Source: an uncultured Muribaculaceae bacterium
GTDB taxonomy: Bacteria; Bacillota_I; Bacilli_A; RF39; UBA660
Reading direction: 5' to 3'
Assembly: GCA_964630365.1 (NCBI GenBank)
Contig: CAZVUP010000002.1
Span: 10,188 to 74,187 of the forward strand
Length of the DNA stretch: 64,000 nt
How positions within the stretch are numbered: the stretch's first letter is position 1; the number at the start of each line of letters is the position of its first letter. The notes under the pieces are model-generated. The model was given only the letters and a program-made list of their open reading frames with translations. It ran no database searches and was not told the DNA's origin. This document shows positions 1 to 64,000 of this stretch, piece after piece. Made by a program: the position numbers and the translations under genes.

Positions 1-133
1 GAACTAAAATCAATATCTCTATCTTCTTGAAATTTATTATATATATAATATGTAGAAAAAACTGCTAATAATAATATAACTGTACTATATATTATATTTA
101 TTCTTAATTCTTTTTTTCGATTATACATAGTCC
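1..133 (-). CDS. hypothetical membrane-anchored protein, N-terminal part; gene runs off the window start
   Basis: Minus-strand ATG at 131-133 preceded by GAGGTGG RBS. Translation MYNRKKELRINIIYSTVILLLAVFSTYYIYNKFQEDRDIDFS has a hydrophobic signal-anchor. Partial ORF, not in the supplied track. Confidence 0.3.
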
Positions 134-205
134 ACCTCATTAATATAATATAATTTTAAATTAAACTTTTAAAGCTTATTAATTCTAAAATACATATTTT
201 TACAA

Positions 206-1111
206 TTATTTACATATTTCAGAAAACACTTTATAAACTGTATCTAAACTATCACAATTAACTATAAATCTTGCTGAATGACAAAATCTTAAACCTTTAA
301 TACCTGCTACATCTTCTAATTCCTTACCAGTAAGTCCACCCCACTCTTCAGGAAATTCTAACCGTGCCGTCCTATCTTCAATACTTTTAGGCAAAGTCTT
401 AATAGCATAACCACCTCGGTTAGATGGGAATGCTACAAACAATAAATTAACTGCATTCGCATGACTTAATAATACTTCTTCATATGGTAAATATTCATCT
501 AAAATCAAGTATTTACTATTTATATCAATAGTATCTAAAATATCTTGAACCTTTTTATCTGCAATTACTTTACCATTAATATATAATAACTCTTCTTCAA
601 TAATTGTCTTTGCTAAACCAACTGCTTTTATAAATTGTTCACTTTCATTTTGAAAAGAATCATAACTAGGATTAAAAAGCTTAATAACATTACTTAATGT
701 TTTTACTTTATAATTTGCTTCAATCTTAGGAAATTGTCCATTATCATCAGCATCTATCGCTTCAATTAAGTCTTTATCAATTGCCAAAAACATCTCATCA
801 ACATAAGAAAAATCCTGACTCTTCAAGAATTCTTTACCAAATTCTCGCCATAACAATCCAAATGCGGCATAAATAACACCATTTTCACGTTTTAAAACAT
901 CATTTTGATGATGATCAAATTTACCTCGACCAATATCATAAACAATGACATTTTCATCCACATCTTTTGCCTCAATATTACTTGTTCTAAATACTTTGAC
1001 ATCTCCTAAAAACAATTCTAAAAAAGCCGTTGAAAACACTTCATCAGCATGCATTGTCCCACTATGAGTTATACAATTTGCTTCATTAATATTATCTACA
1101 ACTCTAATCAT
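206..1111 (-). CDS. MYG1/UPF0160 family metal-dependent hydrolase
   Basis: N-terminal ITHSGTMHADEVFSTAFL matches the MYG1 THSGxFHADE signature. 301 aa. Confidence 0.65.
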   Translation of the reverse strand: MIRVVDNINEANCITHSGTMHADEVFSTAFLELFLGDVKVFRTSNIEAKDVDENVIVYDIGRGKFDHHQNDVLKRENGVIYAAFGLLWREFGKEFLKSQDFSYVDEMFLAIDKDLIEAIDADDNGQFPKIEANYKVKTLSNVIKLFNPSYDSFQNESEQFIKAVGLAKTIIEEELLYINGKVIADKKVQDILDTIDINSKYLILDEYLPYEEVLLSHANAVNLLFVAFPSNRGGYAIKTLPKSIEDRTARLEFPEEWGGLTGKELEDVAGIKGLRFCHSARFIVNCDSLDTVYKVFSEICK

Positions 1112-1114
1112 ATT

Positions 1115-1789
1115 TTACCTCTCATCACTTCTAGCAATTAATAAAAGCCTAAATATTTGTAAAATAGCCGTTGCTACCGAAGCAACATAAGTAAGAGCTG
1201 CTGCTTTCAACATTTTATAACATAGTCTGTGTTCTCTTTTAGAAACAATTTCTAGTTCTTCTAACTGTTTTAAAGCTCTACTAGAGGCATTAAATTCAAC
1301 CGGTAATGTAACTACTTGAAATAATAAAATAATAAACTCTAAAAATATACCAATCCATAAAAATCCAGTCAATGATGTAAATAACCCTATCATAATAGCG
1401 ATATAACCAAGTCTTGAAGAAAGATTAACAATTGGAACAATACTATTTCTAAATCTTAAGAAAAAATAATCATTCTTATCTTGAATTGCATGACCACATT
1501 CATGAGCAGCTACACTAAGTGATGCTATTGAATCATTATTATAAATATCTGTCGATAAACTAACAGTTTTATTTCTTGGATCATAATGATCAGTAAGCAT
1601 TCCACTAACTTCTAATACTTTAACGTTTTTCAAACCATTTTTATCAAGAATTTTTCTAGCAACTTCACGACCAGTCATTTTTGAATCAGCTTTTATTTTT
1701 TTTGTTCTTTTATACATACTATTTATGTACCATTGAGCACCTAAAGTAATAACTAATGTAATAAGTATAATTAACATTTCATAACTCAC
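1115..1789 (-). CDS. membrane zinc metallopeptidase, YugP-like (Zn_peptidase_2)
   Basis: N-terminal TM helix, then AAHECGHAIQD (HExxH). The block GREVARKILDKNGL...LTDHYDP matches the YugP family layout. Confidence 0.7.
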   Translation of the reverse strand: MSYEMLIILITLVITLGAQWYINSMYKRTKKIKADSKMTGREVARKILDKNGLKNVKVLEVSGMLTDHYDPRNKTVSLSTDIYNNDSIASLSVAAHECGHAIQDKNDYFFLRFRNSIVPIVNLSSRLGYIAIMIGLFTSLTGFLWIGIFLEFIILLFQVVTLPVEFNASSRALKQLEELEIVSKREHRLCYKMLKAAALTYVASVATAILQIFRLLLIARSDER

Positions 1790-1845
1790 AATATATCATC
1801 TCCAAATCTACTCTCATTATATCATAATATTTAAAAAATACTACT

Positions 1846-3648
1846 CTATTTAGTAGTATTTTTCTTCTTTGAATAACCTTTAATATTTTTAAAAGACCCA
1901 TTTAGAGCTAAAGAACTGTTAATTAAAACAATAAGTCCTAAACCACTACCTAGTAACAACCAATCTGGTCTTTTAAATTGTTTTGTTGCAAATTCTTCAT
2001 TATCTTTAGCTGTCGGAATACGAGTATAGTCAACTATCGAATAATCAACATTTAAATAACCTTTTGAATTTCCAGCACCAGCATCAACACAAACATTGGT
2101 TGATTGTGCAACTGCTGCATTATATTCTTTATTATTTAAAACTTCTGCTGGTTTTACTTCATCTAGTTCAATTGCTTCATCACTTGTAGAATATTGATCT
2201 CCCCCAGCAATCCAAACTTGCAATACATCTGAGATTGGATAGTCAACACAACTTTGTAAAAATTTATAATCATTTTGAGTACAATAGATACCAGGAATAT
2301 ATCCTGCCTCTCTAAGTGTTGTTGACCAATCTTCTATCATTTTCACAACCTGTGTCTTTGTAAAATGTGCATTAGCTCCATGCTCATATTCTAAACATAA
2401 ATATACAGGATAACTAACATCTTTATCTTTTAATAAACTTAATACTTGATCTGTTTGAACAGCTAAACGCTTTGCAAATTCATCTGAATTAATCATATCA
2501 GAATTATCAACTTTATTATAACAATAAACACCAAATGGAATATTATAAAGTTCACAATTAGCAGCATTAACTTCAAATGTAGGATCAACATCAAGTCCAG
2601 TAGAACATCTTAAAATTGCAAAACCAAAGTTTTCAGCAATTTTATCCCAATTGATTTCAGCATCTTGATATAATGATAAGTCACATCCACGAATAGCTTC
2701 ATCTAAAACCTCAAAATCTTCAAGCCCCTTATATTGTCTAATAGCACTTTTACTTGGAACTCTAAGTACTGTACCTTCAACAACATCTCTCTTTTTCATA
2801 CCATTATACTCAAGTAAATCATTAACACTCATATTAAATTCTAAAGCAATATCTATAATATCGTCATCTTTCTGAACTACATAACTATAGTCTCCAACAA
2901 AGTATTCTGGATTGTTATCTTTAGAATTAAATTCTCCAGATAAGAAATGCCAAGTAGTAGTTACAATACCCTCTAAATCTTTAATAAGATCAAGATTATC
3001 ACGATCAGGATACTGAATTATCTCACTATCCATCACTAAAAATTTCTTACAATCATCAATTACACAATATTTAACTAATCTCGATAAATTTATATCAGTA
3101 CCACTGATACCAACCACAATATGATTTTCACTACATTTTCTAATAAAATCATTAACTAATATTTCCCTTTGTTCATTAGATAATTTTTCATTGGTAACAA
3201 TTTTATCAATATTTAAAAACACTGGAAAATTAACATCATATTCTTCCAAAACACTTTTAGCATATTCAATATCATCATAAATATCAGCTTCATTTTCTGC
3301 TGAAGATGTAATTTCAATTCCAAGTGAAATATCTTGATCATTACACATTTTCATTTTTCTATCTTGAAAATGCACACCCATACTGTCGTGATCACCAACA
3401 TTTAAAACAACAAAATCTTCTGGATAAACTTTAAAATTATATATTGGATTTATATTAGTATAACCAATTGAGTTTTCTAATCCTCCACCAATTGCGTCAT
3501 CACGCATCTTTTTTGATAAAGAAAAAGTAACAACTCCTGTACCTATACCAGCAGCCAATAATAAAGCTACTACTTTTTTGTTAACTTTTATTTTTTTCAT
3601 ACAAACAACCCCTTTTTTAATAGCGATGCCTATTATAACACAAACCAT
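1846..3648 (-). CDS. secreted LysM-domain cell-wall hydrolase with GH25 (lysozyme/muramidase)-like domain
   Basis: N-terminal signal/TM. LysM-like block YSYVVQKDDDIIDIALEFNMSVNDLLEYNG. GH25-like block INWDKIAENFGFAILRCSTGLDVDPTFEVNAANCELYNIPFGVYCY. Confidence 0.6.
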   Translation of the reverse strand: MVCVIIGIAIKKGVVCMKKIKVNKKVVALLLAAGIGTGVVTFSLSKKMRDDAIGGGLENSIGYTNINPIYNFKVYPEDFVVLNVGDHDSMGVHFQDRKMKMCNDQDISLGIEITSSAENEADIYDDIEYAKSVLEEYDVNFPVFLNIDKIVTNEKLSNEQREILVNDFIRKCSENHIVVGISGTDINLSRLVKYCVIDDCKKFLVMDSEIIQYPDRDNLDLIKDLEGIVTTTWHFLSGEFNSKDNNPEYFVGDYSYVVQKDDDIIDIALEFNMSVNDLLEYNGMKKRDVVEGTVLRVPSKSAIRQYKGLEDFEVLDEAIRGCDLSLYQDAEINWDKIAENFGFAILRCSTGLDVDPTFEVNAANCELYNIPFGVYCYNKVDNSDMINSDEFAKRLAVQTDQVLSLLKDKDVSYPVYLCLEYEHGANAHFTKTQVVKMIEDWSTTLREAGYIPGIYCTQNDYKFLQSCVDYPISDVLQVWIAGGDQYSTSDEAIELDEVKPAEVLNNKEYNAAVAQSTNVCVDAGAGNSKGYLNVDYSIVDYTRIPTAKDNEEFATKQFKRPDWLLLGSGLGLIVLINSSLALNGSFKNIKGYSKKKNTTK

Positions 3649-3688
3649 TTAAAAAGTAAAGAAAAAGCCAGCATATTGATTGACTGAC

Positions 3689-5272
3689 TTATACTCTATA
3701 AATTTTTGCTATACTTTCTGCAACTTTCACCCCATCAATAGCAGCAGTGGTAATTCCTCCTGCATACCCTGCACCTTCTCCACATGGATAAATTCCAGAA
3801 ACATTTGAAACACCAAACTCATTTCTAACGATAATAACTGGTGAACTAGTTCTACTCTCCACACCTAACAAAACAGCATCATCACGAGCAAACCCTTTAA
3901 TCTTTTTATCAAAATTAGGAATCGCTTCCTTTAAAGATTCCGTAATATATTCTGGTAAAACTTTATTTAAATCAGCAAAACTATATTCACCCTTAGTATT
4001 TGGAACGATATTACCTAATTTAGTCGTCTCACAACCTATAACAAAATCTTTATACAATTGAACAGGTATTTTTCCTTGACCAACTTTATAAGCATTTTCT
4101 TCTAATCTTCTTTGGAATTCAATTCCAGAAAGCGGATCATTACCAAAATCAGATGCTGTAACAGTAACTACAAGAGCACTATTGGCATTAACTTCATCTC
4201 GCTTATAATTACTCATGCCATTAACTACAAGTCTATTTTCTTCACTAGATGCATTAACAACAAAACCACCAGGGCACATACAAAAAGAATATACCCCTCT
4301 TCCACTTTTAGTTTGATAAGTTAACTTATAACTTGCTGGTTCCAATAATTTATATTTATCTCCATATTGATTCTTACTAATCATTTCTTGTGGGTGTTCA
4401 ATTCTAACTCCAACAGCAAAGTTTTTAGCTTTCATAGTAATATTTTTATCATGAAGTAATTTAAAAGTATCCCTTGCTGAATGACCGATTGCTAAAACTA
4501 GGATTGAGCAATTAATTATTTCTTTGTTATTAACTTCAATTGCTTTAATAGTATCAGACTCAATAATCAAATTAGTCAACTTTGTATTATATCTAAATTC
4601 TCCACCCATACTTATGATCTTTTTACGAATATTAATAATTACTTTCCGTAAAATATCTGTCCCAATATGCGGTTTATTCAAATACATAATTTCTTCTGGC
4701 GCACCAGCTTCCACAAATATTTCAAATACTCTTTTACCCCTATTTAATTTATCCTTAATAAGTGTATTTAATTTACCATCAGAAAAAGTTCCTGCTCCAC
4801 CTTCACCAAACTGAACATTAGAATTAGGATTTAACTTATTAGTCTTAAAGAATTCTTCAACAGTCTTAACCCTTTCTTCTATCATTTCCCCTTGTTCAAT
4901 TATTAATGGTTTATATCCAGCTTCAGCAAGCATATATGCGCAAAACAAACCACTTGGTCCACTACCAACAATAACTATTCTATCATTTATTTGTTTTGTA
5001 CCTGTAACCAAAAATTTATAATCTTCATCATCAACTAAAAATATATCATTAGTTAAAGATATTTTTTTCTGAGATTTAACCTTCACATCAAATTCATATA
5101 CAAAAAAAATATTATTCTTATCCCTAGCATCAATTGATTTCTTAACTATTTTATAATTTTCTATTTCAGAGGTATTTATTCTTAACTTTGAACTAATTTT
5201 TTTTATAATATTTTCTGGATTATCTTTTAATATGGAAATTTTTACTTGTCTTACCCTAATCATAATCATCAC
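3689..5272 (-). CDS. FAD-dependent protein (COG2509-type uncharacterized FAD-dependent dehydrogenase)
   Basis: Rossmann dinucleotide motif IVIVGSGPSGLFCAYMLAEAG. Length and C-terminal region fit the COG2509 family. Confidence 0.65.
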   Translation of the reverse strand: MMIMIRVRQVKISILKDNPENIIKKISSKLRINTSEIENYKIVKKSIDARDKNNIFFVYEFDVKVKSQKKISLTNDIFLVDDEDYKFLVTGTKQINDRIVIVGSGPSGLFCAYMLAEAGYKPLIIEQGEMIEERVKTVEEFFKTNKLNPNSNVQFGEGGAGTFSDGKLNTLIKDKLNRGKRVFEIFVEAGAPEEIMYLNKPHIGTDILRKVIINIRKKIISMGGEFRYNTKLTNLIIESDTIKAIEVNNKEIINCSILVLAIGHSARDTFKLLHDKNITMKAKNFAVGVRIEHPQEMISKNQYGDKYKLLEPASYKLTYQTKSGRGVYSFCMCPGGFVVNASSEENRLVVNGMSNYKRDEVNANSALVVTVTASDFGNDPLSGIEFQRRLEENAYKVGQGKIPVQLYKDFVIGCETTKLGNIVPNTKGEYSFADLNKVLPEYITESLKEAIPNFDKKIKGFARDDAVLLGVESRTSSPVIIVRNEFGVSNVSGIYPCGEGAGYAGGITTAAIDGVKVAESIAKIYRV

Positions 5273-6497
5273 CTATACTATTACCAATTAATAAACCTGA
5301 AAGCCAAGCAATAGTCAAATTATAACCACCACATTTTCCAGTAAGATCTAATAATTCCCCAGCAATATATAAATTTTTAACTTTCTTAGATTCACAATTT
5401 TTCAAATTAATTTCGGATAATGGAATACCACCACTACAAACTTGCGAATTATCAAATGACTTTGTTCCAGATATTTCTAAATTCATAGCAAATAAATTAT
5501 TAATTAATCGCTCTTTTTCACTATTAGTAAGTTTATCAAAATAATTATCATAATCTAGATTTGCTACTTTAAGAATTATTTTAGCTAACTTATAATTTAG
5601 TAACCCTTCTAATAACTCTAATAAAGTTCTACCATAAACTTTCTTATTGTATTCTTCTAACCAAATAATTCTATCGCCTTTTACAAATGGTAAATAATTA
5701 ATCTTAATTATTTCTTTTTTTCCTAAATCCAAACCTCTACTTATCAAAATACTTAAATTAAAGGTACAAATACCACTTAGTCCATAATCTGTAAACTGAG
5801 CTTCACCTTCTTCACTAGCAACAAGTCTACCATTTTCATAAAGCTCTAATCTAACTTCACTCCTAACCCCAGCCCAATCTTTTAAGTATTTAAAATTAGC
5901 TTCAACTTGAACTAATGCTGGTAAAGGCTTAATTATTGTATGCCCAAAACTTTTTAAAAAATCATATCCCATACCAGTAGATCCAGTTTTAGGATAAGCA
6001 CATCCCCCAGTAGCAAGCACCAACTTTTTACATTGTATTTTAGAAGAATCAGAATTAATTATAAAAACATCATCATTTTTAATTATTTCAGTTACTAAAT
6101 AATTATTTCTAACTTCAATTTTATTTCTTTTTAATTCATTAAGTAAAATATTTTTAATAGTAATTGCTTGATTAGAAAAAGGATAGTAATAACCATCTTT
6201 GATTTTAGGAACAACTCCTAAATTGTCAAAAAATTCTTTAACAAGATTAATATTATCGCTAGTAATTATTTCACCAACTAATTCCAAATTGTTAGAATAA
6301 TAATTATTTATATTTTGATCATCATTAAAATAATTACATCTTCCATTACCAGTAATTAATAATTTCTTTAAACATTCACTATTTCTTTCTAAAATTAATA
6401 CACGATTATTACTAGTTTTAGCTTTTAGTGCTGCTACAACTCCACTAGCTCCACCACCAACTATAACAACATCATACATACTACCCCTCCAATGCAA
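5256..6497 (-). CDS. HI0933/YhiN (BaiN-like, aminoacetone oxidase family) flavoprotein
   Basis: MYDVVIVGGGASGVVAALKA FAD motif. 413 aa. NGRCNYFN and the C-terminal GG...LTGKCGGYNL are typical of HI0933-like proteins. Confidence 0.7.
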   Translation of the reverse strand: MHWRGSMYDVVIVGGGASGVVAALKAKTSNNRVLILERNSECLKKLLITGNGRCNYFNDDQNINNYYSNNLELVGEIITSDNINLVKEFFDNLGVVPKIKDGYYYPFSNQAITIKNILLNELKRNKIEVRNNYLVTEIIKNDDVFIINSDSSKIQCKKLVLATGGCAYPKTGSTGMGYDFLKSFGHTIIKPLPALVQVEANFKYLKDWAGVRSEVRLELYENGRLVASEEGEAQFTDYGLSGICTFNLSILISRGLDLGKKEIIKINYLPFVKGDRIIWLEEYNKKVYGRTLLELLEGLLNYKLAKIILKVANLDYDNYFDKLTNSEKERLINNLFAMNLEISGTKSFDNSQVCSGGIPLSEINLKNCESKKVKNLYIAGELLDLTGKCGGYNLTIAWLSGLLIGNSIGDDYD

Positions 6498-6593
6498 CTA
6501 AATTATAACAAAAAATAAAAAATATTACTACATCAATAAAAAAATAAGATTGAGAAAAAGAAAAATTTATACTATACTTAAACTGGTGATTAT

Positions 6594-8222
6594 ATGAAAA
6601 ATAAGAAAAAGGTGAAACTTAAAAAGAAAGGATTACTAATTTTTACTATTTTATTCATTATAGTAATTATAACTGCTATTATATCCCAAAAAATATTATC
6701 TAATAATTATCAAAAAAAATTTAGTGAATTTGTAATAACAACTAAAAACAACAATCTTTATGATAAAAATAATAAGATTGCTGGTACCATAATTAAAAAT
6801 GTTGAATTAATACTTGATAAAGAAAAAAGTCATTCTAAATATTTTAATATTAAAAATACTAATTACTATATTTACTATAAAGATATTAAAAAGACTGAAA
6901 AAATAGAACGTTCAGAAAAAAATGATACCTATTTACCCCTTAATAAAGTAATAAAATCTAAGAAAAAAACAACATTATATAAAGACAACAAAAAAATAAT
7001 AACTCTAAATACATTAAATATAAATGTTAATTCTGAAGATGATAATAATTATTATGTATATTTTTCTAATCACTTATATAGTATTAAAAAAAATAAAGTA
7101 ATAACTGAAAAACAAACTGAAGAAAAAAATGAAATTGCCAAAAAAGTAAGTGTTTTATTCTATGATAGTATTGAACCAACTTGTAACAATTATAACTGTA
7201 CGACTATTGATAATTTCAAAAGACAAATTGAGTTATTAAAAAATAATGGTTTTTATACTATAAACGAAAATGACTATAATAGGTTTTTAAAAAACTATAT
7301 TAACTTAAAAGATAAAGCCCTTTATATAATAACAAACACAACAAATGAAAATATTACTTCTTTAACAAAAGAATTAAATATCACAATAGATAAAAATAAT
7401 GATGGTATAAAATACTTATCAACAAATAAATCTTCTCTAAAAAATAGTGATTATAATATTAGAGATCGTTATCAAATAAAAAGTTATACTAGCGATGAGA
7501 ATTTACTTAAAATGGCTAATGGTGAAGAAGTTAAAGAAACAACTGCTGAAGATAATAAAACACAAAAAATACCAGTTCTCAATTACCATTTTTTCTATGA
7601 TTCAAGTCTAGGTGAACAATGTAATGAAAGTATCTGTCTAGAAGTTTCAAAATTAAGAGAACATTTAGAATACTTAAAAAATAATAATTATAAAACATTA
7701 ACTATGAATGAGTTTATGCGCTGGATGTATGGTGAAATAGAATTACCAGAAAAATCCATTTTAATAACAATAGATGATGGTGCAATGGGTACAGGTGCTC
7801 ATAACGGTAATAAACTAATACCAATGCTCGAAGAATATAAAATGCATGCTACTCTATTCTTAATTGCTGGTTGGTGGGATATTTTTAACTACCAATCACC
7901 CTATCTTGATATACAGTCACATACATATGATATGCATCAATATGGTCCTTGTGGCCGCGGTCAACTAAATTGTGCAACCTATGAAGAAGCTAAAGCTGAT
8001 CTTCAAAAATCAATTGATATAATAGGTAATAATGACTCATTCTGTTTCCCATTTTATATGTATAGTGATACATCTCTTAAAGCAATTCAAGATACAGGAT
8101 TTAAAATTGCTTTTGTAGGTGGCATGCGTAAAGCAAACAGAACCAATAACAAATATTTAATACCAAGATATCCAATCCATAGTGATATCACATTAAATGA
8201 TTTTATGAATATGGTTAACTAA
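6594..8222 (+). CDS. polysaccharide deacetylase (NodB-homology) family protein with Lys/Asn-rich N-terminal region
   Basis: N-terminal TM. PVLNYHFF and ILITIDDGAMGT (NodB motif 1). HTYDMHQ His motif. Low-complexity K/N-rich linker. Confidence 0.6.
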   Translation: MKNKKKVKLKKKGLLIFTILFIIVIITAIISQKILSNNYQKKFSEFVITTKNNNLYDKNNKIAGTIIKNVELILDKEKSHSKYFNIKNTNYYIYYKDIKKTEKIERSEKNDTYLPLNKVIKSKKKTTLYKDNKKIITLNTLNINVNSEDDNNYYVYFSNHLYSIKKNKVITEKQTEEKNEIAKKVSVLFYDSIEPTCNNYNCTTIDNFKRQIELLKNNGFYTINENDYNRFLKNYINLKDKALYIITNTTNENITSLTKELNITIDKNNDGIKYLSTNKSSLKNSDYNIRDRYQIKSYTSDENLLKMANGEEVKETTAEDNKTQKIPVLNYHFFYDSSLGEQCNESICLEVSKLREHLEYLKNNNYKTLTMNEFMRWMYGEIELPEKSILITIDDGAMGTGAHNGNKLIPMLEEYKMHATLFLIAGWWDIFNYQSPYLDIQSHTYDMHQYGPCGRGQLNCATYEEAKADLQKSIDIIGNNDSFCFPFYMYSDTSLKAIQDTGFKIAFVGGMRKANRTNNKYLIPRYPIHSDITLNDFMNMVN

Positions 8223-8223
8223 A

Positions 8224-8252
8224 AAAAATAATGCTACTTTGTAGCATTATTT
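8224..8252. terminator. bidirectional rho-independent terminator
   Basis: Inverted repeat AATAATGCTAC tttg TAGCATTATT flanked by A-run and T-run, between convergent genes. Confidence 0.5.
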
Positions 8253-8791
8253 TATTTATATATTACATGAATATCTTGATTAACAACTTTTCCATCACTA
8301 TTCAACTGAGCACATATCTCATCTTGTTCTAAATACAAATCTTTAACCGAAGTCGCCAATAAAACTTCTTTCTTATCACTAGAAATATTCATATAATATA
8401 AATTTCCATCCCTTAAGAAAAACTTATCATTAGATGAACCTGAATATCCAGTAGCACTAACAATCTTCTCAGCAGTAATTTTTACTTTTTCTCCATTTTG
8501 ATTAACAAATTCTTCAGTATAAAGTTGTTTAGTATTAGTATTATCACTAGTTGAAGAATCATTAGTAACAGTCTCACCATTATCAACGTTTACATCAACT
8601 TTAGAATCATCACTAGACTTATCTTTACTTCTTACACCAGAATCTGTATCTTTTTCACTAGTATCAATTTCTTTTGTCTCTTTTCCATCATTAAATTTAA
8701 AATATGCAAAAGAACATAATACACCCATTAAAAATATAAAAATACCTACTAAGACTTTTGTTAAAATTGAATTATCTTTCTTTCCATCCAT
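8252..8791 (-). CDS. hypothetical membrane-anchored protein with acidic Ser/Asp-rich linker
   Basis: ORF with N-terminal TM (VLVGIFIFLMGVLCSFAYF). No recognisable catalytic motif. Confidence 0.4.
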   Translation of the reverse strand: MDGKKDNSILTKVLVGIFIFLMGVLCSFAYFKFNDGKETKEIDTSEKDTDSGVRSKDKSSDDSKVDVNVDNGETVTNDSSTSDNTNTKQLYTEEFVNQNGEKVKITAEKIVSATGYSGSSNDKFFLRDGNLYYMNISSDKKEVLLATSVKDLYLEQDEICAQLNSDGKVVNQDIHVIYK

Positions 8792-8927
8792 TTCAATATC
8801 ACCGCCTTTAATATATCACATAGGAATTATTTATCAAATTATATTTTTATTATTAATATTTATTTGACACTAAATTTACATGATAAAAAAGATTAATAAA
8901 TATTATAATATTTATATAATGATAAAG

Positions 8928-8960
8928 GAAAAAAGAAATAGTTCGAACTAACTATTTCTT
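8928..8960. terminator. hairpin terminator downstream of 8965..9930 gene
   Basis: GAAATAGTT cgaact AACTATTTC with T-runs on both strands. Confidence 0.4.
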
Positions 8961-8964
8961 TTTT

Positions 8965-9930
8965 TTACATCTTCTTAACAAATTGTACAGCAGATTTTTC
9001 AACATTACTCTTTTCTGTAAAAGACTTATCTATAACTAATCCAGGTTGTAACATTTCTTTCAAAAACACTTCATTTAAATATCGATATATTTCACTTTCT
9101 TCAAACTTCTTTTTACTAGAATTTATAGACCAATCTACTGGAATACCACCAATAATGCTAGTATTAGAAATCATTCTTCTTTGTTCTAGATCAATATACC
9201 AAGTAATCGGCTCTATTTTAAAACAAGCATAACCACCTTTTATCTTAAGAATCGTATACATATCACCATCTTTTATAAATATAGGTGCTTTTCTAAAAGT
9301 GTGAGCCTTAGAATCATAAATAGTAAATCCGTCACAGTCGGTTTCACTAAAATCATCAATAGATGATTTAAATATAACTTCTTGAGGATAATAACCATAT
9401 TCAATTGTTCCAATATTTTCTCGATAATCTTCAGGTACATCAACAAAGTTAAGTGTTTTATTTGGCAAACTTTTAATCTCAGAAATAGCCTGGCTCAAAA
9501 CCTCATCTGCTTCATCATAAGTTATAACCGGTCTAATATTAGTATGATTAGCAAAACTTATCTCCTTAAATGGTGGATTAGCATGTAATGAGTAAGAAAA
9601 TCTATTGGCATTTTCGTAATATAATACATTATATCTTCCATATTTACCTAAACCAAAATTATAAATATAATAAGTCCTAGCGGTTTTATTATGAGCTATT
9701 ATTTCGTATCTATATCTTTCACCATCTGAGCACCATCCTGCCCAATCTGAAGCAGATAAATCATAGAACCTACAGGCATAGTACATCGCAATATGATTCA
9801 ATAAAAATTCATTACCAACTAGCGGAGTAAAATAATCAATATTAAGGTCTCTATTCCTTTTTCCAATATAATGTCTATTATCTGTAATAAATAATTCATC
9901 ATCACTTAGTATTGTTGCTTTTAAATTCAT
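8965..9930 (-). CDS. hypothetical protein; C-terminal P-x-L-x-IDKSFTE motif
   Basis: 321-aa ORF with no TM and no known motif recognised. Shares its C-terminal motif with the upstream 430-aa ORF. Confidence 0.5.
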   Translation of the reverse strand: MNLKATILSDDELFITDNRHYIGKRNRDLNIDYFTPLVGNEFLLNHIAMYYACRFYDLSASDWAGWCSDGERYRYEIIAHNKTARTYYIYNFGLGKYGRYNVLYYENANRFSYSLHANPPFKEISFANHTNIRPVITYDEADEVLSQAISEIKSLPNKTLNFVDVPEDYRENIGTIEYGYYPQEVIFKSSIDDFSETDCDGFTIYDSKAHTFRKAPIFIKDGDMYTILKIKGGYACFKIEPITWYIDLEQRRMISNTSIIGGIPVDWSINSSKKKFEESEIYRYLNEVFLKEMLQPGLVIDKSFTEKSNVEKSAVQFVKKM

Positions 9931-9951
9931 ATTATCACTTCCCTAACATTA

Positions 9952-11244
9952 TTATTGATTGTTATTTTCTTTCTGAAAAGTTTTAACTCTATTTTTTTCA
10001 CTAACATCACCAAAATCAAGTGCTTCTCTAAATTGTTCACTAACTAACTCAAAATAATCTTTTTTATTCGTAGAAACCAAATCAAATATCTCTGTAAATG
10101 ATTTATCGATTAATAATTTTGGAGATAATGGATCAATTTCTTCTTCTAAAATTCCACTTCTAATATTCATTCTCTTTTGGAATTCTCTCAACTGATCTAC
10201 CGTAACACTTATAAACCCATTATTAGAAAATTCTGCTTCAAGTACAGAAATAACGTCTTCTATTTCTTCACTTGTTATATTAACACTTTTATATCCACCT
10301 AATTTTATATTTAACAAAGTATCTGTAACTTGCTGATGATTATTATCAACTCTTTGATATTTAACATTAATAACATCATCATACTTATAAATTTCTAAAA
10401 AGTGATGCTTCCTATATTCAGTCCAGCCACTAAAAACAATAGCTGAACTTGCTTTTCCTTCAGTTAACCCAGGGAAATTACTTATCCGCATATCTAGAGG
10501 CAAATACCTTCTAACATCATCCACACCCATATTTTCAAAACAAATACCAGAAAAGCTTTGACATAAACCCTTTTTATCAATATTAATAATTCCATATATA
10601 ACATTACCATCTTCAATAAAAGTATAATTGTCTCGCATACCATCAATTGGAATATAGTAATCGCCATAAGTATATAAATGCTCAAAATGTTTTGTATATA
10701 TACCATCTTTTTTAAATATTTTTGTTAACAATCTTTGGTTAGCTATTCTACCACTTCTAGTTTCTACATCTGTTGAATAAACAACAGAAAATTTAAATCC
10801 ATCTGTAGAACATAAATTAATATCATTTTTCCTCTCTCGTATAAAAGATAGCCCATAATCATCATAATTAAAAGTCATTTTTGTAATAATCGGCTTACTA
10901 GAATCTATCCAATATAGACTTTCTATCCTATAATCATTGCCAGTTATAATTACATTTATAAATTTAGTATCACCACCAAAAGAATTAAACAAATCAGCAT
11001 TTGCAGTATATTGAGATGAATACAAAATGTTATTCTTTGTATCCAACACTTCAATAGAAGGAATTTTAAAGTCAATACTTTTAATTACATAGTCATCTAG
11101 CCTAGAAGCATCTACTGAAATATTAAACAACTCAACCACATCCAGCAATGTTGCTGTCCCATCATTTCTTTCTCCTGTATAAAATTTATATCTCCTTTTT
11201 ATCTCTCTTCTTAAATAATCATTTCTTCTTGAGTGCATCAACAT
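9952..11244 (-). CDS. hypothetical protein; C-terminal P-x-L-x-IDKSFTE motif
   Basis: 430-aa ORF. C-terminal LSPKLLIDKSFTEIF parallels LQPGLVIDKSFTEKS of the neighbouring ORF. Confidence 0.5.
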   Translation of the reverse strand: MLMHSRRNDYLRREIKRRYKFYTGERNDGTATLLDVVELFNISVDASRLDDYVIKSIDFKIPSIEVLDTKNNILYSSQYTANADLFNSFGGDTKFINVIITGNDYRIESLYWIDSSKPIITKMTFNYDDYGLSFIRERKNDINLCSTDGFKFSVVYSTDVETRSGRIANQRLLTKIFKKDGIYTKHFEHLYTYGDYYIPIDGMRDNYTFIEDGNVIYGIINIDKKGLCQSFSGICFENMGVDDVRRYLPLDMRISNFPGLTEGKASSAIVFSGWTEYRKHHFLEIYKYDDVINVKYQRVDNNHQQVTDTLLNIKLGGYKSVNITSEEIEDVISVLEAEFSNNGFISVTVDQLREFQKRMNIRSGILEEEIDPLSPKLLIDKSFTEIFDLVSTNKKDYFELVSEQFREALDFGDVSEKNRVKTFQKENNNQ

Positions 11245-11322
11245 TCTCCTTTGTCATAGTATTATAGCATACATTTTTTACTTTTATACAATTAAATTAC
11301 AAAAATAACAATTATATTTGCA

Positions 11323-12441
11323 TCAACTATTACATTTAGAAATATTAAGTATAATTCCAATAGATGCCATTGATACAAGTAAAGAAGACCCACCATAAGA
11401 AAGAAATGGTAATGTAACCCCAGTAACTGGAATTAAGCCAACTACTACCATTAAATTCATAGTAGCTTGAAAAATCATCTGGAAAATAATACCAAATGAA
11501 AGATATTTTGCAAATTTATCATTACATTTACACGCAATCATTATTCCTCTATAAAATAACAAAGCAAAAAGACCAATCACAATAATAGAACCAACTATCC
11601 CAAACTCTTCTGCTATTACAGAAAAAATAAAATCAGTTTGTGGCTCTGGTAAATAAAAATGTTTCTGTACCGAATTTAAATATCCTGTACCGAGTAACCC
11701 ACTTGGCCCTATTGCATATAAACTTTGAATTATTTGAAATCCAGTTCCCAACTCATCACGCCAAGGATTAATAAAAGATGTAATTCTATCCATCCGATAA
11801 GGAGCTATTAAAATTAAACCGATTATCCCAGCAATTCCTAAAAGTCCACCATAAGCAAAAAATCTTAATGAAACTCCTGAAATAAAAAGAAGAGAAATAA
11901 TAGAAATGAACATAATTACTCCCGTACCTAAATCTGGTTGAAGCATAATTAATCCAAAAAACAATAAAACAATAAAAAGAATTGGAAAAATCCCTTTTAA
12001 ATAGTTTTTAATATATTTCTCACTATTTGCTAAATATTTACTCGTAAAAATTAATAAACTAAGCTTTGCAGCTTCACTAGGCTGAATACCTAAAGAACCA
12101 ATTCCAAACCAACTTCTACTACCATTTCTTACACTTCCTATACCTGGAATTAATACAAGAATAAGCAATATAAATGATACTAAAAGTATTATATTAGAAT
12201 ATTTATAATAAATCTTATAATCTAATTTTGAAATATACATCATTACTATCAATCCAATAAAAAAAAATATAGTTTGATACTTTAAATAATGAAAAGAATC
12301 ATTAAATTTATAAGCCGCCCAAACGCTTGAAGAAGAATATATCATTATTAACCCAAATAACGCTAAAGAAATAACTGTAAGAAATAATATTTTATCCGTC
12401 TTCTGCATATTATCACCTAATAAATTATATTTACAAAACAA
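11323..12441 (-). CDS. ftsW: SEDS family peptidoglycan polymerase (FtsW/SpoVE/RodA)
   Basis: 10-TM protein with the SEDS motif PSEAAKLSLLIF. Positioned after mraY, as spoVE/ftsW is in Bacillus. Confidence 0.85.
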   Translation of the reverse strand: MFCKYNLLGDNMQKTDKILFLTVISLALFGLIMIYSSSSVWAAYKFNDSFHYLKYQTIFFFIGLIVMMYISKLDYKIYYKYSNIILLVSFILLILVLIPGIGSVRNGSRSWFGIGSLGIQPSEAAKLSLLIFTSKYLANSEKYIKNYLKGIFPILFIVLLFFGLIMLQPDLGTGVIMFISIISLLFISGVSLRFFAYGGLLGIAGIIGLILIAPYRMDRITSFINPWRDELGTGFQIIQSLYAIGPSGLLGTGYLNSVQKHFYLPEPQTDFIFSVIAEEFGIVGSIIVIGLFALLFYRGIMIACKCNDKFAKYLSFGIIFQMIFQATMNLMVVVGLIPVTGVTLPFLSYGGSSLLVSMASIGIILNISKCNS

Positions 12442-12462
12442 AAAAAAAGAACAAATTGTTCT

Positions 12463-13443
12463 TTATACCCAAACTCCAAAAATAATACCTGCCATAGCTA
12501 AGATCAAGCCCATAACCCAAAATAATTTAACTATGTCTGTTTCAGCCCAACCAAGTTTTTCAAAATGATGATGAAGTGGTGTCATTAAAAATAGTTTTCT
12601 ATGTAATACTTGTACCCAAAATGTTTGAATAATTACACTAAGTGTTTCAACAACAAAGACTGAGGCAACTACAAGTAGAGTCAATTCTCTATGTGTAAGT
12701 ATTGCGATAGCTCCCATAACAGCACCAAGCGCTAATGACCCTGTATCACCCATAAAAACTTTAGCTGGATATGTATTATATATTAAAAATCCAATTAATG
12801 AACCGACTAATATCAAACTAAAAATACCAATATCTTCAAAGCCAACAGACAATGAAATTAGAGAAAATGCAATAAAAGCAATAGCCGATAAACCACCTGC
12901 TAAACCATCTAAACCATCAGTTAAATTTACAGCATTACTGGCACCTACTAAAATAAATAGTATTGCTAAACCATATAGCCAGCCAAATTCCAAATCAATA
13001 TGAAGTGTTCCAACAACCCAAGCTGTTTGTCCACCACTACGCATATAAATATAGAAAAAACCAATTGCAATTAAAACTTGCATAAATAATTTTTGATATG
13101 TCGTTAATCCTTCATTATTACCTTTTCTAACTGATAAAAAGTCATCTAAAAAACCTATCGCAGAATATCCCAAAAAAACTAATAAAACAATACCTAAATT
13201 AGATGTATAAGATATTTTATCAGTAATAATCAATGCCATAGTAGCAACAATAGTTGGAATAATAAAAATCAAGCCACCCATAGTTGGAGTTCCTTCTTTT
13301 TTTCGATGTGCTTCTCCAACAAAGATCGATATTTTTTGACCAACTCGCAATTTTTTTAATATTGGTAAAAGTAATAACCCTAATACAGTTGAAGATAAAA
13401 AACCAATCATAATAGCAAAAATTGCTTTAGTTAAAAGTAGCAT
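12463..13443 (-). CDS. mraY: phospho-N-acetylmuramoyl-pentapeptide transferase
   Basis: PTMGG, NAVNLTDGLDGLAGG and FMGDTGSLALG motifs characteristic of MraY. Confidence 0.9.
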   Translation of the reverse strand: MLLLTKAIFAIMIGFLSSTVLGLLLLPILKKLRVGQKISIFVGEAHRKKEGTPTMGGLIFIIPTIVATMALIITDKISYTSNLGIVLLVFLGYSAIGFLDDFLSVRKGNNEGLTTYQKLFMQVLIAIGFFYIYMRSGGQTAWVVGTLHIDLEFGWLYGLAILFILVGASNAVNLTDGLDGLAGGLSAIAFIAFSLISLSVGFEDIGIFSLILVGSLIGFLIYNTYPAKVFMGDTGSLALGAVMGAIAILTHRELTLLVVASVFVVETLSVIIQTFWVQVLHRKLFLMTPLHHHFEKLGWAETDIVKLFWVMGLILAMAGIIFGVWV

Positions 13444-13522
13444 TTTATCACTCCATTCCTCTGATTCATTATATCATAATTAATTATTTATTATTCCAAA
13501 TAATCAAAAATTGGCACTAACT

Positions 13523-15094
13523 TTACATTGGATATTCGCCTCTTTTTAATACCCTAGCATTATTTCGTTCTAATTCTTTCTCTTGTTGTTCTTTTACTAA
13601 TTCCATCTCATATTCTTTTTCACGAAGATTATCTTTTATTTTTTGTAAATTAGCAATCAATTCATCACACTCTTTAACTACACCAATATAATCCTTAAAT
13701 CTATCTTTAATTTCATACATCATTTTATCAATTTGCTTACTAGTCTTACCTAATAACCTTGTAGCATCATCAATTGCTTCAATACTATGTTCAATTTGAC
13801 TACTATAATCACGAACCGTTACAACTTTAATCTTCCTACTTTTTGTTTTAGGTTTTATAACATTATTAATAAAATATAAATATGAAGCAGCAGCCATTGT
13901 AAATGCCTTAGCACTCCTAACACCAGGAATAAACATCTGTAATGTAAGTAAACTAAGTAATCTTCTACTCTGTAAACTCATTGCTTCAACTTCAACTTCA
14001 ACTCTTTCAGTAACACTCATACTTTTAGAAACTTTATCTCTAATTTCAGCTAATAATTGCTCTTGTTCTTCTTGAAATTTAGCTAAAGTGTTATTTATCC
14101 TATCAACATCATAATATTTTTCTTTTAAATGGTCAAAATCTTCTTCCCTTTCTTCAAAATTCTCTTTCTTTTTTTCAAGTCGCTTATTTAATTTTTCTTT
14201 TTCCTTATCTAATTCATCTAATTTTTCAGATATTAAGATATAAAGAGGAGAATCTTTTAATTCCTTAACTGTTTTGCCATATTTAAATTCTTGTAAATAA
14301 CCTTCAATTAAAATATAAATATAATTAGCATCATATTTATCTAAATCTTCTATTCTTATCTTATTCTTTAAGTCACCAATTTTTTTAATAATATCATTTA
14401 ATTTATCGATTAGATCTTGAACCTCATCACTCATTATGACTTCATTTTCTTGATCTACTAAAACGTTATATTTAAAAACTAATTGTCTTAAATCATAACG
14501 AATATTTTTAAGTTCTCTCTCATATTCTTCTATTAATTTTCGAGATTTTAAATCATGTAATTTTTTCTGAGTTCCCAATTGTAAAGGAAAAGAATAATCA
14601 ATAGGTGTTTCAAAATCTAAAATTCTTGGTTCTTTTTTCCTGCTAATTTCAGGCGCTACTGAATCTCTGTTATCTTTTTCAACAACTACTTCACTATCAG
14701 ACTCATGAGATACCGAAATTAAATCAAGTATACTATTTCTTTCTTTAGGAACTCTAACCCTAATTCTGTTGCCTTCTTTAGTAGTAATAATCTTAGTTTC
14801 TACATCGTTTTTAGGGGGAATACCAGCTTCATAATCACTAACAATAAAATGATTTTCATCGTCAGAATTATTATTCTTATTACCACCAGTAATAGTTTTT
14901 ATTGTTCCCCCTAAAACTATAATTGGTAAAGTTTTAACCAGAGTATAAATTTGTTGTTTTCTAACTTCTTTTTCCAGTTCTCTTAACTGTTCTTCCTGAG
15001 CTATTTCTTGAAGTTTTTTCTGTTGTTTTTTCTTTATTCTTAATACTCGACGGCGATCATTTTTGCCACCCCTAGCACCAATTGTTTCATTCAT
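13523..15094 (-). CDS. uncharacterized Lys/Glu-rich coiled-coil protein
   Basis: 523-aa ORF with long heptad-like K/E/L-rich stretches and a basic N-terminus. Sits between the split PBP gene and mraY. Confidence 0.5.
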   Translation of the reverse strand: MNETIGARGGKNDRRRVLRIKKKQQKKLQEIAQEEQLRELEKEVRKQQIYTLVKTLPIIVLGGTIKTITGGNKNNNSDDENHFIVSDYEAGIPPKNDVETKIITTKEGNRIRVRVPKERNSILDLISVSHESDSEVVVEKDNRDSVAPEISRKKEPRILDFETPIDYSFPLQLGTQKKLHDLKSRKLIEEYERELKNIRYDLRQLVFKYNVLVDQENEVIMSDEVQDLIDKLNDIIKKIGDLKNKIRIEDLDKYDANYIYILIEGYLQEFKYGKTVKELKDSPLYILISEKLDELDKEKEKLNKRLEKKKENFEEREEDFDHLKEKYYDVDRINNTLAKFQEEQEQLLAEIRDKVSKSMSVTERVEVEVEAMSLQSRRLLSLLTLQMFIPGVRSAKAFTMAAASYLYFINNVIKPKTKSRKIKVVTVRDYSSQIEHSIEAIDDATRLLGKTSKQIDKMMYEIKDRFKDYIGVVKECDELIANLQKIKDNLREKEYEMELVKEQQEKELERNNARVLKRGEYPM

Positions 15095-15132
15095 AAAGTA
15101 TCACCAAAATAATTTTAACATACTTTTATGTA

Positions 15133-15783
15133 TTATTTAAGAAAAAGTCTTACTTTACTGCCATCTTCTACTTTTTGAAAGGCAGCAGGTGCTTGTTCAA
15201 AAACTATTTCTCCTGAACCTTCAACAACAACTTCAAAATTACCTAATTCTTTTTTAGCCTCCTGAATACTTTTTCCAACTACATTGGGAACAATATATGT
15301 AACTTTATCATTCCATTCTAAATCTTTTTCTAGCCCATTATCTTGCTTTTCAATTTTTAATGCGTCAATTATATCCAACAAAATTCTTCTCGCAATTGGT
15401 GCAGTTGTATAACTAGATAACATGGCTGTATTCTTAGGATTATCAATAGCTAAATATAAAACTGCTTCCGGATCATTTGATGGAACTACAGCCATAAAAG
15501 ACATTATATAATTATTAACTAAATAATGACCATTTTCTTGTTTTTGAGCAGTACCAGTTTTACCACCTATTCTATAACCATCTATATAAGCACTTTTTCC
15601 TCCACCTTTAGCAACAACACTCTCAAGAGCATATCGCATAATTGCTGATGTTTTAGAACTGACAACTTTTCTCCTCAAAATTGTCTTATATTCTTTAACT
15701 ACTGTATTTGTATTATCGCTTATATCTTTAACAATATGAGGTTTATACAAATATCCTCCATTAACAACAGCCGATACAGCCAT
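15133..15783 (-). CDS. class B PBP (SpoVD-like), 3' portion of a gene split by an inserted element: KTG motif plus one PASTA domain
   Basis: AVSAVVNGGYLYKP and GGKTGTAQ transpeptidase motifs. C-terminal PASTA (VPNVVGKSIQEAKKELG). Upstream in frame: stop-TPLQQV-MAV. Confidence 0.8.
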   Translation of the reverse strand: MAVSAVVNGGYLYKPHIVKDISDNTNTVVKEYKTILRRKVVSSKTSAIMRYALESVVAKGGGKSAYIDGYRIGGKTGTAQKQENGHYLVNNYIMSFMAVVPSNDPEAVLYLAIDNPKNTAMLSSYTTAPIARRILLDIIDALKIEKQDNGLEKDLEWNDKVTYIVPNVVGKSIQEAKKELGNFEVVVEGSGEIVFEQAPAAFQKVEDGSKVRLFLK

Positions 15784-17428
15784 TACCTGTTGTAACGGGG
15801 TCTAATAAATGAAACTTTTTGCCTAAATTATCAGAAGTAGTATATACACTTTCTCCTGTCTTAATAAAAATATCCAATTTAATTTGTTTATCACTTTGTT
15901 TATGAACTATTATTCTATCTATTATCTCATTAAATATATCACTATAACATTTATCATCTTCTAAGCATTTTTCTAATGCATTCTTTATTTCACTAATTTT
16001 GTTTTCAATATTATTTTTATCTTTTTTATTACTTTTTAATTCATTCATTTTTGTTTGATAAATAGTTAAATCTTCATTAATTAAATCTACTTGCTTTTTG
16101 TAGTCTTCTTTAGATAAGTACTCTTCCATAACAAGTTCTAGTAGTTTATCTTTTTTATTATTTAAAACTATTATTTTAGATTCTAAATTTTTTATTTCTA
16201 TTTCATTATTATTAGTTTCTAAATAATTCTTACATTCGCTTAATATTTCATCAAAGATATTATTTCTTCTTTTAAATAGTATATTAAACACATCTTTAAA
16301 TACTTCATCCAATTCAAGTTCAAATACTCTAGGATTAGAACAACCTTTTAAACTTTCACGCCTATAAACTTGGCATTCCCATACAGGATTATTCTTTCTC
16401 TTACCAGCACTTGATCTGTGATATGTAAGATTATGACAGCCGCAATATATTTTTCCTGAATAAGTATATCTATTTTGAAATACTGCTTTATTAATAGTAC
16501 GATTGGTAAAACTATCTTGTCTCTCTTTTAATTTAACATTAGCTCGTTCCCATAATTCTTCAGATACTATTGGTGGAACATTATCATAGTCCTTATAAAC
16601 AATCCAATCAGATTCATTTAATCTTTTCTTTTGTTTAGTACGATAATCTAATACTTTTGATTTATGTCCACAATAATATCCTTTATATTTAGGATTTTCT
16701 ATAATTCTTGTAAGTATTGTTGTATCTATTCTTTTGCCAGTTTTACTTTTATAACCTAAACTATAAAGATATCTTGATACTTTAGATAATCCATCAGTAG
16801 TATTAGCATATCTATTAAATATTATTTTAATCATTTCTGCTTGTGCTTCATCTATTACTAATTTTCCTTTATCTTTTACATAACCATAAATATTAGAACA
16901 TCCTAACACTACACCATTATCAATACTTCTCTTCATCCCAAATGAAACTCTTTCAGAAAGTCTCCTAACTTCATCTTGAGCAATTGAAGACATCATTGTA
17001 AGTCTGAGTTCAGAATCAGGTAATATCGTATTAATATTATCATTTAAGAAATATACACCAACACCATTAGATAATAGTTCTTGTGTATAGATAATACTAT
17101 CTAGTGTACTTCTTGAAAATCTTGATATTTCTTTAGTTAAGATTAAATCAAACTTATGTTTTTTAGCGTCTTCAATCATTCTTAGAAATTCTTCACGTTT
17201 TTTAACTTGTGTTCCTGATATTCCTTCATCAATATATGAACCTATAAATTCCCAGTTAGGAACTTTACTAATATAATCATTAAAGAAAGATATTTGATTA
17301 GATAAAGAATGTAATTGCTCATCTTTATCAGTAGATACTCTTGCATAAAAACATACTTTCAAATTTAATTCTTGTAATGGAACACCTTTCATAATATTAT
17401 TCCTAACTGTATATAGGTCCATAATCAC
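15761..17428 (-). CDS. large serine recombinase (SpoIVCA/CisA/phage-integrase type)
   Basis: Resolvase N-domain with catalytic Ser context (FYARVSTDKDEQLHSLSNQ). Recombinase domain. Zn-ribbon (CGCHNLTYH...WECQVYRRESLKGC). C-terminal coiled coil. Its last 23 nt overlap the PBP 3' piece. Confidence 0.9.
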   Translation of the reverse strand: MIMDLYTVRNNIMKGVPLQELNLKVCFYARVSTDKDEQLHSLSNQISFFNDYISKVPNWEFIGSYIDEGISGTQVKKREEFLRMIEDAKKHKFDLILTKEISRFSRSTLDSIIYTQELLSNGVGVYFLNDNINTILPDSELRLTMMSSIAQDEVRRLSERVSFGMKRSIDNGVVLGCSNIYGYVKDKGKLVIDEAQAEMIKIIFNRYANTTDGLSKVSRYLYSLGYKSKTGKRIDTTILTRIIENPKYKGYYCGHKSKVLDYRTKQKKRLNESDWIVYKDYDNVPPIVSEELWERANVKLKERQDSFTNRTINKAVFQNRYTYSGKIYCGCHNLTYHRSSAGKRKNNPVWECQVYRRESLKGCSNPRVFELELDEVFKDVFNILFKRRNNIFDEILSECKNYLETNNNEIEIKNLESKIIVLNNKKDKLLELVMEEYLSKEDYKKQVDLINEDLTIYQTKMNELKSNKKDKNNIENKISEIKNALEKCLEDDKCYSDIFNEIIDRIIVHKQSDKQIKLDIFIKTGESVYTTSDNLGKKFHLLDPVTTGNGCIGCC

Positions 17429-17433
17429 ACCTC

Positions 17434-17640
17434 CTAAGTTAATAGTTTATAATTATTTAAATCATTTATATATTTATCATCAATTTTACTTTTTTCTATC
17501 TCAATTTTATTTAATAATTTATTAATACAAAAATTATACATTCCATCATCTATAATATTTCTTCCTTTTAAATATTCAAGTAATTTAATACTTGTTTCTA
17601 TTTCAATTATTCTAGATGGAACTTTATCAATACTCTCCAT
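17434..17640 (-). CDS. small hypothetical protein (68 aa) immediately upstream of and co-oriented with the recombinase
   Basis: ORF ends 6 nt before the recombinase start. No motif recognised. Confidence 0.35.
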   Translation of the reverse strand: MESIDKVPSRIIEIETSIKLLEYLKGRNIIDDGMYNFCINKLLNKIEIEKSKIDDKYINDLNNYKLLT

Positions 17641-17685
17641 ATACTTTGTCCTTTCTTTTAAGTTTATTTTTAAAAAAACTAAAAA

Positions 17686-17707
17686 AGAACTTAAGGCATT
17701 AAGTTCT
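17686..17707 (-). terminator. hairpin terminator
   Basis: AGAACTTAA ggca TTAAGTTCT perfect 9-bp stem followed by a T-run on the minus strand. Confidence 0.35.
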
Positions 17708-17811
17708 ACAAAAAATTTGAAAACTTAAATACCACAAAGGACAAAATTAGACTAAATCATCATTTGAAATAAATTAAGTTTTCAAATAACAATTTAGTTC
17801 TTATTCAATAA

Positions 17812-18237
17812 TTAATATTTTATAATTTTTCTAGCTATTTCATAGCCATCAATATTATCAGGTAATAATTCATCATGTTCTAGTACTAAGAATAATTCTG
17901 CAATTACATCTTCCTTTTCTTTAAATGATAATCTTTCAAATATTCGTATCATCTTTTTATATTCTTTTGGATAAAGACGATAAAGATTATAATTATAGTT
18001 CCCATACTCATTAATCTCATTAACTAAATAAGGATAATCAATACTACTTGGATTAAATACTTCTATATCAATACTATCATCAAGTAAACTAGGATTAACC
18101 TCACTTAAACTATTAATTTGATCTCTATCCCATAAGTTAAAAACATAGCTAATAAATTTTAGTTTATTTTCTTTATCAAGTTCATTTATTTTTAAAACTA
18201 ATTCTTTTACTTCATTACTTGTATTTCTTAAATACAT
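17812..18237 (-). CDS. hypothetical protein (141 aa), element cargo
   Basis: ORF only. No motif recognised. Confidence 0.4.
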   Translation of the reverse strand: MYLRNTSNEVKELVLKINELDKENKLKFISYVFNLWDRDQINSLSEVNPSLLDDSIDIEVFNPSSIDYPYLVNEINEYGNYNYNLYRLYPKEYKKMIRIFERLSFKEKEDVIAELFLVLEHDELLPDNIDGYEIARKIIKY

Positions 18238-18480
18238 ATTAAAGGCACTCCTTCATCTTCAATTTAAGCCATTTTAAGAGACTTTATTTTTTATACTAAT
18301 AACCGATTAAGATTAATATCAAAGTCCCTTATTTCTTAAATTAAGTATCAACAAATTAAAATTTAGTTTTAATATTTATCACTTAAAAAAATAAATTTTG
18401 CAATAGTTTTTTTTAAATTTTTTTAATTTATTTTCTAATCTTATTACCATAATATTTTTCCTCCTTCCATTTTAAATTCA

Positions 18481-18678
18481 TTATCTTTTTTCATATCTTT
18501 CTATATAAGATCTATATCCTAGTTCTAATAAATAGATAAACATTTTATTCATACTAAAATTATTTTTAATTGCTAAAAGCTGTATTCTAGTTTTTAAATT
18601 ATTATCTATTCTTAGAGTGATTCTTTCAGTACATCTCATAAATTTTTTCCTCCATTCTTTAAAATATAGAGTAGCCAC
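18481..18678 (-). CDS. putative ribbon-helix-helix (CopG/Arc-like) DNA-binding protein
   Basis: 65 aa. RITLRIDNNLKTRIQLLAIKNNFSMNKMFIYLLELGY fits a beta-strand plus two-helix RHH fold. GTG start lies inside a copy of the repeated motif. Confidence 0.4.
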   Translation of the reverse strand: MATLYFKEWRKKFMRCTERITLRIDNNLKTRIQLLAIKNNFSMNKMFIYLLELGYRSYIERYEKR

Positions 18679-18930
18679 TTTTCACTTTTTTTAGGTATTT
18701 TTTAGGTAAAAAGACTTGCATTTTTTTAATGGGCATAAGGAGAATGCACCACAAACTTATATTTATCTTATAAAATAAAGCAAATATAGTGGTGTCATTA
18801 CTATTTTTGCACTTGCAAAAATGACTACTTTTATAGTAGTAAGTGGCTACTCATATACAAACCATCCTTTTATACCAACAAAAAAAAGTGGCTACTCTTT
18901 CTCTTAAAAGTGCCCACTCATGACTATTTC
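18667..18930. repeat. four copies of a 12-13 bp motif AAGTGGCTACTC (one inverted at the RHH gene start, three direct upstream)
   Basis: Copies at 18671-18686 (minus), 18846-18860, 18888-18902 and a variant AAGTGCCCACTC at 18912-18926. Confidence 0.55.
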
Positions 18931-19247
18931 ATTAAAAATATGTGCTTCCAATACTTTTTAATTAATAAAACCATCTCCCTCCAATGAAAAAAAGAGAAGA
19001 TTATAGTTCTTCTCCATATAATTTTTTCATATCATACACTATTATAACTATTCACAAACACAAGTCAAGCTCATTTTGTGTCCAATTCATGTCATACTAT
19101 GTACAATTTATGTCGCAAAAAAATGCATGTTTTCTTCACAATTCTTGCATATTTTACTATATTATACTACTTGACAATATGAAGTCAAGCCGATTTTGGT
19201 CTGGATTTGGACTTATTTGATCCGTTTTTGGTATGATTTGTGTTTTG

Positions 19248-21038
19248 TTAATTTTCATCATAATTTTTTTCAATAATAATGTCATCAATTTCTTTCTTAT
19301 GTGAACTTGAATAATTATTTGTCTGTAAGTCAATATAGAATTCATTATCTTTCATAAGTTCATTATGAGTACCTTGTCCAACAATATTACCTTTATTTAA
19401 AACAATTATTTTATCAGCAATCTTCATTACATCTTTTTTGTGAGTTATAATTATTATTGTATGATCTAATTTTAAATTTTCAAAAATATCTTTAATTTTT
19501 TCAACTAACAAGGTATCTAATGAACTTGTAACCTCATCAAAGATTAATATTTCAGCTTTTGATAATAGTGTCCTTGCTATTGCTAGTAATTGTTTTTGTC
19601 CTCCACTAAAGTTTGTAGCATTCTCTGTTAAAATAGTATTATATCCTTTTGGTAAACTCATTATATAATCATGAATACCAACTCTTTTACAAGCTTCAAT
19701 TTGATGCTCTATATTTGAATCTATTAGAGATAAATTTCTTTTAATGCTCATATTAAATATAAATGGAGATTGATTAACTCCAACTACATTAGTAGAGTAT
19801 ACATCTTTTGAATAATCATATAAATTTTCTCCATCTATTAGAATTTGACCATCATCTATTTTATATTTTCTGAGAATCAAATTTGTAATAGTTGTTTTAC
19901 CAGAGCCACTATGACCAACAAGTGCAGTAATTTTATTTGGTTCAGCAACAAAACTAATGTTTTCTATATTTCCTTTATTTTTAGATTTATAAGAAAAATT
20001 CACATTTTTAAATTCAACTAATCCATCAATATAATCATTGTCATTCATTCCAAAAGTTATTTGTTGTTTGCTTGAATAATTTAATATATTATTAATTCTT
20101 GTTATAGAAATAGACCATTCTCTAATTTGTCTTGAATATCCCATGAGATCATTTGTATTAGACATTATATTTTCAAAATATGTAATTAATAGTATTAACA
20201 TATTTACTTCATATCTACCTTTTAATACAAAAAACACTAATACTAAATATAATAATACTTTACCAAAATGTATTATAAATGGTAATAAACTTGATCTAAT
20301 ATTAACATATTTTCTCTTTGACATATATTGGTCAGACCATCTATTAGCTATTATATAAAAATTATTTTTTATCTTATCATAAATATTAAAAACTTTAATT
20401 TCACCTAATCCATTTAATATTTGTGACAAATTATCAGTTAGTTTATCTCTATATTTTTGTTGGCCTCTTAAATATTTTGTGCTCATTATATTACAATAAT
20501 CAAAAGACTTTAAATATAAATATTCTAATATCAAAACAAAAATACCAATATAAATATTTGTTTTTAAAAAGATAAATATCATTATAATAACTTTAACAAA
20601 AACAACAATTATTTCACAAACATTATCAATCATTTCAGATAAATTAGCAGTATCAGTGTTTACAGTATTTAAAATTGTTCCCTTAGATAATTTATCTGAA
20701 AACTCTGTGTCGTAGGTAAATACTTTATCTACAATTTTCTCTCTTAAATTTTTATAACTATACTTAAAATTATGAGAATATGAAACATAATTCAGATACC
20801 AGAATAAATTATATGCAATATATGTAATAGCCAACAAGCCTATATTCATATATGTTGCACTTGCATTACCATTAGTTACCTGATAAATAATATTGGAAGT
20901 AAATACTGGAATTAATAAACTAGATAGGTGTGCCATTATAGAACCGAAGAATAATAAAAATATCCATTTTTTAGTACCTTTAACTAACTTAAAAAAATCT
21001 CTTATTATTTTTATATTATCTTTTATCATAGTTACCAC
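19248..21038 (-). CDS. ABC transporter, fused permease/ATP-binding half-transporter (exporter type)
   Basis: N-terminal 6-TM domain. Walker A GHSGSGKTT, signature LSGGQKQLLAIARTL, Walker B ILIFDEVTSSLD. Confidence 0.85.
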   Translation of the reverse strand: MVTMIKDNIKIIRDFFKLVKGTKKWIFLLFFGSIMAHLSSLLIPVFTSNIIYQVTNGNASATYMNIGLLAITYIAYNLFWYLNYVSYSHNFKYSYKNLREKIVDKVFTYDTEFSDKLSKGTILNTVNTDTANLSEMIDNVCEIIVVFVKVIIMIFIFLKTNIYIGIFVLILEYLYLKSFDYCNIMSTKYLRGQQKYRDKLTDNLSQILNGLGEIKVFNIYDKIKNNFYIIANRWSDQYMSKRKYVNIRSSLLPFIIHFGKVLLYLVLVFFVLKGRYEVNMLILLITYFENIMSNTNDLMGYSRQIREWSISITRINNILNYSSKQQITFGMNDNDYIDGLVEFKNVNFSYKSKNKGNIENISFVAEPNKITALVGHSGSGKTTITNLILRKYKIDDGQILIDGENLYDYSKDVYSTNVVGVNQSPFIFNMSIKRNLSLIDSNIEHQIEACKRVGIHDYIMSLPKGYNTILTENATNFSGGQKQLLAIARTLLSKAEILIFDEVTSSLDTLLVEKIKDIFENLKLDHTIIIITHKKDVMKIADKIIVLNKGNIVGQGTHNELMKDNEFYIDLQTNNYSSSHKKEIDDIIIEKNYDEN

Positions 21039-21048
21039 ATCCTAACTT

Positions 21049-21900
21049 TTATACTCCAACTAATTCAGATTCTAATATACTAATTATTTCTTTTATTGCA
21101 TTAATTGTATCTTCAAATTTAACCCCTTTTGCATATAAATTTTTTGAAACATATTCATTCCATAAATTATTCATGTTATTATCATCAATCAAATCATTAA
21201 TAACTTCATTAAATTGTTCTATATCAATATTTGTTTCTCTTCTTTTAAAAGTATTATTAATTGCTTTAATCAAGTTATTTTTATTTAATTCATTCATCTT
21301 TATATTGATTAATATATAGACATCATAAAAATCCTTTAATCTGGTATTTAATAAACCTATAGTAACAATAGTTTGAAATTTTTCTGCTAGTACTGTCTCA
21401 AGTGTATATGACATTATAGGTATTTTTTTATTCTCAAAAATAGAATTATAATTATATTTCATCTCTTTTGGTGTAATAACATCTCCTGTTGTTAATTCAA
21501 CAGTAATATAGGTTTTATTATTATCTAACTTAGATAATATATTTAATCTAAAACCTCCATATTCATCTTCTAATCTAATATCTTTAATAGAAACAACTTG
21601 AAATGATACACCATCATCAATATCTATATTAAGTATTTCATTAAATACTTTTTCTACATCGTTTTTTGTAAGAGGGATACCCTTTAAAGTTGCATCCATA
21701 TCTTTAGTAGTTCTTTCATCATCTCCAATAATAGAAGTAAGTAATAATCCACCTTTTAATATTATTTGCCCTCTATAATTACTTATAGATATTCTTTCTA
21801 AAATTCTTTCAAAGTAAAATAATTGATAAAATTTTTGTGAAATATCACTATTACCATGTGCTTTTTTAGATATGATGTTTTTTAATTTGTCAGAATTCAT
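21049..21900 (-). CDS. AbiEii/AbiGii-type nucleotidyltransferase toxin (DUF1814)
   Basis: N-terminal FYFERILERISISNYRGQIILKGGLLL matches the AbiEii family N-terminus. 283 aa. Confidence 0.7.
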   Translation of the reverse strand: MNSDKLKNIISKKAHGNSDISQKFYQLFYFERILERISISNYRGQIILKGGLLLTSIIGDDERTTKDMDATLKGIPLTKNDVEKVFNEILNIDIDDGVSFQVVSIKDIRLEDEYGGFRLNILSKLDNNKTYITVELTTGDVITPKEMKYNYNSIFENKKIPIMSYTLETVLAEKFQTIVTIGLLNTRLKDFYDVYILINIKMNELNKNNLIKAINNTFKRRETNIDIEQFNEVINDLIDDNNMNNLWNEYVSKNLYAKGVKFEDTINAIKEIISILESELVGV

Positions 21901-22511
21901 TAAAGTAACACCTCCATATATTCAAGAACTTTTTTATCAATATTTAATTTTTTTGCATATTTCATTAGTTTTAATAAATTTTTATCTTTTCTTTCGGCAT
22001 ACCATTTTAATGCTTTTGTAAAAATCTCTTTATCCATATGATTTCTATATTTAACTATATCACAAATAGTTCTTTCTAAATCATAAGTTCTAAGTTTCAT
22101 TCCAAAAGGAGATTCAACAGTAGTTAAACCTAGGTCTAAAAACTCTTTTTTTACATAATGTAATTGAACATTTTTATCCTTACTTAAACTACCACTATAT
22201 CCAACTGGTACAGTCATATCAAAATAAAGTGGTGTTCTATCAGATAAATCATAAAAATAAAGCGCTGTAGAATGAGAAAAAACACAGTTTTTAGATTTTA
22301 ATTGATATTTATAATAATCATCACAAAAAGAATTAGTAATTGCATAATATCCTCTTGTAATTCTTTCTAATTTATTTTGTTCAACTAATCTTGTTAATTC
22401 AATAGTATTAATATTTGCATCCTTAACTTGTTTTGTTGTCACATATCCGTTATTTTCATTTGCAATTTTAATAATTTTCTCAGCATTAGTCATATTATCA
22501 CTTTCCTTCAT
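21900..22511 (-). CDS. AbiEi-type antitoxin/transcriptional regulator
   Basis: N-terminal winged-helix-like block (YVTTKQVKDANINTIELTRLVEQNKLERITRGYY). Start overlaps the stop of the AbiEii gene. Confidence 0.65.
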   Translation of the reverse strand: MKESDNMTNAEKIIKIANENNGYVTTKQVKDANINTIELTRLVEQNKLERITRGYYAITNSFCDDYYKYQLKSKNCVFSHSTALYFYDLSDRTPLYFDMTVPVGYSGSLSKDKNVQLHYVKKEFLDLGLTTVESPFGMKLRTYDLERTICDIVKYRNHMDKEIFTKALKWYAERKDKNLLKLMKYAKKLNIDKKVLEYMEVLL

Positions 22512-23135
22512 TTTAATTTTATCATTTATTTAAAACTAAGTAAATGTATTTTGTTGCTTTTATACTTATTTTTTTATTTTTTTGCGTTTTTTTACAACAT
22601 TATATATAAACAAAAAAGCCAACTTGTCTTGTCAGCTTTTCTGTCAAACATGCATTTATTTATAAATAATGCATCATTCATAAATAAATGTTTACACCTT
22701 TGTAAGCTTTGACATGCTTACACTCACTACTTACTGCTTGAATAATATTTAGTGGCAAAATGAGCTTAATACTCAACAATATCCCATTCCCCATAATCCT
22801 ATCTTAAGTTTTGTAACAATAAATCGTTACATAGCGCTAAAATTACATTTAATGGTTGTTAACTAATCATTTAATACTAAGGGTGTACCACCAAAGGTAA
22901 AATCGCTTTTAACACGACATCACCTCCTAATTTTCGTCATTTTCAAGATAAAATATATACAAGTATACACTTTATCCATCTAACGACAACTAAATTATAT
23001 CATAAATCCCAGTTTTTACCAAGTAAATAAAAGGAAAAAGTCAAATTTTTATGAATAAATTATAATTAAATTCAACATCATACTTTTTCATATATTTACT
23101 AGTAATTCCTATAGTTATAGTAAAGGTATCATTTA

Positions 23136-24392
23136 TTAGACAGTAAGGTGAATTGGTGTAACACTAACTCCCTGTCCAAAAGCACTAGTAGCAAGTTCAA
23201 CATTTCCAACCCTATTTAAAGGAAATAAAATACCACTTCCTTCACCATTTAAATCAATACCTGTCTTTTCACCAAAACCAAATTTATTAATATAAGAAAA
23301 AAGTCTTTCTTTACCCAAAAGTTGCCCTATTCTGACAAAACCAGGATTACAAGAATTTTGTAATACTTGAAGAAAAGTCTGATCACCATGTCCTCCTGCC
23401 TTCCAACATTTTAAAATACTACCATCTACGTTTACTTTACCCGAATCATAAAAATGATCATTAAAAATATCAATAACGCCTTCTTCAACAGCTGAAGCCA
23501 TTGTAACCACTTTAAAAGTACTTCCTGGCTCATAAGATGCCCAAATAGGTAAATTTCTACTAAGAGTTGCACTATCATAATCTTTATAATTATTTGCATC
23601 AAAATCAGGTGTAGAACTCATTCCTAGTATTTCACCATTTTTAGGATTAACTACAATCGCTAAAGCCATATCTGGTTGAAACATATCAACAATATTATCC
23701 ATCTCGCGCTCTAAAGATTTTTGTATATTAATATCTATTGTTAAATTAATATTCATCCCACTTGTAGGGGCAACATAAACATCAGTCATATTAATCTTAT
23801 TTCCATGGGCATCAGCAAAATACTTTATTGCTCCATTTTTACCAGTCAAATACTTATCATATTGTAGTTCTAATCCAGCTAATCCTTGATTATCGATACC
23901 AACATACCCTAATGAATGAGAAAGTAAATCTTTATATGGATAATTTCTTTTAGCTTCTTTTACTAAATAAACACCTTCTAAGTTTAATTTATCAATTCTA
24001 TCAGCAATATCATAAGATAATCTTCTCCCTTCAGGATGAACTCTTTCTATTGAAACTTTTTTCATAACATGCTTTTTCATTTCATCATAACTAACATTAA
24101 GAATCTTAGAAAGCTCAGTAATAGCTTTTTTCTTTTCCTTAATTTGATTTGGTATCAACACTAAAGATGTTGTCGTCAAATTATCAGCAAGAACATTACC
24201 ATTTCTATCAAGTATTTTCCCTCTGTCTGCTTCAATTTCTAAATTTCTACTCCATAAGTCTTTAGCTAAATTATTTAACTTTTTATATTGAAAAAACTGA
24301 ATATAAAAAACTTTAAATATTATTAAAATAAATAATAGTAACATAATTAAAAATAAAACTTTAATACGTCTATCTATTCCTTTTTTAAACAT
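23136..24392 (-). CDS. class B PBP (SpoVD-like), 5' portion of the gene split by the inserted element: TM anchor, dimerisation domain, SxxK and SxN motifs
   Basis: MFKKGIDRRIKVLFLIMLLLF TM helix. STFK (SxxK) and SCN (SxN) transpeptidase motifs. Ends GQGVSVTPIHLTV-stop, exactly where PBPs continue with TPLQ...AVSAV. Confidence 0.85.
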   Translation of the reverse strand: MFKKGIDRRIKVLFLIMLLLFILIIFKVFYIQFFQYKKLNNLAKDLWSRNLEIEADRGKILDRNGNVLADNLTTTSLVLIPNQIKEKKKAITELSKILNVSYDEMKKHVMKKVSIERVHPEGRRLSYDIADRIDKLNLEGVYLVKEAKRNYPYKDLLSHSLGYVGIDNQGLAGLELQYDKYLTGKNGAIKYFADAHGNKINMTDVYVAPTSGMNINLTIDINIQKSLEREMDNIVDMFQPDMALAIVVNPKNGEILGMSSTPDFDANNYKDYDSATLSRNLPIWASYEPGSTFKVVTMASAVEEGVIDIFNDHFYDSGKVNVDGSILKCWKAGGHGDQTFLQVLQNSCNPGFVRIGQLLGKERLFSYINKFGFGEKTGIDLNGEGSGILFPLNRVGNVELATSAFGQGVSVTPIHLTV

Positions 24393-24578
24393 ATTCCACC
24401 TCTGATATAGAATATGAAAAATTATTATCTAAAATGAAAAAAACTCTTATAGACACTTTAAATACTCATATTTAAAAAATATTCTTAAATTATGAAAACT
24501 AGCATTATAAATAATTATAAAAATATGTTTACATGAAAAAAAATATATATTAAAATATGCACAAAAGGAGGAATAATT

Positions 24579-25091
24579 ATGGGATTATTAAATCTTTTTA
24601 AAAGTAAGAATGATAATAATTATTTTAAATATGTTGAGGAACTTCCAAAAAATTTAAATGCAGCAGTAGAAAATACAATTATATTAGCACCAAAACTACT
24701 TAAAATAAAATCGAAAAAAGGAAAATCTATCGCGAAGGAAATATATGAAATAGTTAACAAAATATTAGAAACAGATCAACTTCCAGATGGTTATTCTACA
24801 ATAGATGATGTTGCTGTAGATTTAGGAATATACTATGGTTATGCCATATGTGAACATTATAAATGGTCATGGAAAGCAGTCAAAAACATTAAAAATGTTG
24901 AGGGAATAGTTAGTATAGTTTCTCCTGGTGAGAATTATAGTATACAACCAATGAATTATATGCTAAAAATATTAACTAAAAACAATATTGGTTTAAATGG
25001 TGAAAATGATAACACTATATTGCTTCTATTCAACATGTTAGAAGATATAGATAATAAACCTACTGAAAAAAAATATACTCCAATATTTTAA
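24579..25091 (+). CDS. hypothetical protein (170 aa)
   Basis: ORF with AGGAGG RBS and a downstream terminator. No motif recognised. Confidence 0.5.
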   Translation: MGLLNLFKSKNDNNYFKYVEELPKNLNAAVENTIILAPKLLKIKSKKGKSIAKEIYEIVNKILETDQLPDGYSTIDDVAVDLGIYYGYAICEHYKWSWKAVKNIKNVEGIVSIVSPGENYSIQPMNYMLKILTKNNIGLNGENDNTILLLFNMLEDIDNKPTEKKYTPIF

Positions 25092-25130
25092 AACTACTCT
25101 GTTTAATACAGAGTAGTTTTTTTATTTTTA
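25092..25130 (+). terminator. rho-independent terminator
   Basis: ACTACTCTGT ttaata CAGAGTAGT followed by TTTTTTTATTTTT. Confidence 0.55.
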
Positions 25131-25184
25131 ACTTAAAAAATCATAGAAAATTTATTAATTAAAATGAAAAAAGTGCTTTGCACT

Positions 25185-26057
25185 TTATTTATTATTAATT
25201 AAAAATTCAATAAACTTCTTGACTGCAGCATTAAGATTTTCTTCATAATAATTGAAACAAATATCAACTGTAGGCAAATCAGTAATATTTAAACATTCCA
25301 AGTCAGATTCATATTCAATAAACTTACCAGGTAAATAACCTATTCCTATGCCATTATTGACTAATCTTAACATAGTATCCATATTAGATACTTCAATAAC
25401 AGAATCTAACTCTACATTTTTATTTTTTAAATAATCATCAAGCCTAGATCTTAAATTAGTACCCATACTCGGTAATATTAAATTATATTTTTTTAAGTCA
25501 GTAATATCAGTTATCCTAATATCATTAAAATTATTTTTGTTAAATACAAAATAATTATCAAAACTAGTTAAAGCTTCTTTAGAAATATCACTATTAACAT
25601 TAATTGGTAAAATGTCTAGTGCGATATCAATTTTCTTAGTAAGAAGCATATCTAATAATTCAGATGTATTAGCGTTTAGTATTATAAACTTTATACCAGG
25701 AAATAAATCTCTAAATTTAGAAACTATTTCTGTAATATAAAGTGCTGGTAAAACATTACTAACACCAATTCTAATGTTACCAATATCCAAATTATTTAAA
25801 TTCTGAATATGTTCTTCAGCACCTTTTAAAATATTAAATGCCGTTGAAACATAACGGTATAACTCCTTAGCTTCATTAGTAGGCTCTATTCCCTTAGAAT
25901 TTCTATTAAATAAAGTATATCCTAATTGATTCTCCAATTCTTTTAGACTATAACTAATTGCCGGTTGAGAAACATAAAGTTTACTAGCCGTTTTCGATAT
26001 AGATTTTTCTTCAAATAAATATAAAAATATCTTATACAGGTTATAATCAATATTCAT
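25185..26057 (-). CDS. LysR family transcriptional regulator
   Basis: N-terminal HTH (ISKTASKLYVSQPAISYSLKELE) and a LysR substrate-binding domain. 290 aa. Confidence 0.85.
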   Translation of the reverse strand: MNIDYNLYKIFLYLFEEKSISKTASKLYVSQPAISYSLKELENQLGYTLFNRNSKGIEPTNEAKELYRYVSTAFNILKGAEEHIQNLNNLDIGNIRIGVSNVLPALYITEIVSKFRDLFPGIKFIILNANTSELLDMLLTKKIDIALDILPINVNSDISKEALTSFDNYFVFNKNNFNDIRITDITDLKKYNLILPSMGTNLRSRLDDYLKNKNVELDSVIEVSNMDTMLRLVNNGIGIGYLPGKFIEYESDLECLNITDLPTVDICFNYYEENLNAAVKKFIEFLINNK

Positions 26058-26127
26058 ACTAATCCCCTCGAGGCATATTATATTAGAACCTTATAAAAAT
26101 GTCAAACAATATAATTATATTTTATAG

Positions 26128-27435
26128 CTAATTAGTAGGCAAATAAATAGTACTACATTTATCATTTTCTAAAAGACACAAACTTCCACCCTCAGAACTT
26201 TCACGATACTTATACTCATAGTTTTGATCTACATTCTCCATTTTAGCATGAATATAATAATCATTATCCCTACTTTCCCAATGATATGTGCCGCTGATTT
26301 TTGTATCATTTTTAGTAATCTCTATTTTTCCTTTCTTGATACTAATAACACTTCCTTCATCTCCTTTATATGTATTTTCAAAAGGAGATGGAGAACTTGC
26401 CAAAACAATAAAGGCAAGAATTATCATTACTACTCGAAAAACTATTACTATTCTTCCCGTATTACTACCAAATTTTTTAATTAATAATCTTTTTATTTGT
26501 GGAACAAAACTAATAATAGCCAGTAACCAAACACAAATATTTAAAAATCCTTCATTATTAAAAATAGACCCTAAAAACATTATAAATAAGAAAAATATCG
26601 TAATATAACAAATAATATCCCAAATAAAATTAGTCTTCTTATCTACTTCAACTACCTTTTCTTTAGAAACTGTTTTACTAGCTTTCTTGAAATCAGTTCC
26701 TAAACGTTCAACATATTTAGTACGCATTTCTTTCAATTCAGAAACATAAGAACTACTTAAATGATATTTTGCATCATTACTATTTCCCAAAATAATATCA
26801 ATAATTTCGACAATACTAGAAAGAATTCTTTTTTCTAAAGCCTTATCACCAACAACAATACTATCTAGATAAACATATCCATCTAAACAAGCTTCTAATC
26901 GTTCAATATATCCCTTTGTCTGTTCTTTATTAAGTTTATTACGATTATAAATATCTACAATATAATTTTTTGTTACATATAAAGTAGTACCTGTATCATT
27001 AATACAATCATTAATTTCATTTTTAGACAACTTCATTTTTTTCATTAAATCATATGCTGTCTTCATTCCTTTAATAGATGCATTAATATCCAAGACATTA
27101 TAATCTGTAATTAAAGTACGGCATAATCCTCTACGTAATACCACAATAGGATTATCCGGATTAATCTCTTCAGCCTTAGAATAAGCCTTATAGGCTTCTT
27201 CAAATTCTTGATTTTCAAAATAACGATTTCCTAATTTTAAGTAATTATCAAAAGTAGGAGAATCCTTTAATTCTACTTTTAATAGATTTTCTACCGCTTC
27301 CTCGACAATTATTTCTGTATCACAATACTCACATTTCGTAAATTTTAAACTTCTATCTACCTTAATATTTGCTCCACAAGATGGACATTTAGCAGCAACT
27401 AATTTCATATTATCACCGTATAAATTATAACACAT
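26128..27435 (-). CDS. membrane protein with N-terminal zinc ribbon and TPR-like segment
   Basis: CPSCGANIKVD...CEYCDTEI zinc ribbon. TPR-like YLKLGNRYFENQEFEEAYKAYSKAEEINPDNP. 3-4 central TM helices and a C-terminal extracytoplasmic domain. Confidence 0.5.
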   Translation of the reverse strand: MCYNLYGDNMKLVAAKCPSCGANIKVDRSLKFTKCEYCDTEIIVEEAVENLLKVELKDSPTFDNYLKLGNRYFENQEFEEAYKAYSKAEEINPDNPIVVLRRGLCRTLITDYNVLDINASIKGMKTAYDLMKKMKLSKNEINDCINDTGTTLYVTKNYIVDIYNRNKLNKEQTKGYIERLEACLDGYVYLDSIVVGDKALEKRILSSIVEIIDIILGNSNDAKYHLSSSYVSELKEMRTKYVERLGTDFKKASKTVSKEKVVEVDKKTNFIWDIICYITIFFLFIMFLGSIFNNEGFLNICVWLLAIISFVPQIKRLLIKKFGSNTGRIVIVFRVVMIILAFIVLASSPSPFENTYKGDEGSVISIKKGKIEITKNDTKISGTYHWESRDNDYYIHAKMENVDQNYEYKYRESSEGGSLCLLENDKCSTIYLPTN

Positions 27436-27475
27436 ACAAACAAAAAAGTGTAGGTTAAGAACCTACACTAGAATA
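27436..27475 (-). terminator. hairpin terminator after the ABC-2 permease gene
   Basis: Minus strand GTGTAGGTT ctta ACCTACAC followed by TTTTTTG. Confidence 0.45.
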
Positions 27476-28288
27476 TCTTTTCATTCCCAAATAAAACATT
27501 AAAATACAAGGTATTAAATAAATACCTACTAACAAAGGAGATAATCCATATAAAAGATTATTTTTATGACCTAAAAAATAAAGTAATGGATAATAATTAA
27601 CAAAAGCATATGGAATAATAAAAGTAAAAAATATGACAAAACCTTTAGAAAATACTCCTATTGGATATTGAGCCATATGTTTACCACCATCAGTAAAAAC
27701 ATTTCTTACTTCTAAACCCTGTACTGTATAAAAACAATAAGCAGCTGCTACTAAAAATATTCCAAAGAAAATAATACAAGAAGATAACAACATAAGTAAT
27801 AAAGTAATTATTTTCATAACAGTCCACTTAATTGCTAAATGTCTAAGTGCAATCACAAGAACTATTATTGCCTGAATTAATCTTGATAATTTTACAAAAT
27901 CACCTTCACTATATGCTGACTGTAAAATTAAGTTTTTAGGTCGAAGTAATAATCTATCAAATTCTCCTCTAATTATCAAATTATCAAATTGATCTATCCC
28001 TCTAGCAAAAACCTCATTGAAAGAAAAACCAAATTGAATAATTGAAAAACAAAGTAAAACTTCATATAATGTAAAACCTTTAATATTATCAAACTTAGTA
28101 AATAGAGCCAAAATAACAAAATAATATGTAAAAAAAACTAATATTTGAGAGAGAAAAGATAAAATGAAATTTGCTCGGTACTCCAACTCACTTTTTAAGT
28201 GCATACCGAGAGCATGAAAATACACTTTCACTTTATCCTCCTTGAACAACAACTCTTTTAATATTTTTTTGTAATAATAAACTTCCAA
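27455..28288 (-). CDS. ABC-2 family transporter permease
   Basis: 6-TM polytopic protein in an operon with an ABC ATPase. Confidence 0.55.
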   Translation of the reverse strand: MEVYYYKKILKELLFKEDKVKVYFHALGMHLKSELEYRANFILSFLSQILVFFTYYFVILALFTKFDNIKGFTLYEVLLCFSIIQFGFSFNEVFARGIDQFDNLIIRGEFDRLLLRPKNLILQSAYSEGDFVKLSRLIQAIIVLVIALRHLAIKWTVMKIITLLLMLLSSCIIFFGIFLVAAAYCFYTVQGLEVRNVFTDGGKHMAQYPIGVFSKGFVIFFTFIIPYAFVNYYPLLYFLGHKNNLLYGLSPLLVGIYLIPCILMFYLGMKRYSSVGS

Positions 28289-29036
28289 TTAATACTAAAA
28301 TTATAATCCAGAAAAACTGTAATATAATCCCTTCTATTCCATTATTAATGGAAATATTACCAACATAAATTCTAAAAGGTAAATCACTTATATATTGAAA
28401 TGGTAGATACTTAGAAATAATTTGTAAAAACTTAGGAAAAAATGGGATTGGAACAACTATTCCTGATAAAATATCGGCAATAGAAATAAATATATTAACT
28501 ATTCCCTTCTCACTCATAGTCGTAAGCGCAACTATTGGATATAAAATTGTTAAAGCAACTACAAGTAATGCTCCTAAACTTAATGATACTAAAAATAAGA
28601 TAAAATGATTAAATGAACATGCCAAACCAAAATTATATGGTTCTGGTAAAAAAATAGTTACAAGTATTAAAGGTATAAATCTTAATAAAACATCAGATAA
28701 TCTCCTACCAAGCATCTTAAAATACCACATAAAATATAAATTTTTAGGTCGAGTCAACTCATAAGAAATACCACCATCACGTATTAAATTAAATAATTCT
28801 TTATCCCTCGTAAATTGATTGACTAACGCTAAAAAAGCTTGATTTAACCATAAATATGTAATTACTTGCGACAAGTCCATTGGCAGACTTTTACCACCAG
28901 AATCATAAAAAGCTACATAGACCATAATATAAACAAATCCAAAAAAGAATTGTGTAGCAATACCAGCCCAAGCAGCTGCCCGATATTGAAGACCACTAAT
29001 AAATTTTAATTTAAAATATGTAAAATATGCTTTCAA
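28233..29036 (-). CDS. ABC-2 family transporter permease
   Basis: 6-TM polytopic protein. Overlaps the ATPase gene stop. Confidence 0.55.
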   Translation of the reverse strand: MKAYFTYFKLKFISGLQYRAAAWAGIATQFFFGFVYIMVYVAFYDSGGKSLPMDLSQVITYLWLNQAFLALVNQFTRDKELFNLIRDGGISYELTRPKNLYFMWYFKMLGRRLSDVLLRFIPLILVTIFLPEPYNFGLACSFNHFILFLVSLSLGALLVVALTILYPIVALTTMSEKGIVNIFISIADILSGIVVPIPFFPKFLQIISKYLPFQYISDLPFRIYVGNISINNGIEGIILQFFWIIILVLIGSLLLQKNIKRVVVQGG

Positions 29037-30013
29037 ATCTTATAATCCTGATAAAGTTTAACTATTATATTATCAATACTTTCATGATCAATCTCAATAT
29101 CATCAATCTTAATCTTTTTAGATATTAAACCTAATAAATCTGAAATACTAGTAATTCTAGTATCAATTATTAGATCATATCCATCCTTATTTTTAGTTTT
29201 CTTAATTATTCCTTTATTTCTAATTGCTAATTTATCACTAGTTTTAATAAAAACATATTTTTCAGTTTCATATTTACTCTGTAACTTTTTCAAACTTCCA
29301 TCATATAAAACTTTTCCTTTACCAATTAGAATAATTCTTTTTGCGAGTGTAGTAATATCTGACATATCATGACTTGTTAAAATCACTGTAGTTTGCTTAT
29401 CTTTATTAAGCTTTTTAACAAAATCGCGAACTAGTTGTTTAGAAACTGCATCTAACCCAATAGTAGGCTCATCAAGAAATAATATTTCGGGGTTATGTAG
29501 TAAACTAGCTGCTATTTCACAGCGCATTCTCTGTCCTAGACTTAATTGTCTAACCGGAATGTTTATGATATCTTGAAGATTAAGTCTTTTAATTAAATCT
29601 TCCTTCGTAGCCTGATATTCATCTTCTGGTATATCATAAATATCTTTTAATAAGTCAAATGTATCTTCAGCAGGAATATCCCACCATAATTGACTTCTCT
29701 GTCCAAAAACAACACCAATATTTTTGACATACTTGCTTCGATTCTTCCATGGCATCATTCCATTAATTTGGCATTTGCCAGAATCAGGAATTAAAATACC
29801 ACTAAGGATTTTAATAGTTGTACTTTTACCAGCACCATTGGGTCCAATATAACCAACTATCTCACCCTTTTCAATCGAGAAAGAAATATCTTCTACAGCT
29901 TTCACATCCATATAATCTCTCTTAAAAAAAGATTTAATGGATTCCCAGAGTCCACTTTTTTTCTTAGCAACTCGGAAAGTTTTCGATATCTGTTTAACTT
30001 CGATGAATGACAT
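29033..30013 (-). CDS. ABC transporter ATP-binding protein
   Basis: Walker A GPNGAGKST, signature LSLGQRMR, Walker B ILFLDEPTIGLD. Confidence 0.9.
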   Translation of the reverse strand: MSFIEVKQISKTFRVAKKKSGLWESIKSFFKRDYMDVKAVEDISFSIEKGEIVGYIGPNGAGKSTTIKILSGILIPDSGKCQINGMMPWKNRSKYVKNIGVVFGQRSQLWWDIPAEDTFDLLKDIYDIPEDEYQATKEDLIKRLNLQDIINIPVRQLSLGQRMRCEIAASLLHNPEILFLDEPTIGLDAVSKQLVRDFVKKLNKDKQTTVILTSHDMSDITTLAKRIILIGKGKVLYDGSLKKLQSKYETEKYVFIKTSDKLAIRNKGIIKKTKNKDGYDLIIDTRITSISDLLGLISKKIKIDDIEIDHESIDNIIVKLYQDYKI

Positions 30014-30127
30014 TTTTTATTTCACACTCCTTCCAACGCAAAAAAGCCACATATCACTTATGCGGGGCATAAAGATATCCAGCTAAATTGCAAAAACGTC
30101 TAGATGAACATAACATACTTTCAGAAA

Positions 30128-30160
30128 AAAGTAAAGAGAAAAACAAAAAAATAGGAAATA
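30128..30160 (-). terminator. rho-independent terminator after the ybjQ-like gene
   Basis: Minus strand AAATAGGA tatt TCCTATTT followed by a T-run. Confidence 0.5.
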
Positions 30161-30162
30161 TC

Positions 30163-30477
30163 CTATTTTAATTTAACAGCTGTTCCATAAACAATAATCT
30201 CTGCAGCACCTTGCATAACAGCAGATGAGCCATAGCGAACACAAACAATAGCATCAGCCCCCAAAGCTTCTGCTTCATCAACCATTCTCTTAGTCGCAAT
30301 CTGTCGTGCTTCACGAATCATTTCTGTATATCCTTTAATTTCACCACCAACTAAAGTCTTCATTCCTGCCATAAAATCACGACCAAAGTTTTTAGCCTGA
30401 ACAATTTCTCCTTTTACTACTCCTAAAGATTCCTTAATTTCTTTTCCTTCTAATTTGTCTGTAGTAACTATTATCAT
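30163..30477 (-). CDS. YbjQ/UPF0145 family heavy-metal-binding domain protein
   Basis: 104 aa with the characteristic layout (IIVTTDKLEGKEI...GGEIKGYTEM...EALGADAIVCVRY). Confidence 0.75.
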   Translation of the reverse strand: MIIVTTDKLEGKEIKESLGVVKGEIVQAKNFGRDFMAGMKTLVGGEIKGYTEMIREARQIATKRMVDEAEALGADAIVCVRYGSSAVMQGAAEIIVYGTAVKLK

Positions 30478-30485
30478 AAATCCTC

Positions 30486-30725
30486 CTAATATTTCTTTGC
30501 TTCCTCTTCTTCGCCACCTTTAAGTTCTCTAATACGAGAAATAAGTGCTATAGTAACGCCTAAAAGAGGAATTCCAATTATAATTAATAAAATACTGACA
30601 AGTGGCTTAGGCATACTATTATCAAAAATAAAACCATCAGAAAAAACAAGTATTAGAATAAAACTGTAATAGATGATAACACTAAGTCCTGATAATAATG
30701 CACCCCACAACTTTTTCTTGTTCAT
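30486..30725 (-). CDS. small two-TM membrane protein
   Basis: 79-aa ORF with two hydrophobic helices. Its stop abuts the SOR gene start. Confidence 0.4.
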   Translation of the reverse strand: MNKKKLWGALLSGLSVIIYYSFILILVFSDGFIFDNSMPKPLVSILLIIIGIPLLGVTIALISRIRELKGGEEEEAKKY

Positions 30726-31067
30726 TTATTTTATTTCTCCATTCATCCAAAGACTATGTTTATTACAGTAACTATAAGCCACCATACCATCTTTAAAATC
30801 AACTACTAGTTTAGGTTCTTCATGAGGAAGAAAATGTTTTATAATTTGTTCATTGCCATAGTCAACTAAAATCCATTCAATATAATGATCTTCTTCCATG
30901 ACATGATTAACAAACACTTCAACTTTATCTCCTAATATATTATATTGTGGAACGTGTTTTTCAAAGGAAGCATCCACATCGTTAGATTTTAAAACCTTAT
31001 CAGTAACATCTTCAACCTCTTTTAATAGCATCATTATATTTCCATTTTGACATTTAACTATTTTCAT
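30726..31067 (-). CDS. superoxide reductase (desulfoferrodoxin/neelaredoxin family, single-iron type)
   Basis: Fe ligand set EKHVP (Glu, His), HVMEEDHYIEWI (His, His), YCNKHS (Cys, His). No N-terminal desulforedoxin Cys cluster. Confidence 0.7.
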   Translation of the reverse strand: MKIVKCQNGNIMMLLKEVEDVTDKVLKSNDVDASFEKHVPQYNILGDKVEVFVNHVMEEDHYIEWILVDYGNEQIIKHFLPHEEPKLVVDFKDGMVAYSYCNKHSLWMNGEIK

Positions 31068-31438
31068 ATAAATTCACTCCATTCTTTTTCGTTAAATCCA
31101 ATTAAAACTATATTATCTAAAATTAATAATGGTCTTTTAATAAGCATACCATCACCAGTAAGTAAGCTAAGTTTTTCATCATAACTTAATGATTTTAGTT
31201 TTTCTTTCAAATTAAGTTCACGATATTTTAAACCACTAGTATTAAAAAATTTATTTATATCTTTATTACTTTTCTTTATATATTTATGAAGTTCATTAAT
31301 ATCTGGAGTTTCAATTAATATATGTCTTTCTTCATAATTTATATTTCTTGATTCTAAAAACTTCTTTGCTCTCTGACAAGTAGAACATTTAGGGTACCAA
31401 TAAAACTTCATTCTACTTACTCCATGTTCTTTCTTCAA
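31064..31438 (-). CDS. ArsC/Spx family thioredoxin-fold protein
   Basis: FYWYPKCSTCQRAKKFLESRNINYEERHILIETP is a CxxC-containing N-terminus typical of ArsC/Spx/YffB proteins. 124 aa. Confidence 0.65.
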   Translation of the reverse strand: MKKEHGVSRMKFYWYPKCSTCQRAKKFLESRNINYEERHILIETPDINELHKYIKKSNKDINKFFNTSGLKYRELNLKEKLKSLSYDEKLSLLTGDGMLIKRPLLILDNIVLIGFNEKEWSEFI

Positions 31439-32351
31439 TATCTTTTAACAAATCTGCAGATTCTTGATAAGAATCCAACATTCTATCAACAGCACTATAA
31501 CTATCTTCTGCAGTTATAGATATAGGTTGTTCAATAGTACTTATCAAAGCATCAACATTAATATATGTTCCATATGTTGCGTGAACAATGTTGTATAAAT
31601 CATCTCCATGCCTTAACTCATCATAAAATTCTCTAAAGCAACATATTTCTGTTGGCCTAGAATGCGCCGAAATATTTTCTTCATTATCTACCATATCTTC
31701 AGGAGCAGCTTGCGGTATATAATCTACAGCCGGTCTTACAGCAACAATTTTCTCAGGCATCACATGAACAGATTGCCTCATATTAGCAATATCATCTTCC
31801 CCAACCTTAATTTTTCTAAACTTATCAGTCGCAACTATAGGATTAGAAAAATGAATTATTTCTATATCTTCAACATCTAATTTTTCGCTTTGCTTAACGG
31901 CTTTTACTGAGGCTTCTTTATATTTAGCTAAAACTTGACGTTCTAATTCAATCATATGTCTTAAAAATATAGATTTATTATTTTCACCCAACAACTTTTC
32001 AGCATATTCAGTTCGTATTTGATCTAATTCTTCAGCACTAAGCAATCTCTCATTATCAAGTCTAGATTGTTTTTCGTATAAGAGTTTCCTTGTTCTATCA
32101 TATAACTCTTCATATAATCTCACTGTAGCATCTAATTGAGCTTGCATATCTTTTTCTTTTTTTGAGAAACCATCACTAGAAGTTGTTGAACTATCAAGAG
32201 AAAGACTATGTATTTTTTCTTCTAAGTCAGCCAATTCATGAGTAATATAATCAATAAAATCTGCCTCAGCTTGTTGTCGTTGAACTTTTCCTAATAATTC
32301 ACGAAGTTTATTCAATCTTTCAGTATAGTTAACAGTCTCTAATTTACTCAT
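31413..32351 (-). CDS. hypothetical protein with N-terminal coiled coil (312 aa)
   Basis: ORF only. Confidence 0.45.
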   Translation of the reverse strand: MSKLETVNYTERLNKLRELLGKVQRQQAEADFIDYITHELADLEEKIHSLSLDSSTTSSDGFSKKEKDMQAQLDATVRLYEELYDRTRKLLYEKQSRLDNERLLSAEELDQIRTEYAEKLLGENNKSIFLRHMIELERQVLAKYKEASVKAVKQSEKLDVEDIEIIHFSNPIVATDKFRKIKVGEDDIANMRQSVHVMPEKIVAVRPAVDYIPQAAPEDMVDNEENISAHSRPTEICCFREFYDELRHGDDLYNIVHATYGTYINVDALISTIEQPISITAEDSYSAVDRMLDSYQESADLLKDIEERTWSK

Positions 32352-32677
32352 AAATTGCCTCCTCGTACTTCTAAATCCATATTCTGTAAAGTCTTATTAA
32401 TAAAAGAAAGTTCATCTATATTAGTAATTGGTTCAAAATTATTATCCTTCGTATTTTTATTATAAGATGATACAAAGACATTTTTTCGCTCATTCTTACC
32501 AATAGTATTATCAGTATATCCAATGTAAAGAACATCTTTAATTGGTGAATCAAAAGTAAACAAAACATCATATTCTTTTATAACACCATCTTTTTCAATT
32601 TTAATCTTTTGAGTACTATTTATAACTTTCATCCTTACGACCTCCAAGTATCCCATTATCCTAATTAAGTTTATCAT
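32348..32677 (-). CDS. DUF1292 (UPF0473, YrzB-like) family protein
   Basis: IKIEKDGVIKEYDVLFTFDSPIKDVLYIGYTDN...NVFVSSYN...EPITNIDELSFI follows the DUF1292 pattern. Confidence 0.5.
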   Translation of the reverse strand: MINLIRIMGYLEVVRMKVINSTQKIKIEKDGVIKEYDVLFTFDSPIKDVLYIGYTDNTIGKNERKNVFVSSYNKNTKDNNFEPITNIDELSFINKTLQNMDLEVRGGNL

Positions 32678-32699
32678 TTCATAATAAAAAAGTCAATCA

Positions 32700-32733
32700 A
32701 ACAAAAAACCGGTGCAAAGCACCGATTATAATA
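32700..32733 (-). terminator. rho-independent terminator
   Basis: Minus strand CGGTGCTTTGCACCG hairpin followed by GTTTTTTG. Confidence 0.5.
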
Positions 32734-33000
32734 CTATTTATCTTCTGGAAACATTCCTTCATATTGAGCACTATAGTCATTAAATAATTGCTGTAAAATG
32801 ATTAGATTTTTCTCTTCTAAAACTCTAGTTTCACCATCTTTTTCTATTACTTTTAAAACTACATATTTATCTGTCGGTTCTTTCTTGTCATCTAACAATA
32901 CAGACAAGAAATAACTATCATTTTTATAACTTTCTTCTAATAGTAGTAAATATTCTTTACCACTTGCCAATGTTATAACTGTATCAACTTTCACTGCCAA
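32734..33000 (-). CDS. small acidic protein, DUF1292-like (weak)
   Basis: 88 aa. ITLASGKEYLLLLEE...YVVLKVIEKDGETRVLEE loosely resembles the neighbouring DUF1292 protein. Confidence 0.35.
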   Translation of the reverse strand: MAVKVDTVITLASGKEYLLLLEESYKNDSYFLSVLLDDKKEPTDKYVVLKVIEKDGETRVLEEKNLIILQQLFNDYSAQYEGMFPEDK

Positions 33001-33008
33001 TCCTCCTT

Positions 33009-34826
33009 CTATCTTCCTTTACCGGCTGACATTTCATCTTCTTCTGTTGCTTGAGGATCATTAACCATATCAGCTAAAGGATTATAATTTTTGACATGAT
33101 CCTTCTTTTTCTTTTTAACGACTCTATTCAATTTATACTGTAGAGCCTTTTTTTCAGAATTTGAAAGCTCTGGTGATTCAATTTCTGCCAATATCTTCAT
33201 TGCAGCTGCTTTGAAATCACTATCACTTAAATTATTAACAACTTGGTTCAATTTTGCTATTTCAGCAACTAGTTGCTTATATTTCTCAGAATTTTTTGTA
33301 AGCAACCCTGCACCAACTGCACCCATTCCACCAATACCAGTTATAAGTGCTGCCGCTTGCATTCCTTTTACTGCACTCGCAGCCGTTGTTGCCGCTTCAG
33401 CTGCAGCTGTTGTTGCTGCACCTAATGACTGTCCACCAATTGTCCAAACTCCTGTTGCATCAGCAAAAGTAGATGTCATACCAGTAAGTGATGAAACATT
33501 TGCTGCTAAAGCCTCACTAGACTTATGTAATGCAACTTTCATTGCCGGAGCTGCTGAATGCCATTGAGCAGCATTCTTACTCATAACAGCCAAACTATTT
33601 GAAACAATTTGTGCATTATTAGCAGCTACTAAAGCAGGTAGTAAATGAGTAACAACCAAGTATAAGCTTACAGCCATGGCAGCTAATCCCAAAACAATTA
33701 AAATCTGTTTTTTATGATCTTTTACCCATTGCCATGGTGTTTTCTTTACAACTACATCACCCAATACATCATCTGGTTCACCAGGATCTGGACTTGGTTC
33801 CGGAGTTGGCTCTGGAGTTGGCTCTGGACTTGGCTCTGGACTTGGTTCTGGATTTGGTTCTGGACTTGGTTCTGGATTTGGTTCTCGATTTGGTTCTGGA
33901 TTTGGTTCTCGATTTGGTTCTGGATTTGGTTCTGGACTTGGCTCTGGACTTGGCTCTGGAGTTGGTTCTGGACTTGGTTCCGGAGTTGGTACCGGAATTG
34001 GTTCTGGAGTTGGTTCTGGACTTGGTTTCGGATTTGGCTCTGGATTTGGTACCGGAATTGGATTTTCTTCTGGAAGAGACATATTCTTCAAAGCATCGCC
34101 AGTTATAGCACCTTCTACCATTGCAGATGCATCAGTCCATACCGGCCTATTCTCAGGTGAACCATCCAACTGAATATATTTATATTTACCTTTTTCTGAA
34201 CCAAACATACCTTTTTTCTTTAATTCTTCTACACTAAGACCTTCTACTTCAGATTTTAAGACTTCATTTTTTTCTCTATAAATATCAGATATTTTTGCTA
34301 CTAAATCTGCTATTTTTTTATCTATTTCTTTTACTTCTGTTGAATTAGCTCCATGTTCTTTCTCTGCTTTTTCCCTCTCAGCAGAAAGTTCAGCAAACTT
34401 ACTTTCATAGCTTTCTAAGGTCCTATTATATATTTTTGAAGAAACCTTTTTCTCATTCTTAGGCAATTCCATATTAAAACTACCATATACGTTTTTATCA
34501 GGTTCCTTACCATATGCAACTTTATATATATCATTGAATAGTTCTAAATAAGCTAAACACTTTTCTTTATCTTCCTTCGAAATGGAATCATAGCCACCAC
34601 CACGAACAAGCAATATACGATATTCTCTAACCAAATTTTCTAGAATAACATCAATAATTTCTTCTTCACTCATAACATCGTTTCTAACATAATTATTTGA
34701 ACGAAATTGTCTGGTTGAATAATTACCATTAGCACCTTTACTTATTTCTAAATCAGTATACCATTGGCTATCAACATTTGAATTATTTACTAATTCCATT
34801 ATTTTTTCAAGCTTTGTGTAATCCAT
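33009..34826 (-). CDS. hypothetical bitopic protein with a ~100-aa (X-P-E-P)n tandem repeat, one TM helix and an Ala/Gly-rich C-terminal domain
   Basis: [91 protein letters not shown], then [22 protein letters not shown], then an A/G/T-rich region. Confidence 0.55.
33775..34075. repeat. tandem 12-nt (GGTTCTGGAYTTGG-type) DNA repeats encoding the PEPx repeat
   Basis: Near-perfect 12-mers visible directly in the sequence, e.g. ggttctggatttggttctcgatttggttctggatttggttctcgatttgg. Confidence 0.8.
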
Positions 34827-34953
34827 AAATAACCACTCCTCTACAATATGATTCTAACTTTTTTAATTACACATGTCAATATTACAAAACATATTTATTA
34901 CAATTGTTTACGCGTTGAAGTGTAACACAAAATGAAGTTTTTGTCAATTAAAA

Positions 34954-35592
34954 CTACTCTTCTGAATCATCTGAAGTCTTTTCACTGACAATAGAAATCT
35001 GTATTTTTTCACCATCTTGAACATCATTAGCTTCTTCTACTTCAACATAATAATAATCAGTAATTTCTTCATCTTTAACTAATTTTATTGGATCAGACTC
35101 AGTCATTGTTTTAGCATCTATCACTTTCTTATTATCATCCTTTGTTACAGAAACGACTGAACTTGTATTATTGGTAATCGTTAAACGATAATAAACATCT
35201 TCTGAATTAACTTCACCATTACGATAATTTGTAACTTTAAATAGATATTTTTTACCAACTAACGATTTAAGATCAATGCCAAAAGAATAATTAGCATTAA
35301 AATCTCTTATTGGTACCACCATATTAGCTTGTATTTCTTCAGTTTGATTACGATTTTTATGATATACCATAAATGCCAAAATGATAACTAAAACAACTAA
35401 AAAAGCAAAAACCATTTTTAAAAATACAATTGATGACAAAAATTCTTTAATACTACTTTTTGCTTTTTTCTCCTCTTGTACTGCTTTTTTAGTCGCCTTT
35501 TTAGATGCTTTATTTACACTAGTTTTTCTTACAGTTTTCTTTTTATTTTTTAAATCACTTTTTTTAACATTTTTATTATCTTTTTTATTCAT
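34954..35592 (-). CDS. hypothetical membrane-anchored protein with Lys-rich N-terminus (212 aa)
   Basis: Basic N-terminus, one TM (FLVVLVIILAFMVY) and an extracytoplasmic beta-rich domain. Confidence 0.45.
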   Translation of the reverse strand: MNKKDNKNVKKSDLKNKKKTVRKTSVNKASKKATKKAVQEEKKAKSSIKEFLSSIVFLKMVFAFLVVLVIILAFMVYHKNRNQTEEIQANMVVPIRDFNANYSFGIDLKSLVGKKYLFKVTNYRNGEVNSEDVYYRLTITNNTSSVVSVTKDDNKKVIDAKTMTESDPIKLVKDEEITDYYYVEVEEANDVQDGEKIQISIVSEKTSDDSEE

Positions 35593-35668
35593 AAAATCAC
35601 CAACTATCTATCAAATACATCTTATAACAATTCATCATTCAAAGTCAATAAAAAAGCATAAGGTATTC

Positions 35669-36229
35669 TTATACTTTTATTTTAGAAATTATTCCCAACT
35701 TGTAATTAAATGTCTTTTTAGAAATAACACCAGTAGATGGATTATAATAAACAACTATTTTTACTTCTAACTTGCCATCAGGTTCAATAACTTTACCACT
35801 AACATCATCAAGTTTTATTGAAACTGGAGAAATAAGTTTTTTAAAATAATTATCAGTATAGTCAGGACTAGTCATTAAAGTAACCATTTCAATTGGAACT
35901 GTTCCTTCATTTTTAATAACAGCAATATAAGTTATTTCATCTCTAGGAGCATTTAATGTAAAATTCATATCCAATAGTTGACCTGATTCATCTATTTTAA
36001 AAGAACTTGTAGGCTCGACTTCTGACCCCTTTACAGAAGATGACTTCATAACCTCTGAGAAAATAACTTCATAATTACAACTTTTATTTTTCTCTTTTTG
36101 GAGCTGTACTGCTACAACACTAAATCCAATACCTAAACAAACAAGAGTAAAACAAAGAATAATTATAATACAATTTCTAATATTAATTCTTTTTTTCATA
36201 AAAATCACCTTCTTTTTATTGTTCAACAC
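35669..36229 (-). CDS. hypothetical secreted/anchored protein (186 aa)
   Basis: N-terminal signal anchor and a beta-strand-rich mature region. Its start overlaps the pbpB stop. Confidence 0.45.
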   Translation of the reverse strand: MLNNKKKVIFMKKRINIRNCIIIILCFTLVCLGIGFSVVAVQLQKEKNKSCNYEVIFSEVMKSSSVKGSEVEPTSSFKIDESGQLLDMNFTLNAPRDEITYIAVIKNEGTVPIEMVTLMTSPDYTDNYFKKLISPVSIKLDDVSGKVIEPDGKLEVKIVVYYNPSTGVISKKTFNYKLGIISKIKV

Positions 36230-38363
36230 TAAATTTTGGTGCTAATTTTAAATGTATTTCCATACCATCACCAATTGCTGTTCCTTCAGCAATTGACTGT
36301 TCATAAACATAGCCTGTTCCTTCCATGGTCACCTTAAGTCCTATTTTTTGTAAAATATCTTTAGCAATTTTTCCAGATATTCCATTAACATTAGGAACCA
36401 AAATATTAGTATCATTTGTTACTAAATACACAACCTCATTTGTTGTTATTGTATCATTAACTTTTTGAATTTGATTAATTACTTTATTACCATTTCCAAT
36501 AAACACATATCTGATACCCATACTATCAAGTAATACTCTTGCAGCATCAACTTTTTTATTAATTAAATTAGGCATTTTATATTCCTTAACTTCTACAGTA
36601 GAACTATTGCTATCAGTATTACCATAATACTTTGAAACATTATTAACTATATCTTTAACAGCATTGCTAACAGGCTTCTGACTACCACCACTTGGTCTCT
36701 TTACTGAAGCATATATTATAATTTGAGGATTACTCTTAGGATAAATCCCTGAAAAAGATGAAATAATATCCTCTTTACCTGATAGATATCCCCCACCTCG
36801 TTCATTAGCAATTTGCGCTGTACCTGTCTTTCCAATTAATTCTCCACTATCAATTCTATAACCACTACCAGTATTACCTACACCATTAACACAATCATCC
36901 ATTAATTGAAACATTTTAACTACTGTATTAGTTGAGGCAACTCTCTCTATCTCTTCTCTTCCTTTTTCCAGAACAATTTCTCCAGTAGAAGAATCTACTA
37001 TTTTAGATACTAAATAAGGTTCTAATAACATTCCATCATTAGTAAGAGGCGTCATAGCTTTCACATTTTGAATAGGTGTTGTAGTTATACCTTGACCAAA
37101 TCCAGCATTATATATTTCTGTTTCATATTTAAATTCCAAATTACCCTTATTTTCACTTGGAAGTTCAATACCTGTTCTTCTACCAAAGCCCAGCCTTCTA
37201 AAATACTGTCTTAACATAATACTAGACATATGTCTATTGATCATATTAATAACCCCAACATTACTACTCATCGCATATCCCTTATCAAAAGAAATTACAC
37301 CCCAACCATTTCTATTCCAATCACCAATTTCTGTACCATCAGCAGTAGTATAGACACCTGACTTATATGTTTCATTTCCATTATAAACTCCATTTTCCAT
37401 AGCAGCCATATAAGTAAAAGTTTTCATTGTACTACCTGGTTCATAAGGAGAAGAAACCATTAAATCTAAATAATTTGTAATATCTCTAACATTCGGATCA
37501 AAAGAAGGATGAGTTGCTGTAGCAAGAATTGCTCCTGTCTTAGCATCCATAATAGTAATATGAAACCATTCCCAATCATAACTATAATCAGCATCAGTAA
37601 TTGCTTGTTCAACAAAAAATTGAATACTAGAATTAAGTGTTAAATAAATATCTTTACCTTGAACTGCATCTTTAGTAATAACTGGTGTATTAGCAATTCT
37701 ATATCCTTTTAAGTCTTTTTGATAAGTAGTATAACCATCTTCTCCCTTTAAAATATCATTATATTGCTTTTCTATTCCCATCTCACCAACAATTGACTCT
37801 TCATCATTACCAGTAGTATAGCCAATAGTATATGAAGCAAAATTACCTTTTGGATAATATCTTTTAAAACTTTCAATAAATCCAAGACCCGGTAAATTAA
37901 GATCTTCTATTTGTTTTTTAGTAATTTCATTTAGTCCTTTACCTTTTGTTCCAAATTCAGTTTGATAAACATTTTCTTTATTTAAATATTTTAAAATAGC
38001 ATCTTTTTCCATTCCTAAAATAGGTGCTAATTTTTCTGCTGTTTCTTCTTTATTTACAACATGCTGAGGTTTTTTTTCATTTGTCGTTCTCTTCGGATCT
38101 AAAAAAGCAATTAATTTATAGGAAGCAACATTTTGAGCTAACAAATCACCATCAGCCGAGTAAATAGCCCCCCTATTAGCCGAAATTACATCTGTCTTTG
38201 TCGTTCTTTGACTTGCTAAAGTACCAAGATCAATTCCATCTATTTTTCTAGACATTCCTAATTGAACTACTCTTCCTATCATTAGGCAAAATAAAAGAAG
38301 AGAACACACTATAAATACTTTAGAATATTTAATATTATTTTTTCTCTTCTTTCGTTTTTTCAA
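36216..38363 (-). CDS. pbpB: class B penicillin-binding protein 2B (division transpeptidase) with two C-terminal PASTA domains
   Basis: SxxK (STMKTFT), SSN and KTGTA motifs. Two PASTA repeats. 715 aa. Follows ftsL. Confidence 0.9.
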   Translation of the reverse strand: MKKRKKRKNNIKYSKVFIVCSLLLFCLMIGRVVQLGMSRKIDGIDLGTLASQRTTKTDVISANRGAIYSADGDLLAQNVASYKLIAFLDPKRTTNEKKPQHVVNKEETAEKLAPILGMEKDAILKYLNKENVYQTEFGTKGKGLNEITKKQIEDLNLPGLGFIESFKRYYPKGNFASYTIGYTTGNDEESIVGEMGIEKQYNDILKGEDGYTTYQKDLKGYRIANTPVITKDAVQGKDIYLTLNSSIQFFVEQAITDADYSYDWEWFHITIMDAKTGAILATATHPSFDPNVRDITNYLDLMVSSPYEPGSTMKTFTYMAAMENGVYNGNETYKSGVYTTADGTEIGDWNRNGWGVISFDKGYAMSSNVGVINMINRHMSSIMLRQYFRRLGFGRRTGIELPSENKGNLEFKYETEIYNAGFGQGITTTPIQNVKAMTPLTNDGMLLEPYLVSKIVDSSTGEIVLEKGREEIERVASTNTVVKMFQLMDDCVNGVGNTGSGYRIDSGELIGKTGTAQIANERGGGYLSGKEDIISSFSGIYPKSNPQIIIYASVKRPSGGSQKPVSNAVKDIVNNVSKYYGNTDSNSSTVEVKEYKMPNLINKKVDAARVLLDSMGIRYVFIGNGNKVINQIQKVNDTITTNEVVYLVTNDTNILVPNVNGISGKIAKDILQKIGLKVTMEGTGYVYEQSIAEGTAIGDGMEIHLKLAPKFSVEQ

Positions 38364-38381
38364 AATATCACATCCTAGTAA

Positions 38382-38681
38382 TTAGCTATCTTCTACAACA
38401 GATTTTATATTACTATTATTATAACTCAAACCTTGTTGTTCTGCAACTTGCTGTATCTTCGTAAGTGATGCTAATTCATCAATTGTCATAGCAAGAGATT
38501 CATTAGTCTTTTTCTGTTTTTCTATTTCTTTTTTCTGCTTTTCTACTTCAAAATTAATTTCTGCTAATGTAGCTTTCGAAAAAACTATTGAAACCGGTGA
38601 AACAACTAATAATAGTACTGCAACGGTATACAAAAGTTTTTCAAATTTAGAAATCTTAACACGCTTTTTCACCTTTTTCAT
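38382..38681 (-). CDS. ftsL: cell division protein FtsL
   Basis: 99-aa bitopic protein with a coiled coil, between rsmH and pbpB. Confidence 0.6.
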   Translation of the reverse strand: MKKVKKRVKISKFEKLLYTVAVLLLVVSPVSIVFSKATLAEINFEVEKQKKEIEKQKKTNESLAMTIDELASLTKIQQVAEQQGLSYNNSNIKSVVEDS

Positions 38682-38690
38682 AAAGACCTC

Positions 38691-39623
38691 CTATTTTATT
38701 CTTTCTATAACTCTAAGCTTTGCACTCCTGGCCCGAGGATTATTCTCTAATTCCACAGAACTTGGCACAATTGCTTTATTTACAACTAACTTAAAATTTG
38801 GCAAATACTCTTCAGGGATATTTGGCATTCCCTTTAGCCGTTCATCAATCGCTGTCTTTTCCCTAAAAATATTCTTTACCAATCTATCTTCCAAAGAATG
38901 AAAAGTAATAACAGCAATTCGTCCTCCAACTTTTAAAATATCCATCGCTTGTAAAAGTGCAGGCTCTATAACATCTAATTCATGATTTACTTCAATTCTA
39001 ATTGCTTGAAAAATTTGTCGAGCTGGATGTTTATCTATTCTAAATTTCATTGGAACAGCAGTTTTAATTATTTCAACTAATTCAAGTGTTGTCTCAATTG
39101 GTTTCTCACTTCGATATTCAACAATTTTTTTAGCAATATTATTTGCAAATTTTGCCTCACCATACTTATGAAAGATTTTTGCTAACTCTTCTTTAGAATA
39201 ATCATTAACAACTTCATAAGCTGATAATTTTTGTTCTTGATCCATTCTCATATCAAGTCTTGCATCCTGATGATAAGAAAATCCTCTTTCAACATCATCA
39301 AGTTGAGGCGAAGATACGCCTAAATCAAATAAGACAGCATCAACTTCAAAAACGCCAAGATTTTGAAGTTCACTTTTCATATTAACAAAATTACTTTTAA
39401 TGATAGTGAAGTTAGTACCGATCTTTTTTAAGCGATCGGTACTATGCCGAATTGCTTCACTATCTTGGTCAAAGGCGAATAAATACCCCTCGTTTATTCT
39501 ATCCAAGATGTTACTACTGTGTCCTCCATAGCCAAGTGTTGCATCTACTACAATACTATTTACATTTAAATTTAGGGAGGAAATAGATTCTTCTAGTAGA
39601 ACGCTTATATGTTTTTCCGTCAT
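38691..39623 (-). CDS. rsmH: 16S rRNA (cytosine1402-N4)-methyltransferase
   Basis: HISVLLEESI...DATLGYGGHS N-terminus and SAM-MTase motifs. 310 aa. Sits after mraZ. Confidence 0.9.
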   Translation of the reverse strand: MTEKHISVLLEESISSLNLNVNSIVVDATLGYGGHSSNILDRINEGYLFAFDQDSEAIRHSTDRLKKIGTNFTIIKSNFVNMKSELQNLGVFEVDAVLFDLGVSSPQLDDVERGFSYHQDARLDMRMDQEQKLSAYEVVNDYSKEELAKIFHKYGEAKFANNIAKKIVEYRSEKPIETTLELVEIIKTAVPMKFRIDKHPARQIFQAIRIEVNHELDVIEPALLQAMDILKVGGRIAVITFHSLEDRLVKNIFREKTAIDERLKGMPNIPEEYLPNFKLVVNKAIVPSSVELENNPRARSAKLRVIERIK

Positions 39624-40090
39624 AAATTCACACTTTCATTAAATAAATTTTCGGCTATGTCTGACATACTGTCTTTCGTAGAATTGAAGAAATCATCCCA
39701 AGCCTCTTGAGCCCATATTTCTAATCTGTCACCAGTACCAACGATTACGCAATCTTTCTTCAAACCTGCATAATTAATTAATGGTGACATAACATTTACT
39801 CTTCCTTGTTTATCCAATTCTACATTTGTAGCACCTGACATAAAGAAACGATTAAAAACTCTCGCATCTTTTTTAGTAAAAGGTAGTGAATTTAATTTAT
39901 TACAGATTTCATCCCAATTAGCATTAGAATAGACGAAAAGACAATTTTCAATTCCTCTGGTAATAATAAAACTATCGCCAAGATCTTCGCGAAACTTAGC
40001 AGGAATTATAATTCTACCTTTATCATCTATCGTATGATGATATTCTCCTATAAACATATTCATCCCCCACTTTTCACCACAATCAACCAC
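39620..40090 (-). CDS. mraZ: transcriptional regulator MraZ
   Basis: MFIGEYHHTIDDKGRIIIPAKFRE and a second DxxGR repeat. The true start is probably the internal Met (MFIG...). Confidence 0.85.
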   Translation of the reverse strand: MVDCGEKWGMNMFIGEYHHTIDDKGRIIIPAKFREDLGDSFIITRGIENCLFVYSNANWDEICNKLNSLPFTKKDARVFNRFFMSGATNVELDKQGRVNVMSPLINYAGLKKDCVIVGTGDRLEIWAQEAWDDFFNSTKDSMSDIAENLFNESVNL

Positions 40091-40177
40091 TACTTACCTA
40101 TATATTACAAAAATGCAAAAAAAAAGTAAATATCAAAAATGATATTTTCTTTGATATTTACATTTATTTACAACAAA

Positions 40178-41221
40178 TTAAATTAAACTTTTTCGTGTGA
40201 AACTTTCCACATCTTTATCAATATATAAATCAATTACACCTTTATTAACAATCTTAATAAATCCTAAACCATTTATAACTAAATCTTCATCATATTTCAT
40301 ATTATATGTAATTTTATTTTTATCTTTCAATTCTTGATTGTTAAATAAGTTAAGTAAACGCCTTACCTTTAAATCATTAGATATAAATAATGTAAAACTG
40401 TTCTTTTCTCCTTCAACATAATCAATTCTAATTAAATCTTCTATTATAATAGATTGATTTTTGCGCAATTGATAAGTTCTAGGCTTTATTTCCTTGCGAG
40501 CAGATATCTTTTTTACAACGTTTTCATCAACATGATTTAAAATTGATCCAACATCTACAAGTCCAGGTGTATCTATAAGAGTTAAATGTTCATTTATTTC
40601 AATAGTCACTGTATTTAATGTTGTTGAAGGGAGTGGACTCATAGTTAGTTCCTGAGTATTTGTCGAATAATTTTTAATAAGTTTATTAATTAAACTACTT
40701 TTACCAGCATTTGTATGTCCCACAACATAAACATTCTTACTAGTTTGATAAAACTTAATTCTTTTTAATAAATAATCGATATTATAGTTCTTATTCGCTG
40801 AAATAACTATTACCTCTTCAAAGTGAACACCCTGTGACTCTAAATATTCAATTAATTTATTTTCTTTTACAGATTTTGGCAAAACATCTTTTTTATTTAA
40901 AACCAATATCATTTTATTAGGAATTATTTTTCGAATATCTTCAATATTTTTTTCTAAGTTAAGTAAATCTGTAACATATAAAACCAAGTCTTTAGTTTTA
41001 CCAACATCCTCAAGAATTTTTATATATTCTTCATTCGATTTAGTAACAACTTGATATTCTCCATAATTCTTCATTCTAAAGCATCTTTGACATATATCAT
41101 TTTCCAAACTTGTAGTATAACCCTCTTGCAAAACATTTTCATCTTGCAATAACACTCCACATCCCAAACATCGCTTTTCATTCATAATATCTACCTCTTT
41201 CAAATAGGCCTCTTTTTGCAT
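40178..41221 (-). CDS. yqeH: ribosome biogenesis GTPase YqeH
   Basis: N-terminal Zn finger (CLGCGVLLQ...CQRCFRMKNYGE) plus a circularly permuted GTPase (NKKD...GHTNAGKSSLIN). Confidence 0.8.
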   Translation of the reverse strand: MQKEAYLKEVDIMNEKRCLGCGVLLQDENVLQEGYTTSLENDICQRCFRMKNYGEYQVVTKSNEEYIKILEDVGKTKDLVLYVTDLLNLEKNIEDIRKIIPNKMILVLNKKDVLPKSVKENKLIEYLESQGVHFEEVIVISANKNYNIDYLLKRIKFYQTSKNVYVVGHTNAGKSSLINKLIKNYSTNTQELTMSPLPSTTLNTVTIEINEHLTLIDTPGLVDVGSILNHVDENVVKKISARKEIKPRTYQLRKNQSIIIEDLIRIDYVEGEKNSFTLFISNDLKVRRLLNLFNNQELKDKNKITYNMKYDEDLVINGLGFIKIVNKGVIDLYIDKDVESFTRKSLI

Positions 41222-41696
41222 AATATTTTACTATTATTTTCTCAATAAATCTATTAAAACTAGTAATTTTAAGGTCTTTTTCACCTAAAGGATCAGTCAA
41301 AATTGTTTTTATTCCATAATTTTTGCCAGCCAAAATATCAGTAAGTATTTGATCACCAATTATACACATTTCATTTTTTTTGAAATTTGTTTGCTTTTTA
41401 ATTTTCTTTAAACCAATACTTAATGGTTTTATACTCCAGGATACTCCTTCAATATTAAGATTATCTAAATATGGTTGTAATCTTTTTTTGGTATTATTAG
41501 AACATATACAAATATGAAAATCCTTCTTTAATTTTTCTATTAATATTATGGTTTCTCTAGGACACTCCATATTGGATATCAAACCTAGTGTATTATCAAG
41601 ATCAAATATTAAACACTTAATACCTTTATTTTTAAGCTTATCATAATCAATACTATATATATCTTTTTGATAAGAATCGGGTATAAAAAGACCCAT
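41178..41696 (-). CDS. yqeG: YqeG family HAD-IIIA phosphatase
   Basis: LIFDLDNTL HAD motif I. 172 aa. Immediately upstream of yqeH, as in Bacillus. Confidence 0.8.
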   Translation of the reverse strand: MGLFIPDSYQKDIYSIDYDKLKNKGIKCLIFDLDNTLGLISNMECPRETIILIEKLKKDFHICICSNNTKKRLQPYLDNLNIEGVSWSIKPLSIGLKKIKKQTNFKKNEMCIIGDQILTDILAGKNYGIKTILTDPLGEKDLKITSFNRFIEKIIVKYYAKRGLFERGRYYE

Positions 41697-41720
41697 GAAA
41701 TCACTCCTAGTATATTTAAA

Positions 41721-42611
41721 TTATATTTTATCTTTTTTGCTTAAAACAAACTTTGAATAGTTGTCATTAATATGAGTATGACAATACTCACAAACACTTT
41801 TACCATTAAGATTATTACCACAATTAGGGCATTTTTCCAAAAATCTATTAGTAACAACAAATTCTAAATTATATTGATTATGTACTGAATTATTTACTTT
41901 TCCCCTAACCACTTCATTAGTATCAGTATCAATAACATAATCATTAAAAATTGTATGCATAAATAGTTTAATTATTATTGTATTGTTTTCTTCAATAATT
42001 TCCATTATATTGGCTGCAGCCAAAGAAAAATTAGACATTATATTTTGTCGATGTTTTGATCTAAGCTCCTCTAAATCCATTTTATATGATTGAAATAATT
42101 GATCAGTACAAAGACCCTTTAATGCATCATAATCAAAATTTATCCAAGCAACTTGAATCTCAATAAACATTTTAAATAAATGTTCCAACAAACTTTTTTC
42201 CGTATATTCAGGAAAATATTTTTTTACGACCTCATCATAATCATGCGTAAATGGACTATCTTCTAACGTAGTAATTGCTTCCTTAATCTTGATATTACCA
42301 GCTGGCATAGGAATTGATAATAAAAGCATTCTAATTATTGAAAAAACTGGTATTAATAAAAGAACAAGCAAAAGTATCAACGTAGTAATACCATCAATTT
42401 TCGCATCACTTGTACCATGACTACCACTATAACTACTACCGCTACTAAAATCCCAGTCCGAAGAAGAACTTCCGCCCCAACTAGAGCTACTACCCCAACT
42501 AGAACCTGAACTATAATCACTATCCCAACCAGAATCAGCATTTACAATAAAAAAAGAACCTAACGACAAAACAAGAAAAAAAACCAAAAGTATATATTTT
42601 ATTTTTTTCAT
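41721..42611 (-). CDS. hypothetical membrane protein with Ser/Gly-rich N-terminal region and C-terminal zinc ribbon
   Basis: Signal peptide, SGSSWGSSSS low-complexity region, TM helix, C-terminal CPNCGNNLNGKSVCEYCH. Confidence 0.45.
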   Translation of the reverse strand: MKKIKYILLVFFLVLSLGSFFIVNADSGWDSDYSSGSSWGSSSSWGGSSSSDWDFSSGSSYSGSHGTSDAKIDGITTLILLLVLLLIPVFSIIRMLLLSIPMPAGNIKIKEAITTLEDSPFTHDYDEVVKKYFPEYTEKSLLEHLFKMFIEIQVAWINFDYDALKGLCTDQLFQSYKMDLEELRSKHRQNIMSNFSLAAANIMEIIEENNTIIIKLFMHTIFNDYVIDTDTNEVVRGKVNNSVHNQYNLEFVVTNRFLEKCPNCGNNLNGKSVCEYCHTHINDNYSKFVLSKKDKI

Positions 42612-42620
42612 ATTTACCCC

Positions 42621-43148
42621 TTAATCAAAACTCTTAATAATAAAATCAAAATCTGCAAAATCAAATGCTCTACCACAATTAGGGCAATTCGAATTTTCAT
42701 AAATATTAATAGGTGCTCCACAACCCAAACAATTATAAGTATGACTAACTTCACCATTTTTCTTTTGAAAAGTTACAATATGAATCACTTTTACACGTTC
42801 ATTAGTATTTCCTCTTAAAAAATGTCCATCATCAATTGCCGTATAATATTTCAAGTATTTAGTAGTAGCATTCACAATGATTTCAACATTAGTAGAATTA
42901 TCTACGATATCCTTTATTTCACAACTAACATTAATTTCATCATAATTAACTTTTTCTCCATTTTCTTTTGCTAAAGATACTTTATCATCTATCTTTTTAA
43001 AAACTTCTTCACTAACAAAATGTTTTATCTTTTCAACTTCACCAGATGAAATAAATATAAACATCATCTTAATGAAATTATTAGCTCTACTTAAAAACAA
43101 ACTAGTATTAAAATCTAAATCTTTTGCTACTAATTCTTCTTCCGTCAT
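42621..43148 (-). CDS. hypothetical protein with C-terminal zinc ribbon
   Basis: CLGCGAPINIYENSNCPNCG at the C-terminus. 175 aa. Confidence 0.45.
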   Translation of the reverse strand: MTEEELVAKDLDFNTSLFLSRANNFIKMMFIFISSGEVEKIKHFVSEEVFKKIDDKVSLAKENGEKVNYDEINVSCEIKDIVDNSTNVEIIVNATTKYLKYYTAIDDGHFLRGNTNERVKVIHIVTFQKKNGEVSHTYNCLGCGAPINIYENSNCPNCGRAFDFADFDFIIKSFD

Positions 43149-43156
43149 AATTCCTC

Positions 43157-44593
43157 CTAGTTATTAACTCTTTGCCTAATCATCTCTGTTCCCATCGTTA
43201 TCTTTTCAAAAGTATAACCATTATTTTTTCCATAATGAATTATATCTCTAAGTGCATCTCTCGTATATGTCTTAATATCATGCATTAATACCATATTAAC
43301 ACGATCTTTACGCAAACTAGATACAACATTATTATAAATATCTGAACTACTTGGGCTTCCACCAGCAGCATCACCGCTGGATACATTCCAATCATAATAT
43401 TTAAATCCTCTATTAAGTACTTCACCTGTTAAATAACTCATAATCCCAGCTGAATAACGTCTACTAATAGTATTACTACTTCCTCCTGGAAAACGTATTA
43501 TTTTACTTTCATAACCAGTAATTCTTTTAACTCTATCTTGAACACTATACAAATCTGAAAAATATGAATCAGCAGAAGCATAAACAATCGCATAATCATG
43601 ACTAGCGGTATGAAGTGCAACAGTATGTCCTTCATCGTATTCCCTTTTTATTAATTCATCAGGACCTTTATTCGTTACAAAGAAAGTAGCCTTCACTCCT
43701 TCTTCTTTTAAAATATCAAGAATGACATCAGTTGTACCACTATTAGGGCCATCATCAAAAGTTAAATAAATAGTCCCATTTGCCCCTCTTTCACTAACCA
43801 TAACAGTTCTCGTAATACTAGCTTCATTTCCAGCGGCATCTACTGCTTTATAAGTTATTTTGTATTCACCAGCAGTATTCATATCAACATTACCGCTTGC
43901 TTCAACACTTACATTTTCATCGCAATTATCTGTTGCAGTTGCACCTGAATCACTATATGTATCACCACGATAAACATAAACATAATCGGCACCCTCTAGA
44001 ACAATTTTAGGCTGTTCAATATCTTTAAAGAAAATCTTCTTTTCAACTTCCTTCATATTTCCAGAACTATCTTTTACTTTATAAATAATACTATCACTAT
44101 CAATAATAGTTTTAATTCTTTTACTAATATCACCATCATAATTATCAGTTGCTTTTACTTTTTCTGGAACCACTTCATCACCAGGACATAAATAAATATC
44201 ACTATTATCAATATCTAATTTTGGTTTTGTCAAATCCTTAACTAAAACTTTCCTCTTTACTTTTCTAGTAAAAATACCTGTCTTAACTTTATATGTTATA
44301 TCATATTCCCCTAACTTATTAGAATTAACTTTACCAGAGACAGACACATCAGAACTAATATCATCACCAAGAAAACTAGCATTATAGCCTTTCTCTTTAT
44401 ACTTATCTTTATAATTTAAGACAACAACCTTATCACCTTTAAGATTAATTTGCGGTAATAATAAAAAATTAATAATGATAACTACTAACATAATAGTAGC
44501 AACCAAAGAAAACCATACTAAGAATTTTTTGTTTATAAAATGCTTCGTCTCAAACAATCTTTTTATTTTTCTTTTTAACTCAATTTTACTCAT
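43157..44593 (-). CDS. polysaccharide deacetylase family protein with N-terminal TM and Ig-like repeats
   Basis: NodB motif TIYLTFDDGPNSGTTD, plus HTASH and MHD His motifs. Three repeated about 70-aa beta modules precede the catalytic domain. Confidence 0.75.
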   Translation of the reverse strand: MSKIELKRKIKRLFETKHFINKKFLVWFSLVATIMLVVIIINFLLLPQINLKGDKVVVLNYKDKYKEKGYNASFLGDDISSDVSVSGKVNSNKLGEYDITYKVKTGIFTRKVKRKVLVKDLTKPKLDIDNSDIYLCPGDEVVPEKVKATDNYDGDISKRIKTIIDSDSIIYKVKDSSGNMKEVEKKIFFKDIEQPKIVLEGADYVYVYRGDTYSDSGATATDNCDENVSVEASGNVDMNTAGEYKITYKAVDAAGNEASITRTVMVSERGANGTIYLTFDDGPNSGTTDVILDILKEEGVKATFFVTNKGPDELIKREYDEGHTVALHTASHDYAIVYASADSYFSDLYSVQDRVKRITGYESKIIRFPGGSSNTISRRYSAGIMSYLTGEVLNRGFKYYDWNVSSGDAAGGSPSSSDIYNNVVSSLRKDRVNMVLMHDIKTYTRDALRDIIHYGKNNGYTFEKITMGTEMIRQRVNN

Positions 44594-44652
44594 ACAAAGA
44601 CCAACTCTCTCACCTTAAATTATAATAAAAAGTATGGTTTTTGTAAAGAGTA

Positions 44653-45351
44653 TCAAATCCGATTGTTTTTAATAAATTCCCTTAAAAGTTTTGTAAGTGC
44701 CCTTTTCTCTATACGTGAAACATAGCTTCTAGAAATACCCATTTTTTTAGAAATTGTTTTTTGTGTTTCCTCATCTACATTTTCTAAACCATACCTATTT
44801 ATTATTATTTTCTTCTCCCGAGGAGTTAATACATCCATATACTCATATAATAATTTAATATTATCTTTCAATTCAATATCATCACAAAAATCAACTTCTT
44901 CAGTCTTTAAAATATCCATAATAGCAATCTCATTACCATCTTTATCATAACCTACTGTTTCATTGATAGAAATATCTTTACTATACTTATTATTCTTTCT
45001 AAAATACATTAATATTTCATTCTCAATACACCTAGCACAATAGGTAGTAATTTTAACACCTTTATCAGGAGAAAAAGTATCTACGCCTTTTATTAATCCA
45101 ATTGTACCAATACTAATTAAATCATCTACATCAGTTTGTTTAGAATCATATTTTTTAACAATATGAGCTACTAATCTTAAATTATGTTCAATTAATTTAT
45201 TCCTACTCTCTAAGTCACCATTAAGCTTCTTTTTAATACACTCATCTTCCTCTTCCGGAGATAAAGGTTCTAAAAAAACATCATTAGAATAACTACCAGT
45301 AAAACAAAATAAACTTTTTAATAAATAAATTAAAAACATATAATCACCCAT
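44653..45351 (-). CDS. sigK: sporulation pro-sigma factor, SigK/SigE family (SigK-like)
   Basis: Pro-sequence, then FLEPLSPEEE, IEHNLRLVAHIVKKY, DLISIGTIGLIKGVDTF, TYCARCIENEILMYFR and ISRSYVSRIEKRAL. Near-identical to the conserved blocks of Bacillus SigK/SigE. Confidence 0.75.
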   Translation of the reverse strand: MGDYMFLIYLLKSLFCFTGSYSNDVFLEPLSPEEEDECIKKKLNGDLESRNKLIEHNLRLVAHIVKKYDSKQTDVDDLISIGTIGLIKGVDTFSPDKGVKITTYCARCIENEILMYFRKNNKYSKDISINETVGYDKDGNEIAIMDILKTEEVDFCDDIELKDNIKLLYEYMDVLTPREKKIIINRYGLENVDEETQKTISKKMGISRSYVSRIEKRALTKLLREFIKNNRI

Positions 45352-45377
45352 GTAATTATATGTCTAAATATCTGTTT

Positions 45378-46790
45378 TTATTTTAATTTTAATTTTTTCA
45401 TAACTACCTTTAAACTATCATTAATAAATTTTTTATTTAGTAAAAAGGCATAAATACAAACTACTACTAAATTAACAATATTTAATAATAAATTATTATA
45501 GTAATAAAGTCCAATTGAAAATGTAAATATAATCAAAGTCTTCAATATTAAACCATTCTCAATTTTAATATTGATGTACTTTTTCAAATCTATATGTCGA
45601 TATAACATCATTACAAAATAAGCTATAGCTGTTGATATAGCAGCAGCATATAATCCTATTTGTTTAATAAATACAATATTTATAATAATATTTATAACCG
45701 CCCCAATAATAGCCGTTGTGGCTACTTGTTTTGATAATTTCTTAGCTAAGTATACTTGACTATATAAACATATTGCTACATTAAATACTGCTCCCAGTAC
45801 TAAAAAAGGAATATAATTATAAGCATCATTATATTTCGAATCTATTAATAACGGAAAAACAAATGGTAAGCAAGCAATCATTCCAACACCTAAAGCTGTA
45901 AATAACTTAATAACTGTATTTGTAATATCTGAAAAGAATTCATCTCTATCATCACTATTAATATGTAAAGCTGCACTCTCACTCCAACTAAGATTAAATA
46001 CACCAGTCAAACTAGAAATAATAGTTGGAAACTTATTACTAATAGCATATAGTCCATTAAAAGAAGCTCCTAAAACAATTTTTATAATAGTTCGATCACT
46101 AACATTAACAATCCACCAACTTATACCATTAGGTATTAAAGGAAGCGAGTATTTATACATTTCTTTCAATAATTTACTATCAACCAATTTAAAATCTACA
46201 TCTTTATATAATTTAAGTTTTAAAAATAAATATAATGAACAAATAAAATTAGCTAGTGCCATAGAAACAATCATTCCTAGTGCTCCCATATGGAAATAAC
46301 AAATTAATACTATGTTAGAAATAACTGTTGTTAACCCCGTCAAAATACAACTAATAGAGTAATCTAATGTCTTTCCATACCCTCTAGCAATCTGTAAAAA
46401 ATTACCTGATAAAACGCAAACAATAATATCAATTAATATTATCCATCTAAATGGAATTGTTACAAAAGCTGAAAAAATTATATATAATAAACTAAATAAA
46501 CTTAAACTAATAAGTAATACATAGAAATTATTACTAATAAGTTTCTTTGTATTTTTATTATCCCCTCTTGCATCAATTAAATATCTAAAAATACTCATTT
46601 CAAGTTCTAAAGTAATAATTGGAACAAGTAATGTAACATATGTCTGAATCAAATCAACAAGTCCATATTCACTAGTTGCCAAATACGCAGTATATAGAGG
46701 TAATAAGAAAAACGATATTAATTGTGTACAGACTTTTCCAAAAAATATTATAATTGTATTTTTAGCAAGTTGCTTCTTTTTATTCATCAA
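45378..46790 (-). CDS. MOP-superfamily oligosaccharide flippase (Wzx-like polysaccharide biosynthesis protein)
   Basis: 470 aa with 12-14 TM, characteristic length and topology. Confidence 0.65.
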   Translation of the reverse strand: MMNKKKQLAKNTIIIFFGKVCTQLISFFLLPLYTAYLATSEYGLVDLIQTYVTLLVPIITLELEMSIFRYLIDARGDNKNTKKLISNNFYVLLISLSLFSLLYIIFSAFVTIPFRWIILIDIIVCVLSGNFLQIARGYGKTLDYSISCILTGLTTVISNIVLICYFHMGALGMIVSMALANFICSLYLFLKLKLYKDVDFKLVDSKLLKEMYKYSLPLIPNGISWWIVNVSDRTIIKIVLGASFNGLYAISNKFPTIISSLTGVFNLSWSESAALHINSDDRDEFFSDITNTVIKLFTALGVGMIACLPFVFPLLIDSKYNDAYNYIPFLVLGAVFNVAICLYSQVYLAKKLSKQVATTAIIGAVINIIINIVFIKQIGLYAAAISTAIAYFVMMLYRHIDLKKYINIKIENGLILKTLIIFTFSIGLYYYNNLLLNIVNLVVVCIYAFLLNKKFINDSLKVVMKKLKLK

Positions 46791-47241
46791 ATCTCCTCCT
46801 CCAATTATTTAATGTCCAATAACTAAAACTAGCTGCTATTCCACCAATAGTATCAATTACAACATCAAGTATTTCTCCACTTCTCCCATTAACAAACATC
46901 TGATGGACTTCATCACTAATCGCATATACAAAAACAATCAAAATAGTCAAAGCAATACTTCTATAACTAATAATTGTAAATTCTTTGATAAAACTAATAA
47001 TAGCTAAACCTAGTAAAAAATATAAAAACAAATGTGCACTTTTCCTAACTATTTTAACAAATTTTTTTATATATTTTTCCTTCTCATATTCACTAAGTTT
47101 CCTTTCTAATATTACTTCACATGACTTAACTATAATAGAATCACTTTTCTTCGTCGATTGACTACCAGTATCTGCTGATAAAGAAAATATAAATGCCATT
47201 AATAATACTATTATTATAAATTTAACTACTTTTCTAATCAC
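46780..47241 (-). CDS. VanZ family protein
   Basis: 4-TM. C-terminal ISDEVHQMFVNGRSGEILDVVIDTIGG matches the VanZ-like motif. Confidence 0.6.
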   Translation of the reverse strand: MIRKVVKFIIIVLLMAFIFSLSADTGSQSTKKSDSIIVKSCEVILERKLSEYEKEKYIKKFVKIVRKSAHLFLYFLLGLAIISFIKEFTIISYRSIALTILIVFVYAISDEVHQMFVNGRSGEILDVVIDTIGGIAASFSYWTLNNWRRRFDE

Positions 47242-48701
47242 TAATTAGTAACTCCCTCTTTTATTTTTCTAGATGCAACTGCATTATATGCTTCTTCAAT
47301 ATCATTAAAATAAATTGTCTCATCTTTTAATTTTTCATATGTCTCATTACCTTTACCCAGTATTAAAACAATATCCTTTTCTTGAGCCATATTAATTGCT
47401 TTATTAATAGCTTCTCTCCTATCAATAACTATCTCATAATTAGTATGCGTATCTTTTAATTCTTTAATAATATCTTCACAAATTGCCATAGGATCTTCAC
47501 TTCTTGGATCTTCATAAGTAAAAATTGCATATGTTGCATTTTCAACAACTACATTACCAACTTTAGGTCTTTTTAAATTATCCCTCTCACCAGCTTGGCC
47601 TATTACAACTATACTTTTGTTTATATCTAACGTATGAACAAAATTCAATAACTTTTGAATTCCATTAGGTGTATGAGCATAATCAACCATTACATAATAT
47701 GGAGTATCAGTTTTTAAAAGCTCTAATCTACCACTTATCTTAATATCAGCTATTCTTGGTAATATTAAATCAATATTAAAACCTGCTGCTACTGAGCATA
47801 AGATAGCACACGCTAAATTATAAACATTAAAGTCACCCATCAAAGGACTATCGATGTTCAATTCTCTATCACCATATTTAAAAACAATATCTGTATGATT
47901 TGGATAAACCTTGTAATTAACTATTTGCAAATCATTATCAGCAGCTTTTCCATAAGTTAAAACTTTCCCATTACAAGCTGCCTTAACTTGTTCATAATAA
48001 AGATCATCTTTATTAATTATACAAAAACCATCTTTCTTTGTTTGTCTAAATAATTGTAATTTTGAATCTAGATAGTTTTCAAAAGAACCATGGATATTAA
48101 GATGTTCACTAGTTATATTTGTAATAGCCGAAACATCATACTCCATAGCCTGTAAACGTCCTCTGAAAAAAGCCTCACTTGATGCTTCCATCGCCGTATA
48201 TTTACATCCATACTTAACAAATTCATCCAAATATAAATACAAGTTTTGTGCATCAGGAGTAGTATTGGGATTATCACCAGTAAATCCTGCACAACTTCTA
48301 CCATTAGTTCCTATATACCCACAAATATCACTTCCAATAAGTGTTTGAATAATTGTAGTTACACTTGTTTTCCCATCTGTACCAGTAACCCCAATCATTT
48401 TCATTTTATTATCAGGATAATCATAGAACTTTTGACACAAATATGGTAATTCTCTATTAGTATCTGGTACTTTAATAATAGGAACACTCTTATCTTTTAT
48501 ATCTTTACTGACTATTATAGCACTAGCACCATTTTTTATAGCTTCATCAATAAAATCATGACGATCCCTAGTAACACCCATTGTACAGACAAACAAATCG
48601 CCTGCTACCACTTCCTTAGAATTGATTTTAATTCCTTTTATTAATATATCTGTACCAACACCAGGATATAATTCATTTAATTTTTTCATACACTTCACCA
48701 A
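47241..48701 (-). CDS. murE: UDP-N-acetylmuramoyl-tripeptide ligase (MurE-type Mur ligase)
   Basis: GVTGTDGKTS P-loop and DYAHTP Mur-ligase motifs. 486 aa. Confidence 0.8.
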   Translation of the reverse strand: MVKCMKKLNELYPGVGTDILIKGIKINSKEVVAGDLFVCTMGVTRDRHDFIDEAIKNGASAIIVSKDIKDKSVPIIKVPDTNRELPYLCQKFYDYPDNKMKMIGVTGTDGKTSVTTIIQTLIGSDICGYIGTNGRSCAGFTGDNPNTTPDAQNLYLYLDEFVKYGCKYTAMEASSEAFFRGRLQAMEYDVSAITNITSEHLNIHGSFENYLDSKLQLFRQTKKDGFCIINKDDLYYEQVKAACNGKVLTYGKAADNDLQIVNYKVYPNHTDIVFKYGDRELNIDSPLMGDFNVYNLACAILCSVAAGFNIDLILPRIADIKISGRLELLKTDTPYYVMVDYAHTPNGIQKLLNFVHTLDINKSIVVIGQAGERDNLKRPKVGNVVVENATYAIFTYEDPRSEDPMAICEDIIKELKDTHTNYEIVIDRREAINKAINMAQEKDIVLILGKGNETYEKLKDETIYFNDIEEAYNAVASRKIKEGVTN

Positions 48702-48788
48702 GATAATTATACAGTAAAGATTACGATTATTAAAGCGTTTTTCTTGATATAAAGACTAATTTACGTTAAAATTAATAATGGTGATAAA

Positions 48789-49694
48789 ATGAGAACAATG
48801 ATATTTGGTGCTGGATCAGACTTAGGTGTCCATATCGATGGAGCAAACCTTGGGCCAGTACAATTAATGAATGATTTAAAAGCTTTCTATAAAGGAGAAA
48901 GCATGATGTTTCAGAAAGATGAATCTATTATCAAAAGTAGAAATTTATCTGATAGAAGAAAAAATGAATATGAAATTGAAAAATTCAATTCAAACCTTTA
49001 CAAAGCAATGGTTGATAAAATTAAAGAAGAGTATTTTCCTATTCTTATAGGTGGAGATCACTCAGTAGCAATACCTAGTGCCCTAGCTTCTGCTAAAGTG
49101 AATACTGATATTGGTATAATTTGGATCGATGCTCATACTGACTACAACACATTTGAATCAACTGTAACCGGCAATATTCACGGTCTTCCTTTAGCCGCTA
49201 TTACAGGTTATAAAAATGCCGAATTACGTCACTATCATGATGGCAAAATAATCCAACCGTCAAAAACCGTAATCGTTGGTGCTAGAAGCATCGATGAAGG
49301 AGAAAAAGATAATGTCCGTTATTCTGGAGTTACTGTATTTACAACAGAAGACATAAAAGAAAAAGGTATTGAAGCTGTTATGGATGAAGCTTTTAAAATA
49401 GCCGGGTATAAAACAAAGGGAATCCACATTAGTTATGATCTTGATGTTATTGACCCAGATGTTGCTCCAGGTGTTTCTATTCCAGAGTTTGATGGAATAT
49501 CTGAAGAAGAAGCAATGCAAATAAATGAGTATATAGTAAACCATTTTAAAGAAGTTTTATCATTTGATCTAGTTGAATTCAATCCTTTAAGAGACATTAA
49601 TCGTAAAACTGAACAAATAGCCTTAAATATTCTAGCACAAATAATAAGAGCTGCAGAAAACAAAGAAAAATGGGAAAAGAAGATTTATTATTAA
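48789..49694 (+). CDS. arginase/agmatinase (ureohydrolase) family protein
   Basis: GGDHSVAIP, DAHTDYNT and SYDLDVIDP Mn-binding motifs. 301 aa. Confidence 0.8.
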   Translation: MRTMIFGAGSDLGVHIDGANLGPVQLMNDLKAFYKGESMMFQKDESIIKSRNLSDRRKNEYEIEKFNSNLYKAMVDKIKEEYFPILIGGDHSVAIPSALASAKVNTDIGIIWIDAHTDYNTFESTVTGNIHGLPLAAITGYKNAELRHYHDGKIIQPSKTVIVGARSIDEGEKDNVRYSGVTVFTTEDIKEKGIEAVMDEAFKIAGYKTKGIHISYDLDVIDPDVAPGVSIPEFDGISEEEAMQINEYIVNHFKEVLSFDLVEFNPLRDINRKTEQIALNILAQIIRAAENKEKWEKKIYY

Positions 49695-49725
49695 AAAAAG
49701 CGAACAATACGTTCGCTTTTTATTT
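49695..49725. terminator. bidirectional rho-independent terminator
   Basis: AAAGCGAAC aata CGTTCGCTTTTT between the convergent arginase-family and ftsZ genes. Confidence 0.55.
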
Positions 49726-50846
49726 TAAAAATTTCTATCTCTTAAGAATGATGGAACTTCAATATCACCTGTTGGATCTGAATTATCATCATCTTTATTG
49801 CCAAGAACTTCTGTAGGATAACTATAACTATCTCTTGAAGGACTTCTTCTACTTTGTTGATTATTATGGTTAACATCTTGTTGAGAAGTTTTCTTTTGCT
49901 TATCAAAACCTGTAGCAATAACAGTAACAATTACCTCATCACTTAAATTTTCATTAATAACTGATCCAAAAATAGTATTAATATCATTGCCGGCAGCACT
50001 TCTAACAACTTCTGCAGCTTGTTCCGCTTCAAACAAAGTTAAATTAACTCCACCAGTAATATTAATAATTGCATCTGTTGCTCCTTCAATTGAAGTATCA
50101 AGAAGTGGTGAAGAAACAGCTTGCTTAGCAGCCTCAAGTGCCCTATCTTCGCCCATTCCAATACCAATTCCAATTATCGCACGTCCACTATTTTGCATAA
50201 CAGCCTTAACATCTGCAAAATCCAAGTTAACAAGACCAACAACAGCTATCAAATCAGAAATTGATTGTACCCCACGACGAAGTACATTATCAACTTCTTT
50301 AAACGCTTCAAGCATTGGAGTTGATTTATCGATAATCTCTCTCAACCTATCATTAGGTATTACAATCAATGTATCAACATGTTTTTTTAACTCTTCAATA
50401 CCTTGAATGGCATTTTCCATTCTTTTCTTTCCTTCAAATGAGAACGGTTTAGTAACAATAGCTACTGTCAAAGCACCTAACCCTTGAGCTATTTCAGCAA
50501 CTATTGCTGCTGCTCCAGTACCAGTTCCTCCACCCATTCCTGCAGTAATAAAAACCATATCTGCACCAGCAAGGGCATCTTCTATTTCTTTTTTTGATTC
50601 TATTGCTGACTCTTTACCAACTTCTGGTTTACCACCAGCACCAAGTCCATCTGTAAGTGTTGCTCCTATTTGAATTTTAACATCTGCTTTAGATGTATTT
50701 AAAACTTGCAAATCAGTATTTGCAGCAATAAATTCAACACCTTTTACGCCAGATTCAACCATTCTATTAATAGCGTTCCCTCCGCCACCACCCATACCGA
50801 TGACTTTAATCTTCGCTAATTGATCCATCTCTAATCCGCCGATCAT
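49725..50846 (-). CDS. ftsZ: cell division GTPase FtsZ
   Basis: GGGTGTG tubulin signature. [18 protein letters not shown]-terminus. Confidence 0.95.
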
Positions 50847-50858
50847 ACCATTTCCTCC

Positions 50859-52085
50859 TTAATTATCGAGAAAGTGTTCAAACACCTTATTTAACCTATT
50901 ATCATCGATAGTTGTTTTCTTCATAGCCTTTTCTTCTTCTTTAGTAAACATATTATATTGCTTACCACGAAGAGATAATTTGTCATCAAAATATTTGATA
51001 ACGCCATAACAACTACTAAATTTATTGTGCCTAATTCCCATAGCCGATATATTGCATACCTTAGCAACAAAACCAAATTCCTGTTCAACTAAGTTTTGAA
51101 AACCGGCAAGTTCACTTAAGCCACCTGTTATAATTATATAACGTATTTCTCTATTTGTTAAGTTTTTTATTTCATTTTTTGCAAGTTTTAATATTTCTCT
51201 TATTCTAGCCTCCACGACTTTTGAAACACCAACTTGGTTTAGCTCCTTAGAATTATCATTATCAACATTAAAAGTCCATAAATCATTCTGATCAGCATAA
51301 GAAGAAAGTGCAACTGCAAAGCATTCTTTTATTTTTCTAGACTCACTTATTTTTGATTTAAAAACATAAGTCAAATCTTTATCGACATTCTTACTTCCAA
51401 CAGGTAATGTACTATTTTTAATTTGAATGCCCTTATTAAAAACCGCAACATTAGTAGATAATTCACCTATATTAATAATAGCCCCAACCAATTCATCATA
51501 CTTACGATTTTTGATTGTATAATAATCGCCTACAGAAGTATAAGCAATATCAACGGTTTCCAAACCACTTAGTTTTAAAACCTCCAATATTCTATATAAA
51601 GGTTCTTTAGGGGTAGTACTAATAACAACTCTAGTCTCTAATACACTACCCTTCATTCCTTTAGGATCTTTAATATTCTTTTCATCATCTATAGTAAAAC
51701 TAATAGGCATTGCTGTTACAAGTTCATTATTTGTAAAATCTTCTCCTTTAAGAGCATTTATCAAAACATTACTAACATCAACTCCAGTTATTTCATTATA
51801 ATCAACAATATCTGTTTTCCCAACAACAATATTCATATCACACAGTTCTGGAGGTACACATGCTATAACTTTAGTAACTTTAACACCCAATAAATCATCT
51901 AACTCTCTAATAGCTCTTTTCACACTACTAGCAGCTAGTTTAGTATCTTCAATAAAACCATTTTTTATTCCTTCAGAAGGACTACAAGTAGAAGCTAACA
52001 CATAAAACTTATCATTAACTTTTTCAGATACAATAATTTTTATACTATCTGTTCCTAAATCAATACCAGTATATATCTCACGCAT
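50859..52085 (-). CDS. ftsA: cell division protein FtsA
   Basis: Actin-fold ATPase blocks (GIDLGTDSIK, IITGGLSELAG). Immediately upstream of ftsZ. Confidence 0.9.
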   Translation of the reverse strand: MREIYTGIDLGTDSIKIIVSEKVNDKFYVLASTCSPSEGIKNGFIEDTKLAASSVKRAIRELDDLLGVKVTKVIACVPPELCDMNIVVGKTDIVDYNEITGVDVSNVLINALKGEDFTNNELVTAMPISFTIDDEKNIKDPKGMKGSVLETRVVISTTPKEPLYRILEVLKLSGLETVDIAYTSVGDYYTIKNRKYDELVGAIINIGELSTNVAVFNKGIQIKNSTLPVGSKNVDKDLTYVFKSKISESRKIKECFAVALSSYADQNDLWTFNVDNDNSKELNQVGVSKVVEARIREILKLAKNEIKNLTNREIRYIIITGGLSELAGFQNLVEQEFGFVAKVCNISAMGIRHNKFSSCYGVIKYFDDKLSLRGKQYNMFTKEEEKAMKKTTIDDNRLNKVFEHFLDN

Positions 52086-52155
52086 ATAATCCTCCTATTC
52101 TTAAAAAACATTATACTACAAATAAAATATTTTGCCTAGATTTATCTTGAAATTA

Positions 52156-53484
52156 TTAGTTCAAAACATACAAATCATAATCCAATAATGTATCTATCTT
52201 TTTACCATTTTTAATTATATATTCAAAACCTTCTTTATCTAATTGCGTTTCTTTATTAGCAATACGCTTATAACAATCTTTTTTTATAAGAAATATCTTA
52301 TCATTATTTTTTTCTATTAACTTTATTATTTTTTTACTACCATTATAACCATGATTACCATGATTAACCAAATCTAAATATCCAATTTTTTGATTAGAAA
52401 TAATTCGATAAAAATAAGCATCATCATTATATATAATTGAAGCATTATCTTTTATGAAAGAAGCAATTTCATTAGAATACATAACATTTTTCCTTGAAAT
52501 ATTTTTATATTCGAAATGTTTTAAATTATTCTTTTGATACTCCAAAACATTCATAGTTTTACCAAATGTAAATATAATTGCAATTAAACATGTATAAAAA
52601 ATAAGTTCATACCTTAGTCTTATATCACCAACTATATTAATAAAAAGTATAGTAAAAGAAAATATAACATAAAACAAATGTAAATTATCAAATAATGGAA
52701 CAAATAACAAATAAGAGAAAATCAAATAATAATTAGAAATATCTTTCTTATTTTTAGCAATCATTATTATGCTAACAATTACTAATATTAAAAACAAAAA
52801 TACAGCTAATCCAAAACCATTGCTATTATTAGTAAAATCGAACATTCCGAATAAACACAAATCCAAAAAATCATATAAAGTTCCAGTTAATAACAAATAA
52901 ATTAAGAATATTATATTAGGAATTATAAATCCTATAATACGCTTAACTAAAGAAATATTACTTTTTTTGATAAACAAAATACTAGGAATTATAAAAAATA
53001 TTCCCACACTATGTTTAGTTAAAATACAACATGCGACCAAAAAACCAATTAAATAATCTTTGTATTTTATATTGCTCTTTTCAAAATAAATAATTAATAT
53101 CATCAAAAATAAAAAGAAAAAATTATATGTTGGATATATTAAAGGGAAAAACATTAATGAAATAATAATTAAAAAATATATTTTTTTATCAAACATTTTA
53201 TATAATAAATAAAACTCTAATGTCACTATTAAAGCATGAAATATAATAAATGATAAATAACTATTCGAAATTAATAATGGTATTGTCATTATAAAACTAT
53301 ATAAAGGGGGAATAACCATATTAAAATCTTTATATGGAATTTCCCCTAATCTAATTGCATAACTAAACCCATAATTCCATATTTCATCAAGATTATTAAT
53401 TACAAACAATAAGTTAAAAATTATTATAAATAAGAAAAAAAGAAAAAAAAGCAAAAATTTACCATATTTTTTCAAAATTATCAC
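52156..53484 (-). CDS. polytopic membrane protein, paralog 5 of 5 (GT-C-like glycosyltransferase candidate with novel C-terminal domain)
   Basis: NLDEIWNYGFSYAIRLGEIPYKDFNMVIPPLY N-terminal loop. LTKHSVG motif. C-terminal HFEY...GNHGYNGSKK. Confidence 0.55.
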   Translation of the reverse strand: MIILKKYGKFLLFFLFFLFIIIFNLLFVINNLDEIWNYGFSYAIRLGEIPYKDFNMVIPPLYSFIMTIPLLISNSYLSFIIFHALIVTLEFYLLYKMFDKKIYFLIIISLMFFPLIYPTYNFFFLFLMILIIYFEKSNIKYKDYLIGFLVACCILTKHSVGIFFIIPSILFIKKSNISLVKRIIGFIIPNIIFLIYLLLTGTLYDFLDLCLFGMFDFTNNSNGFGLAVFLFLILVIVSIIMIAKNKKDISNYYLIFSYLLFVPLFDNLHLFYVIFSFTILFINIVGDIRLRYELIFYTCLIAIIFTFGKTMNVLEYQKNNLKHFEYKNISRKNVMYSNEIASFIKDNASIIYNDDAYFYRIISNQKIGYLDLVNHGNHGYNGSKKIIKLIEKNNDKIFLIKKDCYKRIANKETQLDKEGFEYIIKNGKKIDTLLDYDLYVLN

Positions 53485-54812
53485 TCCTTATAATAAACAG
53501 AAAAGCCCCCTATACTATCTACTTTTAAAAAGTTGTTCTTTATATAATTATAAGCTTCATGATTAAATTGATCACCTGGATTAAGACGTTTTTCATTATT
53601 AGTTATAACAAAATAACAATCTTTTTCATTTTTAATCATATCAACAAACTTCTTACTGCCATTATAACCAAAATTACCATATAGTGGAACATCATAATAA
53701 GTAATTTCCCGATCATAAACTATATCATAATACATATTTAAACCATCAATCATATAATATTTTTCATACTTAGATAATTTTTTATGGACTTCATTAATAG
53801 ATTTTTCAAAAACACTATCCATTAATAAGTATTCATAATGATTTGCTTTTGATAATACCAATTTATCATATATACTATAATAATATACAAAACTTGTCGC
53901 CATAAAAATGAATAACCAAAAATAAATAAATCCATATGTTGGTAGCTTAGAATTATTATTACAAAGAAAAACAAATATTAGTATCATCAAATAAAAAGAA
54001 ATATGTGATTTATCAAATAATGGTAAAACAAACATAAAAGAACCAAGTAAATAATAAATTAATATATTATTTTTTTGTTTTATCAATATATAACTAGTAT
54101 AAATAAGAATAATTAATGAAACTAAGAAATAGATTGAAATTTTTGAATTCTTAGAAGCAAACTCAAACAAACCAGCAATACTCAAGTCAAAAAATGCAAA
54201 TAAACTCTTAGATAAAACTAAATACGCAAAAAACAATAATAATGGAATAAACATATAAAGAATTCTATAAACAACTTTCTTCAATTCTACTTTTTTTATC
54301 AATAGACCAACAAGTACAATAAAAACAATTGGCAAACCAATAGTATGCTTTGAAAGAATTAACAATCCCCAAAAAAAGCCAATCAATTTATCAGAATATT
54401 CTAACTTTTCAATACATAACAACAAAATTACAATTGAAAATGCCAAATAATTATAAGTTGGTATTAAAGCATAGAAAAACGCACCACATAAAGTACAAAT
54501 ATAAATAATAGATTTATTTTTAATTATCTTATCAACAAAGTAGAAAACAACTATATTCAATATAAATGATTCTATTAAAAATACTATAAATGAATCTTTT
54601 ATAAACAATCCTAAAGAAAACAAGAAAATAAACAATGGTGTAGAAATTATATTAAAATCAACATATGGTGTTTCACCTATCACAAATGCATGACAAAAAC
54701 CATATTCCCACGTAGCATCATATTCATAAAAAATAACATTTAAAATAAACAATCTAACAAATAATATAAATCCAAAAATAATAATCCTATAATTTTTCCT
54801 AATAAAGTTCAT
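53481..54812 (-). CDS. polytopic membrane protein, paralog 4 of 5
   Basis: YDATWEYGFCHAFVIGETPYVDFNIISTPLF, LSKHTIG, HYEY...GNFGYNGSKK. Confidence 0.55.
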   Translation of the reverse strand: MNFIRKNYRIIIFGFILFVRLFILNVIFYEYDATWEYGFCHAFVIGETPYVDFNIISTPLFIFLFSLGLFIKDSFIVFLIESFILNIVVFYFVDKIIKNKSIIYICTLCGAFFYALIPTYNYLAFSIVILLLCIEKLEYSDKLIGFFWGLLILSKHTIGLPIVFIVLVGLLIKKVELKKVVYRILYMFIPLLLFFAYLVLSKSLFAFFDLSIAGLFEFASKNSKISIYFLVSLIILIYTSYILIKQKNNILIYYLLGSFMFVLPLFDKSHISFYLMILIFVFLCNNNSKLPTYGFIYFWLFIFMATSFVYYYSIYDKLVLSKANHYEYLLMDSVFEKSINEVHKKLSKYEKYYMIDGLNMYYDIVYDREITYYDVPLYGNFGYNGSKKFVDMIKNEKDCYFVITNNEKRLNPGDQFNHEAYNYIKNNFLKVDSIGGFSVYYKE

Positions 54813-54824
54813 AAAATTATCCCC

Positions 54825-56150
54825 CTATTCCAATATATAAAAATCATAAATTTGAACTGTATCAATCTTAGTTCCTTTTTCAATAATATATTTAACAGCC
54901 TTTTTATCAGCTTGACATTTTTCATTTAAATCATCAGGAGAAATGACAAAGACAGCATTCTTATCATTTCTCTCATTTATCATTTTAATAATCTTATCAC
55001 TACCATTATAACCGAAATTACCACTATTTATTAAATCTAAATATGACATTTTATCATCCAACACAATTCTAAAATAGTAAGCATCAGATGCAACAAAAAT
55101 ATATTCCTTATCATTATTTTTATTAATATAATTAACAATATTATTAGTAAATTTAATAGAATCAGCCCTAATATACCGATATTCAAAATGATTAATACTA
55201 TTAGGGTAATCAATCTTAAATCCTTGGTTATTACTAACAAACATAATAATACCAATACCAACAATTAAAATAAATATTGCTGGTTTTAACTTTGAAATAT
55301 ATTCAATATTAATAATTGATAAAATTTGCATAAACAATAACAAATATGCTAAGCAATTATGATGAAAATCAAACAAAGGCAACATCATCGAAGCAAAAGC
55401 AAAATAATAATAATTACTAATATCATGTTTTCTTTTCCTTACTATCAAAAATCCAACTAATAAATATAATAGAAAATAAAAATACCCAAAATTAAAACCA
55501 GTTGTGTTTTCATGACCAAAGTCAAATAAACCAAGTATACATAAATCAACGAACTGTGGCAATGCATCAAAACAAACTAAAAATAATAAAAATATTATGC
55601 ATGGAACAAAACATCCAATTATTCTCTTAAAAACTTTTTTTCTATCTTTAACAATATAATAAATACTAGGTAAAAGAATAAAAAAACCTATAGTATGTTT
55701 AGTCAAAATACATAATCCTATAATAAATCCTATAATATAATCATTATAATTTATTTTCTCGAGATATATTAACAAAACAACCAAAAAGACAATAAACAAA
55801 TTATAACTTGGAAATGTTATAGAATTTGAACAGAAAACAATAATCAATCCCAATATATATACTTTATCTCCAATTAGTTTATATACAATATAAAAGAAAA
55901 AAGTTAGAATAATAGCGTTTTCAACGTGCAAAACCAACATACTACTACCAAATATATGAAATGGTAACGACATTAAAAACGGATAAAGTGGTGGTATAAC
56001 CATATTAAAATCTCTATATGGAATTAATCCAAGATAAATATTGTGAGCAAAACCATAATTCCATATTTCATCATTCTGAATACTATTAATAACTAAATTC
56101 CATACCAGACATACAACAAATAAAACAAAAAGTTTAAATATTTTTTTCAT
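54825..56150 (-). CDS. polytopic membrane protein, paralog 3 of 5
   Basis: QNDEIWNYGFAHNIYLGLIPYRDFNMVIPPLY, LTKHTIG, HFEY...GNFGYNGSDK. Confidence 0.55.
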   Translation of the reverse strand: MKKIFKLFVLFVVCLVWNLVINSIQNDEIWNYGFAHNIYLGLIPYRDFNMVIPPLYPFLMSLPFHIFGSSMLVLHVENAIILTFFFYIVYKLIGDKVYILGLIIVFCSNSITFPSYNLFIVFLVVLLIYLEKINYNDYIIGFIIGLCILTKHTIGFFILLPSIYYIVKDRKKVFKRIIGCFVPCIIFLLFLVCFDALPQFVDLCILGLFDFGHENTTGFNFGYFYFLLYLLVGFLIVRKRKHDISNYYYFAFASMMLPLFDFHHNCLAYLLLFMQILSIINIEYISKLKPAIFILIVGIGIIMFVSNNQGFKIDYPNSINHFEYRYIRADSIKFTNNIVNYINKNNDKEYIFVASDAYYFRIVLDDKMSYLDLINSGNFGYNGSDKIIKMINERNDKNAVFVISPDDLNEKCQADKKAVKYIIEKGTKIDTVQIYDFYILE

Positions 56151-56204
56151 ATTTCACCACCAAAAAACACTATTAAGATAAAATATTAATAATATTAGTT
56201 AACA

Positions 56205-57587
56205 TTACTTTTTATAATAGATATCAAAACTACCTTCAGATCCAATTTTATTACAATTCTCAATAACATAATTAACTATATTTTTATCAAATTGAGAATA
56301 GGAATCATTTTTCTCATAATCTTTTCTATCAACTAAAATATACCTATCATGCATATTTCCAATTTTATTAATCATTTTTTCGTCACCATTATATCCGAAA
56401 TTACCATAAAGCAACACACCAAAGTAATCAAGTTTCTTATCCCTAGAAATATCATATTGTATTTTAGAATAACTTAAAACTAAAGGATTAGCATATGAAT
56501 CAATAATATTATAATCATTAATAATTCTAGTATAGTTTGAATCAACATTATAAAAAAATTCAAAATGTTTTATTCCTTTATTCAATACAAAATTATAATC
56601 CTTAGCCATGAAGAAAAATACACACAAAAAAATTACAAAAGAAACAATAAAACTTAATATTCCTAAATAGTCACCATATTTTTTTATAAAAGGAACTAAT
56701 TGTAGCAACACACAAACCATATACAATGAAAAATGTGGTGGATCAAATATAGGAATTACAAAAGCTATACCAAATAGTAAATAAAGGTTAGCTATATCAT
56801 CACGATTTCTAATAGTTATAAATAGACTAATAAAAAATAAGGCAACACTTACAAAGAAAAGCGTTGTAAATAAATGATTATTATTACTACCAAAATCAAA
56901 TAATCCTAAAAAACATAAATCTATAAATGGCCATAAACTTTTTGTTAATAATAAATATAAAAAGAATATACTTAAAGGAATAAAAGCACCAAGTACTCTT
57001 CTACCAATCTTCTTTTTATCTTTAAAATAATAAATTAGTGTTGGAATAGCAAAAAAGCACCCAACAGTATGCTTACTAAGAATAGCTAAACCTATAACAA
57101 TACCAATCAAAATATCTTTTTCTTTATAATTCTTTTCAAGAAAAATGAGAAGTATTAAGAAAAAAAGAACCAAAAAATTATAAGTAGCATTAAGAGCATA
57201 TCCAGAAAATAAGGATATAAAAAACATAATTATAAAAGACTTTTTACCAAATGTTCTCTCCAAAATATAAAAAAACAAGGTAACAAGTAATGCTTGTTCA
57301 ATCAACAACATTGTAAAATTATTCCAGAATAACAAGCCTATAGCCATTAAAAAAGCATATAATGGCGTAGAAATAATATTAAAATCAAGATATGGTATTT
57401 CCCCCTTTGTAATAGCATAACTAAAGCCATACATAGCAATCGGATCACCATAAGCACTTGGAAAATTAAAAATATAATATAAAGAAAAAACAAATATAAA
57501 TATCAAAATATAATACCAATTTTTCTTAAATAAAGTTACCATACTACTCTCCCAATACATAAATATTGTAATTACCAAAACTATCAA
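56205..57587 (-). CDS. polytopic membrane protein, paralog 2 of 5
   Basis: GDPIAMYGFSYAITKGEIPYLDFNIISTPLY, LSKHTVG, HFEF...GNFGYNGDEK. Confidence 0.55.
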   Translation of the reverse strand: MIVLVITIFMYWESSMVTLFKKNWYYILIFIFVFSLYYIFNFPSAYGDPIAMYGFSYAITKGEIPYLDFNIISTPLYAFLMAIGLLFWNNFTMLLIEQALLVTLFFYILERTFGKKSFIIMFFISLFSGYALNATYNFLVLFFLILLIFLEKNYKEKDILIGIVIGLAILSKHTVGCFFAIPTLIYYFKDKKKIGRRVLGAFIPLSIFFLYLLLTKSLWPFIDLCFLGLFDFGSNNNHLFTTLFFVSVALFFISLFITIRNRDDIANLYLLFGIAFVIPIFDPPHFSLYMVCVLLQLVPFIKKYGDYLGILSFIVSFVIFLCVFFFMAKDYNFVLNKGIKHFEFFYNVDSNYTRIINDYNIIDSYANPLVLSYSKIQYDISRDKKLDYFGVLLYGNFGYNGDEKMINKIGNMHDRYILVDRKDYEKNDSYSQFDKNIVNYVIENCNKIGSEGSFDIYYKK

Positions 57588-58857
57588 TTATCTTCCCATT
57601 ATCGATAATATAATGAATTAACTCCTGATCCGTTTGTTTACCTCTTCCTATTTCATTTTTATTAAGAAAAAAAGCATAATCAGAGTCCAACTTCTTAACA
57701 CTCTCTAGCAACTTACTACTACCATTATAGCCCCAATTACCAGTATTTATCAAATCCAAATTATTAAGTGGATAATTACCAATAAGTTTATAATAATATG
57801 CATTAGGCCCAACAAAAATAACTTTATGATTATATTTCTCATAATAATTAAGAACTTTGTGAGCTGATTTTACTTTTTCTTGAGTAATAAACCGATACTT
57901 AAAAGCACCTAAATCATTAGGATATACTCTATAATTAAAACCACTATTAATAAAATATATTATCAAAAAAGCTAAAAACAAAGATAAACCAATAGTCTTA
58001 TACTTAACTACTTTAAAATCAAAATTAATAAAAACAATTATCAAAAAAGCAACCAAATATATATTAAAATGATATAAATCAAAGATTGGAAAACAAATAC
58101 TAGAAAATAATAATAAATAATAGTAATAAATATTTCGTCTATTTTTAATTATCAAATAAATAGTAAATAGTATTATCATTATGACAAAAAAGAAAAAGAT
58201 ATTAAATGGTGTTCCATTTCCTTTGCCAAAATCAAATAAACCAAGAAAACATAAATCAAAAAATTCTTTATAACTATTTGAAATAATTAAATATATCATA
58301 AAAATAATATTAGGTATTATAAAAGCCACTATTCTTTTAAAAAGCTTATCTTTACTAGAAAAATAAAAAAATATAGAAAAGAATAAAACTAATCCAACAC
58401 TCTGTTTAGTTAAAAATATCAAAGCTAATATTAAACCTATTAAATAATCATTAGCTTTTATTTTTTCTAAGTAAAGAATAAAAACAAATAACAGTAACAA
58501 TAAAAAATTATAATTAGGAAAAGTTATATTTAAAGGAAAAATAAGTAGTGGTAACACTATATAAGCTTTCTTATTCAATAACTTAAAAACAAAAAATATA
58601 AAAATTAGTATCATTAAACTATTTATTATATGAAAAACTAAAAAACTATCATTAAAAAAATGAATAAAAAATCCCATAATCATAGGATAAAAAGGCGTTA
58701 TTACCATATTAAAATCAACATAAGGAATAAGACCTGAAGAAATATTTTTAGTAAAACCATAACTCCATACTTCATCCAAATTCATTGGACTAATAAGCAA
58801 ATTAAACCCTAAAAAAATTATAAATATTAACATATAAGACAATATTTTTTTATTCAT
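57544..58857 (-). CDS. polytopic membrane protein, paralog 1 of 5
   Basis: NLDEVWSYGFTKNISSGLIPYVDFNMVITPFY, LTKQSVG, AFKY...GNWGYNGSSK. Confidence 0.55.
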   Translation of the reverse strand: MNKKILSYMLIFIIFLGFNLLISPMNLDEVWSYGFTKNISSGLIPYVDFNMVITPFYPMIMGFFIHFFNDSFLVFHIINSLMILIFIFFVFKLLNKKAYIVLPLLIFPLNITFPNYNFLLLLLFVFILYLEKIKANDYLIGLILALIFLTKQSVGLVLFFSIFFYFSSKDKLFKRIVAFIIPNIIFMIYLIISNSYKEFFDLCFLGLFDFGKGNGTPFNIFFFFVIMIILFTIYLIIKNRRNIYYYYLLLFSSICFPIFDLYHFNIYLVAFLIIVFINFDFKVVKYKTIGLSLFLAFLIIYFINSGFNYRVYPNDLGAFKYRFITQEKVKSAHKVLNYYEKYNHKVIFVGPNAYYYKLIGNYPLNNLDLINTGNWGYNGSSKLLESVKKLDSDYAFFLNKNEIGRGKQTDQELIHYIIDNGKIIDSFGNYNIYVLGE

Positions 58858-58862
58858 TTAAT

Positions 58863-59561
58863 TCACTCCATAATCTTAAAATGATTGCCACTATCTAAAT
58901 AAAGAATACCTTTATGGCCTTCAAGTTGCTTCAAAACCTCATTATAATGATTAATAGCCTTAAACTTTGTCAAAGTAAGATAAACCATATTACCATCATC
59001 CATATATAATAAAAATCTATCTTTATCATAATCATTTGGTTGATACTCAATATCACTAATTTTAGATATTACATCATCATTAACATTTTCCATAGATTCA
59101 ATAAACTTTTTATATTTTTTATCAGGCACATAATTTAATAGCCTTGGCACACTAAAATTATGACTTATTTCATCATCAGCAACTTCACCATTAATAAAAA
59201 CATATTTATTTATATTATTATCAAAAAATAAAGGTTTAGCTTCTCCAATTTCAACTTTTAAAACAAATGGATATTTTTTTGTAACTTTTGCATTATCAAT
59301 ATATTTAGATTTTTCTAATTTTGATTCTAACCTATTAGTATTTATAAGAAAAAACTTTGGATAATTTTTAATACCAACTAAATTAATAATATAATCATCA
59401 TTTAAATACTTAGTACCACTAATTATAATATTCTGAGTTTTTATATTAACAATAAAATACACGCCAAAAAATAGTCCTATAAAAACTAAAAGAACTATTA
59501 AAAAATTAAATACTTTTAATTTCCTTTTCTTAACTATTTTTTTAGCCATATCTACTCCCAA
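58863..59561 (-). CDS. divIB: cell division protein DivIB/FtsQ
   Basis: Bitopic protein (basic N-terminus, one TM) with a POTRA-like region. Position between murB and ftsA. Confidence 0.6.
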   Translation of the reverse strand: MGVDMAKKIVKKRKLKVFNFLIVLLVFIGLFFGVYFIVNIKTQNIIISGTKYLNDDYIINLVGIKNYPKFFLINTNRLESKLEKSKYIDNAKVTKKYPFVLKVEIGEAKPLFFDNNINKYVFINGEVADDEISHNFSVPRLLNYVPDKKYKKFIESMENVNDDVISKISDIEYQPNDYDKDRFLLYMDDGNMVYLTLTKFKAINHYNEVLKQLEGHKGILYLDSGNHFKIME

Positions 59562-60463
59562 TTTACAAATTCTTGTTCAATTTTCAAATCTATTCCATAT
59601 TTCTCTAAAACTGTATCATGAGCTAAATCAATAAGATATTTAATTTCACTACTAGTAGCATTATTATAATTAACAATAAAATTAGCATGCTTGTCGCTAA
59701 TCATTGCTCCCCCATACTTTTTACCCTTAAGTCCGGAATCTTCTATTAATTTTCCGGCGAAATTACCTTCAGGATTTCTAAAAACACTACCAGCTGACGG
59801 AAATTCTAATGGTTGCGTTTCCAATCTTCTCTTTCGCCTTTCATTAATAACTTCTTCGATTATTTCCTTTTTTCCTTTATTAAGTTTTAATAATACTTCT
59901 AAACAAATATATCCCTTATTTTTTTGTAGAAAAGAGCTACGATAATGAAAGTTCATTTCTTTGTTTTCTAAATCAATTATCTTAAGATCAGGAGTTAATA
60001 CTTTAACTTTTTGAACTATATAACCCATATCAGATTTATAAGCTCCAGCATTCATATATACTGCTCCACCAACAGTTCCAGGAATACCAGAAGCAAATTC
60101 AAGCCCTGCAAGCCCCTTTTTTGCAGCCATAAGACTAAGCTTTATTAAGGAAACACCAGCACCAACACGAATTTTATTTCTAGCTAAAAATTTGATATCA
60201 TTAAATTCTGAAAGTCTAATTAAAACTCCATTATAATCTTGATCACTAAAAAGCAAATTAGAACCATTACCAAGTATTTTAAACATTATTTTATTTTCCC
60301 GTAATAATCCTATTAACTTAACTAATTTTCTACTATTAGTAGGATACACTACACATCTAGCATTTCCTCCAGACTTATATGTAGTATATTTTTTTAATGG
60401 AACATTTTCTTCAATTCTTCCAATATCCTCAATTTTAATAAATTCTAAAATATCTTTCATCAA
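59552..60463 (-). CDS. murB: UDP-N-acetylenolpyruvoylglucosamine reductase
   Basis: FAD-binding PCMH N-domain and the C-terminal block GGAMISDKHANFIVN. 303 aa. Confidence 0.9.
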   Translation of the reverse strand: MMKDILEFIKIEDIGRIEENVPLKKYTTYKSGGNARCVVYPTNSRKLVKLIGLLRENKIMFKILGNGSNLLFSDQDYNGVLIRLSEFNDIKFLARNKIRVGAGVSLIKLSLMAAKKGLAGLEFASGIPGTVGGAVYMNAGAYKSDMGYIVQKVKVLTPDLKIIDLENKEMNFHYRSSFLQKNKGYICLEVLLKLNKGKKEIIEEVINERRKRRLETQPLEFPSAGSVFRNPEGNFAGKLIEDSGLKGKKYGGAMISDKHANFIVNYNNATSSEIKYLIDLAHDTVLEKYGIDLKIEQEFVNWE

Positions 60464-60464
60464 A

Positions 60465-61562
60465 TCACCTAATTATCTTTTTAGCTTCTTCATAAATTCT
60501 TGTAGCTGAATCAGTAATTCCAAGTTTTCGACAATTATTAACCATTGAATCGTATCTATCTTTATCATCAAACAACTTATCAATTTCACTTATTATTGTA
60601 TCTTTTGAAAAATCATCTTCACTAATAATGATACAAGCTCCTCTTTCTTCCAACTCTTTAGCATTTTTATATTGATGATTATTTGTAACATATGGAGAAG
60701 GCACAAGAATTGCTGGCAAACCAATAGCTGTAATTTCAGCAATTGTTGACGCACCTGCTCTTGATACTATTAAATCGCTATCCTTCAATAAATTAATTAA
60801 ATCATCCATAAAAGGAACAATTTTTACATTATCAGTTTTTTCTATATCTTTATAATCTTCAAAATACTTATTACCAGTTATAACCAGAACTTGATAGTTT
60901 TTATTTTTAAACCCTGGAATTAACTCCTTAATTTTTAAAGTCATTGTAGTACTACCAAGAGACCCCATAACCACAACCACAAGCTTCTTATCTTCATCAA
61001 ATCCTAACGTAGATTTTTTTCTTTTAGAAACACTAATTATTTCTTCACTACGAGGATTCCCGGTATAAACAACTTTCTTTCGTGGAAAAAGATCTAAACT
61101 ATTTGGTAAAGAAACACATATTTTATCCGCAAAATTACCAATAAATTTATTAGATAATCCTGGAATTGAATTCTGTTCATGAATAAGTGTAGGAACTTTT
61201 TCTAAATGCGCTGCATACAAAACCGGAGCCGTAATATAACCACCTGCTCCAATCACAATATCAGGTTTAAATTTTTTTATCTCTTCTCTTGCCTTTTTTA
61301 TAGCCAAGCGGAATTTTTTCAAAACAACAATATTAGCAAATACATTTTTTCGATTTAAACCAATCATCTCTAAACCAACGAATTTAATACCTAGTTTTGG
61401 AACAATATCCTTCTCCATCCTATCACTTGTTCCAATATATAGAATTTCACTATTCTTTTCCTGTTCTTTAATTTTATTAATTATTGCCAAGGCAGGATAA
61501 ATATGTCCTCCTGTTCCACCAGCCACCACAATTGCTCGCATTACAATCACTCCATCTAACAA
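60465..61562 (-). CDS. murG: undecaprenyldiphospho-muramoylpentapeptide beta-N-acetylglucosaminyltransferase
   Basis: AGGTGGHIYPALAI N-terminus and GT28 C-domain. 365 aa. Confidence 0.9.
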   Translation of the reverse strand: MLDGVIVMRAIVVAGGTGGHIYPALAIINKIKEQEKNSEILYIGTSDRMEKDIVPKLGIKFVGLEMIGLNRKNVFANIVVLKKFRLAIKKAREEIKKFKPDIVIGAGGYITAPVLYAAHLEKVPTLIHEQNSIPGLSNKFIGNFADKICVSLPNSLDLFPRKKVVYTGNPRSEEIISVSKRKKSTLGFDEDKKLVVVVMGSLGSTTMTLKIKELIPGFKNKNYQVLVITGNKYFEDYKDIEKTDNVKIVPFMDDLINLLKDSDLIVSRAGASTIAEITAIGLPAILVPSPYVTNNHQYKNAKELEERGACIIISEDDFSKDTIISEIDKLFDDKDRYDSMVNNCRKLGITDSATRIYEEAKKIIR

Positions 61563-61713
61563 AATTATAGCATATTTTTCTAGTAATTTATATATGTTAA
61601 CACCTATATATTTTAAACTTTACATTAAATAATATTATAACCTAACTATAATTAGAACAATTGTAAAAACACCAATAATATGATAAAATACAAAAAAAGA
61701 AAAGAGGGATAAC

Positions 61714-62862
61714 ATGAAAGCAATCGGAATTATCGCTGAATATAATCCTTTTCATAATGGTCATTTATATCATATCAATAAAATCAAAGAAAAATATCCT
61801 AATCATAAATTAATATTAATAATGGCCGGAAATTTCACTGAACGTGGTGGAGTAATGTTATTAGATAAATGGAAAAGGACAGAAATTGCTCTAAAACATG
61901 GAATAGACTTAGTAATTGAATTACCCTATCCTTTTGCCACTCAATCAGCTGATTATTTTGCTTATGGGTCAATAACTATTTTAGAAAAATTACATGTTGA
62001 AAAAGTTATCTTTGGAAGCGAATCCGATGATTTAGAAACTTTAAAATTAATTGCCACCACCCAAATAAACAACCCTGAATTTGACAAACTTGTTAAAATA
62101 TATTCAAAGTTTGGAAACAATTATCCAACCGCTATTTCAAAAGCAATCTACGACTTAACAGGAAAAACAATAAAAACACCTAATGATTTATTAGGAGTTA
62201 GTTATTTAAAAGTTATTATTTCCAACAACTATAAAATTAAAGCTGAAACAATTAAAAGAATAAATAATTATCATGATAAAAATATAACTGGCGAAATATC
62301 AAGTGCCACAGCTATTAGAGAAGCACTAAAAGATGGTAAAGATATTAGTAATTCTGTACCAAATGATACATTAAAATATTATACAAATTTACATTATATT
62401 GATGATTATTTTGAAATACTAAAATATAAGATTATAACTACAGAAGATTTAACCATCTATCAAACAGTTGATAGTGGCTTATCAAAAGCACTAAAAAGAG
62501 AGATACTAAAATCTAATAATACTGAAGAATTAATTAAAAATGTTAAAAGTAAGTTTTATACTTACAACAAAATTAGTCGCATGTTAATTCATATACTATG
62601 TAATTTTACCAAAGAGAAAGCTAAAAACTTTAATAATATAACCTATATTAGAGTATTAGGTCTAAATAACTCCGGAAGATTATATTTAAATGAAATAAAA
62701 AAAGAATTAGAAACACCTCTGATCAGTAAAATAACAAAATCAAAAGATGCAATGTTAGAATTTGAATTAGAAACAACAAATGTTTATGCCATTAAAGATT
62801 CAAATCTCTATAACAAAGAACAAGGAAAAATAATTTATATGAAAGGAGAAGAAAATGATTAA
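61714..62862 (+). CDS. tmcAL: tRNA(Met) cytidine acetate ligase (YlbM/UPF0348)
   Basis: MKAIGIIAEYNPFHNGHLYHI (HxGH nucleotidyltransferase motif), almost identical to the Bacillus YlbM N-terminus. Confidence 0.8.
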   Translation: MKAIGIIAEYNPFHNGHLYHINKIKEKYPNHKLILIMAGNFTERGGVMLLDKWKRTEIALKHGIDLVIELPYPFATQSADYFAYGSITILEKLHVEKVIFGSESDDLETLKLIATTQINNPEFDKLVKIYSKFGNNYPTAISKAIYDLTGKTIKTPNDLLGVSYLKVIISNNYKIKAETIKRINNYHDKNITGEISSATAIREALKDGKDISNSVPNDTLKYYTNLHYIDDYFEILKYKIITTEDLTIYQTVDSGLSKALKREILKSNNTEELIKNVKSKFYTYNKISRMLIHILCNFTKEKAKNFNNITYIRVLGLNNSGRLYLNEIKKELETPLISKITKSKDAMLEFELETTNVYAIKDSNLYNKEQGKIIYMKGEEND

Positions 62863-63535
62863 AAATAAAAAAACTGGTCAAATCATTGTTATTAGTGCTC
62901 CATCAGGAAGTGGTAAAAGCACTATTATTAAGAGACTATTAGAAAACGATTCAAAAACTAGATGGTTATCAGTATCAGCAACCAGTAGAAGTCCAAGACA
63001 AGGTGAAAAAGATGGAATAAATTACTATTTTCTTTCAAAAGAAGACTTTGAAGAAAAAATAAAAGAGGGCTATTTCTTAGAATATACAAATTATGCTGAT
63101 AATTACTATGGAACGCCAAAACAATATATAAAAGAAAAAATTGATCAAGGAATTGACGTTATTCTAGAAATTGAAATTGAAGGAGCAAAAAATATAAAAA
63201 AGTTAATACCAGAAGCAATATTTATTTTTATAATACCTCCATCATTAAAAGACCTTGTAAAACGTTTGAAAAAACGTGGTACAGAAACAAACGATAAAAT
63301 ATTAAAAAGATTTCATGAAACATACAAAGAGATTAATGAAGTCACAAAATATAACTACGTTGTTATAAATGATGAAGTAGAAACAGCAGTTGACAAAGTA
63401 GAAGCAATCATCAAAGCTGAAAAATGTAGTGTTAATAGAATTGAAGAAGTATTTCTAGACACTAAAGAAGAAGAAATCCATGAGTTACTAATGGAAGATG
63501 ATTTTAAAAACAATAGTCTAGGAGAAAAGTTATGA
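62855..63535 (+). CDS. gmk: guanylate kinase
   Basis: P-loop APSGSGKST. SATSRSPRQGEKDGINYYF and YADNYYGTP GMP-binding blocks. Confidence 0.85.
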   Translation: MIKNKKTGQIIVISAPSGSGKSTIIKRLLENDSKTRWLSVSATSRSPRQGEKDGINYYFLSKEDFEEKIKEGYFLEYTNYADNYYGTPKQYIKEKIDQGIDVILEIEIEGAKNIKKLIPEAIFIFIIPPSLKDLVKRLKKRGTETNDKILKRFHETYKEINEVTKYNYVVINDEVETAVDKVEAIIKAEKCSVNRIEEVFLDTKEEEIHELLMEDDFKNNSLGEKL

Positions 63536-63855
63536 GAAAAAAACTAGATGATTATATTAAAGAATTACAGCAAGCCATTAAAGAAAATAAAAATATTGCT
63601 CTAGATAATATCTTAATTTGGATTAAATTTTATCAACATGAAAGATTGGTTCATTTGATTGTAACATTTTTAACAGCTATAGCAACAATTCTTTTCTTAT
63701 TTGGTTTTCTCTTCTTCAACAATATAGCCATTTTAATTCTATTTATAATTACAGCAATATTATTTGTTTTTTATATAATTCATTATTACAACTTAGAAAA
63801 TGGTGTCCAAAAATTATATAATTTATATTTTGAAATAAAAGAAAAAGAGCATTAA
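63532..63855 (+). CDS. small two-TM membrane protein (hypothetical)
   Basis: 107-aa ORF translationally coupled to gmk (ATGA overlap) and followed by a terminator. Confidence 0.4.
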   Translation: MRKKLDDYIKELQQAIKENKNIALDNILIWIKFYQHERLVHLIVTFLTAIATILFLFGFLFFNNIAILILFIITAILFVFYIIHYYNLENGVQKLYNLYFEIKEKEH

Positions 63856-63871
63856 TTACATAATGCTCTTT
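63844..63871. terminator. bidirectional rho-independent terminator
   Basis: AAAGAGCATT aattacat AATGCTCTTT perfect 10-bp stem between convergent genes. Confidence 0.6.
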
Positions 63872-64000
63872 ATATTTCAACAATTCTCAAGTAATTAGTA
63901 GATCTAGCTTGACCAATAGGAAATCCCCCTGTAACTATAATTAAATCCCCATCATTTAACTTAAATTCTTTTTTAGCTACTTCCCTAGCCCAATTAACCA
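63870..64000 (-). CDS. pyk: pyruvate kinase, C-terminal end (gene continues beyond the window)
   Basis: Minus-strand translation ...AREVAKKEFKLNDGDLIIVTGGFPIGQARSTNYLRIVEI-stop matches the conserved PK C-terminus (GD.VV.TAG.P.G..G.TN). Not in the supplied ORF track. Confidence 0.55.
   Translation of the reverse strand, partial: VNWAREVAKKEFKLNDGDLIIVTGGFPIGQARSTNYLRIVEI

Follow-up and report, generated by a model that had tools for sequence, protein, structure and literature searches.

Six genes downstream of pbp2B in an uncultured gut member of Bacilli are three gene pairs with separate histories

The six genes that follow pbp2B in the 64-kb stretch of DNA analysed here (the window) are three gene pairs with separate histories, and not one unit. 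As the best explanation of the whole, we lean modestly towards the view that the dcw operon of this uncultured, low-GC gut bacterium of the Bacilli has a composite tail of three independent two-gene modules: A186–B212 and C605–D88, with proposed roles in the envelope, and E109–F312, with a proposed cytoplasmic role. The analysis shows the gene structure, the membrane topology, the folds of A186 and C605, the synteny counts and a native base composition, and from these the functions are inferred throughout. Two of the three pairs recur beside cell-wall synthesis genes in relatives, which hints that they encode undescribed envelope factors.

Six co-oriented ORFs had been reported after ftsL-pbpB by the first-pass annotation of this DNA, and both the ORF list and a domain search bear this out (Table 1). 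They lie on the minus strand at 31413–36229, code for 186, 212, 605, 88, 109 and 312 aa, and stand directly 3′ of mraZ-rsmH-ftsL-pbp2B, with ftsL at 38382–38681 and pbp2B, at 715 aa, as the longest ORF of the window. The pbp2B and A186 ORFs overlap, and the likely true starts shorten A186, D88 and E109 to 176, 86 and 94 aa. A murE-like Mur ligase is encoded 9 kb upstream, at 47241–48701. Rfam and tRNA scans of the window found nothing.

Table 1. Positions of the genes and sequence features from pbp2B to the end of the downstream unit.
Feature	Position	Strand	Description
pbp2B	36216..38363	minus	class-B PBP; Pfam PBP_dimer, Transpeptidase and two PASTA domains; immediately upstream of the six ORFs
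A186	35669..36199	minus	176 aa from ATG at 36199; prolonged in the ORF list to GTG at 36229
B212	34954..35592	minus	single-pass membrane protein
Promoter-like site	34851..34879	minus	TTGACA-17-TAGAAT, 11/12; consensus match only; 127-nt gap before C605
C605	33009..34826	minus	helical two-TM membrane protein with xPEP linker
12-nt tandem repeat in C605	33787..34061	minus	22.9 copies; codes for the xPEP linker
D88	32734..32994	minus	86 aa from GTG at 32994; small acidic soluble protein
Terminator-like hairpin and T-run	32697..32727	minus	immediately past the D88 stop codon; intrinsic type
Promoter-like site	32668..32696	minus	TTGACT-17-TAAACT, TG-extended; consensus match only; before E109
E109	32348..32632	minus	94 aa from ATG at 32632, GGAGG ahead; divergent DUF1292 (putative, through orthologues)
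F312	31413..32351	minus	short GIANT-family member; overlaps the E109 stop by 4 nt
Downstream genes	30047..31411	minus	spx/arsC-family, superoxide-reductase-like, 79-aa 2-TM protein, ybjQ; terminator-like hairpin at 30065-30047

The middle pair is C605–D88. C605 had been described as bitopic, but its two hydrophobic segments (373–403 and about 488–509) and the helical hairpin in the AF2 model, built from 67 sequences with pLDDT ≥90 over residues 1–200 and 360–590, place both ends of the protein, by prediction, in the cytoplasm. A helical cytoplasmic domain (1–205) is followed by a disordered (xPEP)n linker (about 250–350) and then by a conserved C-terminal module, in which a motif and TM1 come first, a loop of about 85 aa lies outside the membrane, and TM2 leads into a helical bundle in the cytoplasm. 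The PEPx repeat of the earlier description is confirmed at the nucleotide level as the tandem repeat of Table 1, and its copy number is strain-variable, with the allele in locus L003 missing eight residues inside the repeat. Conservation peaks in TM1, TM2 and the loop between them, and the long cytoplasmic N-terminal part varies, is helical and is disordered in places. C605 has no match in Pfam, NCBIfam or the PDB, and a Foldseek search with its model returned nothing at E<1 in the PDB and nothing at E<0.4 in BFVD; relatives that match the C-terminal module fall into at least 66 clusters.

D88 (pI 4.5) likewise has no Pfam or PDB match, and a PDB sequence search with the D profile gave nothing significant. 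Seventeen loci outside the window were examined, and in each a D homologue of 81–90 aa lies directly 3′ of the C homologue; the pairing is seen in L073, L076–L082, L085–L091 and L093, and the D homologues share 44–80% identity. We define this C-D cassette as a family here, with the signature of a two-TM module bearing TPWQW-KDHKK and an acidic 81–90-aa protein bearing VITL..GK.YLLLLE...YFL.V, both of which are found in C605 and D88. The pair is followed by a hairpin with a 9-bp stem (32727–32707) and a T-run (−13 kcal/mol, z = −3.65), and the same hairpin stands 3′ of the homologous D86 in L073, where three positions are altered and the pairing is retained. C605-D88 is a self-contained cassette of wide occurrence, equipped with a promoter-like site and a conserved terminator of its own, although promoter-like matches in the region are in total no more numerous than in shuffled sequence. 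All organisms carrying the genes described here are uncultured.

At this pbp2B site the cassette occurs only in the nearest relatives, L072 and L073, and at its other loci all of A, B, E and GIANT are missing. A class-B PBP gene other than pbp2B adjoins it in two further lineages, together with mraY in one of them: in L086, L088 and L089 it is directly upstream of genes for a PASTA-containing PBP, a 292-aa protein and MraY, and in L077 it is 1.5 kb upstream of a gene for a 690-aa PBP. No PBP is encoded near the cassette in five or six of the roughly eight neighbourhoods that are informative (downstream of rplL, close to WhiA/CofD, among T4SS-like genes, or by YfhO). C605 may be a membrane scaffold through which D88, its partner in the cytoplasm, is connected with a step of peptidoglycan synthesis on the outer side of the membrane. 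A bolder reading, which we offer tentatively as a possibility, is that C-D is a membrane module, undescribed so far and widely conserved among uncultured gut Bacilli, with a two-TM scaffold of new fold and an obligate partner of about 85 aa, that cooperates with class-B PBPs when peptidoglycan is made at the septum or in a sporulation-type process, and that A and B are further lineage-specific extracytoplasmic accessories of the divisome. If so, these organisms would have a divisome periphery unlike that of model Firmicutes.

A186 and B212 were taken from the start for small N-terminally anchored proteins, and each does have a single N-terminal TM segment (residues 14–44 and 48–81, respectively). 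A186, a predicted type-II membrane protein with an extracytoplasmic ectodomain, is beta-rich in its AF2 model (pLDDT 89), in which a helix (2–40) precedes an Ig-like beta-sandwich of eight strands; B212 combines a cytoplasmic tail, rich in lysine and about 47 aa long, with an ectodomain of some 130 aa. Neither has a Pfam or NCBIfam match, and Foldseek with A186 found only generic beta-sandwiches (adaptin ear, GAE and MSP, at a TM-score of about 0.3). A TasA-like or pilin-like reading of A186 was not supported by direct inspection of its N-terminus, which carries no prepilin or SipW-type motif.

Conservation beside pbpB in relatives holds for four of the families. Among about 40 related genomes at the species level, most have homologues of A, B, E and F in linkage with pbp2B, and the order is pbp2B-[X290]-A-[X455]-B-E-GIANT. 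In related species-level MAGs, A follows pbp2B in 34 of 37 loci and B does so in 28 of 29, with its ectodomain conserved. Three A186 homologues that were found by sequence alone, pbp2B playing no part in their selection, all come after pbp2B, and A-like proteins are encoded 3′ of pbp2B also in L058 and L059, though PBP2B is there only 44–46% identical. It is this synteny that suggests an envelope or cell-wall role. The link to a cell-wall gene drawn in the first-pass annotation thus survives at the level of synteny, whereas its extension to a single six-gene group does not.

Compared with PBP2B and FtsL, A and B diverge at two to three times the rate, with identities in the same genomes of 33–50% versus about 70–77% for PBP2B and about 80–89% for FtsL. 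Such rapid divergence fits accessory or surface proteins better than core parts of the divisome. X290 and X455, further anchored proteins of the relatives, have been lost from this genome, and their dispensability here, together with the fast divergence of A and B, argues against a core divisome role; hhalign comparisons among A, B, X290 and X455 detected no homology past the TM helix. On our preferred three-module account, A186 and B212 would be type-II proteins with predicted beta-rich ectodomains on the outer face of the membrane beside PBP2B, co-inherited with pbp2B in the clade, and would serve as non-essential, fast-evolving extracytoplasmic accessories, either of the machinery that builds the septal wall or of the wall.

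The low identity of A and B relative to PBP2B, and a fold as generic as the Ig-like sandwich, might also mean that A and B, and C perhaps too, are unremarkable, fast-evolving proteins of the cell surface or associated with the wall (involved, for example, in adhesion or in host or phage interaction) that ride a strong dcw promoter and have no part in wall synthesis. We think this rather unlikely, given that A and B have been kept beside pbp2B over deep divergence (for the A-like genes, down to the PBP2B identity of L058 and L059), that C-D independently adjoins a second PBP and mraY, and that the window holds no A or B paralogues elsewhere. Consistent with such surface proteins are the gene content from pbp2B to spx, which differs among species, the variation in PEP repeat number between strains, and the surroundings of the distant A-like proteins in L058, which adjoin Big_2/CBM_2, S26-like and DUF5305 proteins; hhalign found no homology of X455, X290, A or B to the Big_2, S26-like and DUF5305 neighbours.

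The third pair differs in kind. E109 is probably a divergent DUF1292 protein, as judged through its orthologues: 13 of the 15 aligned match PF06949 (best E 5.1e-8), the orthologue in L008 (15636–15911) reaches 27.8 bits where the gathering cut-off is 24, and that in L083 has a precomputed Pfam annotation as DUF1292. E109 itself gave nothing against PF06949 at E≤0.1 in its 109-aa form or at E≤0.01 in its 94-aa form; the copy in the window matches NCBIfam PRK13678 (PRK13678.1-4) at 6e-5, with 23.5 bits against a cut-off of 88, and a PDB sequence search with the E profile gave nothing significant. Two tandem, acidic, DUF1292-like proteins had been proposed at this position. D88 resembles DUF1292 by eye only, since six D-family members have no PF06949 match at E≤1 and hhalign gives probabilities of about 3% against the E family and 0.8% against a canonical 75-aa DUF1292 protein (L081). 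D88 is acidic, and E109 only mildly so (pI 5.4 for the 94-aa form).

F312 is a short member of what we call the GIANT family, cytoplasmic proteins of 370–1990 aa encoded 3′ of the DUF1292 gene in relatives, as found by local blastp and HMM searches. It has no Pfam match, and in a word-indexed homology search of a large database it stood alone in its 90% cluster family, so that relatives were reached only via local HMMs on fetched loci. F312 had been described as a coiled-coil protein, a putative assignment; its residues 1–160 contain no proline and are rich in E, K and L. The GIANT proteins vary in length and contain repeats, and hhalign detected no homology between their 80-aa repeat and DUF1292. 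They had appeared as relatives of C605 in a first iterated HMM, which proved to be a low-complexity/coiled-coil artefact: taken separately, the N- and C-domains of C605 match nothing in L007–L071, and hhalign of the N-domain against GIANT found no homology. Within the clade, E is present in 24 and GIANT in 19 of 28 loci. E109 and F312, the latter as a minimal member of a giant cytoplasmic helical family, may form a cytoplasmic complex.

E109-F312 open a putative separate unit that continues into spx. As spx, the superoxide-reductase-like gene and ybjQ in this unit are unrelated to division, operon position alone is weak functional evidence. A terminator hairpin had been noticed near 32700–32733 and placed between the last two genes; it is present, but it separates the fourth and fifth (D88 and E109), and the last two overlap by 4 nt. 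This bears directly on the first-pass view that all six genes form a single operon whose products act jointly with PBP2B in division or envelope biogenesis, which we now regard as improbable. The co-orientation, the short gaps and the overlap of the pbp2B and A186 ORFs are what an operon shared with pbp2B would show, and for four of the six families synteny with pbp2B holds throughout the clade, but such an operon would have no internal terminator, and a strong terminator-like hairpin, conserved in L073, stands between D88 and E109. Moreover, at least seven other neighbourhoods hold C-D but none of A, B, E and F, about 28 more distant clade members have no C-D at this site, and in relatives the block contains additional or other genes (X290, X455, a deaminase-fold gene).

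Least probable, and largely refuted, is horizontal acquisition of the block as an island (of defence genes, of a polymorphic toxin and its partner, or left over from a mobile element), for which there speak sub-threshold matches to Relaxase (F312, E 0.016), the CD1108 mobile-element family (B212, E 0.043) and SLATT (C605, E 0.012), the length-variable, repeat-bearing GIANT proteins and one C-D locus (L078) near TrbL-, TraC- and VirB4-like genes, and against which there stand a GC3 of 0.13–0.20, the same as that of the flanking housekeeping genes (0.12–0.23), the retention of the block by over 30 species in one chromosomal position, where C-D alone is restricted to L072 and L073, block boundaries without integrase, tRNA or repeats, the lack of any PADLOC or meaningful PHROG match (only the low-complexity PEP region matched) and negative tblastn searches of 50,697 phage records, 72,556 plasmid records and IMG/VR. 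The first-pass annotation had named absence or unlinking in close relatives, with anomalous composition, as what would overturn it; the linkage seen in most of the genomes and the native GC3 are the opposite. Nor did the six proteins and three GIANT proteins match WXG100, LXG or EssC in Pfam or NCBIfam, as a type VII secretion/LXG locus would, and the window has no EssC-sized ORF.

Clusters of dcw genes are among the best conserved gene clusters of bacteria, and genes particular to one lineage that have become fixed within such clusters make good candidates for unknown regulators or scaffolds of wall synthesis. The sets described here are all concrete candidates that can be tested. A and B provide two membrane-protein families that are co-inherited with pbp2B. 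C-D is a broadly distributed cassette with a confident, unmatched predicted fold and class-B PBP neighbours in three different arrangements. GIANT/F312 is the first consistent genomic partner for one branch of the long-uncharacterised DUF1292 family, for which our search of the literature on DUF1292, UPF0473 and yrzB found no functional study and mention merely in lists.

The dcw clusters of Firmicutes encode lineage-specific membrane proteins, such as DivIB/FtsQ and, in B. subtilis, YlxW, YlxX and Sbp. A186 and B212 are like these in being small, single-pass proteins encoded beside ftsL and pbpB, with their bulk outside the membrane. They are unlike them in the Ig-like sandwich of A186, in evolving much faster than FtsL and PBP2B, and in that their partners X290 and X455 are gone from this genome; no POTRA_1 or FtsQ match in Pfam or NCBIfam assigns A186 or B212 to FtsQ/DivIB. 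E109, at about 90 aa, soluble and with orthologues that match PF06949, resembles the DUF1292/UPF0473 proteins of the B. subtilis YrzB type. DUF1292 genes are usually located in the yrzL-ruvX-yrzB neighbourhood, whereas that of E109 lies near pbp2B and overlaps, stop to start, with the gene for a large helical protein.

For C605, a C-family member (P0046) matches TIGR04527, the two-TM MG_279/MG_280 family of mycoplasmas, over TM1-loop-TM2 (E 3e-4) and SLATT_1 (E 0.008), and C605 matches SLATT_fungal (E 0.012), all with scores far short of the curated cut-offs (20 against 125 bits; 16 against 41); nine other proteins scanned alongside P0046 had no TIGR04527 or SLATT match. We take this resemblance as a lead and not as evidence of membership. 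Sequence and structure searches found no similarity between scaffolds of the RodZ/MapZ/EzrA type and C605, which differs from them in its two TM segments, its C-terminal cytoplasmic bundle and its obligate small partner gene, D88. The likeness is one of architectural analogy only: C605 joins a structured cytoplasmic N-domain, through a long Pro-rich disordered linker and a basic juxtamembrane motif, to a membrane-inserted part with a small extracytoplasmic domain, and it is found repeatedly beside class-B PBP genes.

We infer that the six minus-strand ORFs following pbp2B (the class-B PBP gene), in the order A186, B212, C605, D88, E109 and F312 (family letter plus length in aa), form three modules, A+B, C+D and E+F, and the functions suggested for these are likewise inferred. 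The first-pass annotation was right that six ORFs lie here, though it partly mis-described them and read them as a single block. None of the six products reached a curated Pfam or NCBIfam cut-off, and the likely true starts are shorter than the ORF calls for A (176 aa), D (86 aa) and E (94 aa).

The sequence belongs to an uncultured bacterium of low GC content (27%), and gut metagenome assemblies of ENA and Logan contain it in identical form. Among species-level genomes, the closest come from the rumen and from rabbit and human gut; these MAGs carry the labels Bacilli, Erysipelotrichaceae, Mollicutes or Tenericutes, with PBP2B at most 79% identical to that of the window. F312 is followed by a Spx/ArsC-family gene, a superoxide-reductase-like gene, a gene for a 79-aa protein with two TM segments, and ybjQ. 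As had been noted, murE is absent from its expected place after pbp2B; it is displaced rather than missing, as a murE-like ligase is encoded further upstream on the minus strand together with ftsA and ftsZ, and the organism's dcw genes are thus scattered.

Coordinates of features in the window
Feature	Coordinates	Strand	Remarks
Second class-B PBP gene, split	15133-24392	-	mapped against the intact L086 orthologue
Second PBP, residues 1-415	24392-23148	-	
Second PBP, residues 412-634	15801-15139	-	
Large serine recombinase, 555 aa	15761-17428		abuts the 3' half of the second PBP gene
ABC exporter	19248-21038		between the PBP halves
AbiEi/AbiEii	21049-22511		between the PBP halves
Six ORFs, A186 to F312	31413-36229	-	
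Terminator-like hairpin	32727-32707		between D88 and E109
C605 tandem repeat	33787-34061		12 nt x 22.9
pbp2B, class-B PBP	36216-38363	-	PBP_dimer/Transpeptidase/2xPASTA; directly 5' of A186
mraZ	39620-40090	-	first in the order mraZ, rsmH, ftsL, class-B PBP
murE-like Mur ligase	47241-48701	-	upstream of the mraZ group
ftsA and ftsZ	49725-52085	-	upstream of the mraZ group
ftsA/ftsZ to mraZ stretch	42621-52085		
Five polytopic paralogues	52156-58857	-	directly upstream of ftsA, the usual divIB position

In the stretch leading to mraZ, ftsA and ftsZ are followed by an opposite-strand arginase-family gene, the murE-like ligase, vanZ, a Polysacc_synt flippase, a sigma-70-family factor, a polysaccharide deacetylase, two Tim44-like proteins, yqeG and yqeH, with mraZ last. 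The five tandem paralogues upstream of ftsA have 437-460 aa, a GC content of only 0.20-0.22 and an N-terminal motif in common, E.WNYGF...G.IPY.DFN; the two that were scanned gave no Pfam match.

A PBP2B search over GTDB, with a single genome for each species, yielded 65 loci. Where PBP2B is at least 59% identical, the genes commonly run ftsL-pbp2B-[X290]-A-[X455]-B-E-GIANT-spx, in which X290 and X455 are further N-terminally anchored proteins, without homologues in the window, and GIANT is the cytoplasmic family that includes F312. Among loci with enough sequence downstream, family A follows pbp2B in 34 of 37, and families B, E and GIANT are found in 28 of 29, 24 of 28 and 19 of 28, respectively. 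Three A homologues picked by sequence alone are all located after pbp2B, and A-like proteins occur there even at 44-46% PBP2B identity (L058, L059). A186 and B212 each carry one N-terminal TM segment, in agreement with the anchoring first proposed, and the beta-rich character claimed for them holds for A186, whose AlphaFold2 model (13 sequences, pLDDT 89) consists of a long N-terminal helix and an eight-strand beta-sandwich; Foldseek matched it to generic Ig-like sandwiches only. Identity in A and B is 33-50% where PBP2B is at about 70-77% and FtsL at about 80-89%. A and B are inherited with pbp2B and face outwards; on the simplest reading they serve the septal synthase as partners, either accessory or associated with the wall, and they are fast-evolving and probably non-essential. 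Less probably, they are surface proteins that play no part in wall synthesis.

In the distant relatives, A-like proteins stand in tandem after pbp2B (L058:12033-16832 and L059:8276-9653), three of the four sharing an N-terminal motif, ..AALSQTLTINGTA..W.V. In L058 they precede a Big_2+CBM_2 protein, a weak Peptidase_S26 match and a DUF5305 protein, which may point to a system of processed surface proteins akin to family A. Between X455 and B, L013 (15258-15710) and L084 (6142-6600) have a deaminase-fold gene of cytidine/deoxycytidylate type (150-152 aa; PF00383, E 6e-26, also MafB19-like), a type absent from the window. ORFs for 150-162 aa in about ten further loci (e.g. L012, L017, L020, L041) resemble it in size and place.

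C605 was described as a bitopic protein with a PEP repeat. The repeat is real and encodes (xPEP)n; the protein, however, has two hydrophobic segments. Its model (67 sequences; pLDDT of at least 90 at residues 1-200 and 360-590) starts with a helical N-domain and a disordered linker; two TM helices follow, separated by a small extracytoplasmic loop (helix/beta-hairpin), and a C-terminal helical bundle ends it. It matches nothing in PDB or BFVD. When 1.84 billion representative proteins were searched exhaustively with HMMER for the C-terminal two-TM module, at least 66 clusters of relatives (190-1014 aa) appeared among the best 150 matches, none of them named in Pfam or NCBIfam or with a name from its source. 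Their N-termini vary and are rich in coiled coil. Conserved motifs (one of 18 letters, EQxALHxxN and GxWTxGG) recur, the invariant or near-invariant residues lying mostly in the TM segments and loop. Copy number of xPEP varies between strains: the L003 protein (3350-5143) has 597 aa against 605, through an eight-residue deletion that lies, with two substitutions, within the repeat. C proteins of the nearest relatives (L073:10788-12404, P0028) contain a stretch, IVYRGTV...IGYDGVNGPEETMSFNYYV, whose likeness by eye to the GIANT N-terminal domain (IFSG...IGYDGVEDQNGISET..KFVVY) would suggest domain exchange, an idea to which hhalign lends no support.

D88 and both terminal domains of C605, N and C, are absent from the 65 GTDB loci. 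In L073 (PBP2B 88% identical) and L072 (84%), the nearest relatives, the C-D pair stands at the same place as in the window, and a D88 homologue (81-90 aa, 44-80% identical) lies directly 3' of the C homologue in every locus examined (L073, L076-L082, L085-L091, L093). Outside the window's own clade, no C-D locus contains A, B, E or GIANT. There the pair is found after rplL (L079), before dcuC, cofD and whiA (L082), near yfhO (L096), or among unknown genes (L078, L090, L091), with TrbL/TraC/VirB4-like genes further along in L078. It also lies 1.5 kb upstream of a 690-aa PBP (L077); in L086, L088 and L089 the next gene downstream of it encodes a class-B PBP with PASTA, and a 292-aa gene and mraY come after that. 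The L086 PBP is 60% identical to the window's second class-B PBP, its orthologue, but 30% to pbp2B. In L014 and L024 this second PBP comes just after GIANT and a LysR gene, so that the whole block lies between two class-B PBP genes. With the window clade counted, C-D and a class-B PBP are no more than a few genes apart in three of about eight independent arrangements; class-B PBP genes being few in any genome, this seems, informally judged, more than chance. C-D forms an autonomous, widespread cassette whose link to class-B PBP genes is recurrent, not obligate. In its architecture, a cytoplasmic scaffold that varies, a TM/loop core that is conserved and a small acidic partner together suggest a membrane adaptor coupling a cytoplasmic partner to an extracytoplasmic step.

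In L081 (117-4689) a second, inverted D gene encodes a 100% identical protein. Before it comes the gene of a 269-aa protein with one TM segment, which has only the C-terminal tail ENTMTEN.G.G in common with the C protein, and after it a canonical 75-aa DUF1292 gene; as in the window, D is followed by DUF1292, so this pairing occurs in two unrelated contexts. The window's second PBP gene is interrupted by about 7.3 kb, including a recombinase (PDB 3g13, E 7e-38; TP901-1 integrase, E 3e-12), and the insert in this SpoVD-like gene looks like an integrated or skin-like intervening element.

Both small proteins had been called DUF1292-like. For E109 this stands through its orthologues, 13 of 15 of which match PF06949 (best E 5e-8; one at 27.8 bits against a gathering cut-off of 24), the window protein alone giving no match; with D88, neither PF06949 nor the E family nor a canonical DUF1292 gave any signal. 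In the papers found by literature search, DUF1292 appears just as an entry in lists or tables, with no function assigned, as was stated. GIANT proteins (370-1990 aa) have neither TM segments nor Pfam domains; F312 is a short member. Relatives' GIANT proteins, reaching about 2000 aa, contain two to eight copies of an approximately 80-aa repeat that is absent from F312, has no Pfam match and is unrelated to DUF1292 (consensus ITIYRDLDDNNKVYARKEVLDRFGLEPIGEEVKINGEACYEISEEDVQKILENANNSKSPYEVEYKDVEL; carriers L007, L008, L022, L023, L026, L027, L033). The E109 and F312 genes overlap by 4 nt, and E+F, a DUF1292 protein and a helical protein, probably open a unit that continues into spx.

A single six-gene operon, for which the shared orientation might speak, is contradicted by the independent distribution of C-D and by the terminator-like hairpin (-13 kcal/mol, z = -3.65), which exists as reported but follows D88 instead of separating the last two genes. 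It is kept in L073 with base changes that preserve pairing, and a promoter-like site precedes C605. An acquired island, defence system or toxin is contradicted by conserved synteny with pbp2B in relatives, by GC3 (0.13-0.20 in the six genes, matching 0.13-0.16 for pbp2B, ftsZ, ftsA and the murE-like gene; Pro, Ala and Gly codons account for the higher GC of C605) and by searches of the block against PHROG, PADLOC, phage, plasmid and IMG/VR data, all negative. The signs named beforehand as refuting the first reading, a block missing or unlinked in close relatives and an anomalous composition, thus did not appear.

The envelope or cell-wall role first suggested for the group is supported, if still unproven, by synteny for four families and by independent PBP linkage for C-D. 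The block is not a new kind of system; what is new lies at the level of protein families, in an unnamed cassette, C-D, with an unmatched predicted fold, and in a partner for one branch of DUF1292.

Follow-up and report, generated by a model that had tools for sequence, protein, structure and literature searches.

Five consecutive paralogous genes (P1–P5, with P1 nearest ftsA) occupy nt 52156–58857 of the window, i.e. the whole 64 kb stretch of DNA analysed, where they separate divIB from ftsA. In our judgement, with a probability of roughly two in three, they encode extracytoplasmic glycosyltransferases of the GT-C (A class) fold that use lipid-linked donors, are co-expressed with the divisome, and act on an envelope glycopolymer.

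All five genes are co-directional on the minus strand and specify proteins of 437–445 aa, and the gene order, also entirely on the minus strand, is murG-murB-divIB-[P5–P1]-ftsA-ftsZ. The initial annotation had placed five uninterrupted paralogs between ftsA and divIB, and ORFs, all-pair BLASTP comparisons and the domains of the flanking genes agree on this. The block begins with murG (nt 60465–61562), an ORF whose external gene call carries Glyco_transf_28 and Glyco_tran_28_C domains. It is followed by murB (nt 59552–60463; FAD_binding_4 and MurB_C on an identical external call), which overlaps divIB/ftsQ (nt 58863–59561; POTRA_1, E 8.5e-14; FtsQ_DivIB_C, E 2.2e-4) by 10 bp. The latter ends 5 bp before P5 (nt 57544–58857, 437 aa), which matches the other four paralogs at BLASTP E values of 4e-38 to 1e-87 and shows the complete set of family invariants in the alignment of all five. 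For P4 (nt 56205–57542, 445 aa) the mechanical ORF reaches nt 57587 (460 aa), but the start is most likely Met16, at nt 57542, since the first 15 residues are unaligned among the paralogs and external calls give 445 aa; of the length range first proposed, 437–460 aa, the lower end stands while the upper is likely to be 445 aa. P3 (nt 54825–56150, 441 aa) is the copy used for modelling, and P2 (nt 53481–54812, 443 aa), the most divergent, overlaps the start of P1 by 4 bp, indicating tight coupling. P1 (nt 52156–53484; 442 aa, or 439 aa in external calls), defined by its ORF, alignment and BLASTP, is separated by a 70 bp spacer (nt 52086–52155) from ftsA (nt 50859–52085; FtsA, E 1.3e-17; SHS2_FTSA, E 9e-12), and the next gene, ftsZ (nt 49725–50846), has the tubulin signature GGGTGTG in its translation and Tubulin and FtsZ_C domains on orthologous external calls. 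The same array was found in three independent metagenome assemblies, and so is not an assembly artefact.

Intergenic gaps across the array run from -4 bp (the P2/P1 overlap) to the 70 bp of the spacer. Judged only from this tight spacing and from the absence of intergenic terminator-like sites, the array is probably co-transcribed with the division genes; the promoter and terminator scans performed no better than on shuffled sequence. In the spacer between P1 and ftsA lie a ribosome-binding site, AGGAGG, and a single promoter-like match (TAGGCA-17-TATAAT, nt 52138–52110), from which ftsA and ftsZ may also be transcribed independently. This site is a mere candidate, because such matches are no commoner than in shuffled sequence.

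The relatedness of the five proteins is far above chance. All ten pairs align over nearly their full length with BLASTP E values of 3.6e-38 to 6.1e-103 and 30–42% identity, in keeping with the divergence of about one third identity noted originally; that the duplications are old is confirmed, and the subfamilies keep a fixed order across species (see below). Conservation was counted over 214 family copies, which share about 30% identity overall. Residues Y116, G141, K151 and F211 are invariant (214/214), H264 and P258 are kept in 213 copies, R176 in 212, N49 in 205 and D47 in 200. Position 27 is aspartate in 210 of the 214 and glutamate in three, but the residue after it is glutamate in only 89, with D-A in P2 and D-P in P4, so of the (L/N)DE motif reported for the first loop the Asp holds and the second-position Glu does not. 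Likewise, the segment described as LTK(H/Q) is better written L(T/S)K(H/Q), its lysine being present in every copy but threonine alone not being the rule.

The AlphaFold2 model of P3 (pLDDT 90.9) places about 11 membrane helices ahead of residue 308, consistent with hydropathy and charge analysis and within the 10–12 originally counted. After TM1 (helix 3–21) comes a loop, residues 22–70 (nt 55941–56087, minus strand), with two short helices inside it, the putative catalytic Asp27 and a GxIPYxDFN motif. The orientation was set by the K/R-rich loops at residues 161–176 and 238–243, which together with an N-terminal KK place the 22–70 loop outside. From the model and this charge bias, the N-terminus is predicted to lie inside, and the loop after TM1 and the C-terminal domain to be extracytoplasmic. 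The latter, an alpha/beta domain (residues 309–441; nt 54828–55226, minus strand) with an invariant GNxGYxG loop, bears out the soluble C-terminal domain first described, but its size is about 130 rather than 120 aa. The GNxG element and the conserved D27, Y116, K151, R176 and H264 cluster on the predicted outer face. Of the 37 positions conserved in at least 90% of copies, 20 fall among the 90 predicted outer-loop positions and one among the 33 cytoplasmic ones. A near-invariant aspartate at the catalytic position, accompanied by polar outer-face residues, at about 30% overall identity is what an active site would be expected to show.

Sequence-family searches gave faint but recurrent signals. 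Among 109 diverse family members, PMT_2 (PF13231) matched 19 at E < 0.01 (best 2e-5) and GT87 (PF09594) matched 16 (best 2.5e-7), in both cases across the TM2–TM7 core (residues about 53–200), while EpsG gave a single marginal match (E 1.1e-3); these members showed no further Pfam match, and the YfhO model in particular matched none at E < 0.01. Within the array, P3 scored 22.7 bits against PMT_2 and 22.2 bits against GT87 (gathering thresholds 26.1 and 25.0), and neither model matched P1, P2, P4 or P5; most of the 109 members likewise matched neither. None of the five matched any NCBIfam model, those for ArnT/GT83 included, or a DUF881-type family, and PDB searches with 5-sequence and 143-sequence profiles returned no GT-C protein. 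The family is uncurated, and the five paralogs reach no curated model's threshold. An exhaustive profile search recovered 587 clusters, defined at the 50%-identity level, with E < 1e-30, and some family members are labelled 'glycosyltransferase family 39 protein' by NCBI.

These labels, and PMT_2 as the best Pfam signal, could suggest protein O-glycosyltransferases like PMT or streptococcal PgfM/PgtC, each paralog serving a separate set of divisome, PBP or secreted proteins. Multiple PMT paralogs are known in yeast, and the array adjoins divIB. Streptococcal FtsQ, PBP1a, PknB and PrsA carry Ser/Thr-rich tails that are glycosylated by GT-C enzymes (PMC12041528). However, the PMT_2 matches fall short of the threshold and those to GT87, whose acceptors are lipids or glycans, are just as good, a MIR-type domain is absent, and neither DivIB nor either PBP of the window has a Ser/Thr-rich tail; among the window's real ORFs, the sole such segment belongs to a Tim44-like protein (nt 41721–42611). 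Modification of proteins is therefore considered rather unlikely.

The 78 genome loci examined were collected with the paralog family itself as query, and so give no measure of its universality. In the 67 that show both divIB and ftsA, the slot between these genes holds one to five family copies, and the orthologous subfamilies that reappear there follow a conserved order; in five of the 78, copies occur without dcw genes in view. Sampling by FtsA, which does not depend on the family, detected it in three of four relatives (it was missing from L089). Where present, the family nearly always sits in the core division operon. This retention of the slot shows that the array is not a recent insertion, an outcome that would have undermined the original proposal. 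Products of the corresponding Bacillus subtilis genes, ylxW-ylxX-sbp, are unrelated to the five paralogs, YlxW and YlxX being small single-pass proteins. These genes occupy the same slot, specify membrane proteins and share transcripts with murB-divIB and ftsA-ftsZ (PMC6827917), so the earlier statement that divIB, ftsA and ftsZ are normally contiguous is wrong for Bacilli. The family was encountered only in gut Bacilli that are uncultured and very AT-rich (MAGs of the 'Tenericutes' or 'Mycoplasma sp. CAG' type). These probably belong to the GTDB order RF39. For RF39 a peptidoglycan wall has been reported, with peptidoglycan genes retained, but standard WTA/LTA pathways absent and many wall-associated functions lost (PMC10868615).

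That background, and the fact that almost every locus has the genes embedded between murG-murB-divIB and ftsA-ftsZ, would also fit enzymes whose substrate is peptidoglycan itself or lipid II, and which might, for instance, attach a sugar to the septal peptidoglycan. This appears improbable. The window has a normal FtsW/RodA/SpoVE gene (nt 11323–12441, E 2.3e-113), and with MraY and class B PBPs also present there is no gap in peptidoglycan synthesis to be filled. For a core step of peptidoglycan synthesis a copy number that varies from one to five would be out of the ordinary, copies are in some cases found apart from dcw genes, and no structural resemblance to SEDS proteins or to further lipid II enzymes was found.

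Structural comparison points elsewhere. The strong structural matches all belong to the ArnT, ALG, PIG-M, OST, Pmt and PimE group, and ALG12, ALG3, ALG9, AftA, AftB and Emb are among the matches; the top ones include no structure of RodA/FtsW, WaaL or Wzy. GT-C enzymes are defined by a polytopic membrane core of 7–13 TM helices (PMC11127046), and the paralogs combine such a core with three-dimensional likeness to solved GT-C enzymes and, as in the A class, with an extracytoplasmic domain after TM1 bearing a conserved acidic residue of putative catalytic role. Together with the recurrent PMT_2 and GT87 signals, these fold matches (ArnT/Pmt group) support the likeness to lipid-donor GT-C glycosyltransferases that the initial annotation had drawn. 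Enzymes of the Wzy, WaaL or EpsG type (polymerases or ligases), working on undecaprenyl-diphosphate-linked oligosaccharides instead of monophosphate sugars, are likewise polytopic proteins with conserved outer loops, and one of the 109 members did match EpsG, marginally. Yet the strong structural matches lie wholly in the other group, and no Wzx-dependent polysaccharide locus (initiating transferase, cytoplasmic glycosyltransferases) is found nearby, so this alternative is most improbable. Non-enzymatic roles, as transporters or structural divisome components sharing a helical bundle, are scarcely credible given the near-invariant Asp and polar outer-face residues in the 214 copies, transporter structures matched only at E > 0.5 and Foldseek probability of at most 0.12, and no transporter match in Pfam or NCBIfam; a confident match of that kind would likewise have counted against the original proposal.

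Other genes found in the slot in relatives are also envelope-related. They include a second GT-C-like family (hhalign E 7.5e-6 across the catalytic loop), a PMT_2 protein (E 6.7e-11), a GT_STM0557_N protein, and pairs of a CDP-alcohol phosphatidyltransferase with an LtaS-like sulfatase, the LtaS-like enzyme occurring at three loci. In two relatives (L088 and L049) a GtrB-like GT2 of the polyprenyl-phosphate sugar synthase type lies just downstream of ftsZ (matches to PDB GtrB sll0501, E 1e-62; ArnC, 1e-34; NCBIfam PgfS, 1e-75), and tblastn with the L088 protein found it only in these two. In the 64 kb window and 10 kb beyond each end there is no GtrB-like GT2 encoded with the GT-C genes, as there would be in a three-component system, and the scanned window ORFs, which did not systematically cover those under 100 aa, gave no Pfam match to a GtrA flippase.

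The shared logic with the GtrA/GtrB/Gtr*, CsbB-YfhO, GtlA-GtlB and Lactococcus Csd systems, in which a GT-C enzyme uses a polyprenyl-phosphate sugar outside the membrane (PMC11127046), is one that we infer for the paralogs. Those systems have a single GT-C at a prophage or polysaccharide locus, whereas here up to five are in tandem in a division operon, and a GtrB-like GT2 is part of the same dcw-linked cluster in two relatives but not in the window. Likeness to ArnT (GT83), the undecaprenyl-phosphate-L-Ara4N:lipid A transferase, is structural only (sequence identity 8–11%); ArnT has 13 TM helices, while the paralogs are about 100 residues shorter, have about 11, and belong to a Gram-positive context without lipid A. 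The PMT_2/GT39-like and GT87 models (the latter for PimE-type polyprenyl-phosphate-mannose mannosyltransferases), although the only recurrent Pfam signals, have no counterpart of the C-terminal domain or its GNxGY motif. Several divergent GT-C paralogs are also encoded together in the mycobacterial EmbC-EmbA-EmbB and Aft sets and among eukaryotic ALG3/ALG9/ALG12. The Emb and Aft enzymes are much larger and have carbohydrate-binding modules that the paralogs lack, and stepwise glycan building as in the Emb and ALG sets is only an analogy.

If the preferred reading, lipid-linked-donor GT-C glycosyltransferases acting on an envelope glycopolymer, is correct, a GtrB-type GT2 would synthesise a polyprenyl-phosphate sugar on the cytoplasmic side, and this would then be flipped to the outside. 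The donor would bind at the outer leaflet, with the invariant K151, R176 and H264 as candidate phosphate ligands, and Asp27 may activate the acceptor or stabilise the transition state. The sugar would then pass to an acceptor in the envelope, which the outer loops and the C-terminal GNxGY loop would hold in place. The old, order-keeping subfamilies would differ most likely in acceptor position, linkage or sugar, and the paralogs may jointly extend or modify a glycopolymer anchored in the membrane or wall, akin to a lipoteichoic acid or a lipoglycan. Placement between murG-murB-divIB and ftsA-ftsZ could mean that the modification is supplied during synthesis of new envelope at the septum. Retention of the slot across many uncultured gut Bacilli suggests modification of surface glycans or glycoproteins alongside cell division, and gene order is consistent with a function coupled to division or sporulation. 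A more specific proposal, offered tentatively and with the odds against it, is a division-coupled assembly line for these Bacilli, which have a wall but are poor in teichoic acids. One to five specialised GT-Cs would assemble or modify, at the septum, a lipoglycan or secondary wall polymer peculiar to the lineage, each subfamily contributing one sugar or linkage, with expression tied to murG-murB-divIB-ftsA-ftsZ and the product functionally replacing canonical teichoic acids.

Most major surface glycoconjugates depend on GT-C enzymes for their synthesis or decoration; LPS modifications, the sugars of teichoic acids, mycobacterial arabinan and the mannosylation of proteins are examples. The compact (about 440 aa) family described here, without a curated model, is a candidate new CAZy GT-C family, and its hosts are abundant uncultured gut Bacilli whose envelope is essentially undescribed. 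The range of one to five copies and the conserved subfamilies suggest a diversity of surface glycans that may bear on host and phage interactions. Should these enzymes act on a septum-linked glycopolymer, they would be a rare example of envelope glycosylation tied firmly, at the genetic level, to ftsA and ftsZ, and would show how a Gram-positive lineage with a reduced genome replaces teichoic acids.

The region nt 52156–58857 (minus strand) carries five consecutive ORFs of 437–460 aa, here termed P5, P4, P3, P2 and P1 in order of transcription. They align end to end with 30–42% identity (BLASTP E 3.6e-38 to 6.1e-103). Similarity at the DNA level is only patchy (65–70%), indicating that the duplications are old and without recent gene conversion. 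Upstream of the array is DivIB/FtsQ (POTRA_1 and FtsQ_DivIB_C domains), itself preceded by murG and murB, while FtsA and then ftsZ lie downstream. Both the tandem, co-directional arrangement between ftsA and divIB described in the initial annotation and the age it assigned to the duplications are borne out. The P5–P1 block has operon-like spacing. The murB and divIB genes overlap by 10 bp, divIB and P5 are 5 bp apart, and P4 starts directly after the P5 stop if it begins at Met16, the start chosen by external gene callers (445 aa). The P4–P3 and P3–P2 gaps are 54 bp and 12 bp, P2 and P1 overlap by 4 bp, and the 70 bp spacer between P1 and ftsA contains an AGGAGG ribosome-binding site. Three independent metagenome assemblies contain the identical array, which rules out an artefact of assembly.

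Consensus promoter and terminator scans of this part of the window (49.6–61.8 kb) were no better than shuffles, giving 100 promoter-like sites (98.9 expected) and 2 terminator-like sites (2.2 expected), the sole minus-strand terminator-like site falling within P4. These scans also place a promoter-like site, to be read with the same caution, in the P1–ftsA spacer, reminiscent of B. subtilis, in which ftsAZ has its own promoters. Close gene spacing and the lack of intergenic terminator-like sites suggest that the array and the division genes are co-transcribed.

Scans of P1–P5 against Pfam and NCBIfam found no family above threshold, the only sub-threshold Pfam matches coming from P3 (PMT_2, 22.7 bits; GT87, 22.2 bits). 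Among 109 diverse members of the family (i.e. homologues of P1–P5) compared with Pfam, 19 matched PMT_2, 16 matched GT87 and one matched EpsG, with no other family represented. Sequence profile searches of the PDB, using 5-sequence and 143-sequence profiles, gave a chance colicin match or nothing. The AlphaFold2 model of P3 (441 aa; 33-sequence alignment) has a pLDDT of 90.9 and a pTM of 0.91, and its top 23 Foldseek matches in the PDB are all GT-C-fold proteins (class as defined in PMC11127046). The best is ArnT (E 6.7e-6, TM 0.58), followed by AglB, ALG9, STT3, AftA, ALG12, ALG3, Emb, Pmt and PimE. Given this confident model and its uniform matches, the predicted GT-C fold is strongly supported, as had been proposed from the sequence, and a transporter, the alternative raised at that time, is excluded, since transporters appear in the Foldseek list only as noise. 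Searching 1.84 billion cluster representatives exhaustively with an HMM recovered 587 clusters of the family at E < 1e-30, rising to 1777 at E < 1e-3.

In the P3 model, about 11 membrane helices precede residue 308, after which comes a C-terminal domain (residues 309–441). The N-terminus is basic and loops 161–176 (6 K/R) and 238–243 (4 K/R) are strongly positive, whereas loops 22–70 and 196–218 are acidic or neutral. This charge bias predicts an N-in, C-out orientation, and loop 1 (22–70) and the C-terminal domain would then face outside, as they do in ArnT and the oligosaccharyltransferases. Conservation was counted over 214 family copies from 79 genomes (mean column identity about 30% among diverse members). 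The first-loop and other motifs picked out in the initial annotation were essentially right, except that P2 and P4 lack the 'E' of its 'DE', which is found in only 89 of the 214 copies. The preceding residue, D27, is kept in 210, while Y116, G141, K151 and F211 are each invariant (214/214); R176 is found in 212, and P258, H264, G377, N378 and G380 in 213 each. Thirty-seven positions are at least 90% conserved, of which 20 are among the 90 predicted outer-loop positions, 7 in the C-terminal domain, 9 among 185 transmembrane positions and 1 among 33 cytoplasmic positions. With 20 of the 37 in predicted outer loops and a single one in the cytoplasm, the pattern is the signature expected of an extracytoplasmic active site. 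Each window paralog keeps the near-invariant residues and is therefore probably an active enzyme. Only 9 positions are subfamily-specific, too few for specificity determinants to be located. By analogy with solved GT-C enzymes (ArnT, PglB and Pmt), the proposed catalytic acid or base is Asp27, at the beginning of loop 1. K151, R176 and H264 would be candidates for binding the phosphate of a polyprenyl-phosphate sugar, and the C-terminal domain, through its invariant GNxGY loop, may help to hold the acceptor.

A family-based scan of GTDB species, each represented by a single genome, retrieved 78 loci, almost all labelled as uncultured gut Bacilli, Tenericutes, Mollicutes or 'Mycoplasma sp. CAG:877'. 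By tblastn mapping, nearly all of these loci have murG-murB-divIB-[family]-ftsA-ftsZ in that order and on a single strand; in 5 loci copies occur without division/cell-wall (dcw) genes in view. Both divIB and ftsA were in view in 67 arrays (66 retrieved loci and the window), which carry one copy in 7 cases, two in 23, three in 22, four in 6 and five in 9. Copies of the window are at most about 50% identical to those of species representatives. Clustering of the 214 copies gave subfamilies that recur in conserved order (e.g. 27-38-14, 13-44 and 22-47-27-14-45), which places the duplications before much of the diversification of the lineage and means that the copies are not interchangeable. The same slot and subfamily order across related loci also rule out a recent insertion. 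Frameshifted or truncated remnants are found within some arrays (L028:7101–8246, L067:6386–6922, L005:9801–9926 and L013:7971–8204; L numbers denote loci of related genomes), so the array undergoes birth and death with ongoing gene loss. Since the 78 loci had been retrieved with the family itself, four relatives were also sampled by their FtsA homologues (71–87% identical). In three of the four, ftsA is preceded by 3 to at least 4 family copies. Those of L087 and L088 lie directly in the divIB–ftsA interval; in L086 other genes intervene and divIB is beyond the locus end. The fourth, L089, is without the family; in its place are an FAD oxidoreductase and a protein distantly related to a second GT-C-like family (described below). 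The central reading of the initial annotation is supported: P1–P5 belong, as five ancient paralogs, to an uncurated and lineage-specific GT-C family that is stably embedded in the division operon.

The initial annotation took divIB and ftsA to be normally contiguous, which is not the case, as the slot between them is not normally empty in Bacilli (B. subtilis has ylxW-ylxX-sbp; PMC6827917). In the relatives this slot is a hot spot for envelope enzymes. A second uncurated family (about 470 aa, polytopic, with a 'DYFWHIKAGE' loop-1 motif after TM1) occupies the divIB-ftsA interval in 11 loci. Its members lie directly upstream of ftsA or adjoin family copies (L010:1437–2849, L012, L027, L036, L038, L042, L043, L066, L067, L076, L002, L087:7522–8934 and L018:8490–9938). 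It has no Pfam match and is absent from the window. Its weak relation to the array family (hhalign E 7.5e-6, an alignment of the N-terminal 150 residues that takes in the Asp loop) suggests that it is probably another GT-C family. A true PMT_2 protein (500 aa, E 6.7e-11) is found in the slot of L013 and L044, with no significant hhalign match between these two sequences and the array family (probability 2.5%), and a GT_STM0557_N protein is present in that of L086. An FAD/NAD-binding oxidoreductase of about 510 aa (NCBIfam PRK07208 group, E 3e-220; distantly related to phytoene desaturase and UDP-galactopyranose mutase) adjoins GT-C-like genes in the interval of L086 (7407–8942) and L089 (5901–7433).

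In L049, L068 and L088 the slot contains a CDP-alcohol phosphatidyltransferase (PssA/PgsA-like) and an LtaS-like sulfatase-domain protein; LtaS makes lipoteichoic acid (LTA). In L088 and L049, ftsZ is directly followed by a GtrB-like GT2 (321 aa) and then a 614-aa polytopic protein. The GT2 matches Synechocystis GtrB sll0501 (PDB; E 1.2e-62), ArnC (about 1e-34) and, below the equivalog cutoff, NCBIfam PgfS (1.1e-75). These genes (L088:6498–8918 and 11492–14298; L049:12698–15213 and 17737–20533; L068:7598–9989) form, in L088 and L049, a putative module for LTA-like synthesis and glycosylation wrapped around ftsA-ftsZ. Enzymes of the GtrB type make the polyprenyl-phosphate sugars consumed by GT-C enzymes (PMC11127046). 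The window and 10 kb beyond both of its ends contain no GtrB-like GT2 and, among the ORFs scanned, no GtrA-like gene.

Other dcw genes of the window are scattered over several minus-strand blocks (11323–13443, 36216–40090 and 44653–48701). One has mraZ (39620–40090), mraW (38691–39623) and an intact PBP with PASTA domains (36216–38363), and another mraY (12463–13443) and FtsW/RodA/SpoVE (11323–12441). The third, downstream of ftsZ, has a MurE-like ligase (47241–48701), VanZ, a MurJ/SpoVB-like flippase (45378–46790) and a sigma-70 family factor (44653–45351). Between ftsZ and this block lies an arginase gene on the opposite strand, and the stretch from ftsZ to the sigma factor is kept in relatives. 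Three minus-strand ORFs of 321, 430 and 523 aa adjoining ftsW and mraY (8965–11244 and 13523–15094) have no family assignment. As candidates for further GT-C genes (8965–9930, 9952–11244 and 13523–15094) they were rejected, being soluble or coiled-coil proteins rather than membrane GT-C proteins; the 523-aa protein is a highly charged coiled-coil with a C-terminal hydrophobic segment. A SpoVD/PBP2B-like gene for a class B PBP (15133–24392, minus strand) is split by an insert of about 7.3 kb. Its N-part (23136–24392; PBP_dimer and Transpeptidase profile positions 2–167) ends '...GQGVSVTPI|HLTV*', and its C-part (15133–15783; Transpeptidase positions 170–298 and PASTA) resumes at 'TPLQQVMAVSAVVNGG'. 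The two align to residues 15–432 and 429–637 of the intact PBP. The insert, with a large serine recombinase at one end (15761–17428), an ABC transporter (19248–21038) and an AbiEii/AbiEi pair (21049–22511), resembles an intervening element of the skin type, or else a mobile element that has interrupted a cell-wall/sporulation PBP. Two adjoining Tim44-like-domain proteins are encoded at 41721–43148 (minus strand), the larger of which (41721–42611) has an unusual repeat rich in Ser, Gly and Trp near its N-terminus ('SDYSSGSSWGSSSSWGGSSSSDWDFSSGSS'). No other S/T-rich low-complexity segment occurs in the real ORFs of the window. Two polysaccharide deacetylase-domain proteins (6594–8222, plus strand; 43157–44593, minus strand), one with Ig-like surface domains, and a LysM protein (1846–3648) are further envelope-modifying functions near dcw genes.

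The GtrB-like GT2 and LtaS-like proteins near ftsA-ftsZ in relatives favor a role for the array in glycosylating or elongating a glycopolymer anchored in the membrane. For RF39, to which the window probably belongs, published genome surveys predict a peptidoglycan wall and a lack of the standard WTA and LTA pathways (PMC10868615). That the array is a division-coupled assembly line for a glycopolymer replacing teichoic acid is a tentative proposal, with a probability of roughly one in four. A serious rival reading is that the acceptor is a protein, given that GT-C enzymes of streptococci glycosylate the Ser/Thr-rich tails of FtsQ, PBP1a and PknB (PMC12041528). However, a scan for tails of this type found none in the DivIB or PBPs of the window, and the closest folds, with the exception of AglB, are mostly glycan- or lipid-acceptor enzymes. 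Replacement of a missing SEDS/PBP function or of peptidoglycan synthesis is unlikely and was rejected, as the window encodes a normal FtsW/RodA and MraY, class B PBPs, MurG, MurB and a Mur ligase.

The fold and general chemistry of the array enzymes are predictable, and the array is not a new type of system. What is new is a GT-C family in an unusual and conserved genomic setting as a multi-paralog array, the novelty being what fills the divIB-ftsA slot rather than that it is filled. Conserved coupling to ftsA/ftsZ, the putative glycan and an uncultured host make the array a worthwhile target.
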